From contig CM097883.1 in the NCBI GenBank assembly GCA_044892505.1, positions 119,412,001 to 119,476,000 of the forward strand: a stretch of 64,000 nucleotides of DNA. Reading direction: 5' to 3'. Positions 1 to 64,000 of the stretch are shown one piece after another. The notes under the pieces were generated by a model. That model was not told the DNA's origin and did not search any database. It saw nothing but the letters and a program-made list of their open reading frames with translations. The position numbers were made by a program, and so were the translations under genes. Position 1 is the first letter of the stretch, and each line of letters starts with the position of its first letter. The stretch is from Schmidtea nova (Eukaryota).

Positions 1-941
1 TCATTTTGTATGTAGTTGTTGTTTGGGTTAGTGTATCGGTTAAAATTAAGTTTTTGCTCTATGGAGTTGTTATGGTTATTTTGGTAACGGTTAAAGTTTG
101 GGTTTTGTTCTATACGGTTGTTTTGATTGCGCTGGTTTTTTTTCGTTACTCTCACTTGTGCCTCTTGTAAATCGTTCTGGAGGTTCTTGTTTTTTATTAA
201 GACCTCATCGACTTTCTTTATTAACGAGTTTAGTAAAAGATTGGTATCGTTGTTAGGGTTATCTCGTTCTTGACGGTTTTCTTGCTTATTTTCCCACGGG
301 TGCTGTTTTCGGTATGTTTTGCAAACTGTTGGGAATATTTCGTCATTTATTTTGTCCGCGATATCGGCTATTTTGTCGAGGTCTCTGCAGTCATTTGAGG
401 CTAAGATGCGTCTTATTTCTTGTGGCATTGCCCTCAACGAATAGGTCTTTCACGAAATCATTTTGACCTGCAATGTGATTTTGGGTTGCAAAATTTTAAT
501 TTGCTCTTCAGATTTCGCAGAAATTTGCTTTGTTTGTCATTTCCAAGCTGTATATCTTTTAAGCAAGACTCCAATACTTCCATCCTGTTCACCTTGTTTC
601 TTTTTAATAAGGTTGTATATAGTAGATTAAATGGGTCGTCGCTTTTCGCTATTTCGTCGATTCGGTCTGCGATTTCATTTAAAATATTGCTAGGTAGGGT
701 GGCTATTATGTGGAAGCATAAGCTTTTTGTCGACTTGATTCCCGAAAATGTCAACGTTAGTTTTGAGAATTCTAGCCATTTTGGGGGGGGTGCCGTTCTC
801 GCCTGTAAAGTAATTTGGAATGTTTGCCTTAGGGTTTATTATTGAGTTTATGCTGTGATAGTTTTCAGGGGTGTAATAATAGTTGGTGTTTTGTTGTTGT
901 GTTTGGGAATTATTGTTTGGGTTTTGTTGGTTCCATGCCAT
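1..941 (-). pseudogene. gag: gag, frameshifted near the G run at ~783-790
   Basis: ORFs 690-941 and 458-754 tile onto the 44485 Gag (MAWNQQN..., LSGIKSTKSLC..., DIQLGNDK). Confidence 0.9.
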
Positions 942-1121
942 TTGTCTTTGTGTATAGTGTTTTTTTGTTTGTTGTGAAAAAAATGAGAGTCGTTAAATGA
1001 TATGGTCTACTGTGTTCGACCAACAGAGACTGTAATCTTTATACCTCTATAGTAGGTATGCTAAAAGATTTCCCGTTTGAAAAACACAAAAATAAATCTC
1101 GATTATGTAATGCTGTTTTTA

Positions 1122-1134
1122 ACTTCTGACACCA
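1122..1134 (-). promoter_or_regulatory. Primer-binding site TGGTGTCAGAAGT (tRNA-Leu CAA-type 3' end)
   Basis: Minus-strand 13-mer 2 nt after the LTR end. Complementary to the recalled tRNA-Leu 3' end ...ACTTCTGACACCA. Confidence 0.85.
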
Positions 1135-1810
1135 GTTATTATGAGTTAGTTTTAGCGGTGTAATATGTGTTTGATGTTTATTAATAAAGAGAATATGTAG
1201 AGCCCAAAAGAGTCTCCCAAAACTTATTGTGGGGACGATTGGGGTGCTTGCTGAGTATTTGCTTGTGAATGAGTTTGAATAAAGAATATGTTTGGATAAA
1301 AAAAAATTAGATACCACAATTAACGATAACAAAATTATAACCAATTTTATAACCAATTTTATTAAAAATAACAGTTTTAAATAAGTTTACTCACAGATAT
1401 AAGTTCTTTCGTTTGATTTTGTAATTGATTTTGTCTTCTTTAAAAATTTTTTTTATAAATTGACTGAAAGGATTTAATTTCAAATTTGTAACGTTCCAAT
1501 TCTATCTGTAATTTTGAGCAATTTTTCTTCACGCAAAAAATAGGTCTTGTCTTCTTTATAAAGTTCTTTTATAAATTGACTGAAAGTATTTAATTTCAAA
1601 TTTGTAACGTTTCAATTCTATCTGTAATTTTGAGCAATTTTTCTTCCACACAAAAATAGGTTTGTTAATATTTCATTTTTATCGATTTTATTTATTTTGT
1701 GATTTGGCTTACTATAGTTATTTACTATAATAAGCCAAATTCAAATTCATAATTTGAATTTTAATAATTATAATTATTTCACTTAAAAATAAAAAATTAA
1801 AATTAACAAC

Positions 1811-3049
1811 TGTAGTGCCTCCGTCATATATATATGTTTATTTATATTTTAACTAATTTTATTATATATTTTAATTACATATACATATCTATATTAAATT
1901 AAAAATATCGACATTTTTCTAGTGTTGTTTAAAAAAGTAAAAGCTTACAGAAATTCAAATTACAATATATACGCACTTTTTTCAGAATGAACACAATTTT
2001 CTTCTTATTTCTAATCAGTGTTATCACAACAGTTTCTGCAGCAATAATGATATTCGATGCAAATGTGTTCGTAATTTACCAAACAATATGGAATTGAAAT
2101 ATTGCCGCTGTCCATTCATGATGCCTGATTTGCATGAAAAATTATTTAAACAGAAGAAACAATTTTATTGGATAATAAATATTTCGATTGGATTTTATTT
2201 CTTTTTTATTTTGTATCGAATTAAGGGAAACACAGAATGGGGTACCAAAACACAGAGCCCCACAATTGGTGTCAGAAGTCACAGTACCAGCGTCTACAGC
2301 ACAAACATCTACAGCTCTAGCATCTACAGCAATAACACCAACATCTACAGCACCAGCATCTACATCAGTAACACCAACATCACCAACATCTACAGCACCA
2401 GCATCAACAATACCAACGTCTACAGCACCAGCATTTACAGCACCAACACCAGCATCACCAATATATACAGCACTAGCATTTACAGCACCAATATCTACAG
2501 CACTAGCATCTACAGCACCAACGTCTACAGCATTAGCAGTTACAACACCAACAGTATCAGCATCTAGAGCACCAAAATCTACAGTACCAAGATCTACAAC
2601 ACCAAAATCTACAACACCAAAATCTACAGCACCAGCATCTACCGCAATAACACAAACAGCACCAACATCTACAGCACTAGCATTTACAGCATCAGCATCT
2701 ACAGCAATAATATCAATAGCACCAACATCTACAGTATCAATATCTACAATACCAGTATCTACAGCACCAACATCTACAGTACCAGCATCCAGCACCAATA
2801 GTACCCCATACGCTCCGCGTACTTGGGTGGGGGCCATTGTAGTGCCTCCGATAATAAATATTTATTATAATATTTAATTATTTATTAAAATAAAATAACT
2901 TGTTTTAATAACAAGTTATTTTGGAGAAGCAGTTTTTCAAAATGCAACATAATGAAGAGTTTTTCAAAATGCAACAAAATGAAGAAGAATTTGTATTTTA
3001 ATAAATATGTATTTTACCTAATTATTGTAGCTTTTTCCATATCGCTACA
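1811..3049 (+). mobile_element. Non-autonomous mini LTR-type element nested in the copy A LTR
   Basis: TGTAG...CTACA termini; 5-bp TSD ACAAC (1806-1810, 3050-3054); PBS at 2267-2279; G-rich PPT at 2825-2833 followed by a second TGTAGTGCCTCCG at 2838. Confidence 0.82.
1987..2877 (+). pseudogene. Secreted mucin-like gene: signal peptide, 4-Cys segment and Pro/Thr/Ser/Ala repeats; one frameshift and a GA-AG intron-like gap
   Basis: MNTIFFLFLISVITTVSA at 1987; DIRCKC..YCRC in a shifted frame; removing 2171-2225 joins it in phase to the STAPA repeats (15-nt unit, ~2280-2800). Confidence 0.6.
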
Positions 3050-3151
3050 ACAACAAAAGGGGGGGGGGACATAACCACCCAAAATCGTGAACATTAAAAA
3101 GGGTATGGCGATGGTTTGGTCTAATAATTATTATAATTTCAGTACATTAAA

Positions 3152-3742
3152 ATGAAAAGAAATACGTCAACGTCGATGAAAGGCAACTGTCGTCGGAACA
3201 GTAAATTTATCGGCTCAGGGTCGCAGCCAACACCATCGGTTCCCGACATTATTCAAACCAAGACCAACAGATATGTCCGTCACTGGAAGAGAGAATTTCC
3301 CAACTCCGAGCCTAATTATGCCGCGGAACAATTTGAAATTAACGTCAGGTGGGTAGAAGACCCATTCTGGCCACTCCGATACTCAGCTTCGCGAATTCAC
3401 ACACGGCAATGGTTTATCGAATTCTTCGATCGAGAGGGCTTACCTAGGTGGATATTGCTATTCGTACCAATTCCAGGCTGGGTTCTGCAACAAGTGGGCT
3501 ACGTGCTATTGGACAGACCACGTGATATTGTTACGGGAGAAATGAGGCCCTATCAAAATCTGTCGTGGGATTTCAAGGAGGAGTGGAAAGATGAAGTACC
3601 ATGGGCTGCGGCAGTCCAATTCCGAGAAGTGTTCATCTATAATGACAAGCTATGCTGCAAACCCAACCCAGAGTTTTATTTCCAACTGGAATCCGGAAAG
3701 AGGACAGTCCCTGTAATCAGGACTGGATCGACATGGAAGTGA
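3152..3742 (+). CDS. Unknown Trp/aromatic-rich protein, 196 aa (ORF-A of the unclassified repeat)
   Basis: Intact intronless ATG-stop ORF, GC-richer than its flanks. Weak degenerate homologue at 55893-56114 (-). Confidence 0.55.
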   Translation: MKRNTSTSMKGNCRRNSKFIGSGSQPTPSVPDIIQTKTNRYVRHWKREFPNSEPNYAAEQFEINVRWVEDPFWPLRYSASRIHTRQWFIEFFDREGLPRWILLFVPIPGWVLQQVGYVLLDRPRDIVTGEMRPYQNLSWDFKEEWKDEVPWAAAVQFREVFIYNDKLCCKPNPEFYFQLESGKRTVPVIRTGSTWK

Positions 3743-3957
3743 TCTGATTCGAACTTATGTGTTATGAAATTTTGAAAATAAACTAGCTGTGGTGTTTGAT
3801 TCCGTCTTAACTTGATGCTGTATATCTGAATTTGAATGCGTTTTGAAGAATGTAACCATGAAAGTTTGATTTAGTATCCACCCGGTAGTAGTGAATTCCC
3901 GATTGATTCATAGACGATTTAGAATAATCTGGTTGTAATCCAATTTTAAATTTGTAG

Positions 3958-4374
3958 ATGGATAAACTAAAGCAATACGTAAATATCGATGAAACTCGAC
4001 AACTGTGTAGACGCGCTCACCTCTTAGAAGGAAAGATTTACCGTCAAACGTTAGAGATCGACGAACTGAAAAGGGCCTGGTTTAGCCCCGAAAAGATGAA
4101 AGAAGTGTACAAGAGCCGAGATAGAGCCGAGAGAGCCTTAGAGAAACAGGCCAGAGAGACAGCTGTAGCCAAATTGGAGCTAAACCGTTGCTTGCGAGCA
4201 GTGACGAAGGAGTTTGTAGAGCAGCATTTAAAACACCAGATTCGAGGAAGTTTTTTTGATCGATGGGTCCAGCCGAGTAACATGGACATGGAAACTCAAA
4301 CAGAGGATAATACACCCCAATCGAAGGCGAACGACATACCGGCACAGCAGACGGCCGAGACGGCAACCCTATAA
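3958..4374 (+). CDS. Unknown coiled-coil protein, 138 aa (ORF-B)
   Basis: Intact ORF, E/K/R-rich and helical. The SPEKMKEVY motif is echoed in degenerate sequence at ~55370-55690 (-). Confidence 0.5.
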   Translation: MDKLKQYVNIDETRQLCRRAHLLEGKIYRQTLEIDELKRAWFSPEKMKEVYKSRDRAERALEKQARETAVAKLELNRCLRAVTKEFVEQHLKHQIRGSFFDRWVQPSNMDMETQTEDNTPQSKANDIPAQQTAETATL

Positions 4375-4651
4375 GCGAAAACAAAGAAGAGAAACAGATT
4401 AGATGCCAAGTGACGCCGGGAAAGGAGAGCGTTCACAGAAAAGTTAGGCATTGAAGTGGATTTGTTGAGCAGCTTGACCGAGAAGCAGCTCGTTAATGTC
4501 ATAAATACAAACATTTTTCTAGCGTGAATATAAGTATTACAAAATGGTGATTTGTTTGATTGTGAAGGGATGATGACATAAATTTACGAATGGGGAATGA
4601 TGTAATAATAACAAATATAAATAATATGGGACCGAAATAAATCCACACAGG

Positions 4652-4810
4652 TCTTCTATCGACAGTGGTGGACCCGTAGCTTTAATAGGGGAATAGTAGT
4701 CACTCAGACTGCTCACCTGCCCTATTAAACTACAACGCTGGGTGCAGTACCAACATGATGCGTAATTAGGGGCGAGTCATGGGCACCATCGGGGAGAGAT
4801 ATTTTTATAT
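4652..4810 (+). repeat. Conserved ~160-nt block, copy 1 of 3
   Basis: Islands CTTCTAT, ACCCG, GCTCAC and CAGTACCAA recur with the same spacing at 40966 (+) and 54948 (-). Confidence 0.8.
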
Positions 4811-6345
4811 TGATGGGATTACCCTAATATTTAAATCAAATAGAATCCCATGTTTAACACCAACCAACAATCCAATATAACTATTAAAAATTTATTTTTA
4901 TCAATTACTGAGCAAGAAAATTATTTTTTTACCCAAAAATAGCCGATTTAATCTGTATAGATTTTAAGTTAAAAGATGGTCATCTTACGTAATACTGCTA
5001 TTATTAAATAGTTAAAATATTGTTTCTAAAATTTCAATAAAATATCAGTACGTGATCCACAAATTCTAAATCTTGCCCTGGGTAAAAATATTGCATTCGC
5101 ATAAATACCTTAATAATTTCCTCATTTTGACTAATACGATTCACAGAAATATTATTAAATATTATGAAATTAAATAATATTTAACATTTTTATTACTGAA
5201 AAAAATCTTATTTTTCATTTAATTTTAAAATATATTTAGCCTATTTAATTGGTTAACTAAATTATGAAATTCATATTTTTAATTATTAAGACTGAAAAAA
5301 GAAAATATAAAATATTTTTCATCTATTGTCTTAAAAATTCAAAATTTATAAATATGAAAAAGGGTCAAATGTGACGTAAATTAATGTTGTTAAAAATAAT
5401 TAAATTACTTAATGAAGAAATTGTGTTTAACCTGTTTCAAATTAACCATCTCAATAGTATTACTTATGTTGACAACCATTTATTACAATTACAATATATG
5501 TACCAACAAATACTCGTTAAATTTCAATGTGAATAAACTATAGAATAAATCCAATCCTACACACCGAATTTAGTAAATAATTAGTTTTAAACAATTGCAT
5601 AATTGAAAAATCAACTGTTGAATTATCCATCAAGCTTTGACCTTTGAACACAAAGCATTATTTAATGGCCTATGATAATATTCGGTCAAAATTATGTTGT
5701 TGGTGTGCATTTTCATATTCTTATTTTGTTGGAAATTGATTTATCCATATGGCATTAAAAAGAAAATCAGCGCAACACACAATCCACCACTCAAAATGAG
5801 GGCAGCGCGCATTAGACATACATGCAGCAACATTCATCCAGACAAAGAATATTATTTATAACAATACATTAACTTTTTTAACTAATTGGTAATCGAATTA
5901 TACCATAGTAACCAGTTAAATAAAAATTATATAAATATTATAAAATAAAATAAAATTTTATTATTGAAGTACTTACGAGTCAGTTAATTTACAACATAAA
6001 AATCCAAGAAAATTAATTGTGTTTACATTTTATCAATCACCACCCCCGAAGAATAGTAGCATCAATAGGGTTGATCAAAAAATGATTTTTATTTGATCCT
6101 CAGTAAATAAAATTAATTAAAATACGATCAAGTCAGTCAGCAAAAGTTTTCCACTTCTATTTTTAACAGTTTTTTAAAGAGAAAAATAAATAAAAAATAA
6201 CTTGATATTTTGATTTTATATTTTATGAGACGTGATGATATATTTATGGGGAAATTTTAAAATATTAATCTGGCAACAGTGGAAAGTTTTAGAAGTGCCG
6301 CGATAAAAATTTAATTCAATATAAATTTACATAAGTGATGCAAAT

Positions 6346-7164
6346 TGTTGGGTTTTATTTTAAGTCGGTATAAATATCACTGCTCGTGCTCCTTTTATAA
6401 ACTCACCCAACACAATAACTTTTATTAAATTTCAAGAAAAAATTTCAATTGTCAATAACACATTTTAACAAATTTTAACAGTAATGGAACTTCTTCCCCT
6501 TTCTGGTACGCGATAATTGATTTGATTTGTGTGAAAATCTTTATCTGAAATACTACTAACATTTTGGATAACTCTAAAAATTTGTCTTCGACCAACTGGG
6601 AGCAATAGCGACTTCAGTTCCTCTTTTTATATTGTTTTTCAAATTCAATAAAATTTCCTGTTCTGATTGAATTATTGGTTAGCGTCTCTCGATCAATTTG
6701 CCTAAAAAACCAATTATATCATTTTAGGTTCGGGTTTTCCAATTTTTCCACGTGTTTCCGGATAATTAATTTGTACGAGGTAATTAGTTTATCTGTTTTT
6801 CACCCGGGCTTCCTCTACCTCACCCACTTTTCCCTGGTAATTAGATAATTTTGTTGATTACTCAGGTTTTTCATACCGCTCAGATTTTCCATTAGGTAAT
6901 TACTTTCTTTAATTAATTTATTTTTTCTTAATACTTTTGTCTCTGGACCCCTTTTTGATTATATATTACCATATTTGAATTTGTCTCATCATTTGACATC
7001 CTCCTATACCAGTTTCCCCCGTTAAATCTTTATTTTTATTTTATAAATTTTTAATTAATTTTCATACTTTAATTATTACTTTGTAATTTTCGTGTTTTTA
7101 TTAATTTGCACATAATTTTTGTACTTTTCATTTTATTTCGATCTTATTTAGACAATTCCCACCA
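6346..7164 (+). mobile_element. Solo LTR, family 3
   Basis: TGTTGGG...CCCACCA termini; AAAT on both sides; core similar to 8459-9239 and 28038-28960 (TTTGTC..ATTTG..ATACCAGTTTCCC). Confidence 0.7.
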
Positions 7165-8458
7165 AAATGTTAAGGTGCGATAAGGAATCGTCAATGAAAA
7201 AATTTTAAGAAGCTCTGAATTATTTTTATCAAATTTTAGCAGTAGCTTTTAAAAATATTACTTTTATATTTTTCTCGTTTCTATTCGCCTTCTAATATTC
7301 ATTTTGGCATCCCAATAAAATTAATTAAAAATATAAATGAAAAATAAAACTTTTAATTTAATAAATTATAATTAAACGTAACAGTTAAAATAACGCTTTA
7401 AAAAGGCAACTTAGAAAACGTGTTTATAAAATGAAAATATTTTAATTTATAGCCTTAATGAAGGAAAATTAACGAAATTTATTTGAAAAATTTTTACTAT
7501 ACTCGAATGAACGACTGTAATTGTATTGTTTCAAAATAATGTTTAATAAACAAAATTAACTTCTTGTTTCTTTTTGATTGGAATACCTTCAAAGGTAGAT
7601 GTAAAATCCAACATAGAAAGTTAAAGGCATACCCACAGAGTAGGGTCAGTCGAATTTACTTTCGGATGGCGCACTATACCTACGCCGTACTCGAAGAGTG
7701 ATACGCTCCGAAAAAATGTGTTATTAGTGGACTTAAATTTTTCTGACGAACCAACAAGTATTTTTTCTGTGAAAATTCAACTTTGTTTGGAAATAATCAC
7801 TAACCAGATGCAAATTGAAAATAAATAACAATTTTTAACGAAAATATGATATAAATTGTTTTCTCAAAAAATGCACCTAAGGCACGCGAACACACATAAA
7901 TATGCTAAAACATAAAATCAGTAATAACTTGATTAATTTGTTATGAGAAACTGAAGTTGGGTGAATAATTGAAAAAACAAACAGAGAAATTGAAAAACAA
8001 TTATTATGGCACCAAGATTTATGGGCGCAAGTCAAAATGATTATTGCAAGGAAAACGGATCAGAACGTAAATAAAAATTATTATTATTTTTTAAAAAATT
8101 TGCAAGCCGTAAAGAAAAGATTGCACATGGAACGTCAAAGATATATGATTTGGTTCTAAAGTCATTAATTAAATGGATTATTTTACTATATGAAGAGTCA
8201 AAATAGTAAACAATTGGCATTTTGACTCAGGTAGTGAAGAAAACGTGAGTAGGTTAAGAATTATTATTAAATTTTTTCAAAACAAATTAGGTGAAAACCA
8301 AAGGAAAAAGTTAATCCAAGAGAAAATAAGAATATTTAGAAAGTTTGTTAATTGTTGTAAACAGCACTGTCCACAGTGAAGCTCCAGAGTGTAATTAGTA
8401 CATAGTTGTCTGTGGGTGTCGTTAACGTAAGAGCATTTAAAATAATTGAAATTAATAT

Positions 8459-9239
8459 TGTTGGGTTATTATTTAATAAGTCGGTTATCTCTGACTCCTC
8501 TTGTCCTTCATTTAAAAATCAAATAAGCGAAACCCGACACAGGAAAAGTTTATTGAATTTCCAAAAACAAATAATAAATTGTCACTTTATTTGCACTTCT
8601 TTTTCGGCAACAAGGTTTTGACATAAGGCAGGTAACCCAAAGGGAAAACATCTTATGCATGTCAATATAGTTAGTATTTTACACACAACTTTGTTTCTCT
8701 TCTAAATTTACCAACCCCTAGCTCGTTGTAATTCTATTGTTGAATCTCAGTCTCTGTTACCAGTTTTGATGTGTCATTGTCTTTCAGCAGCTCTCCTTTT
8801 TATACGATTGCTGTCAAAATATTTTAATTGCTGTTTGACAATTATTTTCGTAATTCCGGAGTAATTGCTTTCCAAAAAAGCAATTTGCTCGGGTTTGTTC
8901 TTGGGGTAATTTACTCTAAAAAATGAATTATTTTATTGATTACCCAGGCTTTACATGAATTCCGGCTCTCTATATATCTCGGGTTTTTTCCATTAGGAGA
9001 TTAAATAATTTGATTTTTATTATAACTTTCTCTTGACATCCCTGACTAAATTTTTATTATTATATTTTGGTTTGTCTCTAAATTTGGCGTTGAACCATAC
9101 CAGTTTCCCTCGGAAAACATTAATTTTTAATTTTACTAAACTTTTAATTAATTTTTGTATTTAACTTATTTTTGATGTTTTTATTGACGTTTTTGGTTTT
9201 CCTCACGTTTATTTCCATCATTTTATATTAACCCCAAAA
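8459..9239 (+). mobile_element. Solo LTR, family 3
   Basis: TGTTGGG start, degenerate AACCCCAAAA end, colinear similarity to the other two copies. TSD not recovered. Confidence 0.65.
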
Positions 9240-9399
9240 ATGCATATTTTGTCACGTGAATTTTTGAATTAGGATGTAAACGATGAAAGCTAGCGTTTCA
9301 AATGAAACGAAACATTTATTTGGAATATTGCAGGCTATATACATTTTTTTATCCTCATCAACATACCACTGGTCACTAAATAATAATGGATTTACCAAA

Positions 9400-10260
9400 C
9401 TTGATCGCTACACCCCTATCTGATAAAAGATTAAAAAATCTGATTGAAAGGCATTAGTTCACTTCAATATAACCTCAGAGAAATTTGCATAATTTACTAG
9501 ACATCAGGCAACTTCATTCATATTGAAGATAAAATCTTAAATAATTAATGCTGCTACCAAGAAACCGCCACTGAAGATACAAATCGTTTAGATTTATTTG
9601 CATGATTGTAATATAACATAATATTTTGTCCCGGGTGAATGTAGTAAGCAAAACTTTGATTGAATCTCTAAATAAATCTAATTGAATACTTGAAATGTAT
9701 CAGAAATGAAGTGGGATTTAAAAAAGTTTTTTGAGTGATGCTAAGAAATTGGCAGAATATTTTGACGTAGAACTAGGATTTTCCCCATTTCCCGCTGCCC
9801 GACTATGCAAGAAAAACGTAAATTTCGAAAATGATCATAGGGATGAAACAGTTCAAAGATTCCGAACTTGGTTTAATATAAATGTGCATTTCTCTGTTCT
9901 GGATACCATCTTTTGCTGGATATGTGAAAGATTTGAGCTTTTGAAAATGCACAAGGTGTACTTCAGTTTTCTGTATGACAAACACGACTTATCTGGAAAG
10001 AATATAAAATGAAAAGAATTATAATAAAAGAAGTTTCTAATAAAGTTATGAAAACATTTAGAAAAAAAACTAACTGATAGTGCTAAATAAAAAAAAGTGA
10101 TATTTGTACAGTGGATTTAGTCGAGGAATTAGAATCAATTAAAAATTTTCTGAAACCAAGATATACTCTTCTTCAGGCTTTGGACTTGCCTTATATGATA
10201 TTGTACAATAGTTTTCAATTATGAAATCTCAAAGTAAATTTATTTTATTAAAAGTTATTC
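9400..10260 (+). pseudogene. hAT (ZMYM1-like) transposase relic
   Basis: YNILSRVNVVSKTL; AKKLAE...F..VLDTI...ERFELLK..YFSFLYD; many stops. Confidence 0.7.
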
Positions 10261-11181
10261 TGTCAATTTTCACTGTCTCCATTCTCTTAAACTGTTTTCA
10301 TTATTGTTACGTCACGATTATTATTAAAAATACAGTTCTTATTGTGAAACATTGTAATATCAAGTATATGACATGATTATAAAAATATATTATATATTAG
10401 TAGTTAGGGCTTAAAAGTATTAGATTATTACATAAGTATGTTGGTATGTCGTGTGTTTTGTTTTTTTCATACCATTAATTATTTATATACTCCTCAAAAA
10501 GAGTTTCTCAGTTTTTAATGATAAATAAATCGTTGATGACTCAAAATAGTTCTGCAAACACTTATAAAGATCTGTGATAATGATACTCGAAATTTAAGTG
10601 AACAATTAACTCATAATGACAATTTACTATGTCAGTATACGGAATATGCGTTTAGTGATATTTAATAACAATTTTAAGTTGGGAAAGGAAGATACAAATC
10701 ACTGGTTTTTCAAATTCATTTACAATAATTTATACTTGCAAATTGGAAAATATATAAATTTGTTACTTGATCATAAGGTCGACAAAAATGTTTGCACCTT
10801 GCTAAGAAATAAGCTAGGCTTATTAAAAGTATTAATAAAAACTTAAAAAACAAATAAATTATATAATTAATCTCAATCTCTTAAAATAAAAGAGATAAAT
10901 AAATTTGTGACAGGATAAGAGAATATAAAATAATTCAAGAGGTATGTGAAGGGGAAGGCATTAAATTAACGTTTTAAATTAATATATTAAATTAATTAAT
11001 TAAACACTTGAATTCAAACATGAATTATCACATGGTTAATTAATTAAAAAGTAAATAGCGAAAAATATTCTAAAATATAAAATTGAAAGTTTGACTTTGA
11101 CTATGTCCTTAATAGGATATTGCAGAGCAATTAAAATTTGATTTGACGTTCAGGATGACTAAATAAAGTGATTAGTTATAT

Positions 11182-11616
11182 CAGTGGTTCTCAACTAATT
11201 TAAAAGCGCGGAACACCATTCACATGATTTATTTTTACGTGGAACACTGACAAAAAAATACTTAAAAAAATTCACAAACGAACATATTATTTCATTTTTG
11301 AATAATGAAACGACTTTTGAACCATCCTCTATTAATAAATGGTCTTGAAAATATTAAATATAAACGCACATTACCAAAAAAACAAATTTATTCAATAAAG
11401 AAATACTTACACGCGCAACAATAACAAGCAATAAAAATACCTTTATCTTTGTATGTTTATATATCTGTGTAACGGGTTTCTTATTGAATCATCTTATAAA
11501 AAAATTAATTGAGGTTTTTGATGATATGTATCTTAAATGCAAATTTAAAGATAAAATGTAGATTTTTTTGCGGAACACTGAAAACGGATTCGCAGAACAC
11601 GGATTGAGAACCACTG
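11182..11616. mobile_element. hAT-type MITE, 435 bp
   Basis: Perfect 13-bp TIR CAGTGGTTCTCAA; perfect 8-bp TSD AGTTATAT; subterminal GCGGAACAC-like repeats. Confidence 0.95.
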
Positions 11617-11928
11617 AGTTATATTATCGCGATGAGTCGTATCCAAGGTTGTTTGGACCTTATGGTCTGCCTATCTAATTGAACAAGATATATGCAATGT
11701 ATTAAATGAGAAGACTTGAAAATTGAATTAATTAATTTTGTAAAAACATTTCCGTTTTATAATCCCAAATCAAAATCAGGTACTCTAGCAACTATTATAT
11801 AAAAAATATATTTAAAAAAGAATTTTATGATAAGAAGTTTTTAGTTAAGGGCTTGGAAATAGTGAGATGCGAAAAATTATCTCAATTATGAAAGATGATG
11901 AGAAAAGAAATGAGCTATAGTAAAAATA

Positions 11929-13198
11929 CACGGTGTGCTCAATAAAAATTGAGACTTTTATAGAAGTAAATGAATGAAATAAACCAAATTGTGAAAATAA
12001 ATATTCAGTTGTGTATATAGGCAAATATACTTGTATTCCTTTTAATTAGTTATTACTTAATTAAGAAATTTTAGCACTTATTTTACAATGTGCATAGAAA
12101 GCGTGCAATTTCGCAGAGTCATTCGTTTTCTCTTTATGAATGGCAAGAGTAGAGCAGTAGTCAATGCAGAGCTGAATGCTGTCTTTGGTGGTGAGTCCCA
12201 ATCAAAAGCAACATTTACCGTTGGCGCAATTACTTCTAGAGAGGTAGAACCTCGGTTTATGACGAAGAAAAGCCAAGAAGCCCTTTTGAAATAAAAGAAA
12301 AAATAATTTAAGACCTGAGAAAATCGTTCAAACCGAGAGGAAAATTACAACCAGGGAGCTGAATGTGAGTAAAGACACTATTTATATCTTTATCAGTTAA
12401 AGTAGTATAAGAAAATTATGCTCTCGCTTTGTGCTACATTTTTTAACAGTGGAAATACAAAATCGACGTCTGTAGCGATGCGAAGAGAACCTTCAAATTT
12501 TGGACGATGTAGATGAGTTTTTTGGATAATATTATTATAATCGACGAGGCACCACTTTCAATATATGTCCTACAGTCTAAACGGGAATCTGAAGACTGTA
12601 AACTGCCTGGAGAGGTCTGTTCTAAGACGATGAGGTCATCAAATCTCAGCAAAAGACGCTTATGTTGACTGTTTTTGGGATGCCAATGGCACTATTCTGA
12701 CTGATTTTGCGAAAAGTGGAGTTTGAATTAAGAGCTCCTACAGCTTCTAACTTGTGCAAGAAACAAGGAAGTTTCGAAGGAAGATCAGGATATAGTAGTT
12801 CTACTACTTACATGATAACGCTCCCATTCCACAAGTGCAGTTTCAATGAGCACAATTGAGAGTTTTAGACTTAACTTGCTTCCCAATTCTAACTACAGCC
12901 TGGATTTGGCTCCATCGGACTTTTATTTTTTTAATCACATCAAGAAATTCTTGCGAAGCCAGTAGTTTGTCACAAAAGTCAATTTAAAAGATGTAGTGAC
13001 GTATCTTATGTGCGAAAAATCTCAGAATTTCTTCAAAATCGACTTTTAAATCCTGATTACGCACTGGAAAAAATGTGCTATGCAAATGAAATTTATTTTG
13101 AGAAATAATCTCTACATGACTTGTTTATTGTAAATACGAAAGATATTTGCGTTTATTTATTCATTTCTATACGAGTCTCACTACTCAATGAGATCCTA
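11929..13198 (+). mobile_element. Degenerate mariner (Tc1/mariner) element
   Basis: HTH region RRVIRFLFMNGKS; LHDNAP; YSLDLAPSDFYFF (YSPDLAPSD motif); TA flanks; partial TIR sharing GAGACT/AGTCTC. Confidence 0.88.
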
Positions 13199-14502
13199 TA
13201 AAAAGAATATAATGAATTTTTAAAGAATATACAAAGAATTTATAAGTGGTAAAATATAATGAAGAGGCCGAAGAAATTCAAAGCCAAAAAACAATCAGCA
13301 ATAAAGAGAAAGATAATTAATTAATTTTAAACTAGATTATAGGGTAATTATTATTTAGAAAAATTTTATTACAAAATAAAAATATTAGTGACCTAGCAAA
13401 GAAAAAAGTATATTCATTTATTTAATATTAAAATTCATAAAAAATTAATTATAAATAAATTATCACAACAACCAAAAAACACTAATAAATGAAAGATTAA
13501 CACTATCTAATTCCAAGGTCATACTATCAAATGAGAAACCCTATGTGCTATTAAATAATTCTGAAATTAGGGTCGTTCGCCAATATAGTAGATGTAAAAG
13601 TGTTCTCCATTTGGGTCAAGTTTATCTTGTTGTAGAAAAAGAAAATAATTTGAAAGCAAAATTTGAATAATTTCTACATTTCTCAGTGACAAGCTAAAGT
13701 CTTTTAGAATATTTTTTGGGAATATTTTTTTCAAAATGAGGTACACGAGGAATCAAGGCCAGATTTAATTCTTACTGCCAATCATATTAAATCCAATACT
13801 ACTAAAATGAATTCAATTCTGATTTTAAACCAAAGTATGAAAAACACTGAAATTTAAGTCCGGTACTAAAATAACATCCACAGTACACTCATTTCTTTTT
13901 CATATGGTAGAAGTGTTCCACTTAGATGCACATTAAAAAAAGAACATAAAAAGGTCACACTTTGAATTAAAAATTAAGAATATTTTTCATAGTAAAAGTA
14001 ATGGTAAACATAAAGAGCAATTTAAAATCAAACTAAACAGCAGCGTTTTAAAATTATGTAATTATAATTGAATATTTTATAAACCAAAATTATTTTTTAT
14101 GCTAGCTATTCACTTTCAATTTCTTCAAAAGAACTTTGGTAAAACAGTTCATACCTCTGCTCACATTTCCATATATACAAAAATCTTTATAGACCAAAAA
14201 TTTATAAATTTAATCATAATTTTATATATTATAATAGATTGAAGTATCAATAAGTTATTTTTTACAAATTGGCATGATGCATGAACAACGCAATATCTTA
14301 AAGAATACAAGGAGGCACGCTTTTTCCCAAAAAATTGAAGTTTGTCTGATAAAAAACAATCTAAAAATTGATTACTTAACCAAAATGTTATCTAACAGCA
14401 CTTTGTTTACATAATCCATAAGACTGTATTCCCAATACAGTCAGAAAGAAATACCTCAAAATCTAATTATTCTTAAAAATTCAAAGTAAAACATCATTCA
14501 AT

Positions 14503-14835
14503 NNNNNNNNNNNNNNNNNNNNNNNNNNNNNNNNNNNNNNNNNNNNNNNNNNNNNNNNNNNNNNNNNNNNNNNNNNNNNNNNNNNNNNNNNNNNNNNNNN
14601 NNNNNNNNNNNNNNNNNNNNNNNNNNNNNNNNNNNNNNNNNNNNNNNNNNNNNNNNNNNNNNNNNNNNNNNNNNNNNNNNNNNNNNNNNNNNNNNNNNNN
14701 NNNNNNNNNNNNNNNNNNNNNNNNNNNNNNNNNNNNNNNNNNNNNNNNNNNNNNNNNNNNNNNNNNNNNNNNNNNNNNNNNNNNNNNNNNNNNNNNNNNN
14801 NNNNNNNNNNNNNNNNNNNNNNNNNNNNNNNNNNN
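14503..14835. other. Assembly gap
   Basis: Run of N. Confidence 1.
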
Positions 14836-17635
14836 TTTTATTAATGTTATATTATTAATAAATACTGCATATTCTATATTTTATTTGTAACGAAGATATT
14901 TAACAAAATTATGAAATTGAATTAAATTAAATCAATTAAATCATTTATTCGTCGATTAAAATAAATGTCAATTAAATTGGAAGGTAAGCAACAATTATAT
15001 TTTTACTTTTTGTATTTAAGTGGAAATATTTTACATAAAATTCTTATAAATTTATATCTAACTAACTTTAAATCTAATTTAGTAATAAGAAATTCGAATT
15101 AATAAATTTTTTTAATGAAAATGTTATTGAGTTCAATTCAAAGAGTGCATGTAACATGATTTTTTGACATGGAGTAACTTTGTAATTTTTATAAAGTTGT
15201 GTGATTTATTAATATTTAAAATAAAATGAAATAATTGATGTTAGATTTATATAATTATTTAAATATCCAAATAGTTGGATGTTCGTAAGGAAAATACTTA
15301 GCTAATAAGGAATTATCACGATAAAATAAGATAAAATAACATTAACCCATATAATACTGAAACTCCTTTCTCATGTTAGCAACTCGTGTACAAATTCTAC
15401 ATAAAGCAATTAAAGAACGTCCATTGTGTGTTGTAATTATTGTAGGCTGTTTTAAATAGATTTTTACAAAAAAGGGATTGAAACTGTCAAATAAAACAAA
15501 TATAGTAGGGCAAACAAATAGGATTCTTAGTAATAAAGTTATTTGTATGGAAATTTAAAAATTAAATAATTTCTTTTCCCAGTCTATTATTAAAGGTTAG
15601 ATATTATTAAATTAAAAAGATGCGATTCGTTCTTTCCCCCGTTTCATTAAATTGCGAATTTGGAATATTAATCCACCCAACCATTAAAATGTATTTAAAA
15701 CTAACAGTGAAAAATAAATGGATGAAGAAAATTTAACAAGGGAAAGATTTATTTACCTAAATATAATTAATCATGGGTTAATTTTTTTTCAATATTACTT
15801 AAGAAAAAGATGACAGTAAAATTTGTTTTTGCCAATATGGTGCTTTGTGTTATAAATCCTTTATCCGAATTATGAGACAATTGATGATTATTTATTGTTA
15901 ATACATCTTTGAATGGTAACATTTGACAATCCGTGTGTATGTTCATCATTCTGCAGTCCAAGTATACACAACACGGCAGTTGACGTGATTTGTTATCACA
16001 AAATAGAGAAAAAAAAGAAAAGAAAATCGTTCGATTAGTCATCAAGCTGAAACACAAGCATTGTATGAATTTGTGCAGTCCCAATGCAGTTTGACATTGT
16101 TTATACTATCTCGTTTCGCACAAGCTTGACTAATAATACAATTTTTGAGGATTATTGAATAATTTCACATCCAAAAGTAATCATTACTGATAAGAAATTA
16201 ACTAACAATTAGAAATTTCAATAATCAGCGAAATTTGATATGGATAATCTTCAAATTTATTGTTATTGTGAATGGTAACTCGAATATGATATCATCTTAA
16301 GGATTGATAAGATATTGAGCTTTATTTGTTAATGAAATATTATCTTTAATGAAAGTTAGCTATTTTTAGAAAATCGAAAAATAATTTAATTAAATTATTT
16401 TTTTTACCGTTTTTACAATTTCAGAAGAAAATGAATTTTTTATTCTTTTATTTTATCCCTACCAATATCGGTTAAATTTTCGACCAATTAGATTCACTCA
16501 ACTACTAATTATAGTGTGATAAAAAATTTAACTGAAATGCAGAATCGGTAAAAAAGGTTCGCCAGGTGGGGGAATATAATTAAATGAGGCACAATTGGTT
16601 GTCATTGTATGTATGTGTGCATTCATGACTCCTTTCGGGTTTGTATATATAAAAGATAACCTAATAACTTGTATGCATTATGGTGTGCTTAGTGTAAAAT
16701 CAGGGTGCTGCATTATCTAATGATTTTCCTCGATACCGATTTGCCAATAGCTTATCTGCTCGATAGAAGCTCATTTGAAACAAGCCTAAACAAAACATAT
16801 TTTAATATAAAGACTTTTGTTTAATAACACTTCTATTCTTCAGATAACGTTTAACGTAAGTTATTATTTTTTTAATTTTATTATTTTAATTTTGATATTA
16901 ATTATAATTTTTTAACTTTTGTTATTAACGGTTTTAAATTAATTATCATTAACAGTTTTAATTCCCTAAGTAATAACAACGGTAATATTTAGTTATTTGG
17001 GCTTTTAATCGTCTTCATTGTCCAACTGTCATACTTTTCATGCCCATAGTCAATTTGAAAACCACTATTAAACAAACTGCCCATTTGTCACAATGTTACC
17101 GCCATTAAGGGAAAACAACGACTTTCGATAACGTAACATTATTACAATTGTATTTCAATTCCAGGTCATTGTTTATTTAGGAAAACTGACTTGGGGTTCT
17201 CAGTTTAAGGTTTTATGAATAAATATATATGTTTTATTTCCTTTGGGATTCAAGAATACTGTTTTTTACCTTAGAAAAATTTGTTTTACGCTGTTTTCAG
17301 TGATTGTAATTGTAAACTATGTTATAATTGTCATTTTGACAGCTTTGTGTATTATTGATGTTGGGCATTGTTTTGTACTTGTAACTATCGTATTATAAGT
17401 TTACAATGAATTATATATTTTGGGGAATTTTTTCAATATATTCGCTGTCATTTTAGATTATTTTTCCTTTAAATTTAGTATAAAATACTCTGCTGATGGA
17501 GATCTTAATTATTCTAAATAAGAGTAGAAATGTTTAATAGTCATAATTACTTTCAATTTGTGAGTAGTCTTTAACATTTTTGAGAAAATATGCATTTAAA
17601 ATTTTTTAAAAATTAAATTTTTTCAGGCTTTTGAA

Positions 17636-18537
17636 ATGGCTTCAAGAAGAAAATCTCATTTACCAAATCGAATTGATATTCAAGTCGATGATGATGACAA
17701 TATCATTGACGTTGGAGATTCAAGAACTACAACCAGTTCGTTAGACAAAATATTAAATTCAATTAAAAATGCCATTGAAGAATTGAATTGTTATGAGGAT
17801 AAACTTCGTTTAATTTCTGATATCCACCATGAACTCGATGAAATTAAAAATCAATATTCAGTAATTTTTTTAGTATTAATTTTATATTTATTTTTAAATT
17901 GTTTTCCTAAGAATTGCGAGGAATTACCATTGAACTTAATCACACCAAAAGAGGAAAAATCTACAAAATTTGAAAATAATGTGAGAACAAATAAAATATT
18001 AAAAAAACAAAATTGAAAATAATATACCATATTTAGATTCCACAGTTAGCTCCAGAAATGAACCGAAATCACGACTTTCAATTAAAGACAGCGGAAAATT
18101 TAATTTATGGAAACAATATTCTTAACACACTTTCTCCGTTAATATCAGCAAACTTCCCTTTCCAATGGAAATCCCAGCCCAGTCAAACAATTGCGAATGC
18201 ACTTTTAGCCCCGCAAACACAAAACATGGTATCAAATATCAACAATCCCGATTACAGATCGAACATCCTATTGAATTCAATTCCATCCAATAACCCATTC
18301 ATTAATGGATCAATGCAATCATCCACAGGTTTTCCATCGATAATCCCAACGAATCAAATGTCAGTTCTGAGTCACAATATTCTCAACAATTTCATATCAA
18401 GTATGAACAGCTCAATGATGCCTCTAGCTGGCAACTCACCGATCACCCCAAGCTACAACTCTTCATCTGTCTCATCAGATTACGCAGATTTCAATGAGCG
18501 GAAAAATAATCCCGCCGAAATCAATCATAACAACAAC

Positions 18538-18568
<31 letters not shown>

Positions 18569-21332
18569 CCGAGGTAGGCTTATTGAATGCACGCATCATT
18601 CGCGCAAACCGGCCAGGAGAAATAGAAAATCGAACGAATCATGTTAAACGACCAATGAATGCATTTATGGTTTGGTCACGCGAAGAACGCAGCAAAATAT
18701 TGAAAGTAATTTCTTTTGAATTTTTTACTAAGCTTTTTTTAAAAATATGAGTAGAAATTTTAATTATCATTAATAATTTTATAATTAAGGCTTGTCCCGA
18801 TATGCACAACAGTAATATATCGAAGTTGCTTGGTAAAAAATGGAAAGAAATGTCAGCTATCGATAAGCGACCGTATTATGAAGAACAATCGCGATTGAGT
18901 CGGCAACACATGGAGGAGCATCCTGATTATCGATACAAACCAAGACCAAAGCGAACTTGTATAATTAATGGACGAAAATTACGAATTTCCGAATATAAAG
19001 ACCTGATTAAATTAAGAAAATCGAAAATGCCAGATTTGGATATGTCAGTCGATATGGAAAATAGCTGGGAAGGTAATATTTTTATTTTATTATTTTTATT
19101 TCTATTATTTATTATATTATTATTATTTTTATTTATTAATTTAATTTCTATTATTATTATTTTAATTTTAATTATTATTTATTTTTTTTTATTTCTATTA
19201 TTTATTATATTATTATAATTTTAATTTCTATTATTATTATTTTTTATTTAATTTTAATTATTTTTTTTATTATTTTAATTTTAATTTCTGTTATTATTTT
19301 CTGTTTAATTTTTCTTTTTATTTCTATTATTATTTGTATTTTTATTTAATTTCTATTATTATTATTTTTTTTATTAATTTAATTTCTATTATTATTATTT
19401 TAATTTTAATTATTATTTATTTTTTTATTATTTTAATTTTTATTTCTATTATTATTATTTTTTATTTAATTTTAATTATTTTTTTTATTATTTTAATTTT
19501 AATTTCTGTTATTATTTTCTGTTTAATTTTTCTTTTTATTTCTATTATTATTTATTTATTATTTTCTTTTTATTTATTATATTATTTGTATTTCTATTAT
19601 TATTTGTATTTTTATTTAATTTCTATTATTATTATTTTTTATTTAATTTTAATTCCTATGATTATTTTTATTTTTATTTTAAAATTATATAGTTTAATTT
19701 TACTATTTTAAGCAAAAGCAAAAAATAAATCCCTTTAGCATGGGGAAATTCTTTAAATTTGACTTTTACTAAATTACTTTTTCAAAATCACTTGAAATGC
19801 TGTAATTTTGAATTTTATAAGATTTCCAATGCATACTTAATACTGTTTTTATACCACGTTTCATAAAAATACTTGTTAAAGATGGGTAATGTATCTATGG
19901 GAAAATAAGAGATCAGCAAAAGAAATATATGGAAATTGTATATTTATATAAAAATGTATTATAAAATAAATTTGGGTTTGAAAAGAAAAATTAATATTAC
20001 ACCATAATAAGGCTTTATTCGTGATGATTTCTGATAAAAATTTGGTGCAATATCATTAAAAAATATCTTGATCATCTTTTTGTGTTGTTTTACGAACGAA
20101 TTCAATTATTAATAATTCGTGTAAAAAGAAAATTTAATTAAGATTTTAAAATTTATTAAATTAGATTTAATAAAAAAATTATTATTATTATAAAATATTA
20201 AATCTACTTTATTTTAGATCAAATTCCTCTTAGGGAAATTTAAAACTGATATTAGAAAAAATAATAAGATCGTTTTAATTTTTAAGACAATAACTCAAAA
20301 AAAATTCCTAAACACGAATTATCGACGATTCCTTTTTAAAGTGTTTATTTTTCAAACATTTAAAAAAGAATCTGTCCAATCTGGTGTTTGAAAATAATTT
20401 TTTTTGATCTATTGTCTTTAAAATGAAAATCTATGAAATTTAAAAAAAATGAGAGCAAAGGTGACGAAAATCAAAGAATTAAGAGGAATATTTTTTCTGT
20501 AAATCCTATTTATTTATGCTTTTTTAGGTTATTTCAATAATTTTAAGTTTCAATTGTTTTTTATATATTCACTTATCCTGTGAATATTTGAGATTAGAAT
20601 TCATGTAAAAACAAGCCAAGTATTCGGCTATTAATTATTCAAGTAACCTAAAAATTTATCAACTGATATAATTAAATTTAGTAGTAATATAGGTTTCGTT
20701 TTTTTCTAGTATTTTAGAAATTTTTGATAATTAAAATCAAAAGTAAGTAAAATTTAATTCAAATGTCTTAAATATGACTCTTAGGAGCAAAATTGTTTTT
20801 TATACTTCTAGTTTATTAAAATTCACCAAAATTTATTCTAAAACGTATTTAATTTTATTATTNNNNNNNNNNNNNNNNNNNNNNNNNNNNNNNNNNNNNN
20901 NNNNNNNNNNNNNNNNNNNNNNNNNNNNNNNNNNNNNNNNNNNNNNNNNNNNNNNNNNNNNNNNNNNNNNNNNNNNNNNNNNNNNNNNNNNNNNNNNNNN
21001 NNNNNNNNNNNNNNNNNNNNNNNNNNNNNNNNNNNNNNNNNNNNNNNNNNNNNNNNNNNNNNNNNNNNNNNNNNNNAAAAGTAATATCGACAGGGAAGAG
21101 TGAAACAAGTTCTCTTAGTGATGCCTACACAGAATTTAATCAAGAAAACCCAATAATTGAAAATCAGGTCACCTACTCCTCACCGTTGTCTACCAATCAC
21201 TTTCCAGAATCATTCAATACAGAAAATAAAACCAACACAATCAATTACGATCATTCTGCACAGAAATCTGATTTACCTGCTAAAATTGATTTTACTGCCT
21301 TGTCAGACAATTCATTCCCTATCAAGTGCTAA
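17636..21332 (+). CDS. SoxD: SoxD-group HMG-box transcription factor (Sox5/6/13, Sox102F, egl-13-like), ~494 aa; exons 17636-17860, 17912-17980, 18037-18705, 18790-19072, 21094-21332
   Basis: [22 protein letters not shown]|[15 protein letters not shown]...[22 protein letters not shown] (the post-HMG tail is SoxD-specific); N-terminal MASRRKS, coiled coil, PLNL motif; GT-AG introns with consistent phases. The last acceptor lies next to a gap and is less certain. Confidence 0.93.
18527..18565 (+). repeat. (AAC/AAT)n encoding a poly-Asn tract just upstream of the HMG box
   Basis: [14 protein letters not shown] in exon 3. Confidence 0.9.
19075..19710. repeat. Very T/A-rich low-complexity tandem repeat in SoxD intron 4
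   Basis: Recurrent TTAATTTCTATTATTATT units and a repeated ~70-nt block (~19268 and ~19490); almost no G. Confidence 0.9.
20863..21076. other. Assembly gap
   Basis: Run of N. Confidence 1.
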
Positions 21333-22073
21333 TTTTGTAGTTGACAACAAACATAAATGTGTACAGATTTTATATTTATTTTAATCTCTGCTCTATCAAA
21401 TTCGATATGGCTTTTAAAAAATATATTTATATTTATATTTATTGGATTTATATCTTTTAGGAATAGATATCATTATTTTGTGATTTTCTTATTAATCGTA
21501 ATAATGCACATAATTATAAATAAAATCATACTGATTCGCAAACACAGTCCCATTTTCGTGTAAACAACAATTGGTAAGAGAAAAAAAACATTAGCAACGA
21601 AAATCTGATTTGTTTTTTTTGTTTATAATTTCTTCTGTTATTCATTGCAAGTGTGCTACAACATCAATAGGTAATGGAAATAGCAGTGCTACACTGAAGC
21701 TGTGCGTCATTAATGAGATTCTGTGTATTTTTGTGTTTGGGAATTTTACAATTCACCGTAGATAATATTCACATTCGTATTGTAAGTCTGAAGCAAGCAC
21801 TTGTGATTGATTATTACATCATCGTTTGAATGAATATTACAATTTGTTTTCACGAATTACTTGAAACAATAAAATTGTGTATAAGGCTGTTAATGTGTGA
21901 CATTTTTTTTCTAAATATTCTTTCTTTGAAACTGCATTTTGTCGTTTCTTGATTTTTTTCTGTACTTTTTTGTTATGATTTGGCAATCTATAATTATAAA
22001 ACAATTATGACAATCATAATTTATTCTTCAAATTCATTAGTATGTAGGATATACTTTTTATTACTATCACATC

Positions 22074-24556
22074 TAGAGTATAGAAAATCTCGATGTTTTG
22101 AGGCTCGAGCTCGATTATTTTTCGAGCTTTAGAGTTTAAAATATAATGGTGCATACGTACTAAGAGGAATAATCAAATTAAAATTTTAATTTAGACATCA
22201 AATCATTTAAATTTATTTTATCAAAATTTATTTAGACATTCTTATTAATAAAATAGTACTTCAAGAAAACTAGAGCGTGCAATGATTCATCTGATAGCTT
22301 TGACCGAATCTTGGTACTGAAATTATTAGCCACTGAAAATGCTCTCTGAATCAATAGATGTTGGTTTGATTGTATTGATCGCATCAAGTAATCGCTTCAG
22401 ATTTTCTGTCAATTCACCATTACTTTTTGATAAAGTAAATTCTTGGTGTAACTTTTTGTATCGATCAATCCGAACCGGTTTTGTGATTGGAGCTTCAAAT
22501 AGACCTCTAAGTTCATCTTCAAGTGAAGCTTCAACAATTCTAGTTAATTGTATTTCGTCACCAGTTTCTTCAACTTCATTGGTTGAAATGTTTAGCGACG
22601 GAAGAAGACGATTCATCAAAGCGGTCGCTATTTGAATAGAAGCTTTTTATGGTATTAAGATCATTTAGTGAATTCATTAGATCCATACTGTCACGGTTAA
22701 TTCTACTATTAATGTAAAAATCAATGTTTTCTAGACTTATTTCAGTTTCTTGTTCCGTTAATATCAGTCGCAGAAAATTAATAGTAATATAAGCGGTACT
22801 TAAAGTAGCTTTTTTAACTCATAGCATTAAGTGTTGCTTCAACTGGTTTCAATGCCAAGACTATCGATTTCAATACTTCTAAGTTGAAATCATTCAAAAG
22901 ATGTTCAGACTCTGATTCAATAAGTGATTCTTTAGTAACATCGTATAATTTGATAAAAGGTTTCAAGTATTTTTAGCATTGAATTCCATCTAGTTTTACA
23001 GTCAAGGGTGAGTTGTTGCTCTCTTTGAAATTTTTCTGTACATTTAAATTTGAATAAATCTGATCGCATGGCCGAAATTTAAAAAAAAATTAGAACGTGT
23101 CTCACAAGATTGATGTTTTCCTTGAACGATTCACTCATTATCTCAATTTCGTCAATTTTGCCACTCATATCATTGATTTTATCAAAATTTTCTATTTCTT
23201 GTAAATCTTCGTCAGCAGTCCCTTGTAAATCTTCGTCTTCAGTTCATTGAGTCATAATACACTTTGTATATAATGTTTTTGTAACAGCCAAATATAAGCC
23301 ATGGTCAATACAAATTTGATAAATTGCAAATGATTCTTTTCCAAACTTGATCATAACACTTGCTCCATTACCAGTGGAAGCAACAATATCGTGCTTGATT
23401 AAAAGCCCAAAGGAATTGAGATGTTTCTCAACGAGTTCATTCCTTTTTTGGCATCACAACTACCAAATATTCTGACAAGTTCAAGATTGATGCATTTTAG
23501 TGAGACAGTATGGAGGTTTATGTTGAGAAATCGACGATTACCCATACTTGTCCATTCATCCAATGTAATTGAAATTTTTTTTGATTTTGAAAGATCTTTT
23601 TTAATATCATTCAAGACTTGTTGTTTCACTGTTTCCATAAACCTATGAACTAGAGCCATCACAGACCTTCCATTAGCTGGAAGCATCATACCCCTTGAAG
23701 CCAAAGATTGGTGAATAAATTCTGAATGAGTGATTTTTCGAATTGACAACCCATCACTGCAGCCATCTTTGATACAATCTCTTCAAGAGATGTTTTAAAC
23801 AAGAAACTATCCAAAGTTTTCATTCTATTCGGTGACATCTCTAACTCAACATTATCAACATCAACGTGATGAATAGTGATTAGATGACGACGCATTGTTG
23901 AAGTATTTCCTTGCTGAATAGAATTATTTTGGTTGCAATCATTATAATTGCATCTTGCGATATTTTGGTCTTGCTTTGTGAAATAACTCCAAGCTGATGA
24001 TTTTTTATTCTTTGATATGGTCGCTAGGGTTAGAAGTTAAACGTTTATTATTAGTAATATAATAAAATACAAAATAAAGAAGAACAGGTACTCACAATAA
24101 TAAAAATAACTGGTTAACTTTCTCCATTTATTATAATAAATAATGCAATTGAATGAGATTAACAGAACATTAAAATATGGAAAACAGGTAAATATTTACT
24201 ACTTATAGGTATCTGTCTATATCTGTCGTTCTGGCTCATTCCGCGCAACCAATACATATATCATAACTGTACATTAAAGCACTTTTCTGCACACATAAAC
24301 GTTTGGATACAGCGTTAAATACAAAAATGTTGAACCTAAATCAGAATTCTACACAAATTTAACTAAATTTAAAATATATACAAATTACTTTGAAAAAATA
24401 TACACACATCTTGATTCTAACGATAAAAGGAACTCTTATTTAAATATAGACTTATAATAATGTATCGATACTCAAAGCTCATCGACCTTTTAAATTGAGC
24501 ATCGAGCTCCAAAAATGGTTTAAAATCATCGAGCCTCGCGCTGGTGTCAAACCTTA
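22074..24556 (-). mobile_element. Full-length but degenerate hAT transposon with a BED-finger transposase
   Basis: 8-bp TSD ATCACATC (22066-22073, 24557-24564); subterminal GAGGCTCGA; SAWSYF..ARC...C..TSTMRRHL..H BED finger; ITLDEWTS; C-terminal NTIKPTSIDSESIFS. Confidence 0.92.
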
Positions 24557-24992
24557 ATCACATCACACTTTAAAATTGGTAACTGTCTTCATTGCAAATT
24601 TCAATATACAGCTATTAGAGACAAATATTTAGAGCCATAGTATCAATATAAAATATTTGATGAAAATTTTGTGTTCTGACTTCTAATATGATTGTTTTGT
24701 TCCCTATATAAAATAAAATTTATTTAGTACCAACTACAAATAATAAAGATGGCATGAGGATGTACTTCTATCGTATTGCCTGATAACAATATTCTAATAT
24801 TTTGCGCTAAATTGCCTATATATTTAAAAATCAATAATTTATATCATAATTTTGGTTTAATAAAAATCAATCAGGAGGATTGCCTACATATTGCCCATAC
24901 ATCCAAATTTTGCTTGGATAATATCAATTTCCCAACAAGAAGAAAAATATAAAGAAGTGTGTTCTTCATTTAATCCGGAATTCGAAACACTT

Positions 24993-25540
24993 CTATTTTA
25001 ATCGTTTTGAATTTTTTGTTGCAATCGAAAAATTATATGATTGGGATTTTTCATAATGTAGGAATGCTAAAAGCAAATAAGATTTTAGTAATAGAAATTG
25101 ATCTCCAATTGACAAGTTGGTCTTTGGCAACCGGAAATCCTGACCGATGATAACAAGAGTTGAAATGAGCAAGCTCCATGGCATTCCGTATTGATTGATT
25201 TCTGGTGCTGGCGAATAATCCTTTAATCGAGATTGATTGTGATCCAATGTATTGATTTGTAGATTTTTTGAGTTAGTCATTTTAGATTTGTCTGGATAGT
25301 ATATTAATATTGATCCAGTTGTTGACAAGCATCTTCCAGTTTGTAAGACTTCTTTACGCATTCCAGCAGCGAAACATTTCTGCAATCTACGGAACTGGCA
25401 ATTGTTTCTTCTTTGAATATCGACTACACAATCTCCACTAGAGTAGAACTGATAATTGTTGACATTTGATGAAAACGAGTCGCTGTGAATGTCTTGAGTG
25501 AATGGGTATATCGAATCATTGTTAACAGCTTGTATTTTTT
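24993..25540 (-). pseudogene. Nuclear hormone receptor fragment: second Zn finger, T-box, hinge and start of LBD
   Basis: GDCVVDIQRRNNCQFRRLQKCFAAGMRKEVLQ (one ligand Cys replaced by Arg); LBD signature F...LSIGDQFLLL; no first finger seen. Confidence 0.8.
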
Positions 25541-25709
25541 TTGATCAGCGTGAAAAAGTGAAAATATGTAAATATTAAAACAACATCTAATTTAATCCAT
25601 TTAATAATTAATTAATTTATAAAATTGAAAATTTAATCTAAGGCACTACACATAACTATTATTATTATATTTGGTAATTCAAAGCATTTTAATTAATTGT
25701 TTTTTATTA

Positions 25710-26740
25710 GGCAGAAGTTTCTACTGCAGCCATTGCAATTACAATACTTGATAACAATCAAGCTCTGCTAGTGAACACTGAGTATATCCTTAAGATAAGC
25801 CATACAAATGTTATCAAAACTGTGATGCGTACTCTAATTGAATAATGCTTTAATTTTAATGATGTTACTTCCTTTGTTAGTGACTATGCCACAAACATGA
25901 AAAGTGTTTCAGTGCCTTCTTACATGGTGTACTATCCCGTTGTATTCTTATGACTAACTAGGCTCACATTCTGTCGCTGGTTAAATATACATTTCGAGTA
26001 CATATAAAGAAAGGCGATCCACTAATTGTCTATCATTACGCGTTCGAATTCCTGGTGGGAAGCAGTTGTTGATCATTCCAAACACATTTCCCACTGCGCT
26101 AGGTAGCACGGTTGAACTGGAGAAACTAACAAAATGTTGGAAGGATAAAAAATAGTTCAATTAAATAAGGAATTTAATTTCATAGCTTTAAGAAGTGTCG
26201 AATAATGTAGATTCTGACTGCATTCGAAAGTCATATATTCCTAGTCAAGGATACATACTATAAAGTTAGTGATCTTTAGGCATGACTGCAAATCCCCGGA
26301 ACTTTATTTCCAACTCCAAGTTGTAAAATTACCATGAAAAAAGCAGAGCAGAACTTAACTCAATATGTTGATGGTGACAAATATCAAGGAATTCATCCAT
26401 TGAAAGCCATACATATCTTCAACCCACATCAAATGTCATTTTTGTCAAAACATATTTTTAACCACTGTCTTGGATTGCTATATCTAACTACGACTGCTTC
26501 TAAGTTAGAAGTTTATGTCGACATTTTTGAAGAGAAAAATATACTATCTGAAGTTGTTGAAACATTTGTGCGGCTGTGACAGAACGATTCCCGCCATTAT
26601 ATTTACAAACATAGATTTTTCTTGACATCCAAGTGGCAAGTTTATACGTTGAACAATTTTTCTCCGAGTATGGTAATGTACTTTCCACTATTCATAAATC
26701 TCTTTTCGAAACTAATAAGGACTTATATTGTTTTATATTT
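25710..26740 (+). pseudogene. hAT (CGGBP1-like) transposase relic
   Basis: VTSFVSDYATNMK; TRSNSWWEAV; KAIHIFNP; SLYVEQFFSEYGNVLS (dimerisation motif); many lesions. Confidence 0.65.
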
Positions 26741-28037
26741 TTATTAGTTATTGAACGTGTATCTTTTAATGTAAAAAAAATAATTATCTTGAAGTTTTAT
26801 TGTTTAGCTCTACAAATCACGGAAGAAATAAAAAAAGATGTCAAAACGTCCCGGAAAATTTTTTTTGCTGCAGAAAATTGTGGACTCTACATATTAGTAT
26901 TACATCTCTTATTTTTTAAATTACAATTATTATTTCATATTATCAATTATATCTCCCATATACAATGTGATTTTACAGTAAGTTTGAAAAATAATAATAA
27001 AGATTTTCGTAATAATTGATCATTCTGGATTATAATTAAATAACAATTCACAGATTCAATATTTATTTCAATCAAATTTTTGAAATGCGCCTTACTCTGA
27101 ATAATTTAAACACCTATCACTGGCAATTTCCTAAATAAATAATATTTTTTTTCTAAAACAATTGTTCTCGTTTTATAGTTTGATATTTATTTAATGTATA
27201 TTTATATATTATTATACTGCTAATTAATGTTATATTTATTTAATTAATTCACCATGCCCACTTGTTTAAAAGCTTTTAACTACTATGTCCCTGTAAATAT
27301 TTTTTCCTTTTCATTACTTATGTTAAATACAGGAAGAATAGTCAACACATTCGAAATTAATGATGACTTCAGAATAAGAAGAAAAATATACAGAATAATT
27401 GTACATATGAATGGCAATCAATATCAAACAATGAATCGAATGACAATTAATTTTGACAATATAATTATGACAATTTACAATTTGTGATCTTGCGAACGTT
27501 TATTGACATTTTTTATAAAGATGGACACAATTAATGATAAAATTTTATGTAATTTTGAAAGAATATTTTGTTGTGAAAATATTTTATGTAAATTAATTTT
27601 TTTAACAATTTGGAAAATGGTTTATATTTTGATTTATATTTTAATATTTTAATTCAATAAAATAAATTTATAACAATAATAATAAAAATAAAATAAATAA
27701 ATAATACTGATTGTTTAAATAAATTAAAATAAATAAATTACTGTTTGTTTAAATAAATTATATTTATGACTATAAAGGTAAGCAAAATGAAATAATTCCA
27801 AGGTTAAAAAATAATTCAGTTTTGAAAACAATTTTAATCAATTCAGGTAAAAAAATAACAATCATTATTGGCAGATTAAGTGCCTCAAAAATTAGTATAT
27901 AAACTGATTTTTCAGTCAAATCACCCATAACATTTTCGCTTAGGAAGAATTTCTTTGTTGTCATCTACTTTGAAAACCTAAACTAGAACATAAAGTAAAT
28001 TGAGCTCAGAACCGCATTCAGCATTTCACATTACATA

Positions 28038-28960
28038 TGTTATGTTATTTTACTTTGTTTAAGATCGGTTCCAAGACTTGACTCCTCATTCCCTTTAATT
28101 ATCGAAAATCAATGAAACCCAACACAAAATAATTTATTTGATTATCACCACAAATACAAATTGTTTTTTACCTCAACTTGTTTTAATCAATATAATTTAC
28201 ACTTTCAGCAATTTGCACTTTCTCTCTTTTTCGAATTTGATTCTTACGTTAGAGGTTAAAACTCAATGGGTAATTGCTTTTTCTTGTACGTAATCTCGAA
28301 TAACTATTACTAAAGTCTTTTTTACTTCATCTATTGTCTTTTTAAGATTCCGCAATTACGTTTTCAATTTTATTCCTTTTGACTGAATTGCAATAATAAT
28401 TCTCGTTTTCTAAATTTCCTCAACTGACCAAATTTCGTAAATTTCTTCTAGTTAATCTCTCCTCATCCTTTACTTTTGCGCTGCCTTTTATACATTTTTC
28501 AAATAGCATTTAAATTTAATCAAAACCGAAAGTTACCCAATCTCAGGCTTAATTGGCGCATAAACAAATTACTTTATTTGCGCTCTGGTGGGTTCTCCCT
28601 AATTGTGCCATCTCCCGCCTTTTATCTCACGTGTCTCTAATACGCTTGAGTTTCCTTCATCGCTCGGGCTCCCATTGCCTTAGGCTTAGCATTGTCTCGG
28701 GCTTCCCATTGAGTGATTAATTAATTTTAATTAGTTTTCTTTTACGATATAACTTTCTCTGGGGACCCCCTACTAAATTTTAATTATTTTTGGATTTGTC
28801 TTTTGATTTGGCATTCAACCATACCCATTTCCCCCGATGAATATTAATTTTAAAATTTTGATAAATTTTAATTAATTTTTGCACTTTTATTTATTTTGAT
28901 ATTTCTTTGCGTTTACTATTATTTCTTTTTACTTTTGTGATTTTAATATCAACCCCAACA
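28038..28960 (+). mobile_element. Solo LTR, family 3
   Basis: TGTT...AACCCCAACA termini; 4-bp TSD CATA on both sides; colinear with 6346 and 8459. Confidence 0.8.
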
Positions 28961-29689
28961 CATATATAACATTTACTCACAAATACAAAAAAACAATTAA
29001 ACTGCTGGATGTAATATTATTTTATTTGAGTAATTGTTATATTTTGTTTTAATTAAATAAAATTTATTTCGAAACTATTTATTTATATAAGATCATCAAG
29101 TTAAGTTTCTGGAAGCCTCAATATTTAGCTGATAGCTTCGTTCGTGTAATTTTTGAATTACTGTAAAAAGTTCCATAAATTTGTTTTCTTCTTTCACTCG
29201 ATTATCTTTGTTAGGCAAAAACTAAAATGAAAGTGTAAATTTGTTTAAATGACGTGATAACCCTAAAATCTAAACACGCACAAGAAGTGTATTTTAAATC
29301 TCCCATAGACACTCAATAAATCCCCTAAAAATAAAAAATTTAATTAAGGAATATCATATAATGATATTTCTAATATAAAGTTTAAAATCAAACCTTTAGA
29401 TTAAGATTGGTAATTTAAAAATATAAATAAAATAAAACTGAAAATTAGCGAAATTATAAAATTATTAGTAATATTAATAGAATATTTTGTTAGAATTAAA
29501 ATCAAAAAGAAAACATTAAAAACTTAATATTAAATAGAAATGAAGTCATAAGAGTTGATTTAATCAATCACGCCAAGGTCATAAAAATTGTAATAAATAT
29601 TTACCAACACCAAAAATTCAGTTATGAATTTTTTGCTAAATCGCCATCTTAATTTTTAAGTAAGTTATTAACGGTGTTGAGGTTCTCCT

Positions 29690-30661
29690 AAAGTGAAAAC
29701 ATCAATGGTCAATCTTCAAGTCAAGATGGAAATCAAACATTTCGCCCTCAAGTCTCACAACAGCCAGCAAGAATGAATAATTATTCTCAATTAAGCTCAT
29801 CTAACTCTCATAATGCAAGTAGTCAAATGGAAGTCGTTAGGCGAATAGCAGCTACAATGCAACCACTATCATTTCCGATGCATTTAATCAATCAACAAAA
29901 TCAACCGTCAATTTCCATAATTTCAACTCCGTCGCAAGTAAATCGAAACTCTCAAATAGATTGTGCTCAAATGGTAAGAACGCCAACAAGTTCACAAGTC
30001 TCAGCCACTAACATTTGACAGGCTTTGTATATAATAAAACAGAATTTAATCTCACAAAGTGATAAATCCAAACAAGCTAACAATCATATACCAGATGCCT
30101 GCTGGTCTACAGTTTCCAATCTGTCTTTAATCATTTACAACTCAACGAATATTAGTCTATCATCAATAACAATAAATTCATCTCCAGTCGTTTCACAGAA
30201 TCAAAATGCTACAATTCTTCCAATGAGTAACGTCGACGTTCAGACATTAGATGCGATAAATCGATCGATTTCTCAGCAGAATCCAAAACCAATAAATTCA
30301 ATGCCAGTAAATTCCAATCTTTCTCTCATTCAAGCGGATTCCAAAGTCGCTCAACAGTTGAGTAATGGCTTTCAAAAGAAGTCTCCTCGCACACCGTCGG
30401 GTGTTAATTCACAGGGATACATGTCAATTGGTCAAACATAGGAAGCAACACAAATCAACATGAAAAATAGAAATAACATCAAATCTATCGTAATTTTTTC
30501 ACCAGCTCCATCGAAAATAAACTTAAACACCAACAACGATATTGATAATTCTCTATTAGAAGCTCCATTAAATTCAAAAGTCACAGGAACTCCAATATTA
30601 ACAAAATTTCTTTTCTTTTCGGAACAGAAAATCAGCCCCCCCATATCACCGCGGAGTTACA
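29690..30661 (+). other. Ser/Gln/Asn-rich coding-like fragments occupying the expected 5' LTR position of copy B
   Basis: ORFs 29773-30018, 30025-30441 and 30460-30693; ends in ...GAGTTACA just before the element leader; no recognisable domain. Confidence 0.35.
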
Positions 30662-30792
30662 ATGTTAGCATATTTTATTGTTATATTAAATAATATTATT
30701 ATATATTATTATTATTTATATCATTATTATTAAAATTAACGGGGCCGCCCAATCTTCCTAATTTTATCCTACGTCGCCGATCCTATAGGTCC

Positions 30793-31014
30793 TTATCAAT
30801 ATTTGTAAGGGTTTCCTCTTTCACATTCCACTTTAAACTAGTTCAGGACACGACCATATCAAAACTATCTACATTAATTTGCAAACGATGATTATACAAG
30901 GGACCGACATACATATCTTATAATGGCGCAATATTAAGGAATCAGGACTCACTTTTAAGTTTTGATATATGTTCAGATTCCTTGCTGTTCTGTCATGTAC
31001 CATTGTATGGCGGT
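30793..31014 (+). pseudogene. Ubiquitin-like domain (74 codons, one TGA at 30889) in frame with gag
   Basis: LSIFVRVSSFTFHFKLVQDTTISKLSTLICKR*LYKGPTYISYNGAILRNQDSLLSFDICSDSLLFCHVPLYGG aligns almost without gaps to ubiquitin. Confidence 0.85.
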
Positions 31015-31980
31015 GCACCATCAAGTATAAACAACGATAATGAATTCGATGATAAGAAGCCCAAACCTTTGCCAAAAAAGCCAAGAAATGTTCGAGGCGC
31101 TGCTTCTTCCGACAGTAACTGGAGACAAAATATTAATTGTCCGTTCTTTTTAGATGAGAACCAATCCCCATCTACTTGGTTGCTCACACTCGAAGCCCTG
31201 TTGGAAAGTTGCGGCGTTACATCTTCAAGAGATAAATTCTATAGAATATTATCTCTCATCCCACAGGAACATTTAGGTCGTCTTTCTGTTGTTATTCGCC
31301 GCACAACACAAAAAACCTTTTTAACTCCTTTTGAGGAACTCAGCACAGGACTGCTGGATTTATTTAAAGTTACTAAACAGGAAATATTCTCAAAATATTT
31401 CAAAGCCCAATCTTTAGGAAGTTGTAAGCCGACAGAATTTTTGCAGAAGGCTTTTACAAATCTCGAACAAATGCAAAATGGGACAGCACCGAACCAAAAT
31501 ATTCTACGCCAGTTCTTTTTAAGCGTACTTCCGACACATACACAACAAATCCTTGCTTTATCTTTTCCCGTAGATAAACACGAATTAGCAAACATGGCGG
31601 ACAAAATCGCAAGCCCGCCGATCCCATCATCAACAGAAAACGCCTTTCTTTGCGCCATTCGCGACCTTACAGATCGTATTTCACATTTGGAACGTCATAA
31701 ATCTCCGTCTTGAAATTCATCACTTTCCAATTCGTTTAACCGACGACGTTCCAAATCCCCGGCTTATTCAAACATTTGTTTTTATCACACCAAATATGGA
31801 ATGAAAGCAAATTGTTACAACATAGGATGTGGCTGGCGAAACAAATCAGCTACCCTCAAAATCATTGATAAGTGCATTTATCACGCACGATTTGGGGATA
31901 AAGCAAACAAATGCATTGTAAGTTGCAAATCCTACAATTCACCACAATCTTCTCCAAACAACAATCAAAAAGACTTGTAA
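31015..31980 (+). pseudogene. gag: gag with two tandem CxxH..C..C zinc knuckles; TGA at 31711
   Basis: Single frame from the UBL to TAA 31978-31980; CFYHTKYG..ANC...GC and CIYHARFG.KANKC...C. Confidence 0.88.
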
Positions 31981-34900
31981 TGCCATCACTCGTTGCGGTT
32001 GAAGTTGATGGCAAATTACCTCCTACACTCGATTTATTTTTAGTGAGAGCTGAATCCCCTTCTTTCAGTGTTGCTCCGAACTTTTGCAGTATTCTCGATT
32101 TTCTTGTTGACACAGGATCCAGTCTCTCCATTCTTCCTTTACAATATGAATCTCTTTGCAATGATTCCGTTTATACCTTGAAAGCCACCAACGGAACCAT
32201 GGTGAATACACACGGTTCTTTTTCAGCAAATTTCGTTCTTCCTTCTTTAAACAATCTTTTATATGAAAGTTCTGTGTCGCTGACGTTATCCATTCCATTC
32301 TTGGCTCAGACTTTTTGAGTTCACACAATTTGTTGGTCGATTGTCGTTCACGCCTTTTGAGAACACATTCGCACACAAATTCGTCTTTAGTCATTGACAC
32401 AAAAAAACTCAACATTTCCGACTCATCTGGCGTTTCTGTATCTACTGCCATTAAACCCAATTATCCAAAGATTGCTACAGACATTTTAAATAAATACACA
32501 TTTTCACAGACAATGCCTTTACGAAAGCAAGTCTCTGTAGCATCTTACTGCCATACTATCAACACCACAAACTCTCTTCCGGTACGTTGTAAAGTACGCC
32601 CTCTTTTGAACGAAAAACTAGATTTTGTTCGCTCCGAATTCGCTACTTTGTTGAACGAAGGCATTATAAAAAGATCTAAATCTCCATAGTCTTCACCACT
32701 TCATCTCGTACCAAAAAAAGATGGAACCTTTGGTAAACGACATTTTGTACAGACTTACTGAGGCCAAAATATTTTCAACTATCGACTTAATTAAGGCCTA
32801 TCATCAGATCCCTGTTAAAGAATCTGAAGTGGAAAAAACCCCTGTTTTAGCACCTATCGGACTTTTTGAGTACGTTTTCATGCCGTTTGGTCTTAGAAAT
32901 TCCGCTCAAACCTTTCAAAGACACATCGACCATATTTTAATGGATTTACCATTCGCAATTCCTTATATTGATAATATACTCATTGGTTCTAAGGACGCGG
33001 AAACACACAAGAAACATTTAGATGCAGTTCTTTGCGCACTTTCTTCCAATAACCTACAAATTAATTTAGATAAGTGTTTATTTTTTAAAGAAGAAGTCCA
33101 TTTTTAGGTCACATTATCTCGGGTCAAGGCGTCCGTCCACCATCTGACAGACTAGATACTGTATCTAAGTTTCCTCTTCCACAAACTGTTACTCAACTTC
33201 GGAGTTTTCTGGGAACAGTAAACTATTGCCACCGTTTTATTCCTAAATTTTCAGAAATTCTTTCACCTCTTTAAAGTTACTGTTCTAGACCAAAGAAATC
33301 TATAATTCCTTGGAACGATACTTCGTTGCTCGCTTTTGAGCATGCTAAAACAGCCCTTTCAAACATACAGACTTTGCATTATCTACGTGGAGATTTGCCT
33401 TTACGTTTAACCACAGACGCGTCAAACATAGCAATCGGTGCCGTTTTGCACCAGATAAACGGTTCCATCCCAGGGCCACTAGAATTTTATTCAAAGAAAC
33501 TTACCTCACCACAACAAAAATATTCAGCTTTTGACCGCGAACTTCTCGCTATTTTCCAGTCGGTTAAACATTTTAAGCATTTACTCGAGGGCCGTCTTTT
33601 TAGCATCCATACAGACCATAAGCCACTTGTTTATTTGTTCTCAATGAAAGACCCTTCTCCGAGGCAACAACGCTAGATTAGCTATATTAGCGAATTTTCT
33701 TGCCAAATATACCACATCGCCGGCAGTGATAACATTATAGCTGATTGCCTTTCACGAAATGTAAACGCAATTATCCACTGTCCTTTATTTTCTATCGACG
33801 AACTCCAAAATAATCCTCCAGATGCCATTGATATTTCGAAATTTGGCGCCAAACATAATCAAAGACAAAATTCACTACGACTCATCTCTTCCTGGCACTC
33901 TTCGCCCAATCTTGAATGACTCCTTGAGAAAACCGGCCTTTCTATCTGTCCACAACATACACCACCCAGGTTCCTCAAACACTTTTAATCTATTAAACAC
34001 GTGTGTAGTTTGGCCAAACATGAGACATGATGTTAAACTCTGGGTTGCACAATGCATAGGATGCCAACGTTTTAAAATAACTAAACACACTAAACCTCCT
34101 ATCATTCATTATCCAACTGGCAACCGTTTCGAAAACTTACACATTGACATCGTCGGCCCAATCCCAAGCGACTGTAATTTTTCTTACTTATTAACCATGA
34201 TCGACCGCAAGACTCGCTGGTTCGAAGTTATTCCTTTACGCACCATTTCTTCTAACTTTATCGCAACTTCGCTAATTCAAAATTGGATTTCACGATATGG
34301 AGTTTTTAAGTCAATCATCAGTGATCGCGGAACACAGTTTGAATCTAACTTATTTCAAGCTTTGACCGCTAAACTTTGGATACAACATCTTCGTACCATC
34401 GCATATCATCCACAAACAAATGATTTAGTCGAACGTTTCATCGTACTTTAAAAGCTTCTCTTGGAATTCTTTCTGAACAACAAGGTTGGACAAAGGTTCT
34501 ACCTTTCGTATTATTAGGTTGGCAAAATACACCTTCTAGGACTACAGGATCATCACCTGCTCAATTACTTTTCAGTACAAATACATCGTTACCCGGTCAA
34601 CTTGTCGACTTTGATAACTCTCCTACTTTGGAAGATCTCGCGATTGCTAGAGACCATTTTTTATCAATTGATACTAATCCTGAATTCTCTTCCGCGACCA
34701 TCTATAAGCCTTACATTCCAAAAACATTCGAAAATGCATCACACGTCTATATTAGAAATATAACTGGTGCAAGTTTAAAGCCAAGATATTCCGGACCTTA
34801 CAAGCTCGTCGAGATTAGAGAAAACAATGCGAAAGTGATTGTTAACGACTCTACACAAACATTTAACCTCTGCCGTCTTAAACCAGCTTTAGTTTTACTC

Positions 34901-35365
34901 GATGATGAACCTCCACCTGACAATTTCTCGACTCAAACCGATATAATCCAGAACTCTGACATAAACAATAAAGACCCTATCAATTCCACTGAGGACGATC
35001 TTTCCAACAACTCACCTTCATACCCGATTGTTCAAACATCAGACGCAGAAAACAAAACTACGGAAAACTTCGAATACGTACCGTTTATCCCAGAACCAAA
35101 TGACGTACTTCGTTTACCACCCATTTTGAAGAAAACAAATCAAACACCAAATAAACCAAAGTCCGTTACTTACAACAAATGGGTTCGTGTCCGTTCTATT
35201 AATCAAAAACCGGATTCACCAACCAGACTAATAAGAGTCTATTCAAATTATTTGCATCACTTGTCACCAATTTCTATTAGTCTTTTTCGGTTCCCTCAAT
35301 TTATTTCGAAATTCTTTCTCGGTTTCTTCCTTTACACTCGCAGCTTTTTCCCAGAATTTTTTTAG
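31970..35365 (+). pseudogene. pol: pol (PR-RT-RNaseH-IN), several frameshifts and stops plus an RT deletion near 32730
   Basis: Domain motifs across ORFs 31911-35365. Confidence 0.92.
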
Positions 35366-35629
35366 ACCTCTCAAAATACCATATGATTATACACTAAAAT
35401 TCTATATAGAGTATCTACATTATTGTATTTCAAAATGCGCTCCGCATCTTCCGACGGGGGCTGATGTAGTGGTCTAGAAGAATTGATATTAAAGCTTGTC
35501 TTAAAATATCAATGGAACATGGTCTGCTTCAAACTTCCACTCTATTCAGTGCTATTAGATTTTCAACAATTCATTTTAATGACGAATTAACTCCAAAAAC
35601 AATCAAATTGCTAATAATTGAAGCTATAG

Positions 35630-36400
35630 AATGGTCTTGAAATCATGTCTCAGAGTCCTAGCGTTACGCAGTAATGGATTACACAATGAAGCTGTTAAGC
35701 TTGCCTTATCAATTTGTCGATATCTTATTGGTCAACGTCCTCAAATCACTACACAATCTCGGCAAACCAAACCTATAGAGCCGACTACGCCGGCTAATCA
35801 GTCCTGTAGTTGTTGTCTGGATAATTTATCATCGATAGACTCTAAGTCAACTGCAATATCATCATTCAATTGCCTCCTTCAAAAATACTCCAACTGTACT
35901 GATATTACTGAAAATAGTAACGATTCTGAATGACAAACATGTGAGTTTTCTACCCCAGAATCCTTTATAAAATCGTCAGAAATTTCAACTACTGTTTTAA
36001 TGTCTTCCTCCACCGATTCATTAGTGTCTTCGCCACTTCCAACGAGTTATCCAAACATTAAAAATGTCACAATAAACTCAAATAAATCATTTTTTACCTC
36101 TACATGTTTTATGCAGTCGTGCTCGCCACTGTGGATGTCCTCGTCTAAACCTCCTTTACTTTCAACTAATGTGGAATATAGTCTCAATCCATCTGCATCG
36201 AAAATTTGCTCTCAAAGCGGTCCGAAATCCAATTTAATAGTAGAAACAACATTAGGACTACCAAACCGGCTTCCACAGTAACATGCGAAACAACATTCTC
36301 AATATTGACGCGTTTAATGTCGCCCTACTGAAAATGCAAGGCTGTGCAAAGAAAACTAGACCTGGCGTTATTAGCTTATGAGAAGGAAGAATCGAAGCTC
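35630..36400 (+). pseudogene. ZSWIM4/5/6-like fragment immediately after the PPT and TGTAGTG of copy B
   Basis: SCLRVLALRSNGLHNEAVKLALSICRYL versus recalled ZSWIM6 [28 protein letters not shown]; weaker LIVETTLGL match downstream. Confidence 0.55.
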
Positions 36401-36769
36401 ATCAGTTGCGAATATGTTCTACCATTGTTTCAGGAGAGTAATATGCGTCTGACTTTGTAAAGCCTGCTTTTATACTGCTGCTGAACACATGTTGCATGTG
36501 TTTTTATATTCTTGTATTGTTAAAGTAGAATATACCAATATTGGCTTTTATCTATCAATATTTGATATATGGATGAGCAAAGGGTTCTAAATATGATGAT
36601 AAATATAGGATGATACTCTCAGACAATAAAACAAATGTCGATAGCACAGTATTTTTTTAGTAATTTAAAATTTAAGGGGTTGCCCCACCAGTATCAGTAA
36701 TTGTCCGCCCATTGATTCATTCCTGGCGCCGGGCCCGAACACATCTCAAAGTGAAGCGAGATACTCGTA

Positions 36770-39379
36770 CCACTAAATGATCTAAACAAAAATAAAAGCA
36801 ACGTTAAAATCAACTGGAACAAACAACTAGAAAGTGTTTTTGAAAAAGCAAAAACAAATCTATCCAACACAAGTCTATTGAACTACCCCGACCCAAACTT
36901 AACATATATCCTCAACACTGATTGTTCTGGAAATGCAATGGGAGATACAATATACCAAGATAAACATAACGAAAAAAGACCCATTGCATTTTTCTCAAAA
37001 AAACTCAAAGCTCATCAAATGCGATATTCCACTTTTGACAAGGAACTGCTGGCGGTACACGACACAATAAAACACTTTCAATACCTCTTAGAAGGGAAAG
37101 AATTTGAAGTTTATACAGACCACAAACCCCTAGTAAACGCAATCAACATGAAATTGCCATTACCAAGACAAATACGGCAATTAAATTACATCTCACAATT
37201 TAATTGCGAAATCAAATAAATAGCAGGCGCAGCAAATATCTGTGCAGACATACTTTCACGAATCGAAACACAAACAAATGCAATCAGTATAATTCCGATA
37301 GTGAACCAAGAAGCTATGAAAAACAAACAAGAAATTACAATAAAAAAACTTCCCAAAATTGAACTCAATAGTGTTTAGAGAGATTGACGGAATCTGGTAC
37401 GACATATCCAATGAAAACATCAAAAGATTAATAGTACCCGAGAACCACAGAAACGAACTTATTCAACAGTTCCACAACATATACCACCCAGGAACAAAAG
37501 CCACATACGAACTCATACACACAAAAGTCGTATGGTCAAACATGAGAAAAGACATCAAAGAATTTGTCAACTCATGTTTAAATTGTCAGAAAAACAAAAT
37601 AACAAAAAGAATCAAAACACCAAAATTAAATTCCCAACATCCGAACCTTTCGAAACAGTCAACGTAGATCTAGTAGTACCACTTCCACCCAATAACAACT
37701 ACAAATACCAACTAACAATGATTGATCGGAAAACAAACTGGTTTGAAACAATACCAATCAAAGAAATCACCACTAAAACCGTCTGCGAAAACATAGAACT
37801 GAATTGGTTCGCAAGATACGGATGCCAAAAAACAATCATCAGCGACCAAGGCAGACAATTTGAATCCGATTTATTCAAAGGACTATGCACAAAATATAAA
37901 ATAAAAAAGTCAGAACAACATCATATAACCAACAGTCAAATGGCAAAGTAGAAAGACTTCACAGATCCTTAAAACAAGCGATACGGACTAAAGCTAATGA
38001 CAGAAACTGGTTAGAAAAACTGCCAGAAATACTAATCGGACAATGAAATAACCCATCTTCGATAAATAATAAAAGCCTTAGCCAACTAACTTTCGGACAT
38101 TCAACAAACCTCCCAAACTTAATAAAAAATATCGAAAACATTGGCAAAACATTCGAAGTCAAAGCACAAACAAAGAAAAACGAAATAAAAGAAGCTTTCG
38201 TAAATAGAAATGACAAACACAAACATTCAAAAACAAATCTCATCGTCGAGTCGGTATTAATAAAAAAACATTCACCAGCGGTTTCGAATCAAAATATGAA
38301 GGTCCCTACAAATTAATCAACCTGAATAAAAATGTGGGCACACTACTAATAAACAACAGGGAAATCAGAATCAATATTCGCAGATTAAAACTCTATCAAT
38401 ATAACAAACAAACAACACAAAACCAAATTAATAAAAAACCCCAACAACTTCCTAACAGAAATACAACAATTATACCAATACAAAACAAACGATACAGCGA
38501 CTGCCTCAAATTAAAACACCAACACACACAAGCAAAACACATGCACAAACAATGTTGGTTGTACAGTTTTTATTTTTTTTGTTAAATCGTTGTAAAACAA
38601 AAAACAAAGACAAAACAAAACAAATAAAATGGTTTTAGGTTAACTGTTAATGTTAAAATGTAAATTTTTAAAATTTTATTTGCATGTTAACCTCAGGTTC
38701 TAAAGGGGAAGTTGTGTAATGTTCACGATTTTGTGTGGTTATGCCCCTCCCCTTCGCTGTTAATTTTTATTTTTTATTTGTAATTAAATGTATAATTATT
38801 AAATTTCAAATTATGAATTTGAATAATTATAGTAAGCCAAATCACAAAATAAAAAAAATTGATTTTAAAATAATTTTATTATTTGTTCAAGAAACCAAGG
38901 AATATTAAAGAATATTAAATAACCCAAGAAAATATTAAAGAACAAGAGAATTTTAAAGAATATTAAAGAATATCAAAGAATCAAATATTAAAAAACCGAA
39001 GAATATTAAAGAATATTAAAAAACCCAAGAAAATATTAAAGAACCGAAGAATATTAAAGAATATTAAAGAACCAAATATTAAAGAACCAAAGAATATTAA
39101 AGAATATTAAAGAACCAAAGAACCAAATTAATCCGAACATTATTCCAAAACATTCCAATACCGTGAGTAGTCTTTGATTCGTTTTTCTTATTAAATAAAA
39201 TTTATAAACTAGTTAGTTTTGTTCGTTTGTTATCGTACACACACGCACCACATATATATCAAACACCCCAACTGTCCCAACAATAAGTTTTGGGAGACTC
39301 TTTTGGGCCCTTCAGTAATTTCCAGTACACAACAATATACCCATTGCATAACACAAACTAATAAAATACTACTATAATA
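36770..39379 (+). mobile_element. pol: Ty3/gypsy family 1, copy C: 5'-truncated (RNaseH-IN) plus 3' LTR 38713-39379
   Basis: LNTDCSG, YSTFDKELL, IISDQGRQF, closely parallel to copy D pol; PPT AAAGGGGAA at 38702-38710; LTR TG...TATAATA. Confidence 0.92.
38890..39125. repeat. AAGAATATTA-based minisatellite inside the copy C LTR
   Basis: Repeated AAAGAATATT and AAAGAACC units. Confidence 0.9.
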
Positions 39380-39519
39380 GAGTTATACGATTTGATATAA
39401 ATAAATATAAATACAATACTACAAATAAAATATTCATTTGCGTCTTTGAATACCATATCGCATTTCAAAAAAATGTAATAGGGTTTTAGACGTTAATTAT
39501 TTTGAACAGACCTTGCGCT

Positions 39520-40860
39520 TGACCAAGCCAATACTCCTCATATAGCCAGGTATGAGAGGAAGCGTTATTGGATGTTTGCGGTCACTTCGATGAAAATATG
39601 GATCAGAACACAGAAAGGACTCCATCAAACTGATGATTCACCAAAGCGACTAATGACGGTACAACAACTAGATGTACTATCATCAGACGTATGGAAATAG
39701 TTTTAATGAGAAAAATATAAATATCCATATAAATAAATAAACGAATAACAATATAATGATGTTAGTTTGTGAGAAAATGTAGCCAAAGTAAAAATAAAAA
39801 TTTAAATAAAAGATTATAATTTTCCAAAAAGTAATAAATACATATTTAACCATATAATAACACATTACCGATATTCAAATAAAATTGAAAATTAATCAAA
39901 ATACCTACGACAGGGTAACGAAGGCATGATTCGCTAGCCTGCATAACAGAAAATTTCAAGATCCTTACATAATCTCTCGTATAGATTCTCCGCTTGGTTC
40001 GGGTGCGGTTTGAAGTAAATTGGATTGTGTTCATCTGAAATCACGAATGCATGTCTTGGATTTTTTGCAAAACTTCCAGATTCTGTAAGTCGGAAACTGA
40101 TTGATTGTTTCTGGAAATCTTTCGAGGGTTTTGTTCTTGCAGAAATTTCTTAAAATTTTCTAGAAAATTCTCTCTTTTCTTGAACAAAGATTTTTGTAGG
40201 GATCTGTCCTTGATTGTAGCTCCCGTTGGGTAGTTGCAAATTTTCTCTTAAAATTGCATTACTAAAAACGCTTTCAAATTTTTATCAGAAAAATTCCGAC
40301 AAAACCTGATGACTTCCATTTTGATGGCGGTATATACAGTTGTTTCAAACTGTCATTTTCGTTGATGTATTAAAACTAATTGTTCTAGAAGGAATTTTCG
40401 ATTATTTCAAAATTAATTTTAATAATTTTAAGCAAAATTAAATTATTTATTTTTGCATAGAATATTAATAAAACTTTAAATAATTTATTTTTAAATCAAA
40501 GTTTTTTTCTACTTTAGTTTAATTTACCAAAACTTTACCCTAAAACAATTTTCTTTAATATTTCTTTGAAACTTTTAGCTAAAATCGAAAATTTTCTCCA
40601 AAACATATGTTATTTTTTCCTAGTTTCTTATTTTATTACATAATTGGTGTTTTCACGTGGATATTAAATGCGCCTGTGTTCATGTCTTTTTTTAAACGTG
40701 TTTTAATTAATTATTTATGTGATTTTGTTATTACTGTGTTTTATTTGGTGTTTTTCTCTATCATATTTTAAGTTTACTTTGTGCGCGCTCTCTACATGCT
40801 GTATTACCGCGTTATTTAAACAAAATTCAGTTTTCGCCCAACATTTAGATATTTTGGGAA
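39520..40860 (+). repeat. Diverged dispersed repeat, copy 1
   Basis: Colinear with 51560-52900; identical 21-mer CCATTTTGATGGCGGTATATA at 40316 and 52271, plus shared ends. Confidence 0.65.
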
Positions 40861-40965
40861 ATAAATAGGCGTAGATGTTAAATATCATAAATAGACGGTA
40901 TAGGCATTTAGACGTCGATAAGTTCAAGAGGACCTTTGAAAAATAGAGTATTTTTGCGAGTAAGA

Positions 40966-41125
40966 TCTTCTATCGACAGTGGGAACCCGAAAGAGAATAC
41001 AATGAGGAGTAGTTTTAGGAACGAAGCTCACGTGCTCATCGAATTCTCGCACCACTATGTGCATTTCCAACATTAATTTTTAGGGAGTAACTATGTGTAC
41101 ACGAGTGAGGGAGATTTTAACATTT
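40966..41125 (+). repeat. Conserved ~160-nt block, copy 2
   Basis: TCTTCTATCGACAGTGG identical to 4652; downstream islands at the same spacing. Confidence 0.8.
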
Positions 41126-41596
41126 TCATAATGGTGTGTGGGTTATAGAAACCAAAGTGGTGGGTTGTTGATCGTCAATATGACCTTGACGTTACTATGG
41201 CTCGTATCAACAACTCAACATACAAAACATTGAAATAACCATCTTGTTGCCCGTCACTATGTAACGTTGGTAATGCAACAAATGGGTGGGTATTCGCAAG
41301 TGAGCGTCGTCAATACGAAACTATGATTGACCGAATATCTCCTGGGTCCAAGAGCTACCGAGAGAAGGTTTAATGCCCATTTTGTCCCTTTAAATCAAAC
41401 GCTCTATCGCTGTGGATTTCCAATACAAGGTCTCCATTTGAATATTGTCGCCAAACCGTTGTTTATTCATTAATTATTTAACTTATTAACTCTCTTTTAT
41501 TTTATCTATGTCCTTGTTCAAACAAACAAATAGTAAAAACAATATAAGAGAAAACTTATAATCATATTACAAAACAACATTTAATACAATATCAAA

Positions 41597-42172
41597 TCAT
41601 ATGCGTGGACTTGTTAAATCAATGTCAAAATTAATGATTTTCGAGGCCTCCACTCTTAACTGGCCTAGCACTCGCGCTTCTTGGCGACCCTTGTTCCTGG
41701 CTCTGGCCCCTTTACTGGGCCTCCATCGTTTTGGCTTGGTTGGAACTGCTGCCGCGGATGCGATTTCTTCCTCCACTCTTACAGGGAACAATTCCTGGGG
41801 CGGAGGCTGAGACTTTGGTAGTATGGCAGAGATGATGCCACTATCTACCCTCAATTTCTCTATCACTAGCTCCTGCTCTCGCATTGAGACTCGACATGCG
41901 CGCAATCTCATTGTGTCTTCGGCAGCTTGTTGGATGAGCATTTGATTCTGTTTTCTTAGCCGGTCCACTGTTTCTTTGTCGGACCAGGTCGCTTCCATCT
42001 CTCGACTGCGGGCCCGAAATTTCTCCATTCGACTGGTCATCAGCTGAAGCGCGTCTGTGTTGGACGACCCCTTAGCCTCCAGATCGGCAAAACGTGCGTC
42101 GACCTTCTTGTTGTGCTTCGCGTTTTCGATGAATAGTTTGTGAATTTCCTCTAACTGTTGCACTGGATTCAT
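41597..42172 (-). CDS. Unknown protein, 191 aa: coiled coil then a basic/Pro-rich tail
   Basis: Intact intronless GC-rich ORF; no recognised domain. Confidence 0.5.
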   Translation of the reverse strand: MNPVQQLEEIHKLFIENAKHNKKVDARFADLEAKGSSNTDALQLMTSRMEKFRARSREMEATWSDKETVDRLRKQNQMLIQQAAEDTMRLRACRVSMREQELVIEKLRVDSGIISAILPKSQPPPQELFPVRVEEEIASAAAVPTKPKRWRPSKGARARNKGRQEARVLGQLRVEASKIINFDIDLTSPRI

Positions 42173-43278
42173 TGCTAAAAATGTTCAAACGTTTTTAAGT
42201 CATATCAAGAACGGTCAATGTAGAACAATTTCAAAAATTATCATTATACACCAAAATCAATTATTTCATTCGTTATTACAACAAGTTAAGGGGGTTCCTA
42301 CATATTCGATCGCGAGTCTTTCCGTGAATATGCCTATCAAATCTCAATTCGGGAATAATCTTTTATCAACACACTTTTGATTTTTGTCTAAATAATTATT
42401 GATTGCAACATTTCGATTTCTGTATTTTTTCCTTTTATTAAAAACTCAATTTAAAATTTTTTAATCCCCTATACCTAGTGTCTATCTTGCTTTAAATATA
42501 AAAGAAAATTAATTAAAAATCTAAGTATTTTAATTTTTGAAAATTTGCCGAGGCCTTAGCAACAGTAAAAGTTACAACTATTGCTAAAAAGGAAAACTCG
42601 GATTTCTAAACTTTAAGATTTTCATATAGATAAAAGCGAGTAGATAGTATATTTAATTTTAGACTACAAAATTAGTTTTTTCCTCTCCCTTACCCCTTAA
42701 AACGGTAAATTTTCAATTTTTAAAGAATCTATATAGCAGATTTTCAAAAGTCAATTTGTTCTTATTGACTCGTTTATATTATGGGAATTTCAAATCCCAT
42801 AATATATTTATCGATTTTACTGCACCTAATTTTAGCAAGAAGATTTCCCTCTTTCTCGGTTGAAATTATTGGTAATTTATAATTTTCTTTTTTTCACATG
42901 TTAACGCGGTTTAGGTAGCTTCCGTGGATCGAATGCAACTCCAAGCACAAAAAGAACAACTGGAAATCAGCCAACGTTGGAAATTATGCAATGACTATTT
43001 TATTTCAAATTGTGAGTTGGATTATTAATAATTGTAACTCTTTCAATTTTCAAAAGTATATTTCGTGTATTTTAACTAAATATATGGATCCTTTGATTTA
43101 ATTTAATTTCAATAAATATTTAATTTATGTTTGCATTTTATTTTTTATTTTTAAGCAGTTTGTTTGTGATTGCTATTATTGATTGTTGTTGAATTGAGGC
43201 TATACGTGAAACCGAGAAGTTTCGAAAGATTTCTTGTCAGATTTGATAAAATGCGTTTTGTTCATTTTTTGAAATTAT

Positions 43279-43458
43279 NNNNNNNNNNNNNNNNNNNNNN
43301 NNNNNNNNNNNNNNNNNNNNNNNNNNNNNNNNNNNNNNNNNNNNNNNNNNNNNNNNNNNNNNNNNNNNNNNNNNNNNNNNNNNNNNNNNNNNNNNNNNNN
43401 NNNNNNNNNNNNNNNNNNNNNNNNNNNNNNNNNNNNNNNNNNNNNNNNNNNNNNNNNN
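43279..43458. other. Assembly gap, hiding the start of the copy D 5' LTR and its TSD
   Basis: Run of N. Confidence 1.
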
Positions 43459-44279
43459 ATTTCATGTTTATTTTACGTTATTATTCGTTCAAGAGTTTGT
43501 AAGCGCCGTCATTACTATGGATGGTGCCTTCGCGGTCACCTGGCCCCCCCAGTTTTATTGTGGTTGATGATATTTATTTTTATCATTGTTATCATCTTAA
43601 TTATTTTTATTTAAAATTTGAATTTGGCTTACTATAGCAATTTGCTATAGTAAGCCAAATCACAAATAAAAGAATCAATAAATTTTATATAATTTCTCGT
43701 AATGGCTTTTACTAATTATTTATGATTACAATCAAACTAGATAGAAGAATAAACACTAATACTGAAAATTAAAAATCCCAATTACTATCAAAAAGAAAAT
43801 AGAAAAAGAGAATTCTACTATTTTACGATTTTTCAATTTTACAAGCTAAATTGTAAAGAAGCAAAGATTGCTGAAAGAAAATCCAAGCCAATTTTATTTA
43901 TACTGAAGATTTATCAAAGTTTATATAGTTTTCTAACTTACAATCTCCCTCGTCGACGGCTGCTAAATTGTAAAGAAGCTAAAAAAGAAAAACTTTTCAA
44001 GTAACCTTTCGTGGTTTTGCTATTTATCTGTTTATTAATAAATTTTGAGTAATTTAATAATTGTTCTGATTAATTTATTTGATTGCAACTTATATACTTT
44101 TTATATTTAATTGTTATTGTATTATCCTTGTAATCGCACTACATAGCACACACCCCGAGTGTCGGCACATAGTTAACGTCTGACTCTCTCGGGATCTACA
44201 ACTTTCTTACAACTCTTCTACACATTCACTCGTACAACAAATTAAAACTCAAATTGTAACAGCTCAAACAACTATAATA
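43459..44279 (+). repeat. 5' LTR of copy D (visible part)
   Basis: Matches 48920-49857 apart from a few substitutions and one 117-bp unit. Confidence 0.95.
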
Positions 44280-44281
44280 AC

Positions 44282-44293
44282 TGGTGTCAGAAG
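44282..44293 (+). promoter_or_regulatory. PBS TGGTGTCAGAAG (tRNA-Leu type)
   Basis: 2 nt after the LTR end. Confidence 0.88.
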
Positions 44294-44484
44294 GAAAAAA
44301 ACAGAACACTTAACTCAATTTTTTTTTTCAATCACTACGCCTTTTTAGAATAGCTATAGATAGAGCTATAAAGGATAGTTGACTCTGTTAGCCGAACACA
44401 GTAGGCTATATCCTTCAGTTAATCTCATTTTTTTTGCACATTTAAAAAAATAAAGAAACAAATCAACACTACACATAAAGACAA

Positions 44485-45543
44485 ATGGCATCGAACCAAC
44501 AAAATCTAACAAACAATCCCCAAACACACAACAACGAAACCATACCCAATCAACAAGAGAATACCAGCTATTTTTACACCCCTGAAAACCACCACACCAT
44601 AAATTCGATTATAAACCCCAAGGCAAACATTCCAAACTACTTTACAGATGAGAACGGCACACCCCAAAAATGGCTAGAGTTCTCAAAACTAACATTGACA
44701 CTGTCAGGAATCAAATCGACGAAAAGCTTATGCTCCCACATAATAGCCGCTCTTCCTAGCAATATTCTAAATGAAATTGCAGATCGAATCGACGAAATAG
44801 CGAATAGCGACGACCCATTTAACCTACTATACACAACCTTAGTAAATAGAAATAAGGTGAACAGGAGGGAGGTTTTGGAGTCTTGTCTAAAAGATATACA
44901 GCTTGGAAATGACAAACCAAGCGAATTTCTGCGAAATTTGAAAAGCAAACTGGAATTTTTGCAACCCAAAATCACAAGTGCGGGTCAAAATGATTTCGTG
45001 AAAGACCTATTCATGAGGGCAATGCCGCAAGAAATAAGACGCATCTTAGTGGCAAACGACTGCACAGACCTCGACAAAATAGCCGATATCGCGGACAAAA
45101 TTAATGACGAAATATTCCCAACAGTGTGTAGAACATACCGAAAACAACACCCGTGGGAAAACAAACAAGAAAACCGTCAAGAACGAGATAACCCAAACAA
45201 TGATACCAATCTACTGCTGAACTCGTTAATAAAAAAAGTTGACGAGGTCCTAACAGAAAACAAGAACCTCAGAAATGACTTACAATAGGCACAAGCGAGA
45301 GAAACCAAAAGAAACCAAATCAATCAAAACAACCGGTCAGAACAAAACCCTTACTTTAACCGTTACCAAAATAACCATAACAACCCAACAGAGCAAAAAC
45401 CAAATTTTAACCGATATAATAACCCAAACAACAGCTACATACAAAATGAAAATTGGTGTTATTTTCACAATAGATTTGGAGACAAGGCGTACAAGTGCAA
45501 CGCACCCTGCACTTTCAACAATAAAAAGCCGGAAAACATATAA
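44485..45543 (+). pseudogene. gag: gag, 352 codons with one in-frame TAG at 45286; single zinc knuckle WCYFHNRFGDKAYKCNAPC
   Basis: Frame continues past the TAG to TAA 45541; copy A has GAG at the same codon. Confidence 0.9.
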
Positions 45544-48500
45544 AGTCACCAAGGATCGCACCGACCATTGGTGACAGCCAAACATTCACGGTGCACAGCA
45601 ACGGTATTAACTTTCTCGTTGATACCGGTTCAATAATTTCCTTATTGCCGAACTACCTCTACAAAAACACAAAAACAGAAACCACAAGTTTATGTGCAGC
45701 AAACGGCAGCCCTATCAAAACATTAGGAAAACAAAACATCGACATTTCCGTCAATAATATAAAATACAAGTGGCATTTCACCATCGCAGAAGTGAAACAA
45801 GCCATATTAGGAGCAGATTTCCTCGCAAGATACAACTTACTAGTCGATTGTAAAAATGGGAAAATTATATCAAACAATTCAAATAACTCAACCACCAAAA
45901 GTAACCAATCAACAAAACAAACTAACTGCGACATTGGAGTGATAACAGCTCTACACGGCGAAATAAAAACGAATGAGCAGAAACTAAAATCAGAAAAAAA
46001 GGACGAACATATTCCTAATGAAATCATGAAACTGATACAAACAATGCCAAACATAACAAATAAACTACAAACAATTAGCGAAACTAAATGCATAACTGAA
46101 CACGCAATAATAAGCAATGGAAATCCTGTGCATGCAAAAGTCAGACAGTTGGACAAAAATAAACTCGAAATAACAAAGAAAATATTTGACGAATTATTAG
46201 AAAACCAAATCGTCAAACATTCTAATTCAAACTGGTCCTCAGCCCTCATGCTTAAAGAAAAAGCAAATGGTGAATGGCGTGCCTGTGGAGACTACAGAGC
46301 ACTGAACAGCATCACGACACCTGACAAATATCCAATTCCTATCATAAATGATATAATTAACCGATTCAACAAACCCAAACTCTTCAGCAAAATCGATTTG
46401 GAAAAAGCCTACCATCAAATACCCGTCAGAGCGGAAGACATAAAGAAAACAGCGATCATCACACCCTTAGGCCTCTATGAATACAACAGAATGCCTTTTG
46501 GTTTAAAAAACGCTGCGGCAACGTTTCAACGTTTTATGGACCAAATCCTGCGAAACCAACGAAATACAGTCGCTTACCTAGACGACATACTTATTGCGTC
46601 CACAACCAAATCGGAACACATCGAAAACATAAGAAATGTGTTGGAAATACTCAACAAACACGAACTAAAAATTAATACAAAAAAATGCCAATTTTTAAAA
46701 ACTGAAATACAATTCTTGGGTCACTTGTTGAATGAATCGGGAACAAGACCACTAGAAGACAAGATAAAAGCAATAAAAAACTATCCATTACCCAAAACAA
46801 CAAAAGAACTAAGACGATTCCTGGGGATGATCAACTTTTATCACAAATACATACCAAAATGTAGCGAAATGTTAGCCCCTCTCAACGAATTAAACAAAAT
46901 AAAGAGAAATATTAAAATAAATTGGAACGAAAATCTAATAATAGCATTTGAACAAGCAAAGGAAAATCTGAAAAACGCAAGCATCCTAAGCTACCCTAAT
47001 CAGGAATTACCATACATAGTCAACACAGATTGTTCAGGACTAGCAATGGGAGGTACCATATTCCAAGAGGAAAACAATGAAAAACGACCCATAGCATTCT
47101 TTTCAAAAAAATTGAAAACGCATCAAATGAGATACTCTACCTTCGACAGGGAGTTATTAGCGTTACACGACACGATCAAGCACTTTCAATACCTATTGGA
47201 AGGTAAAGAATTCGAGGTTTATACCGATCATAAACCCCTAATAAATGCAATGAATATGAGAAATCCTTCACCGAGACAAATACGACAATTGAATTATATT
47301 TCACAATTCAATTGTAAAATTAATTACATAGCAGGATCAGCTAATATAAGTGCAGACGCATTATCAAGAATCGAGACTGATATCAACGCACTAAACATAC
47401 CACCAATCATAGAGTTAGAAAATCTAAAAACTATACAAAAACAAAACATAACAGAGTCTCCGAGGATGAACTCGCTCAAATTGGAAGAAATAGACGGAAT
47501 CTGGTACGACACTTCAAACGACAATAATAAAAGAATCATTGTACCGCCTAAATTACGCGAACAGTACCTACAGAAATATCACAACCTTTACCACCCAGGA
47601 AACAAAGCCACATATGAACTTTTGCATACCAAAGTAATCTGGCCTTATATGAGAAGGGACGTAAAAACCTTCGTTAGAAACTGCCCACAGTGCCAAAAGA
47701 ACAAAATAACGAAAAAACAATTTAAAACAACGGTGGTACAATTTCCAAGTTCGGAACCTTTCGAAACAATACACCTCGACATAGTCGGACCTCTACCACC
47801 CAATAACAAACACAAGTATTTGTTAACAATAATAGATCGCAAAACAAACTGGTTTGAAGCCATACCCATAAAGGAAATATCCGCAGCAAAGATTTGCAAC
47901 AAATTAGAACTTAATTGGTTCGCACGGTATGGTTGCCCAAAAACAATAATCAGCGATCAAGGTAGACAATTTGAATCCGACATTTTTAAAGGACTGTGTA
48001 ATAAATATAACATTAAGAAAAACAGAACAACAGCGTATAACCCCCAATCAAACGGAAAAGTGGAAAGATTACACCGATCTATAAAACAAGCAATCAGAAC
48101 AAAAACGAACAATAACGATAACTGGTTGGGAAAATTACCAGAAATTTTGATAGGATTGCGCAACAACCCTTCAAGTTCAAACAACAAAAGTCCTAGCCAA
48201 TTGGTATTTGGACACAACACAAACCTGCCAAACTTAAAAGACGAAACAGAAAACAAGGTTGAGGCAAACTACGAATTCAACGAACCACAAATCACCAAAC
48301 TAAAAAACACCCTGAAAAACAAAAACAGTCAACAAACACAAAACCAAACCAGACTAATAATAGACAAAGTCTTAATAAAGAAACCTTTCACAAGTGGTTT
48401 CGAAACAAAATACGAAGGTCCATACAAATTACTAAATTTGTACAAAAACGTCGGCACAATCGTAAAAGACAACAAGTCAATTAAAATAAACATACGCCGA

Positions 48501-48686
48501 TTAAAACCATTTTATGAAAACAAACTAACACCATCCAACATTGACCACAACCAAAACCCTCCAGACAAAACCCCAACAAAACAAAAACACATCTCATTCA
48601 ACTCCAAAAACTCAATAAGACTATTCGACAAGGGCACAGTGAGCACACCCCTATACAAAAAACGATATAGCGAATGCCTCAAATAA
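45525..48686 (+). CDS. pol: pol polyprotein (PR-RT-RNaseH-IN), intact, in the -1 frame relative to gag
   Basis: FLVDTG; YLDDIL; TDCSG; HHCC and DDE integrase; YEGPY. Open from 45525, overlapping the gag end. Confidence 0.97.
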   Translation, partial: KAGKHIKSPRIAPTIGDSQTFTVHSNGINFLVDTGSIISLLPNYLYKNTKTETTSLCAANGSPIKTLGKQNIDISVNNIKYKWHFTIAEVKQAILGADFLARYNLLVDCKNGKIISNNSNNSTTKSNQSTKQTNCDIGVITALHGEIKTNEQKLKSEKKDEHIPNEIMKLIQTMPNITNKLQTISETKCITEHAIISNGNPVHAKVRQLDKNKLEITKKIFDELLENQIVKHSNSNWSSALMLKEKANGEWRACGDYRALNSITTPDKYPIPIINDIINRFNKPKLFSKIDLEKAYHQIPVRAEDIKKTAIITPLGLYEYNRMPFGLKNAAATFQRFMDQILRNQRNTVAYLDDILIASTTKSEHIENIRNVLEILNKHELKINTKKCQFLKTEIQFLGHLLNESGTRPLEDKIKAIKNYPLPKTTKELRRFLGMINFYHKYIPKCSEMLAPLNELNKIKRNIKINWNENLIIAFEQAKENLKNASILSYPNQELPYIVNTDCSGLAMGGTIFQEENNEKRPIAFFSKKLKTHQMRYSTFDRELLALHDTIKHFQYLLEGKEFEVYTDHKPLINAMNMRNPSPRQIRQLNYISQFNCKINYIAGSANISADALSRIETDINALNIPPIIELENLKTIQKQNITESPRMNSLKLEEIDGIWYDTSNDNNKRIIVPPKLREQYLQKYHNLYHPGNKATYELLHTKVIWPYMRRDVKTFVRNCPQCQKNKITKKQFKTTVVQFPSSEPFETIHLDIVGPLPPNNKHKYLLTIIDRKTNWFEAIPIKEISAAKICNKLELNWFARYGCPKTIISDQGRQFESDIFKGLCNKYNIKKNRTTAYNPQSNGKVERLHRSIKQAIRTKTNNNDNWLGKLPEILIGLRNNPSSSNNKSPSQLVFGHNTNLPNLKDETENKVEANYEFNEPQITKLKNTLKNKNSQQTQNQTRLIIDKVLIKKPFTSGFETKYEGPYKLLNLYKNVGTIVKDNKSIKINIRRLKPFYENKLTPSNIDHNQNPPDKTPTKQKHISFNSKNSIRLFDKGTVSTPLYKKRYSECLK

Positions 48687-48905
48687 AATACATAAACATA
48701 CACAAGCAAACACAGGCACAACATAGCTAAATGTACAGTTTTTAGTCTTTTGTAAATATGTAAATGTTATGGTTAAGACGTTATAAACAACAAAACAAAT
48801 ACAAAAACAAAACAAAATAAAACAAAACAACAAAAACAAGTTGTCAACATGGTTAATCTGTTAATTTTTATGTTCTTGTTAACCTCCGGTTTTAAAGGGG
48901 GAAGT

Positions 48906-49857
48906 TATGTGGATGTCTTATTTCATGTTTATTTCACGTTATTATTCGTTCAAGAGTTTGTAAGCGCCGTCATTACTATGGATGGTGCCTTCGCGGTCAC
49001 CTGGGCCCCCCAGTTTTATTGTGGTTGATGATATTTATTTTTATCATTGTTATCATCTTAATTATTTTTATTTAAAATTTGAATTTGGCTTACTATAGCA
49101 ATTTGCTATAGTAAGCCAAATCACAAATAAAAGAATCAATAAATTTTATATAATTTCTCGTAATGGCTTTTACTAATTATTTATGATTACAATCAAACTA
49201 GATAGAAGAATAAACACTAATACTGAAAATTAAAAATCCCAATTACTATCAAAAAGAAAATAGAAAAAGAGAATTCTACTATTTTACGATTTTTCAATTT
49301 TACAAGCTAAATTGTAAAGAAGCAAAGATTGCTGAAAGAAAATCCAAGCCAATTTTATTTATACAGAAGATTTATCAAAGTTTATACAGTTTTACAACTT
49401 ACAACCTCCCTGGTCAACGGCTGCTAAATTGTAAAGAAGCAAAGATTGCTGAAAGAAAATTCAAGCCAATTTTATTTATACTGAAGATTTATCAAAGTTT
49501 ATATAGTTTTCTAACTTACAATCTCCCTCGTCGACGGCTGCTAAATTGTAAAGAAGCTAAAAAAGAAAAACTTTTCAAGTAACCTTTCGTGGTTTTGCTA
49601 TTTATCTGTTTATTAATAAATTTTGAGTAATTTAATAATTGTTCTGATTAATTTATTTGATTGCAACTTATATACTTTTTATATTTAATTGCTATTGTAT
49701 TATCCTTGTAATCGCACTACATAGCACACACCCCGAGTGTCGGCACATAGTTAACGTCTGACTCTCTCGGGATCTACAACTTTCTTACAACTCTTCTACA
49801 CATTCACTCGTACAACAAATTAAAACTCAAATTGTAACAGCTCAAACAACTATAATA
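48906..49857 (+). repeat. 3' LTR of copy D, 952 bp, TAT...ATA termini
   Basis: Follows the PPT plus GT; identity with the 5' LTR ends at TATAATA. Confidence 0.93.
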
Positions 49858-51559
49858 TATCCATATATATCCATATATATCCTTATATAGGAGATTTTCT
49901 ACTCTAATAAGGAAAAACTTTTGATATAATATTATAATGACGCAATAATAATAATGTAGTGATATGAAAGTGACGAATGTTGATGACAATGGATTGCTGG
50001 CAGTGGTATTAAAGTGATGAGTTATTAATATGATAGTACCCGTGATAAAGTACAAAATAGATCACAGCTATTTTATACACCACATTAAGTCGTTTCCCGT
50101 TTAAATAACTTTTTCTCGGCATGAAGATGAGAACTGTATATCGAAATATTCACGCTATTATCTAGATGTCTTTTAAGGTAGAGCATATAATCAAGTGGAG
50201 TTTCGAATTGATAAACTCTCAGTGGTTGTATTATCTCGAATAGACACTAAAATATCGATGGGTGTAGTGGGTGATTTCTAAAACAGTTAGGCAATTGTCA
50301 ACTTTTGCAGTCATTTATTTTGAGTATATAGTGTTCTCAATTAATACAATGTGTTATTGTAGGTGTGGGTGTATATGTATATACTATTTGAGATGAATGC
50401 CCTATTGTCGTGATGGTAGGTGATGGTATATTGGGTGAAATAAGTAATACAGTGATGGATGTGAATGCTTGTGCAAATTCTGGATGTATGATGCTAACTA
50501 ACATAACTGTGTAGATTTTCTGTATGAATTGTTTGGGTTTATGTTGCTAATGAATGTTATTGAGTGATACGGTGTGGTGTGTGTATTGTTAAATGAATGG
50601 ATTTTTATGTGGTGTTATGTAGGGATGATGTTATTGAATGGTATGGGTGTATTGTTTTACAAATATGGCTGTGTGTGATATTAGGGGTTATTTTATAAAT
50701 AATATATATAATATATAAAGTAATTTTAAATTAAAATAATAATAATAATAATTTTTGTAACTCAAATTTACCACAAACAAGTGAAAATTTTATAATAAAA
50801 TTTTAAGTTTGGAATTTTTATATTATAAGTATGTAAATATATATGTAGAATAAGAATTTTTCCCTTAATTTGTATTATGGAATTAATAGATGAGATAAAT
50901 TTTTATATTACGATTATACTAATAATTTTATAATATTTCGAATTTATATTTCTATCAAAGTTATAAAATTTTAACTTTTACAATATTGAATTTTTAATTT
51001 TATTAATTCCTTTTACAGATTTTTTCAGTTGTTGACTTTATTTTCCAAACTATATAAACCCATTTTATACTTTATCAGGTATAAATTTTATACAAAATCA
51101 AAGGAGCAATTCCATGCTAAGATCCAATATAATAGTACACAAAATCTCAATGTAAAAAATTAAATTTTCATAAATTAAATAAGATAAAAATTCATATAAA
51201 AGACTAAATTTTTAATAATATTCTTCGTAAAAATTTTCCACCATATCGAGTTCTTTACCTAAAATTCATATAAAATCATAACCTTTCCATTAATAATTCA
51301 TCACTCCTTTACTTAGTTCATTCTTTAATAAATAGCTTTCGATTGAGGATTCTTTCATTATTTCTAATTTCACATATACTGGATCCAAATAAGATAAGAA
51401 AATATTTTTGTGAAGGCGAAGGTGAGTGCGAGTCGATTTTATTTAGTAAGATAATGCTTATTTTAGATTTCAAGACATGAGCTGGACTAATTGATGTTAT
51501 ATATTGCGAGTAACTTATGTAATATAATATAAATACTCTACTATACTATAATAAAAATC

Positions 51560-52900
51560 ATTAATATAAAAACTCTTGTTCTTGGCCATACCACGATTCC
51601 CCAGTTGGGATAACGTGCTTATGGATGTTTGAGCCTCACCTTAAGGAGGACAAATGGGCTGGCCGATTACCAATCGGACAACGATCCACCCAGGCTACTA
51701 ACCAATCCGCACAACGCGAGGCTGGACGAATTGTCAGATTGTTTGGAAAAAAAATTATGTTTTTACTTAGGCAAATATACATACCAGATTTTAATTATTT
51801 TGGGAATTTATGACAATAACAAAAAATATTAAAACGATATTTTTATATAAAAGATAACATAATAATGTATTAACATCGAAATAAAATAAGTAAAGTAAAA
51901 TAAAATAATAATAAACAAAACGAGAGGCATGGGATGATCGTCAGGCATGATGATCGATGATCCCAAGCCCCTGAAAAATATAAAAAACAAACTCTTACAT
52001 TGCCTTTATTATCTTCTTCAGGAATTTTCTCCAATAAATTCAAAAAGATTTTCTCAAAAAATTCTGACAAAATTCTAGCTTTTATTCCCGTTTTCCGGGA
52101 TCGGTGCCTTTTCTCCAATCTGCACAATTACCAAAAATTTCTGAACACAAAAATGCAAAAATCTCAGTAAAAATTCTGAATAAAATTCTCAACAAAACTT
52201 CTGAAATAACAAATTCAAATTCTTTCACAAATTCTAAAAACTTCTCAAAGAAATATTTTACCAAATTCTGCCATTTTGATGGCGGTATATATACCATCGA
52301 TTGTGTGTTACCTTCACTAATGCAGTAAAACAAATTGTCTTAGAATGTTCTTTTTAATTTCTCAAAATTAATTCTAATAATTTTCCGCAAAATTAAATCC
52401 ATATTTTATGTAATAATTTTTATAAACCATAAAAAATTTATTTAATCCAAAAATTTTTATTTTTGAATCAAAATTTATTCAATTTGATTTAATTTGCTAT
52501 ATTTTGATCAAGATTAGTTCTTTTTATCTTTTATGTGAAATTTTATGATAAAATCACAATTTTCTGCTAAAATGTTTGTAAATTTTTTCTGCACTGAAGT
52601 TTTATGATACAATTCTGTTCTTTATGACCATTTTCAGTGGGTTTTCTACCTATTCTACCTTTCAAACGTTCTTCTTTTGACGACTTTTAATTTTTCTTGA
52701 GGTTTCAGTGTAAGGACTTGCAAATTCAGAGCTAGCGCGTTCTCTAATGGTTGATGTGCTTGAGTCCACTTCACCTTTTTTGGTGTTTTTCACTTAATCG
52801 CTTCGGTTTTTAATGAAAGTTTGGGTTAAAATTGAATCTTGCGCACTCTCTACTTATGGGGTTACTGCTTCATTAAAACAATTTGCAGTTTTTGTCCAAC
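51560..52900 (+). repeat. Diverged dispersed repeat, copy 2
   Basis: Colinear with 39520-40860. Confidence 0.65.
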
Positions 52901-53095
52901 AAAAGTGACAACATACATATTTAGTTATTAAAATTAAAATAGTTAACAGCAAAACTTCTAATTAAAAAAAAACCGTGATTCTTCAGATTTTCTCTCACAG
53001 ATTAAACAATAAATTAAAGGTAAAATTATTATTTTTATATGAATATTGTTTAAATAATTCAGTTGAAAATATATATTTTTAAATTTAATTATTTC

Positions 53096-53404
53096 ATGGC
53101 TGAAGAAAACGGTATAAATTACAGATATAACGACAAATCCAAAGTTATTATCATATTATTTCATTCAGATTAATAATATATGTTAATATTAGGGCTCTAC
53201 TGCTGATTCAAATTTACTTAATTTATCCGCTAGGGTTTATCTAGATCAAACTGTTGTACCTGTTGTTCTCAGTGGCTTCAAGGTTCTTGCAAAACAAAGG
53301 TATTTCTTAATGATCATCTAATTAATTATATTTATTTATTTAGGCCAAATAATCCAATTGAATTCCTAGCTGAATATTTATTAAAGCATAAAGATGATTA
53401 TTAA
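53096..53404 (+). CDS. dpy-30: Dpy-30 (COMPASS subunit) homologue, ~71 aa; exons 53096-53143, 53193-53299, 53344-53404
   Basis: [39 protein letters not shown] versus human [39 protein letters not shown]; 44-nt GT-AG intron. The first exon is less certain. Confidence 0.93.
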
Positions 53405-54789
53405 CATTAAATTTATTGAATACATGCATATTTGTACAATGTATATATAAATATATATATGCAATTTCTTGTTATATTATTATTACAGAATAAATAAATA
53501 ATGTTATTTAGTTTAATGAGTATTTAATGTTTTTAAGTCGTAAAAATATTTTAATAGCAGAAATGGGAGAATCGGCGAACTAATAGATGGCTCCCCACTA
53601 TTAATAAAACACAAAAAGTATGTCTTTTTAGATCAAATTTTATCAAACGCATAACTGACAATAAGCTTTAAACTCTCTTCATAGTTGGCAGTATTGCATA
53701 AACAGTACTTTTAGAATTTTTTACTATTTAAGGCCATTTTGTTGTGGTATTCTTCACAAAGTTTTATCCGATAAGGTTTTATTGTGATAATGTCTGCATA
53801 AATATTTGTTTAATTTGGATAATCATTTTTTCTTCCCATCATTTTCATTTTAACGAAAACGTTTAGATTTAATCTTGATATTTTCTAAAATTCATTTATC
53901 CAACCGAGTTGATGAATTATGATTATCATTAATGAACCGATTCTTTCAAGTTGTTCGTTAGTTAAACTTTATTTTTTTTTGCAGCTGGGTGTACACTTAT
54001 TCGTTAGACTATCTTTAAAAGGCACTTCTTCATTCAACTAGTGGCTCTAACTCATATTCAACTGTAATTGATGCGATGATATCTATACATGAAGAATAAG
54101 CCGGAATAGTTAATTTTTAATAAGAAACTTGAAAATTCTATTGAACATTATTTTCATTCTTAAACGAAAAGTAAAGTGCCGTTTTCATTTAGATTCTTCA
54201 AAAAAAATCCATTAAAAGATTAGGGAGGTGACAGTTTTATACGACTCCTATCTCTCAATAACCGTAAAATCTTCGTTTCGCCACGTTTTAAAATTATAGC
54301 ATAAATTCTTATGAAGTTATATCTATCATTTACATCTTTATTTAACGTTATATGTATTTTTTTCTATTTCAGAAATTTTTATTTTTTATGCATGTAAATT
54401 CTATTGATAAAAAATGTTTTTCTAAAGCACACTAATTTTCTGCATAGTCTTTTCAAATACAAACTTTAAATAAGCTGTGGAAAATTCGTATTCTTTAAAA
54501 AGACAATTTTGATTTATAGTCTATATATTTTGAGGTTTGTCAAAAATAAAATAAGATGCACAATAAACAAATTACAAATCAATAAAATAACAAATTCAAA
54601 AAGTAACAAATAAAGTGCAAAATTAATTGAAAATTGTGAAAATTAAAAATAAATATTTTGAGTGGCAAGAGATACGGACGGTTGCCAAATGATGAGACTA
54701 ATTCAGATATAATAATGCTGCGCTTCTGCGTCGTTACGTCAAGTGAGTCATAAACATTTCACTAAGATGTTAATTCCTTCTCGCAAGCT

Positions 54790-54948
54790 CTCACTACAAC
54801 GTCATGACTTAAGTATATTCTTGTCCATGTATCAACATACTGCATTGGTACTGAACATGACGGCTTGAACACTAAGATTAGGTGAGCTACATTTCTAGAA
54901 CTAATCCTATTAGCTTACTTCAAACGGGTTCTATTGACCTATAGAAGG
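54790..54948 (-). repeat. Conserved ~160-nt block, copy 3
   Basis: Minus-strand CTTCTAT, ACCCGT, GCTCACCT and CAGTACCAA at offsets 0/18/60/94, versus 0/19/58/92 in copy 1. Confidence 0.75.
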
Positions 54949-55369
54949 TCTTTCTTAGTTCACATCTACATAAAGTCCACTTTATTTATCGATTTCTACT
55001 CCTTAACTACTATCAAACAACCATCTTATCTTTATCTGATCAACAACTCCTTCGAACTCATACCCAACTACTTATTAAACCTTTCCAAAAATTACAATGA
55101 TAAATAACAATTCACATAATAAACTAAAACAAAAATACTTTATTCAAAATACGCCAACTACAATCATTGTTTATTCAACTTTCGCTAAATGGAATATAGA
55201 CATTATTAAATGCTCGCCAGACAAATCAATTAGGTTGTCGATTTGCTCATTTATCTGCCTCTTCAACATTCTTTCTTTTCTGCATTCTGTTTCCTTCTCT
55301 TTCGTAGGCTTGGCTTTAGTCTTTTATTAAGGTTTGATAGGATCGATTTATTCCTGCGACTGTAGCGGA

Positions 55370-56114
55370 ATTCATATTCTTGGATGATAGTCGGCACTAT
55401 CAGCCCAATCCTGTGAACCACCTATTTCTCGGTAAACGTTCTCCTATGAGCATATTTGGCAATATATAACTCGAGACCAGTCGCATTCAGCTCAGACCAT
55501 AGTATCTCCTTATCGTGTTTCATACGCTCTAACTTCTGGTATAATTCTTTCACTTTCTGGAGATGGGCATAAGAATTTCCAACTCTGATATTCTATTCTC
55601 TAGTTTCTGTTGTCTTTGTAGTACTATTGCCTCCTGTTGTTTGGAAAACTTTCAGGCATTTAACTGTACCTTATATCATGGATGCCATTCCGAAATATAA
55701 TACATAAATTTATACCTAAACGTTTGATGCACATCCGTTTTTTCTAACAAATTCATTTATCATTAAAATCTATCTTTCACTTTTAAATAAAAATTTCCCT
55801 TTACATTAATGACTAACCAAATTACCATACAATGGTTCCGTGCCTTAATTACTTTTACTCAAATAAACATTGGAGTCACATACAAGATACTTTTATTGGT
55901 AGATAACACAAATATTTGCGACTTTCATTCGTAGTTCAGCATTGTGAATAATATTTGCTGAAAACCTTGCCTTATGTGGCTTTCGTTTGGGAAACGTCAT
56001 TCGTCCCCGTATTCTCGTTTCATTGGGACTTATTAACTCGCCCAGTCCTGGATCTACTATCTCATGAATAGTGCGAGGTGTTGAGGTCTCAAATATGTAT
56101 ATTTGAAATCTCAA
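55370..56114 (-). pseudogene. Degenerate copy of the ORF-A/ORF-B cassette
   Basis: Same order and strand relative to the 160-nt block; weak matches (QKVKELY~EKMKEVY; FSANIIHNAELRMK~FREVFIYNDKLCCK). Confidence 0.4.
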
Positions 56115-58960
56115 CTGGGGGTTGGTGGTTCCTATATAAATAACTAAGACAAAAAGACTCTTGTTTATAAAGTTTATTCAAATAACAAAATTTACCAATT
56201 ACAAATTACAAAATTGTCCACGACTTTAAAATCTTTCTATTACAAACTCTTTCAGATTTTGAGATCCTTTAAATTTTGTACAGATTTCAAAAGTTAGCAA
56301 TCTTTAAAAATATTTAACTTTTCTTGTTTAGCCAACTGGCTTATTTTAAACGCTCTTTAGGATTTGTACCTAAGAGAGCTATTGCGCTAAGTTTAGAAAT
56401 TTTATGGCAATTTTACTGAATTGCCTTTCTCTTTTATATTAAAATTGGGCATGCAAATTACAACTGCTGACATTTATATTATTTTGACATTTTTCAAATG
56501 TATAATACATTGCATGCATAAATAATATTGAATATGTAACCTTTCAATGACGAGAAAATTTATAATTAATACGTTAAAAAAAAATTTATAAAATAAATTC
56601 TTATAACCAATTTTAATTAATTATAATTAAAAGTATTTTATACTTTACCGAAATTGTCGTAAATCCGATTAAATTTCCCAATTCTTCTATTGTAAATAAT
56701 TATTTCCTGGCTTGCTAATGGAAAAAGTATATACAAAATTTTCAACTATACATTCCTAGCTTGACATTTATAAGCAGATTTTTCAATATCAGTGCTTTCT
56801 ATCGACACCGGTTCATCACTCACATTTCGGAGAATTTCCAACTGATCATTGCCGATGATTCTGGAGATAACTGGCCGCTCATCATAATGTCAAATGTCAT
56901 ATATATTCCACAAATGTTTTCTCATTGCAAGTCTTTCGAGAAATACTTTCATTTAACAAACTGATTTGCACAAGTTCCTATTTTTTGTATGACTATAAAA
57001 TATACATTCTCTATTCCTCATGTCGACATTATTTCTTAAATGTCAATATCGATAATAATAATTAACTACGGTATAAAAAATAAAAATTAAATAAATACGG
57101 TAACTATATTTATAAAAATAAAATAAATACGCTAACTGCATTCCTCAACTATACTTCATAAAAATAAAATAAAATTTAATATCAGAATATAAAGTTTAAT
57201 AGTTACGAGAATATAAAGTTCAATGTATGAGTCACAAATAGTTAAATGATGATCACAATGAATTGTTCTTGAATTGATTGATCTTTTGGGTTTGGTAGTT
57301 GAAGCTGACAGACAATGATGTTGATCACAAAGATTGATAAAGTGAATTAGGGTTTATAGTTATTTTTCAAAAGGGATTTCGGATGATTTGATTAAAATGA
57401 TTGAAACGGACGATTGGGGCGGACAATTGATGCTTTGAATGATTGAGATTGAGATGATTTGATCGGGATTATTTAGATAGATATTGCGACTGATGATTGG
57501 AACGGATAATTGATTTTTTGGGATTGAGATGCTTGGGACTTGATTGGGGTTTATTTTTCTAGGTAGATATTTATTCTGTATCTATTGTTGCCGATATAAT
57601 AATACTTATTGACTTTGAATGTTCTTATGAGTCTTCCCTCGTCATCCAACACAGGTATCCTCCTATACACTAAACACGAGGGCCATCCATACAGAAATGG
57701 CCATACGTAGCTTCCACTTAAAACTACGATTTTATCCTTTCTTTCACATTCGATTTCAGTGAGACTCAATTCACGTCTCTGTCCCTATTCGACTAAGCTG
57801 ATTTCATTTTTGCCCAATGGGGGCACTCGAAGAGTGTAAGTCTCTTCCACCTTCACTCTAACTTTATTTTCTGTTATTGTATTTATATTGGGAAATTATC
57901 TCTTTCCTTTCTCAAATTGGGCAATTAAAATCATTCCCATTGTCGAATTATTATTGCTATTCTACATATAATAGCTTTTGTCGGAGAGCATAATTTTCGA
58001 CTACACTTTCCCTTTCAAGGTGGATTTCCGCTTCAATAGTCATTTACAGCCAATTAGCGTCGATCGTTTTTCTCAAAAGGAATTCAACGAGAATTTTATA
58101 TGGTAATTCGAAACGAAATTTCAGTTCTCTCCGTGATTGGAGTTTTTCATAGATCTTCGATCGAGTTTTAACATAATGTTTCAGTATTTCATCCCATAAC
58201 CATTGTAATCATGCTTACTCTTGTGGAAACTTGGTCAAAAGTTTCCGTTAGATCAAAGGCAGGTGTGGTGACATAATTAATATGTAAATAAATATTACAT
58301 TTATAATATTTATATTTATATTAAATATATATTTTATTATTAAAAAAGAAAAAAAACTTTTGTTTGTATTATGTAAATATTTGAAAAATAAACGACATCT
58401 TGATTTAGTTAATTTTGTTAATTTAGTTAATTAGTTAATTTAGTTAATCATTCTTTATGTTTTCCCTAAATGATTATAAAGTATTTTGTGAAGATAACAA
58501 CCTTAACAATAAAGTGGAAAATTGCAATGATAATCATGAATTAAATCCCGACAATATTAATAAAGACATAAAATACAGCATTTTGACAAGTCTTCTCCTA
58601 AACTTTGAATTTCATACTGAAATGCGAGTTAAATTGCTAGCTTTGATAAATTCGAACCAATAACTGAAGATATTCTTCCAAAGGAAACTTGCTCAAAAAT
58701 TACTGATTTGGAATTCATTTGCAAAGATTCCTTATTTGAAGCATTAATTCATGCAATTGTTACAAATAGATCTAATAAATGATGAACAGACCGATATGTT
58801 GAGCAGCCATGCTGAGTTTTTCACCAATTATAACGAGAGGTGCGATAATTATAACAAAAGCAGTAGTTCATGCCTAAGTACAGCTACCTTATTCAATGAG
58901 ATCACACAAAGGGTACCCCCTTTGACATTCATTTGCAGTGATATTAAATATCAAATCGGA

Positions 58961-59122
58961 AAACATCCAAAGATAATTTCCCAGCCTGCTGGCCGCTATT
59001 AAACACAACGATTTAGAAAAACTCAATGTCCAACTGTTGGGCGAATAATATACTCCCTAACGATACATGGTCGGACTAACGAGGGAAGAATCGAGGCAAA
59101 CAAGAATATGATGGTAAGAGTC
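58961..59122 (+). pseudogene. RPS5: 40S ribosomal protein S5 (uS7) fragment abutting the PBS
   Basis: KHPKIISQPAGRY*TQRFRKTQCPTVGRIIYSLTIHGRTN versus recalled [40 protein letters not shown]. Confidence 0.8.
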
Positions 59123-59132
59123 AATACCACAA

Positions 59133-59150
59133 TGGTGTCAGAAGTAGGAT
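59133..59150 (+). promoter_or_regulatory. PBS TGGTGTCAGAAGTAGGAT (17/18 match to the tRNA-Leu CAA 3' end)
   Basis: 1 nt after ...ACCACA; recalled tRNA complement TGGTGTCAGAAGTGGGAT. Confidence 0.9.
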
Positions 59151-59311
59151 GTGATCTATATTATATATTTATATTTAAAAAATCATATATTTATATTTTT
59201 TCACAAATACTAATCACCACATTTTCCCCCTCCCCAGTGCGTGTCATTTTACCTCCCCCGTTACTGAAAGAGCCTCATTATTTTCCTGTCCTCGCCGAGG
59301 CTACAGCGCAA

Positions 59312-59524
59312 ATGCGAGACTTCGCACGCAACCTATCCCACACATTTCCACTTTCTCTAACCTTGCACGATTTAGAACGCTTTATTTGCTCTATTTGGCA
59401 CTTGAAATTAAACACTTTCTATTTCTCACACATAGGTTTTAGCGTAGTGAACGATGGGGAACCATTAGCCAAGGTATTACCGCCGGGAGGAGTTGTATAC
59501 GTGACATTTAGATTACGTGGAGGC
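59312..59524 (+). CDS. Ubiquitin-like domain (71 aa, Met start, ends RLRGG) fused to Gag
   Basis: MRDFARNLSHTFPL...TLHDLERFI...FYFSHIG..VNDGEPL...VYVTFRLRGG followed directly by the Gag Met at 59525. Confidence 0.85.
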
Positions 59525-60535
59525 ATGAATGAGAGTGATCCCACCACCACCTTACCACCTCTATCACCTGATGCCTCAAATCCTCATATTTCCACTTTAT
59601 CGGCAGGCAGTACGAGTATCAACACCTCTACAACCCCCAATATTTTCACGCTATTTTTTAGATGTAAACGGATCACCGAATGCCTGGTTATTTATCCTCG
59701 AACGATCCTTCCACACCAGAAACATCGCGACTTCACAGTAAAAGTTCGACCAGCTTGTCTCGTCTCTCCCCACCGAACTACTTTCCAAGCTCGCACATCT
59801 CTTACCAAACCTTTTTACCGATGTTGATCCTTTTACTTCCCTTTAAAAAGCCATAATCAATAACTTCAGGGAACCAAAAGCAGAAATATTTAGTAAATAT
59901 TTCAAGACCCAACACCTAGGTTCCCAACGACCATCCGAATTCCTGAAGCAAGCCATAGACAACCTAAAATCGCTATAGCAAGGCATTACTCAAGATGACG
60001 CTATTCTTCGTCGCTTTTCTTTTTTGCCTTGCCTCAACAAACACAAGCCATCTTAGCGGTTTCCAACTCCACTTCGCTCACCGATATCGCCAATATGGCC
60101 GATAAATTAGCCGAGGTTTCTCGTCAGCCAAATACAGGTTTCTACAACCAAACATCGGTAACAACACCCATGAAAACTCCAGTTTCTACGGACCATTCTT
60201 TTACTCCTCTCTTATTGGCAATCGAAAATCTCACCAGAAAAGTTCAGAAGCTGGAGACAAGGTCTACATCAGCGGACCGAAGGCGACCGAGATCTACGTC
60301 GCGTGACAACACCCGTGATAAAAGTCCCTGGATATGTTATTATCATCAGAAGTTTGGAGTTTCCGCACAGTTGCCAGATCGGGTGTAATTATAGAAATGA
60401 GAAGGCGGATTGCAAACAGATAGACCTCTGCATATATCACGGCAAGTTCAAGAAAATGGCCAAACGCTGTCTAGAAGGTTGCAGGTTCTTCCAAACTTTT
60501 CAAGAACCCAAAGACAACAAACAATCAAAAACTAG
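59525..60535 (+). pseudogene. gag: gag, frameshifted, with two zinc knuckles
   Basis: EIFSKYFKTQHLGS.RPSEFL (copy B: EIFSKYFKAQSLGS.KPTEFL); CYYHQKFG..C..GC and CIYHGKFKKMAKRCLEGC. Confidence 0.88.
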
Positions 60536-63500
60536 TACTGCCATCGTTTCATGCGGCTGAAGTCGATGGTCATCTCAATTCATCTTTTTCCTCTCCCTTT
60601 TTTATTTCTTTTTTTCTCAATCACCTTCATTTCTTAATTATTCACAGAAAACGATGACTTGTCTAGTGGATACAGGTTAGAGCATTTCTCTCTTACCTCT
60701 CAAATGTATAGCTACACAAAGCAACACACGATTCCGTTTAAAAGCAGCTAATGGAGCTTTTATGAGCACGCGTGGAACCACCAAAGTACAGTTCACCCTA
60801 AGCGACATCAACAAAACCTTCGTTTGGATTTTTAGCATCGCTGACGTACCATATCCAATTCTGGGCATCGATTTTTTTGAAAATAATAATATCATTATCG
60901 ATTGCAACAAGCGCTCTCTCCGTCATCGATCGCAATATTAATTCCACGTCTTTAAATAACATTTTTAATCAAACTCCCAAATGCAATACAGTCTCTATCG
61001 ATTTATTCACGAGCTTTGTTGACAAACTCATCACGAATAGAATTTTCAACGATAACTTCACTTCTATGACAGGATCTTTAGATCAAAGGTTCTATCATCA
61101 AATCCTTACTCTGAATTCACCGCCACTCAGAGAGAGAGAGAGAGTGCACTCGATCTCTGGAGAAAAATTGACATTTCTGAAGACAGAATATGATGAGTTG
61201 TTAAAAGCAGGAGTGATCCAAAGATCTTCTTCACCTTGGTCCTCCCCGATCCATTTCGTCCCTAAGAAAGACGGATCTTTCAGGATATGTGGTGACTACC
61301 GTCCTTTAAATACCGTCACACAGCACGACTCATATCCAATGCCTCTTATAAAGGATTCGTTAGCCAGATTCACAGGTAACAAAATATTCTCTACGATCGA
61401 TCTGGCGAAGGCATACCACCAAATTCCTGTCGCTCCATCTGACGTGCAAAAAACAGCTGTCATCACTCCTATAGGTCTCTTCGAATTCCTGCAAATGCCT
61501 TTTGGTTTAAGGAACGCTGCACAAACATTCCAGCGACACATCGATCACATATTATCCGGACTAGATTATGTAGTAGCCTACGTCGACGACACCTTAGTCA
61601 CATCGCCCGATGCCGAAACACATAAACAACATCTATCTGGACTCATTAAAACCTTAGAGCAACATCAACTCAAGACAAATCATTCCAAATGTCAATTCTT
61701 TCAAACAAGTGTAAAATTTCTGGGACACACCTTATCCACCGATGGAATAGCTCCACAAACTGAACGCTTAAATTCCATCAGAAATTTTTCTAAACCGGAA
61801 ACTGTAACGCAGCTTCGCAGCTTTTTAGGCGTAGTCAATTATTGCCACAGGTTCATACCTAGGATATCTGATATTCTTGCTCCTCTGACTTCGCTCAGCT
61901 CGGGATCAAAGCGATCTGTTATAAAATGGACAGATAAATCTGACGCTGCATTCATCGAAGCAAAAAAAGCACTAGAATCAATTCAGACTTTGGCTTATCC
62001 AAAGTATTCCATACCTTTCAGTCTGACCACAGATGCATCCGACGTCGCAGTTGGTGCTGTGCTAACACAGGAAAAAGACGGTATAGTTCGACCTCTTGAA
62101 TTCTTTTTTAAGAAGTTAACCGAAACGCAAACCAAATATTCCGCGTTCGCTCGGGAACTTTTAGCCATATTTCTGTCTATTAGACATTTCAAACATTTGA
62201 TTGAAGGTAGATCCACTACGGTTTACACTGATCACAAGCCGTTGGTTCATATAACTACTATGAAGGATCCCTCTCCTAAGCAGTTACGTCAAATTTCTTT
62301 CATCACCGAGTTCACAAGTGACATCAGACACATAGCGGGTAAAGAGAACATTTTAGCTGATTTTCTCTCACGAAGTGCCAACGCTGTCTCCTTGGAACCC
62401 CTGTTTACAAGTTCCACTCTGCGAGAGAATAAACCAACCAAAGCTGATCTACAATATTTCCAACATCACAAATCAAACGTAGACGGCATTGATTTTAACT
62501 CATCACTTTCAGGAACTCTTAGACCTATTCTTGGATCCGAACTTCGAAAACAGGCATTCCGTGCAGTTCATGACTTACATCACCCTGGCTCGACCGCCAC
62601 CTATCCGCTGCTAAGAAACCAAGTCGTCTGGCCCTTTATGAGACGAGATACTAAAACATGGGTTAGTTAGTGTTTGAAATGCCAATCAAACAAAGTCACT
62701 CAACACGTTAAACCACCGCACATGCACTTTCCAACAGGCAATCGATTTGATGTCGTTCACATCGATCTTGTCGGACCTTTGCCAATAGACAATGGTTTTT
62801 CGTATCTTATAACAATGATAGACAGGAAGACAAGATGGTGTGAAGCAGTTCCTCTACGTTCTGTCTCAGCAAACATAGTAGCTGAATCTTTCATTTCGGA
62901 ATGGGTTTCACGATATGGCGATCCCAGACAAATTATTACCGACAGAGGAGTGTAATTCGAATCAAAGCTCTTTACTTCTTTATCGGAACAGGTTGGCATC
63001 GAACGACTGCGTTCGACTGCATATCATCCGCAGACGAATGGCCTCATCGAGAGATTTCACCGGACACTCAAGCAGTCACTACGTATACTCTCTCTAAACT
63101 ATCGCTGGACAAAAGCTTTGCCTTTTGTGCTATTGGGTTGGAGAAACACACCATCCAAGACAACCGAATCGTCTCCAGCTCAATTACTCTTCGGTACAAA
63201 CACTACAGTTCCCAACGAGCTCATCGACATCGGGGAACAACCAACGATCGAACAACTCAATACCGCCAGACGTCATTTCCTTGAAATTGATAGCAATCCA
63301 ATGTTTTCGTCAGCAAACGCCGAAAAACCTTTTATACCGAAATCTATATCTTCTGCTAAACACGTATGGATTCGTGCTATCAATGATTCTGCTTTAAAGC
63401 CTAGATATACTGGACCATTTCGACTACTACGTATAGTCGGGAACTATGCAACAGTCGACATTAACAGTTCATCCGAAACAATCTCTCTCACATGTATTAA

Positions 63501-63810
63501 ACCGGCATTCGGACTTTCGGAATTCCTCGATCCCAGCACTAGAGAGCTTGTCCCTGCTTCTACAAACAGTTCAGCACAGACCAATAAAACATCTGTCAAT
63601 TCGAGATCACCACTAACCCTTTCAGACGTGGATTCAACTCTCCCTACACCGATCGTGCTTACTGAAAATACTTGTTCGCACGAGGCAGACATATCTTCTG
63701 CGGATATAATCAATGAGCTTTCTAGTTCTGATGGCAAAAACACCACCGGTAGCCAGGAAACATACATTCACCGGCTAGCAACAAAACATCTAGACCACTT
63801 TCAATTTTGA
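60530..63810 (+). pseudogene. pol: pol (PR-RT-RNaseH-IN) with a few stops and frameshifts
   Basis: ORFs 60877-62670, 62674-62955 and 63118-63810 carry RT/RH/IN motifs; YTGPF. Confidence 0.93.
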
Positions 63811-64000
63811 AAAAATCTCCCATGGCTCATTCCAAGACTGCTTCTACTACAAAGCATAGCGTCTCAATTAACCCATGGGTTCGCGAAGGCCATATAGGAG
63901 ATAATTCTAACGCTCCAACTAGACTTTATCAAATACTGTGAATATACTCCTCCTTCTTTTCGATCTATCTCTTTCCTTTTACCTTTCCATTCATTCTTTT

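Follow-up and report, generated by a model that had tools for sequence, protein, structure and literature searches.

A hybrid, decaying, non-autonomous Ty3/gypsy element in a planarian genome and the predicted LTR-coded leader of its family

Several described groups of LTR retrotransposons come close to the element analyzed here. TRIM elements that carry gene fragments, of which GmaRetroS15 is an example, measure 1172-1449 bp and are described as small, without enzymes and flanked by a 5-bp target-site duplication (TSD) (PMC4717578), and in yeast Ty1 the primer-binding site (PBS) lies inside the GAG open reading frame (PMC4974528). Template switching has been reported to bring foreign sequence into the LTR of BARE-2 and into the Veju TRIM (PMC13317346), and the Bs1 and Angela complexes are presented as template-switch chimeras, with outer LTRs that are highly similar within the complexes (PMC1950507). 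In planarians, the giant gypsy elements known as Burro contain captured domains, including a Ubi/SUMO-like one (PMC6431247).

The element of interest occupies positions 1811-3049 (1239 bp) of the window, by which we mean the whole 64,000-nucleotide stretch of DNA that was analyzed. An earlier note on this DNA had proposed a 1239-bp insert with TGTAG and CTACA ends and an ACAAC duplication, and the letters confirm this: TGTAG stands at the start, CTACA at the end and ACAAC on both flanks, a 5-mer match with a chance probability of ~0.0016. The flanks at 1739-1808 and 3061-3096 align with neighbouring parts of one paralogous LTR (38717-38824), which places the insert inside the 5' LTR of a minus-strand gypsy element of a family that we call family 1. 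This host element is 83% identical over 1-1159 to 44259-45449, has its PBS at 1122-1134 on the minus strand, and shows LTR matches at 38717-39314.

1806-1810, plus strand: left TSD, ACAAC, present in the letters and at an empty-site joint from 1810 in two of four runs
3050-3054, plus strand: right TSD, ACAAC, present in the letters and in contig X1#3
1137-3095 (limits approximate), minus strand: 5' LTR of the family-1 gypsy host element, with the insert ~45 bp from the outer end of the LTR

Contigs were taken from four public runs of one study; the window itself may derive from one of these runs, which limits how independent they are of it. Together with the paralogous alignment, these contigs uphold the proposal that removal of the insert restores the host LTR, as empty-site joints were seen from 1810 to 3064 in two of the four runs and from 1771 to 3061 in three of them. 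At the right end, contig X1#3 spans 3021-3300 with no other letters and one gap, reaching only 29 nt inside the element, and contig X4#26 stops exactly at 3049. The single TSD shows that the insert integrated as one unit.

The surrounding DNA contains other features. A young family-1 gypsy element lies at 43459-49857, with LTRs that are 98-99.5% identical, a 1053-aa open pol frame and a gag stop near 45288. The host gene SoxP-5 (SoxD-like) spans 17636-21329; a short intron interrupts its HMG box, and its last intron contains an assembly gap. An HMG-box exon of this gene shares 99% identity with an unnamed protein and 95% with Dugesia japonica SoxP-5, and the corresponding values for the last exon are 94% and 88%. 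Fragments of BED zinc-finger/DUF659 (hAT-like) type and of a nuclear-receptor C4 zinc finger occur on the minus strand (23402-24036 and 24996-25544). A 201-aa open frame at 3137-3742 has no Pfam match and is covered by several contigs that are ~85% alike, so it is probably another repeat.

Within the insert, the internal parts listed in the earlier note are all present, namely the PBS at 2267, about 520 bp of 15-nt repeats (2281-2798) and a polypurine tract (PPT) laid out as in a second copy of the family, copy B.

2267-2279, plus strand: PBS, 2 nt past the LTR end, reading LVSEV, in an ACA-AT-PBS layout as in the relative L002 described below
2805-2837, plus strand: conserved 3' cis module with the PPT, common to the whole of the family that we call family 2

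The PBS, which we take to be a tRNA-Leu complement, is one of three exact matches within the window, and a search of the same 64 kb for a tRNA gene to compare with it found none. The PPT-TGTAGTG layout is found at 2830-2844 and again at 35457-35471, in copy B.

The earlier note passed over a second LTR position. The 13-mer TGTAGTGCCTCCG is present at 1811 and again at 2838, and because it opens both sites, two LTR positions can be defined in the insert.

1811-2264, plus strand: left LTR, type L, 454 bp, with TGTAGTGCCTCCG, an AT-rich head and a coding tail, ending CCCCACA as the LTR of L003 does
2838-3049, plus strand: right LTR, type R, 212 bp, ending CGCTACA, with a 27-bp duplication at 2926-2985

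The layout is thus LTR (L, 454 bp)-AT-PBS-repeat-PPT-LTR (R, 212 bp). Beyond the shared 13 bp the two LTRs are unrelated, since 154 of 500 simulated sequences score equally well, and as they have only these 13 bp in common, the insert is a hybrid copy. A 14-nt match between 2171-2184 and 2850-2863, considered as a relic of a shared LTR, is no better than chance. Unlike LTRs might instead reflect mis-assembly, or recombination or conversion after insertion, and not reverse transcription; the scaffold of the window contains gaps (727 N), and none of the contigs listed spans the whole insert. However, the same TSD borders the insert on both sides and an empty site is found, while recombination between independent insertions is described as leaving no TSD (PMC1950507). 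A shared stretch of 13 bp would also be too little for a k-mer switch or for easy conversion, and we regard such an origin as highly improbable.

A pattern search with the 3' module identified three metagenome loci, L001, L002 and L003, and returned 0 loci from viral contigs and 0 from bacterial or archaeal genomes. All three match 2805-2848 at 93-95% identity over 41-44 nt. L002 is an autonomous gypsy element in circularly permuted form, consisting of gag, a 1089-aa pol frame, a PPT, a 431-bp LTR (TGTAG..CTACA), AT and a PBS, and over RT-RNaseH-integrase its pol is 48-57% identical to copies B and C of the window versus 37-40% to family 1. L003 has a pol end and LTR head near-identical to those of L002, whereas the LTR tails are unrelated, that of L003 ending CCCCACA. 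L001 (1-800, minus strand) keeps gag, and an S/T/P-rich low-complexity interior replaces pol ahead of the same 3' module. Family 2 as seen in these copies is ~5 kb long, with the pol order RT-RNaseH-IN. Among the protein relatives P0123-P0130 considered below, P0124-P0130 are known from protein only.

35428-35471, plus strand: decayed family-2 copy B, with the same 3' module layout
58264-59824, plus strand: decayed family-2 copy C, an LTR whose uS7 fragment shares a frame with MVSEV, a ubiquitin-like domain and the start of Gag

Copy C has a 1-nt spacer, and MVSEV is read there in one frame with a uS7/RPS5 fragment (E 3.6e-5). The LTR of this copy holds ~700 nt of decayed coding-like DNA with the uS7/RPS5 fragment at its end, and the upstream part of this DNA (58748-58999) matches nothing in PDB below E 1. 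Copy B is bordered on both sides by decayed coding-like DNA (29400-30675 and 35465-36400), and its PBS looks deleted after TTACA-AT. The right flank of copy B could be read as ZSWIM-like, an assignment that searches of PDB (no match), of 97 candidates (none) and of Pfam (no match) did not confirm.

The relatives place the LVSEV reading of the insert in context. In L002, a single frame of at least 319 aa begins at an ATG ~157 nt inside the LTR and continues through LQLVSEA, then an AT-rich linker and a domain ending LRLQGG, into Gag; the AT-rich linker of 103 codons remains open in only 46 of 100000 shuffles. Since the autonomous Gag frame crosses the LTR end and the PBS as LQLVSE, LVSEV can be identified as the reading register of the family. 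The insert follows it, its LVSEV sitting in an open frame at 2179-2877, and the view in the earlier note that the cargo frame crosses the PBS in this way therefore holds and extends to the whole family. Among four LTRs, three (those of L002 and L003 and the right LTR of the insert) have an ATG frame that is open to the LTR end in the LVSE register, with p values of 0.007, 0.0002 and <0.0002 among them. The left LTR of the insert is the exception, with 28 codons (p=0.12), its longest frame (107 codons) being in another register, so that it would have an ATG frame in the LVSE register only if spliced. Both family-1 controls have a stop directly ahead of the PBS.

Proteins of the family suggest the same arrangement. 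A protein search yielded three relatives among 31 candidates. Two of them carry a leader and then SLQLVSE, and the third starts inside the ubiquitin-like domain. In one protein cluster, a leader and SLQLVSE are found in five of the six members, the remaining one beginning further downstream. The leaders of this cluster fall into three types that are identical at 16-17 of 45 residues (36-38%), compared with 445-451 of 453 (98-99.6%) for the bodies, which shows, at the level of these sequences, that the predicted LTR-coded leader evolves much more quickly than the remainder of the protein. Leader types within the cluster are still homologous (p<=0.01), so not all leader variation can be ascribed to capture; between subfamilies there is no clear homology. 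L002 is the case seen as DNA, and for the P-series proteins we infer from the peptide that the leader is LTR-coded. The protein P0127 reads LVSEVGY where relatives 98% identical to it read LVSEETN, as expected if the PBS is re-copied from the primer tRNA.

The domain that precedes Gag was folded from a six-row alignment (pLDDT 86), and the model shows a ubiquitin fold for a domain that ends in GG. The top structural matches listed are ubiquitin-family chains with TM ~0.7, the best E being 0.002 and none reaching 0.001. The corresponding domain of copy C matches ISG15 weakly (E 0.03), and a Pfam search with the ubiquitin-like domain was not informative. Matches of its Atlas features to aspartyl proteases (0.82-0.83) fall under the 0.9 bar and are uninformative.

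We consider it probable that the insert is a non-autonomous member of a Ty3/gypsy family that initiates translation inside its 5' LTR. It keeps the TG..CA ends, the PBS, the 3' module and the PPT, and PTS repeats replace gag-pol in the same register. Judging from the fold and the GG end of the domain, host deubiquitinases would cut after GG and make Gag independent of the leader, and because Gag would thereby be freed, the LTR tail would be relieved of constraint except for its register. The tail (U5) might then drift, be swapped or take up pieces of host mRNA as long as the register stays open, with template switching exchanging tails or adding such pieces, and enzymes of the family would copy the mini-element in trans. 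The L..R hybrid could have formed if plus-strand strong-stop DNA from one subfamily paired, at the PBS that both have in common, with the minus strand of another, an intermolecular plus-strand transfer at the PBS of the kind known from retroviral reverse transcription.

The cargo itself can be divided into the following parts.

1987-2043, plus strand: ATG and hydrophobic signal-like peptide; the ATG is 176 nt into the left LTR and the frame breaks near 2043
2046-2170, plus strand: Cys-rich stretch CKC..CRC, with no homolog detectable in the searches made
2171-2225, plus strand: 55-nt AT-rich stretch, either a GA-donor intron or a read-through hydrophobic segment
2281-2798, plus strand: 15-nt tandem repeat, unit ACAGCACCAACATCT, 34.7 copies with 69% matches, 80% S/T/P/A in the PBS register
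2952-3049, plus strand: right-LTR frame beginning at an ATG, with another ATG at 2979, without a stop up to the LTR end in the PBS register and with a hydrophobic end

The earlier note had read these parts as one signal peptide-Cys-mucin protein. The parts are there, but in the DNA as it stands a continuous reading is interrupted by the frame break near 2043 and needs a 55-nt GA..AG intron. An explanation along these lines is that the element serves as a vehicle for a single spliced gene under selection, encoding a secreted or surface O-glycoprotein and having working copies elsewhere. Several observations are consistent with it. The ATG at 1987 and LVSEV share one frame, and a 55-nt intron with an acceptor of host type would connect the Cys frame to LVSEV. 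The left-LTR peptide has a hydropathy of 2.93 (p=0.023 against random open frames), and both LTR types encode a hydrophobic signal-like stretch, although the left one is out of frame in the DNA of this copy. In addition, in the four runs a length variant at the break near 2043 makes up 100, 51, 63 and 2% of the depth, and as copies vary in length there, the break is not universal.

Other evidence makes this single-gene explanation unlikely. The putative intron at 2171-2225 is non-canonical (GA..AG), even though its acceptor AATTAAG is the same as that of the Sox intron in the window. It is covered as deeply as its neighbours, whereas splicing should cause an intron to be lost at reverse transcription. 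The joint 2170/2226 is not among the 15 listed of 50 contig joints from the four public runs, and the rows listed (40 of 321 substitutions and 12 of 51 indels) include no variant at the GA donor. The idea that an intact version exists elsewhere gains from copies that lack the break near 2043 and finds no counterpart at the donor among those rows. The left LTR, moreover, may have joined this interior only in this hybrid. Reading 2172-2222 as a transmembrane helix was rejected, as its hydropathy is within chance (p=0.42).

The cargo also has no detectable homolog. A link from DIRCKC to TMEM9 had been suggested, and it was abandoned: no Pfam family was found at E<=0.05 or E<=1, and a search of 1.84 billion representatives gave no credible hit. 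The motif is particular to this copy, as nearly all of the contig depth has a different codon for its I (rows 2052 and 2053). Two matches of the cargo to representative proteins, repeat proteins of 688 and 1132 aa, involve short stretches only and are spurious. An ESM Atlas search with the cargo gave no usable match, a result that shows neither absence nor novelty, and a Pfam search of the frames of the insert found no RT, integrase or Gag match.

The composition of the repeat in the PBS register (T 27%, A 20%, S 19%, P 14%) is that of a PTS-rich mucin domain. Its codons have A in ~79% of third positions and C in ~79% of second positions, so stops are hard to reach, and a repeat of the (NCA)n-like kind can hardly fail to be open in this frame. 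The odds of the repeat matching the PBS register by chance are 1 in 3. Of the 19 high-share differences listed within the repeat, 4 are synonymous and 15 non-synonymous, a count confounded by cross-mapping between repeat units, and the repeat shows no sign of purifying selection, which also speaks against a selected glycoprotein gene. The codon composition, together with an opposite strand that is open for 239 aa, is what would be predicted if the interior were a non-coding minisatellite with open frames arising from composition and the element an ordinary decayed TRIM-like repeat. Such a reading would also accommodate the different S/T/P-rich interior of L001 ahead of the same 3' module, and the many unlike interiors that precede 2805-2807 (see below). 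We nevertheless judge it improbable, as it leaves both the right-LTR ATG frame (p=0.007) and the family-wide register unexplained, although for the interior taken by itself it may hold. For the right LTR, the 53 open codons have p=0.005 and the hydropathy p=0.053, and the frame ends ..SISL, which resembles the SLQ of P0124-P0130.

If natural copies with type-R LTRs at both ends exist, leader, LVSEV and PTS repeat would be readable in them without an intron. Under translation from inside the LTR, natural copies with an unbroken leader could yield a product with a signal peptide and PTS repeats, and a secreted mucin-like protein is thus a plausible candidate product for the family, as far as can be judged from reading frames. 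This insert is a broken, decaying copy.

Contig depth provides a view of how widespread the parts of the insert are. Relative to flank contigs without other letters (depths of 9.8, 38.8, 17.8 and 14), depth is 62-1280x for the coding part of the left LTR, 65-240x for the repeat, 24-518x for the right-LTR tail, 279-5874x for the right-LTR head and ~2400-5000x for the PPT bin, values that are rough and do not equal copy number, since overlapping contigs, the 80% likeness threshold and AT bias inflate or skew them. All parts are clearly multicopy, which fits the mobile vehicle proposed in the earlier note. Loose contig ends ahead of 2805-2807 agree at only 54-63%, which indicates that the interiors ahead of the shared 3' module are many and varied. 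Depth peaks at the module. Past ~2941, where LTR tails diverge, it drops 7- to 12-fold.

Taken together, the insert is a hybrid, decaying, non-autonomous Ty3/gypsy (TRIM-like) element. Its 5-bp TSD (ACAAC, with an empty site), within the 4-6 bp of TRIMs, its PBS after the 5' repeat and its PPT before the 3' repeat are those of a TRIM, and at 1239 bp, without RT, integrase or Gag, it exceeds the usual <1000 bp while lying within the cargo-bearing range given in PMC4717578. It lacks two similar terminal direct repeats, having 13 bp in common between its ends, and other copies may possess them. Of the proposed assignment to a TRIM-like derivative of family 2, the family part stands, given the shared 3' module (93-95% over 41-44 nt), LTR start and PBS layout and an L002 pol that is closer to copies B and C; strict TRIM membership fails for this copy because its LTRs do not match. 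The suggestion that the cargo could matter to a parasite falls away, since the host is a dugesiid planarian and these animals are free-living.

The interest of this insert lies mainly in the family architecture that it exposes, more than in this particular copy. LTRs are usually taken as non-coding and as identical at birth, and both LTR finders and insertion dating depend on this. If the interpretation is correct, a family with coding, fast-changing LTR tails, host fragments and unlike LTRs would be missed or misdated, and it would offer exon shuffling in animals a route that has drawn little notice. A broader proposal, which we offer tentatively and would not at present expect to hold in full, is that in this gypsy lineage the LTR tail acts as an exchangeable coding cassette: a ubiquitin-like domain that the host cleaves would insulate it from Gag, and host mRNAs would partly refill it. 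Abundant non-autonomous derivatives would then mix leaders and interiors via the shared PBS to form a combinatorial source of new secreted proteins with a signal peptide and a mucin-like part. Planarians are tractable through RNAi, long-read assemblies and piRNA data, so the register rule, cleavage at the ubiquitin-like domain and the mucin product are directly testable.

A literature search returned no account of a Gag leader that is hypervariable, coded in the LTR and accompanied by a ubiquitin-like spacer; most subscription papers are outside its scope, and repeat libraries or Repbase may list the family. Among known systems, TRIMs resemble the insert in small size, absence of enzymes and a 5-bp TSD, but they have terminal direct repeats where the LTRs of the insert share 13 bp, and the cargo of plant TRIMs is interior and intronless, whereas the insert has a coding leader in the LTR that runs across the PBS. 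Ty1 GAG starts within the LTR, in an element that is copia-type and Met-primed, and neither a hypervariable leader nor a ubiquitin-like spacer is known to us from Ty1. Ty1 and family 2 both have the PBS in the gag frame, while family 2 has the gypsy order RT-RNaseH-IN. In pestivirus polyproteins with ubiquitin insertions and in ubiquitin-ribosomal protein fusions, a moiety ending in GG is a processing signal cleaved by the host; the comparable cleavage in family 2 is suggested by fold and GG end only. The complexes in PMC1950507 are described as having highly similar outer LTRs, in contrast to the unrelated outer LTRs of the insert, and the LTR swaps of BARE-2, Veju, Bs1 and Angela are not described in those accounts as preserving a reading frame into Gag, unlike the swaps proposed for family 2. 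Burro elements, from the same host group as the insert, are presented as >30 kb long with an N-terminal Gag and extra domains inside the polyprotein (PMC6431247), whereas family 2 is ~5 kb long, with its ubiquitin-like domain before Gag and its variable part in the LTR.

Follow-up and report, generated by a model that had tools for sequence, protein, structure and literature searches.

Ty3/gypsy elements of Schmidtea nova with exchangeable host mRNA cassettes in their LTRs and a ubiquitin-like domain ahead of Gag

The Ty3/gypsy elements described here were identified from a window of Schmidtea nova DNA (the whole stretch analysed, 64,000 nucleotides) and from its source genome (1.25 Gb, AT-rich). 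Sequence comparison indicates that the 3′ half of their LTR is an exchangeable cassette of spliced host mRNA, present in both LTRs, while a ubiquitin-like domain (UBL) ending in di-Gly is located ahead of Gag. As a tentative reading, to which we would give nearly even chances, the cassette may be a rotating host 5′ end that furnishes a 5′UTR, a start codon and a signal peptide, with the UBL acting as a host-cut release linker which enables such swaps; the Gag precursor of one family (family A) would then lie in the ER membrane and be released by a deubiquitinase.

Three families were studied, namely A (the window copy), E (window 58-64 kb) and F (found in the genome). Close copies of the window element are numerous, with at least 198 matches obtained from 119 of 6276 candidates scored. 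Sister elements are of the Ty3/gypsy type, 6-7.5 kb in length, and possess its hallmarks, these being paired LTRs, a tRNA primer-binding site (PBS), a polypurine tract and target-site duplication. Six elements have LTRs that match each other at 99.5-100% identity, a seventh has 97.8%, and 5-bp target duplications are present in four. The pol order protease-RT-RNase H-integrase was found in two sister pols, and a DTG motif is present. The first-pass annotation had proposed looking for intact paralogues and their start codon; unbroken sisters do exist, and in the unbroken family A copies ORF1 (917-928 codons) starts inside the 5′ LTR. It has ~130-195 codons in the LTR, followed by the PBS (translated as MVSE), a 324-codon N/Q/S-rich linker, a hydrophobic helix, the UBL with its GG, and Gag. 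In unbroken sister copies the distance from the ORF1 start to the UBL is ~240-510 codons. At residue ~216 of ORF1 in L073 and family F, a second conserved GG motif, PVPLSGG, occurs after a hydrophobic stretch upstream of the UBL, its GG being kept in 24/24 copies; it may be what is left of a former UBL tail, or an additional cleavage site. The family A LTRs (L063, L065, L066, L079), judged by their target duplications, end in AA and not the usual CA. Head-to-tail tandem arrays of whole elements sharing LTRs were also observed, with units of 5.8 and 6.9 kb (L071-L072, L067, L061-L062; C3:1967178-1984943). Four loci (L182, L184, L199, L220) are internally deleted, having the PBS or cassette joined directly to pol pieces, and a further two (L075, L187) have two PBS-like sites in series, that is, a cassette stacked on a cassette.

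The PBS corresponds to the 3′ terminus of an intron-bearing tRNA which occurs in tandem repeats and whose anticodon is read as CAA (ARAGORN gave no assignment); tRNA-Asp was rejected as the primer. L219 (C2:300.51-300.60 Mb and beyond) contains an extensive tandem array, repeating every 0.9 kb, of tRNA genes (Gly, Gln and intron-bearing CAA), and matches to the tRNA 3′ end number 808 genome-wide. Gag was modelled as a helical protein of two lobes (core pLDDT >90), the matches of its fold search being filled by the UBL. DUF7041 was detected below the cut-off in family A and above it in families E and F, while the nearest Atlas clusters are DUF7041 proteins of ~270 aa (score 0.85, a lead only).

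The family A copy of the window, on the forward strand, begins with a decayed N/Q/S-rich ORF1 linker (29694..30652, +) just past the would-be PBS position. Its blastn match to a sister element begins at 29710, 18 nt past the PBS of the sister, and neither a 5′ LTR nor a PBS was found upstream of 29694. The linker is followed by a hydrophobic, transmembrane-like segment (30653..30735, +), which is split across two frames here and has a hydropathy of 2.4-2.45 in unbroken sisters. Next is the UBL ending in PLYGG (30793..31014, +), the fold of which was modelled from a sister copy. As the first-pass annotation had noticed, this is a domain of ubiquitin length in the gag frame: its 74 residues (SIFVR...PLYGG) can be read with one TGA at 30889, and its C-terminal 35 residues give a gap-free alignment to ubiquitin 42-76 with precisely the nine identities which that annotation had listed, the ubiquitin unit being taken from the polyubiquitin P0047. 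Gag itself (31015..31980, +) has a putative DUF7041-type helical core, two Cys/His knuckles and one internal stop at 31711. It is followed by a broken pol (31981..35365, +; protease, RT, RNase H and integrase, domain order from sisters) and by the polypurine tract and recognisable start of the 3′ LTR (35456..35648, +), with TGTAGTGG at 35465. Past this point a coding-like stretch (LALRSNG...LALSIC; 35650-36300, +), presumably ZSWIM-like, matches no other LTR and is possibly another cassette.

The TGA at 30889 does lie opposite a Trp of copy E, as had been remarked, but the codon at this column in 31 of 32 family A copies is a sense codon other than Trp, which identifies the TGA from the alignment as damage private to the window copy. 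Similarly, no ATG precedes the UBL because the 5′ LTR, where the ORF1 start lies, was lost from this copy. The earlier view of an N-terminal UBL with a mutated or spliced-in start was mistaken, as the UBL occupies an internal position and ORF1 begins within the LTR; a spliced-in start codon is moreover ruled out by cassette junctions in mid-exon.

Copy E, also in the window, has a 5′ LTR (58264..59131, +) whose cassette is decayed, looks coding and is in frame with Gag (sisters give an RRM match), a PBS (59133..59150, +) which reads MVSEVG in the UBL-Gag frame, and a UBL ending in RLRGG (59309..59524, +). The window further contains an intron-bearing host gene with an HMG box (17600-19218, +; Pfam E 1.3e-14), which we take to be Sox-like, and low-complexity tandem repeats at 2207-2824, 19053-19719 and 38889-39162.

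Taken alone, the window UBL has a Pfam ubiquitin match below the cut-off (E=0.016), and a PDB sequence search with the window protein alone gave no ubiquitin match. Adding relatives makes the match secure: a profile of six UBL-Gag proteins, none of them close to ubiquitin, places four polyubiquitins among its best 150 matches. The AlphaFold2 model of a family A sister UBL has a pLDDT of 93.7, the alignment behind it including two near-ubiquitin rows, and it matches known structures with a TM of 0.85 (E 9.5e-7) and a Z of 13.7 (rmsd 1.6 over 77 residues). The family A UBL, of ~75 residues, is thus modelled as a beta-grasp ubiquitin fold. It is identical to ubiquitin at 18 of 76 positions and shows high identity to no single modifier.

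The di-Gly is kept in 32/32 family A and 25/25 family F copies. Shared changes in the UBL, given as synonymous/non-synonymous, are 9/2 in family A and 5/2 in family F, with 23/0 in the family A capsid core; the 32 family A copies were chosen by protein score, which lowers their non-synonymous counts. Among lower-ranked family A copies the UBL has 15/16 (ratio 0.33, singletons 0.86), and in the old family E it has 19/34 (ratio 0.54), with the GG damaged in 4-5 of 30 copies. The first-pass annotation had seen long-term selection on the fold and di-Gly. Purifying selection on the UBL and GG and their wide occurrence are borne out, but a single unbroken ancient origin is not: UBL identity does not follow Gag identity (Mantel rho 0.09, 179/2000 permutations as high), and near-true ubiquitin occurs in two relatives (identical at 55 and 57 of 76 residues), so that the UBL has been refreshed from true ubiquitin at least once.

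The suggestion that the fusion is a family trait was correct, in that 41 of 151 Gag rows (38 being predicted proteins of assemblies) possess a hydrophobic-x-GG tail 9-48 residues before the capsid; for 29 of these rows the alignment to ubiquitin reaches z >= 3. Several Gag rows have host-like pieces upstream of the UBL, including histone H2A, 5′-nucleotidase, cohesin SA, Rrp44/CNOT1 and RING; these sequences are protein predictions that lack DNA context, and some may be gene-model chimeras. PBS-like read-through motifs are also present in Gag-row proteins. A Gag-core tree, from which P0121 (too short) and four polyubiquitins were omitted and in which P0114 was not counted as UBL-bearing, places 37 of 40 UBL rows in one half (support 56), with the other three as a separate clade and family 1 nested among UBL rows. 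Because of this split, the nesting of family 1, and a gathering profile which itself favoured UBL-bearing matches, the tree cannot show a single UBL origin.

The family 1 element of the window (43459..49860, +, right end approximate; PBS near 44280, gag ATG 44485) serves as a UBL-negative control. It has the same PBS with stops around it and, in agreement with the first-pass annotation, a Gag without a UBL, which has its own ATG. An inverted family-1-like copy of the gag region (1-973, -; 84-88%) and a family-1-like pol copy (36738-38585, +; 71-77%) are also present in the window. Among 39 loci chosen by PBS alone, 15 had Gag; eight of these are family-1-like without a UBL and the other seven all have UBL-GG. 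The LTR frame reaches the PBS in six of the seven, three being in the UBL frame and three not. In two of the loci outside the first three, the UBL frame is open over a long distance and has a Met of its own, which counts against a start in the LTR.

The cassettes are most varied in family A, for which 72 loci were found, 68 of them anchorable and 65 with a PBS. The 3′ halves of their LTRs fall into NOMO (24), acid phosphatase (18) and PCMT (9) classes, classes of 3, 3 and 2, and singletons. The cassettes of family F are PP2A-A, SAM50, a winged helix of MCM8 and another three without a name; family E has an RRM piece, perhaps of PTB/hnRNP-L, and another family a nuclear-receptor zinc finger. 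L109 may have a tetraspanin piece, for which Pfam gave no match. Three donors were traced, and relative to the host gene the cassettes are 94-100% identical, without introns and joined in mid-exon. The NOMO cassette corresponds to host -41 to +397 (94-99% identical) and ends inside exon 1. The PP2A-A cassette consists of blocks of 51, 343 and 57 nt (98-99% identical) from which two GT-AG introns are gone, and the SAM50 cassette joins two exons minus a 79-nt intron, its second block being 100% identical. All three traced cassettes include the host 5′UTR and ATG. No host acid-phosphatase gene was present among 17 candidate stretches, and of 49 genome matches to PCMT the eight inspected were all LTR copies, hence these two cassettes are named by Pfam only.

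All three traced 5′ junctions lie at the element AATAAA or up to ~20 nt after it, and no shared spliced leader was seen at them. At the 3′ junction, words shared with an older cassette were found in two cases, CGCTCCT (7 letters, PP2A-A) and GGAAATGAT (9 letters). Partial, intron-less host mRNA with short shared words at the junctions is the signature of an LTR-mediated retrocopy, and the junction pattern is what template switching in first-strand reverse transcription would leave. We infer that capture may occur in the first step of reverse transcription, with RT departing from the tRNA primer, copying the 8-20 nt LTR end and then jumping to a co-packaged host mRNA. It would run toward the 5′ end of this mRNA and land on the element RNA beside its AATAAA, and Gag would still be made only by those capture products that are in frame.

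The reading frame of the cassettes is consistent with such a filter. Ahead of the PBS, the frame that stays open longest is that of Gag in 61/65 family A, 25/25 family F and 23/30 family E rows; these row sets include four duplicates in family E and, in family F, three units from a single tandem array. Where the host frame of a junction class could be identified, it agrees with that of Gag in all 10 cases, for which the chance is 1 in ~59,000 if they are independent, although the classes are partly nested and so not fully independent. Against the host gene, the NOMO cassette has 11 synonymous and 44 non-synonymous changes and one stop, a ratio of 1.03 (21/24 copies), and differs in this from the UBL (9/2) and capsid (23/0) of the family (Fisher p=0.0005). 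Codon drift ratios of the cassettes are 0.9-1.7 across sets. These comparisons indicate that the frame of the cassette is selected while its content drifts neutrally.

Translation of ORF1 would probably start at the borrowed host ATG, behind the borrowed host 5′UTR, and a host deubiquitinase would cut after the GG to free a constant Gag with a fixed N-terminus, whatever the LTR carries. Against a borrowed start, the cassettes are not always 5′ ends, examples being the MCM8 C-terminal domain and the RRM. In family A there are further features. A hydrophobic cassette start is found in 8/8 family A classes versus 0/6 family F classes (p=0.0003), the Pfam-named PCMT class included. The family A linker has 15 N-glycosylation sequons versus 7.3 in shuffles, and basic residues follow the membrane-like helix. 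Because of the hydrophobic starts, the sequons and these basic residues, a type I ER membrane precursor is predicted for family A, with a signal-peptide-like start, a sequon-rich linker and a membrane-like helix, and UBL-Gag would be cytosolic. The borrowed cassette is perhaps also a self-like disguise against small-RNA silencing.

A distinctly possible alternative accepts the same anatomy and differs only in why captures spread, holding that they are a tolerated by-product from which the element gains nothing. The LTR end would need few bases, RT would switch often, and the UBL would render in-frame junk harmless. The neutral drift of the cassette codons, the serial replacement of captures by one another, and the constant part of the family A LTR end, only ~8 nt, all agree with this. 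However, the restriction of hydrophobic starts to family A fits a requirement, one that packaging of secretory mRNAs at the ER side could mimic, and the host 5′UTR and ATG in each traced cassette likewise favour a use for the borrowed sequence.

It is unlikely that Gag synthesis instead begins at an ATG in the PBS or downstream of it, which would leave the LTR frame untranslated and put the UBL close to the N-terminus, like that of a ubiquitin-ribosomal protein fusion. The PBS can indeed be read as ATG GTG in families A, E and F, family A has 10 further Met codons between PBS and UBL, which count against a start at the borrowed ATG, and P0004, with a Met directly at the UBL, counts against an LTR start. 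P0004, P0006, P0034 and P0087 have annotated starts at or near such sites, and L208 and L214 have their LTR frame off. What a start at the PBS leaves unexplained is the 10/10 in-frame junction classes, the open Gag frames (at least 90 codons in 48/65 family A and 24/25 family F copies, versus 0-2 copies in other frames), and the confinement of signal-like starts to the family with the membrane-like helix.

Equally improbable is that the UBL is left uncut by a host enzyme, staying as a folding, membrane-binding or proteasome-binding module, or that the element protease cuts nearby. Matches of the fold to ubiquitin, SUMO, ISG15 and FUBI are tied, with uncut UBL domains matching as well as modifiers, the UBLs of the elements are only ~24% identical to one another, and the family A tail VPLYGG lacks the arginines of LRLRGG, which speaks against a deubiquitinase cut. 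The 41 Gag rows nevertheless keep the GG at its short distance from the capsid and have the tail of a cleavable precursor, namely the C-terminal di-Gly with L/I/V/M at position -4 in 40/41, R/K at position -5 in 33/41, and Pro never after the GG. In these rows the GG is followed by S, A, M, N, T, G, Q, V or D and never by P, R, K, H, L, F, W, Y or I, so neither by a basic nor by a bulky hydrophobic residue.

The proposal that cassettes come from host transcripts splicing into an intron-inserted element, or are assembly artefacts, would suit cassettes without introns that begin near host 5′ ends, but it is largely refuted and very improbable, as all three traced 3′ junctions lie inside exons, dispersed copies flanked by target duplications contain the cassette in each of their LTRs, and both NOMO junctions occur as loose ends in contigs of four runs (one study, possibly source material), runs which cover introns and are thus uninformative on expression.

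If release of Gag from behind a borrowed host start is true, it represents a new mode of Gag expression that relies on a deubiquitinase of the host, and it would also disperse the 5′ ends of host genes across the genome in many copies. Likely effects would be small-RNA targeting of the donor genes and consequences for gene annotation and read mapping, and the cassettes would record host mRNAs packaged in particles. Neither a UBL-Gag retrotransposon nor a host LTR cassette read into Gag was found in a search of article listings and the beginnings of abstracts, or in PMC5131818, PMC6431247, PMC13517609 and PMC11410931, with repeat-library entries and subscription journals outside its scope; the elements are thus Ty3/gypsy members with an expression design not found in print by this search.

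In common with Ty3/gypsy elements having a DUF7041-type Gag, they possess LTRs, a tRNA PBS, a polypurine tract, gag followed by PR-RT-RH-IN, and a 5-bp duplication. Unlike the usual Ty3/gypsy elements, they begin ORF1 within the LTR and continue it through the PBS, have UBL-GG ahead of Gag, devote half of the LTR to exchangeable host mRNA and, in family A, have LTRs ending in AA rather than CA. In ubiquitin-ribosomal protein and FUBI-eS30 precursors, UBL-GG is likewise followed by a passenger protein, but the UBL is at the N-terminus in these and internal in the elements. Murine leukaemia virus glycosylated Gag results from an upstream in-frame start that gives a membrane-bound, glycosylated Gag precursor; its leader is fixed and viral, with no host cassette and no UBL, and the topology predicted for the family A precursor is the opposite. 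Ubiquitin insertions in pestiviruses are cut by host proteases.

In cytopathic pestiviruses, ubiquitin or a UBL is inserted at the NS2/NS3 junction of the polyprotein by recombination with host RNA, and such insertions are sporadic and in single strains (PMC13517609), whereas the UBL of the elements is lasting, diverged, present in many families and placed behind a variable N-terminus. The Burro giant planarian gypsy elements also have host-like domains, but they exceed 30 kb, with Gag N-terminal and the extra domains internal (PMC6431247), compared with only 6-7.5 kb for the elements studied. The closest parallel to the cassettes themselves is LTR-mediated retroposition, in which template switching captures partial intron-less host mRNA at short shared words, sometimes from serial genes (Tan et al., 2016; PMC5131818). 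The partial intron-less mRNA and short shared words are the same in both. In the captures described there, part of the internal ORFs is replaced and the loci behave as non-autonomous elements, whereas here internal ORFs are not replaced, the capture lies inside both LTRs and in the Gag frame, and gag and pol are open.

What the first reader, a model, noticed from the sequence alone, without database searches (positions are those of the whole stretch)
58264..59150. Ribosomal protein S5 coding sequence forms the U5-like end of the LTR and is in frame with UBL-Gag
Seen: RPS5-like codons run to within ~10 nt of the PBS (NMMVRV resembles KLMTVRI), inside a segment with TGTGGT...ACCACA LTR-type termini. 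No other LTR sequence lies between the host fragment and the PBS. The frame is open from 59003 through the PBS (read as MVSEV) into the UBL and gag; this has a 1-in-3 chance by itself. Established: captured genes normally sit between the LTRs. Inference: the terminal repeat itself was built from host-gene sequence.
Basis: partly seen in the sequence, partly recalled or inferred. Interest (0 to 1): 0.72.

Follow-up and report, generated by a model that had tools for sequence, protein, structure and literature searches.

The report
Retrotransposon LTRs built from host mRNAs
The end repeats of this jumping gene and of two related families are patched together from spliced pieces of many different host messenger RNAs that read in frame into a ubiquitin-like tag ahead of the capsid protein, so the elements likely use host gene starts as swappable leaders that a host enzyme would cut off.

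Summary
Confirmed, and much wider than reported. 58264-59131 is a true LTR: its 3' twin lies just beyond the window, TSD GCAGG flanks both, and hundreds of copies exist. Its last ~180 bases derive from host RPS5 mRNA, spliced in older subfamilies, where it overlies an earlier spliced PTB capture. Two sister gypsy families do the same with other genes: PP2A-A, SAM50, MCM8 and a FERM protein (host genes found, introns lost), plus acid phosphatase, NOMO1 and PCMT (Pfam only). All 13 traced donor junctions keep the donor frame into the PBS, a ubiquitin-like domain ending in GG, and Gag. In the young family, 101 of 106 scored LTRs are open from an ATG to the LTR end. RPS5 residues drift; the frame is kept. 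Likely mechanism: reverse transcriptase switches to a packaged host mRNA during strong-stop synthesis, in-frame leaders survive, and a host deubiquitinase would free Gag. Expression, start site and cleavage are untested. An in-frame ATG at the PBS and some transposed broken leaders argue the leader is not essential. My paper searches found no description; an earlier scan note (U2SURP solo LTR) may be another case.

The parts
58259..58263 (+). 5-bp target-site duplication GCAGG (second copy follows the 3' LTR beyond the window)
58264..59131 (+). 5' LTR, family F1 subfamily A; 3' twin at G000:C2:119476078-119476962
   Evidence: 849 of 867 ungapped positions identical
58264..58456 (+). AT-rich non-coding head; its first ~70-90 bases are shared with subfamilies B and D; likely U3/promoter part (inferred)
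58457..58942 (+). Leader piece X: ATG-led frame of about 160 codons, in frame with the RPS5 piece in sister copies; donor not found; broken in this copy near 58634 and 58764
   Evidence: donor searches-137 blank
58943..59125 (+). Host RPS5 (uS7) mRNA-derived piece: exon-2 part 58943-59103, then a short exon-3 start after an in-frame deletion; in-frame stop at 59000-59002 in this LTR
59126..59131 (+). LTR terminus ACCACA, inverse of the TGTGGT start
59132..59150 (+). One-base spacer plus 18-nt PBS. It is complementary (one mismatch) to the 3' end of an arrayed host tRNA gene, read by me as intron-bearing tRNA-Leu(CAA). Spacer plus PBS form an in-frame ATG
   Evidence: ARAGORN did not call it Leu; the label is my reading of the anticodon loop
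59132..59299 (+). Open linker between PBS and ubiquitin-like domain
59300..59524 (+). Ubiquitin-like beta-grasp domain ending RLRGG
   Evidence: ISG15, E 0.05; Foldseek ISG15 E 7e-5
59525..60560 (+). Gag (DUF7041 capsid-like; double CX2HX9CX3C in sister copies), frameshifted in this copy
60600..63810 (+). pol: protease, RT, RNase H, integrase, with stops in this copy

Best explanation
This gypsy retrotransposon and two related families carry pieces of host mRNA, spliced wherever the host gene was found, in the downstream part of their LTRs and in frame with a ubiquitin-like domain and Gag; reverse transcriptase likely picks these up by switching to a packaged host mRNA while copying the element's 5' end, in-frame versions likely survive because they still make Gag, and a host deubiquitinase is predicted to cut the leader off at the GG. 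Shown: LTR location, intron loss, nested order (PTB, then RPS5, then X in the window's family), frame continuity, UBL fold, conserved GG. Inferred: capture during minus-strand strong-stop synthesis, which ends at the 5' end of whichever RNA is being copied and so explains why 5 of 6 located donors start in the 5' UTR. Also inferred: translation of the leader and selection on frame rather than on residues. Untested: transcription start, translation start, cleavage, any benefit.
For: Intron loss against located host genes: RPS5, PTB, PP2A-A (72, 98.8%), SAM50, MCM8, FERM protein. Pfam-only donors: acid phosphatase, NOMO1, PCMT, and tetraspanin below cut-off. 13 of 13 traced 3' donor junctions are in frame; (1/3)^13 = 6e-7. 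F2: 101 of 106 scored LTRs are open from ATG to LTR end, and deletions seen in several LTRs are multiples of three. F1-A: among 56 LTRs, frameshifting indels shared by 3 or more copies number 1 in 684 coding bases against 11 in the 201-base head. RPS5 piece dN/dS is 0.34-0.48 against 0.03 between host paralogues. Fixed A/B differences by codon position are 8/5/11 (P 0.14) against 3/6/15 in gag (P 0.003). GG is kept in F1, F2, F3 and the distant P0002/P0004, and F2, F3 and P0004 have no Met after it. A related element without the UBL has a stop-riddled LTR and its own gag ATG (n = 1). Short shared words lie at several junctions.
Against: An in-frame ATG is formed at the LTR-PBS junction in F1, F2 and most F3 copies seen, and further Mets lie before or inside the UBL, so Gag may not need the leader. 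The RPS5 ATG is kept in only 18 of 28 B-type copies. Both LTRs of the window's element share a frameshift pair with stops in X. Both LTRs of L162 share a stop. These parents therefore moved with a broken leader, unless complemented in trans. L216's PTB deletion junction is out of frame, and L296's coding-like stretch is not in the Gag frame. One +1 indel is shared by 3 A copies. 14 of 47 F2 elements are broken between PBS and GG. MCM8 is an internal piece, not a 5' end. The head is repeat-rich, so it is an imperfect control. F2/F3 donors were recognised from Gag-frame translations, which inflates the 13-of-13 figure. Copies are not independent. The donor of X was not found.
Confidence: 0.62

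Rival explanations
1. Tolerated accident: template switching drops host mRNA pieces into this part of the LTR with no benefit. Gag starts at the PBS ATG or a later Met, and in-frame pieces persist only because out-of-frame host AUGs would divert ribosomes.
For: In-frame PBS ATG; RPS5 ATG lost in 10 of 28 copies; broken leaders shared by both LTRs in two elements; P0002/P0004 are annotated as starting at the UBL; residues drift.
Against: No leaderless LTR type turned up among 122 F2 LTR heads examined (16 not scored). Many different leaders each amplified, for example 164 candidates for PCMT, 417 for the PTB tail and 30 for SAM50 (73). A purely neutral cassette should often be lost.
Confidence: 0.22
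2. Camouflage or promoter gain: the benefit lies at RNA or DNA level. Replacing most of the LTR with essential-gene sequence lets new subfamilies escape piRNA silencing, or lends strong transcription-start and 5' UTR signals; the open frame is a side constraint.
For: Rapid serial turnover of leaders (PTB, RPS5, X). At least eight leader types sit in one family whose LTR pairs are mostly 97.6-100% alike. Identified donors are mostly housekeeping genes.
Against: No RNA or small-RNA data were obtained. Housekeeping mRNAs are also simply the most abundant templates. The constant head and all internal sequence remain targetable.
Confidence: 0.11
3. The leader peptides act: after cleavage, N-terminal host fragments fused to a UBL (PP2A-A HEAT repeats, signal peptides, FERM) target or modulate the particle or the host.
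For: PP2A-A, SAM50 and FERM pieces are 98-99% like the host; several F3 leaders begin with signal-peptide-like stretches (126, by eye); dN/dS below 1.
Against: Donors are functionally unrelated and cut mid-domain; in-frame deletions spread; RPS5 residues diverge, with 13 of 24 fixed differences at codon positions 1-2; high identity reflects youth.
Confidence: 0.05

Closest known systems
LTR-mediated retroposition in animals (Tan et al. 2016, PMC5131818; passages read)
   Same: Spliced, partial host mRNAs captured by template switching at short shared words; multi-gene chimeras; often in frame with the parent protein.
   Different: There the retrocopy replaces internal ORFs and the product is non-autonomous. 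Here the pieces sit inside both LTRs, spread as solo LTRs, and F2 elements keep intact gag and pol. The frame runs into the element's own UBL-Gag, and the cassette is swapped repeatedly.
Cassandra TRIMs with 5S rDNA in their LTRs (bioRxiv 10.1101/2023.07.14.548913; search listing and start of abstract only)
   Same: Host-gene sequence forms part of the LTR itself.
   Different: One fixed non-coding RNA gene used as a promoter in non-autonomous plant elements, against many spliced protein-coding pieces in coding animal elements.
Cellular ubiquitin inserts of cytopathic pestiviruses, such as the S27a-ubiquitin piece of BVDV CP Rit (PMC8310069; passages read)
   Same: Captured host coding sequence upstream of a ubiquitin moiety whose C-terminus is cut by host hydrolases to give a clean protein N-terminus. 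This is what the element is predicted to work like.
   Different: RNA virus, sporadic inserts of true ubiquitin. Here a divergent, long-resident UBL in a retrotransposon clade, with the variable part in the LTR; cleavage not shown.
CsRn1 clade of Ty3/gypsy elements (PMC2582038; passages read)
   Same: CX2HX9CX3C Gag motif and PR-RT-RH-IN order.
   Different: PBS is not the tRNA-Trp type described, TSD is 5 rather than 4 bp, the motif is doubled, and there is an N-terminal UBL.
Burro/GYPSM1 giant gypsy elements of planarians (PMC6431247; passages of sections 5-8 read)
   Same: Gypsy elements with a ubiquitin/SUMO-like domain and host-like cargo.
   Different: Burro is over 30 kb with the UBL deep inside a polyprotein; these are 6.5-7.5 kb with the UBL before Gag and the cargo in the LTR.

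Membership tests
Ty3/gypsy LTR retrotransposon | Paired LTRs with inverted termini and a target-site duplication | tested here: met
Ty3/gypsy LTR retrotransposon | PBS complementary to a host tRNA 3' end; PPT before the 3' LTR | tested here: met
Ty3/gypsy LTR retrotransposon | pol order PR-RT-RH-IN | tested here: met
CsRn1 clade | Gag motif CX2HX9CX3C | tested here: met
   two copies in an F1 sister copy and in F2; definition
CsRn1 clade | tRNA-Trp primer binding site | tested here: not met
   PBS matches an arrayed tRNA gene read as Leu(CAA)
CsRn1 clade | 4-bp TSD (as in PwRn1) | tested here: not met
   5 bp in 16 of 30 loci plus the window's pair
CsRn1 clade | RT/RH/IN phylogeny inside the clade | not tested
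   no reference sequences on hand
LTR-mediated retrocopy (Tan 2016) | Introns of the parent gene precisely lost | tested here: met
   6 of 6 located donors
LTR-mediated retrocopy (Tan 2016) | Microsimilarity at junctions beyond chance | tested here: inconclusive
   short shared words seen by eye; no simulation run
LTR-mediated retrocopy (Tan 2016) | Replaces internal ORFs; product non-autonomous | tested here: not met
   pieces lie in the LTRs; many F2 copies keep open gag and 1148-codon pol frames
Cassandra | 5S rRNA-derived, non-coding LTR core | tested here: not met
   no Rfam match in L001; pieces are coding mRNA
Ubiquitin-like processing signal | Beta-grasp fold with C-terminal GG | tested here: met
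Ubiquitin-like processing signal | Cleavage after GG by a host hydrolase | not testable with these tools
   needs a bench assay
Burro/GYPSM1 | Giant size, multi-domain polyprotein | tested here: not met
   element spans about 6.7 kb

The most novel reading that the evidence does not exclude
Leader snatching: a clade of autonomous retrotransposons has turned its LTR into a diversity cassette. Acquiring a cleavable ubiquitin-like tag freed the Gag N-terminus, so the elements now steal the 5' ends of host mRNAs, start codon included, as their own translation leaders and disguise, and each new theft can found a new subfamily.
Probability: 0.35. Interest if true: 0.92.

Novelty: new variant of a known kind. 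Interest (0 to 1): 0.83.

Why it matters
Gene capture by LTR elements is described as internal and crippling. Here it sits in the repeat itself, in elements with intact genes, and is renewed again and again. That gives a natural series (many donors, dated by LTR pairs) for testing how strong-stop template switching works and whether host sequence shields an element from silencing. It suggests a reason for a retrotransposon to keep a ubiquitin-like GG tag. It also seeds the genome with hundreds of ATG-led host-gene fragments behind an LTR head. These are raw material for new genes or small-RNA cross-talk with essential genes, and a trap for annotation (false RPS5, PTB and PP2A paralogues).

Tried and rejected
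Donor of X not found. Protein searches for longer and near lengths were blank, the Atlas was blank, and Pfam gave only a weak TRAP-delta hit at E 0.07 (22, rejected). The genome protein search returned 150 matches at 80-100% identity with no distinct donor, and 60 of 60 loci from two short DNA searches were LTR copies. Donor of the MDV leader not found: only 75-81% matches to a dispersed repeat. Donors of the MNEV, MASS and L250 leaders and of the F3 leaders were not searched at all, except PCMT, where 40 of 164 candidates were scored and no intron-bearing host copy was identified. hnRNP-L-like genes were tested as the PTB-tail donor and rejected. The idea that the LTR head is the RPS5 promoter was rejected: likeness stops about 55 bases upstream of the ATG. 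No RNA holder was listed, and no reads could be laid, so expression and start sites stay open. My first MCM8 query covered the shared tail and was uninformative. Paper searches showing no description of this arrangement: (open-licence PubMed Central and bioRxiv only; Repbase reports and paper supplements were not seen and may bear on novelty). No complex prediction was run.

Full report
Observation. The window is G000:C2:119412001-119476000, an AT-rich 1.25-Gb eukaryote genome. Earlier scan notes call it a flatworm; I did not test that. 58264-59131 is the 5' LTR of a 6.7-kb gypsy element. Its twin lies at C2:119476078-119476962 behind a PPT, GCAGG flanks both ends, and 849 of 867 ungapped positions match. 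The search had 582 candidates and scored 40; of 30 fetched, 16 are solo LTRs with their own 5-bp TSD. The LTR's end hits uS7 at E 9e-10 and aligns to one of two intron-bearing host RPS5 genes. Downstream lie the PBS, a linker, a ubiquitin-like domain ending RLRGG, gag and pol. The UBL model has pLDDT 75 and best Foldseek matches to ISG15.

History of the window's family (F1). The Pfam search for uS7 uncovered older LTR types. Type D carries spliced PTB across several exons. Types C and B carry the RPS5 5' UTR (about 55 bases), ATG and spliced coding sequence in front of the PTB RRM3 remnant. B' has an in-frame RPS5 deletion. A, the window's type, has lost PTB and gained piece X in front. I infer that each new capture replaced the 5' part of the previous one. 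A and B share RPS5 changes, which points to one RPS5 capture. In L067 and L068 one frame runs from the LTR's ATG through X, RPS5, PBS and UBL into gag. Of 56 distinct full-length A LTRs, 18 are fully open. Of 33 indel events in the coding part, 29 are private, 2 occur in pairs and 2 are shared by three or more copies (one in frame, one +1). In the head, 15 of 43 are shared by three or more, 11 of them frameshift-sized (loci not full-length were dropped, 16 of 60 in that fetch). PBS-to-GG distance was in frame in 7 of 13 measurable F1 elements of 30 fetched. RPS5 residues are weakly held: dN/dS is 0.34-0.48 against 0.03 between host paralogues. Fixed A/B differences by codon position are 8/5/11 (P 0.14), against 3/6/15 in gag (P 0.003).

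Sister families. A distant UBL-Gag protein (P0002; P0004) used as a query exposed family F2. It is young, with most LTR pairs 97.6-100% alike and many open gag and pol frames, and its pol is 70% identical to F1's. Its LTRs share a head (124 exact matches) but carry at least eight leaders. Four have host genes located with introns lost: PP2A-A, SAM50, MCM8 and a FERM protein. Four are unidentified. I had 122 LTR heads in hand and scored 106; the rest were truncated or lacked a recognisable start or end. Of the 106, 101 are open from ATG to LTR end; the misses are L134, L153, both LTRs of L162, and L175. Pairs from one element are not independent. 33 of 47 elements are open from PBS to GG. A third family, F3, has a copy in this window at 30.6-36.3 kb (159 candidates; pol pieces 59-64% identical to F1/F2). 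They gave NOMO1, PCMT and histidine phosphatase above cut-off, tetraspanin below it, and three blanks. A related element without the UBL (43459-49722; pol 39-47% identical) has stops throughout its LTR and its own gag ATG.

Mechanism. Intron loss in 6 of 6 located donors shows an RNA template. Five of six begin about 35-115 bases upstream of the donor ATG; MCM8 is an internal insert, in frame at both ends. From established LTR replication, minus-strand synthesis starts at the PBS and runs to the 5' end of its template before jumping. A switch to a packaged host mRNA would therefore place that mRNA's 5' part between the LTR head and the LTR terminus, and copy it into both LTRs. This step is inferred. 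All 13 traced 3' donor junctions keep the donor frame into the Gag frame: PTB; RPS5 in B, C and A; PP2A short and long; SAM50; MCM8; FERM; phosphatase; NOMO1; PCMT; tetraspanin-like. Chance is 6e-7 if unbiased, but F2/F3 donors were recognised in that frame. The GG is kept across UBLs only 33% alike and is followed by no Met in F2, F3 or P0004. A host deubiquitinase cut, as shown for pestivirus ubiquitin inserts (PMC8310069, passages), would make any leader disposable. This is predicted, not shown.

Against. The spacer and PBS form an in-frame ATG, the RPS5 ATG is kept in 18 of 28 B-type copies, and two elements, the window's among them, carry the same leader break in both LTRs. L216 has an out-of-frame junction, and L296 is unresolved. 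So the frame constraint is strong but the leader may not be required. No RNA evidence was obtained.

Comparison and novelty. It is a Ty3/gypsy element, CsRn1-like in Gag motif but failing the PBS and TSD features. Known LTR retrocopies replace internal ORFs (PMC5131818, passages). A review places captured ORFs between the LTRs (PMC6431247, passages). Cassandra has one non-coding host gene in its LTRs (listing and abstract start). PMC11410931 (LTR passages) mentions no such LTRs. Eight paper searches found no description of the arrangement; supplements and Repbase were not seen. Earlier scan notes hold one possibly related solo LTR (e1-9329490, untested), and word and sequence look-ups were blank. 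The names SAM50, PTB and claudin-like began as recalled leads. PTB was confirmed, SAM50 by the Omp85 hit 19 kb downstream on the same strand, and claudin-like was not confirmed. Verdict: a new variant of LTR gene capture, interest 0.83.

Noticed in passing
window 29690-36270: Decayed copy of family F3: long open linker, UBL ending PLYGG, CHCC-type gag and pol; 3' LTR near 35465-36270 carries the unidentified L294-type leader.
   Followed up: partly
window 43459-49722: Young gypsy element, LTRs 99% alike, 1053-codon pol frame, same PBS start, no UBL; used as a control.
   Followed up: partly
L119 (G000:C2:250844000-250853900): One F2 element with TSD GAGCA on both sides but different leaders in its two LTRs (MDV 5', PP2A 3'); suggests an intermolecular strand transfer or later conversion.
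   Followed up: no
L120 5' LTR: PP2A leader followed by an old PBS-like word and a second tail, still in frame: LTR boundary extended by recombination.
   Followed up: no
G000:C2:300510000 onward (L281): Tandem array with a period of about 900 bases holding tRNA-Gln, tRNA-Gly and an intron-bearing tRNA whose 3' end matches the PBS; 813 pattern matches genome-wide, most listed ones in this array.
   Followed up: partly
L031:366-610 and L038 (oriented 169-410): A conserved stretch of about 240 bases lies about 750-1000 bases upstream of both RPS5 paralogues; no Rfam match; not identified.
   Followed up: partly
L284: F3 leader beginning MDQKIF that looks claudin-like (recalled, not scanned).
   Followed up: no
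G000:C3:136378000-136392000; C3:1965000-1985000; C2:37211000-37221000: Tandem F2 arrays in which neighbouring elements share LTRs.
   Followed up: no
F2 elements L156-L173: Several F2 copies have frameshifts or altered sequence right at the PBS, possibly from faulty plus-strand transfer at a duplicated PBS.
   Followed up: no
window 36738-38585: Fragment of a further gypsy pol, 72-77% alike to the 43-50 kb element.
   Followed up: no
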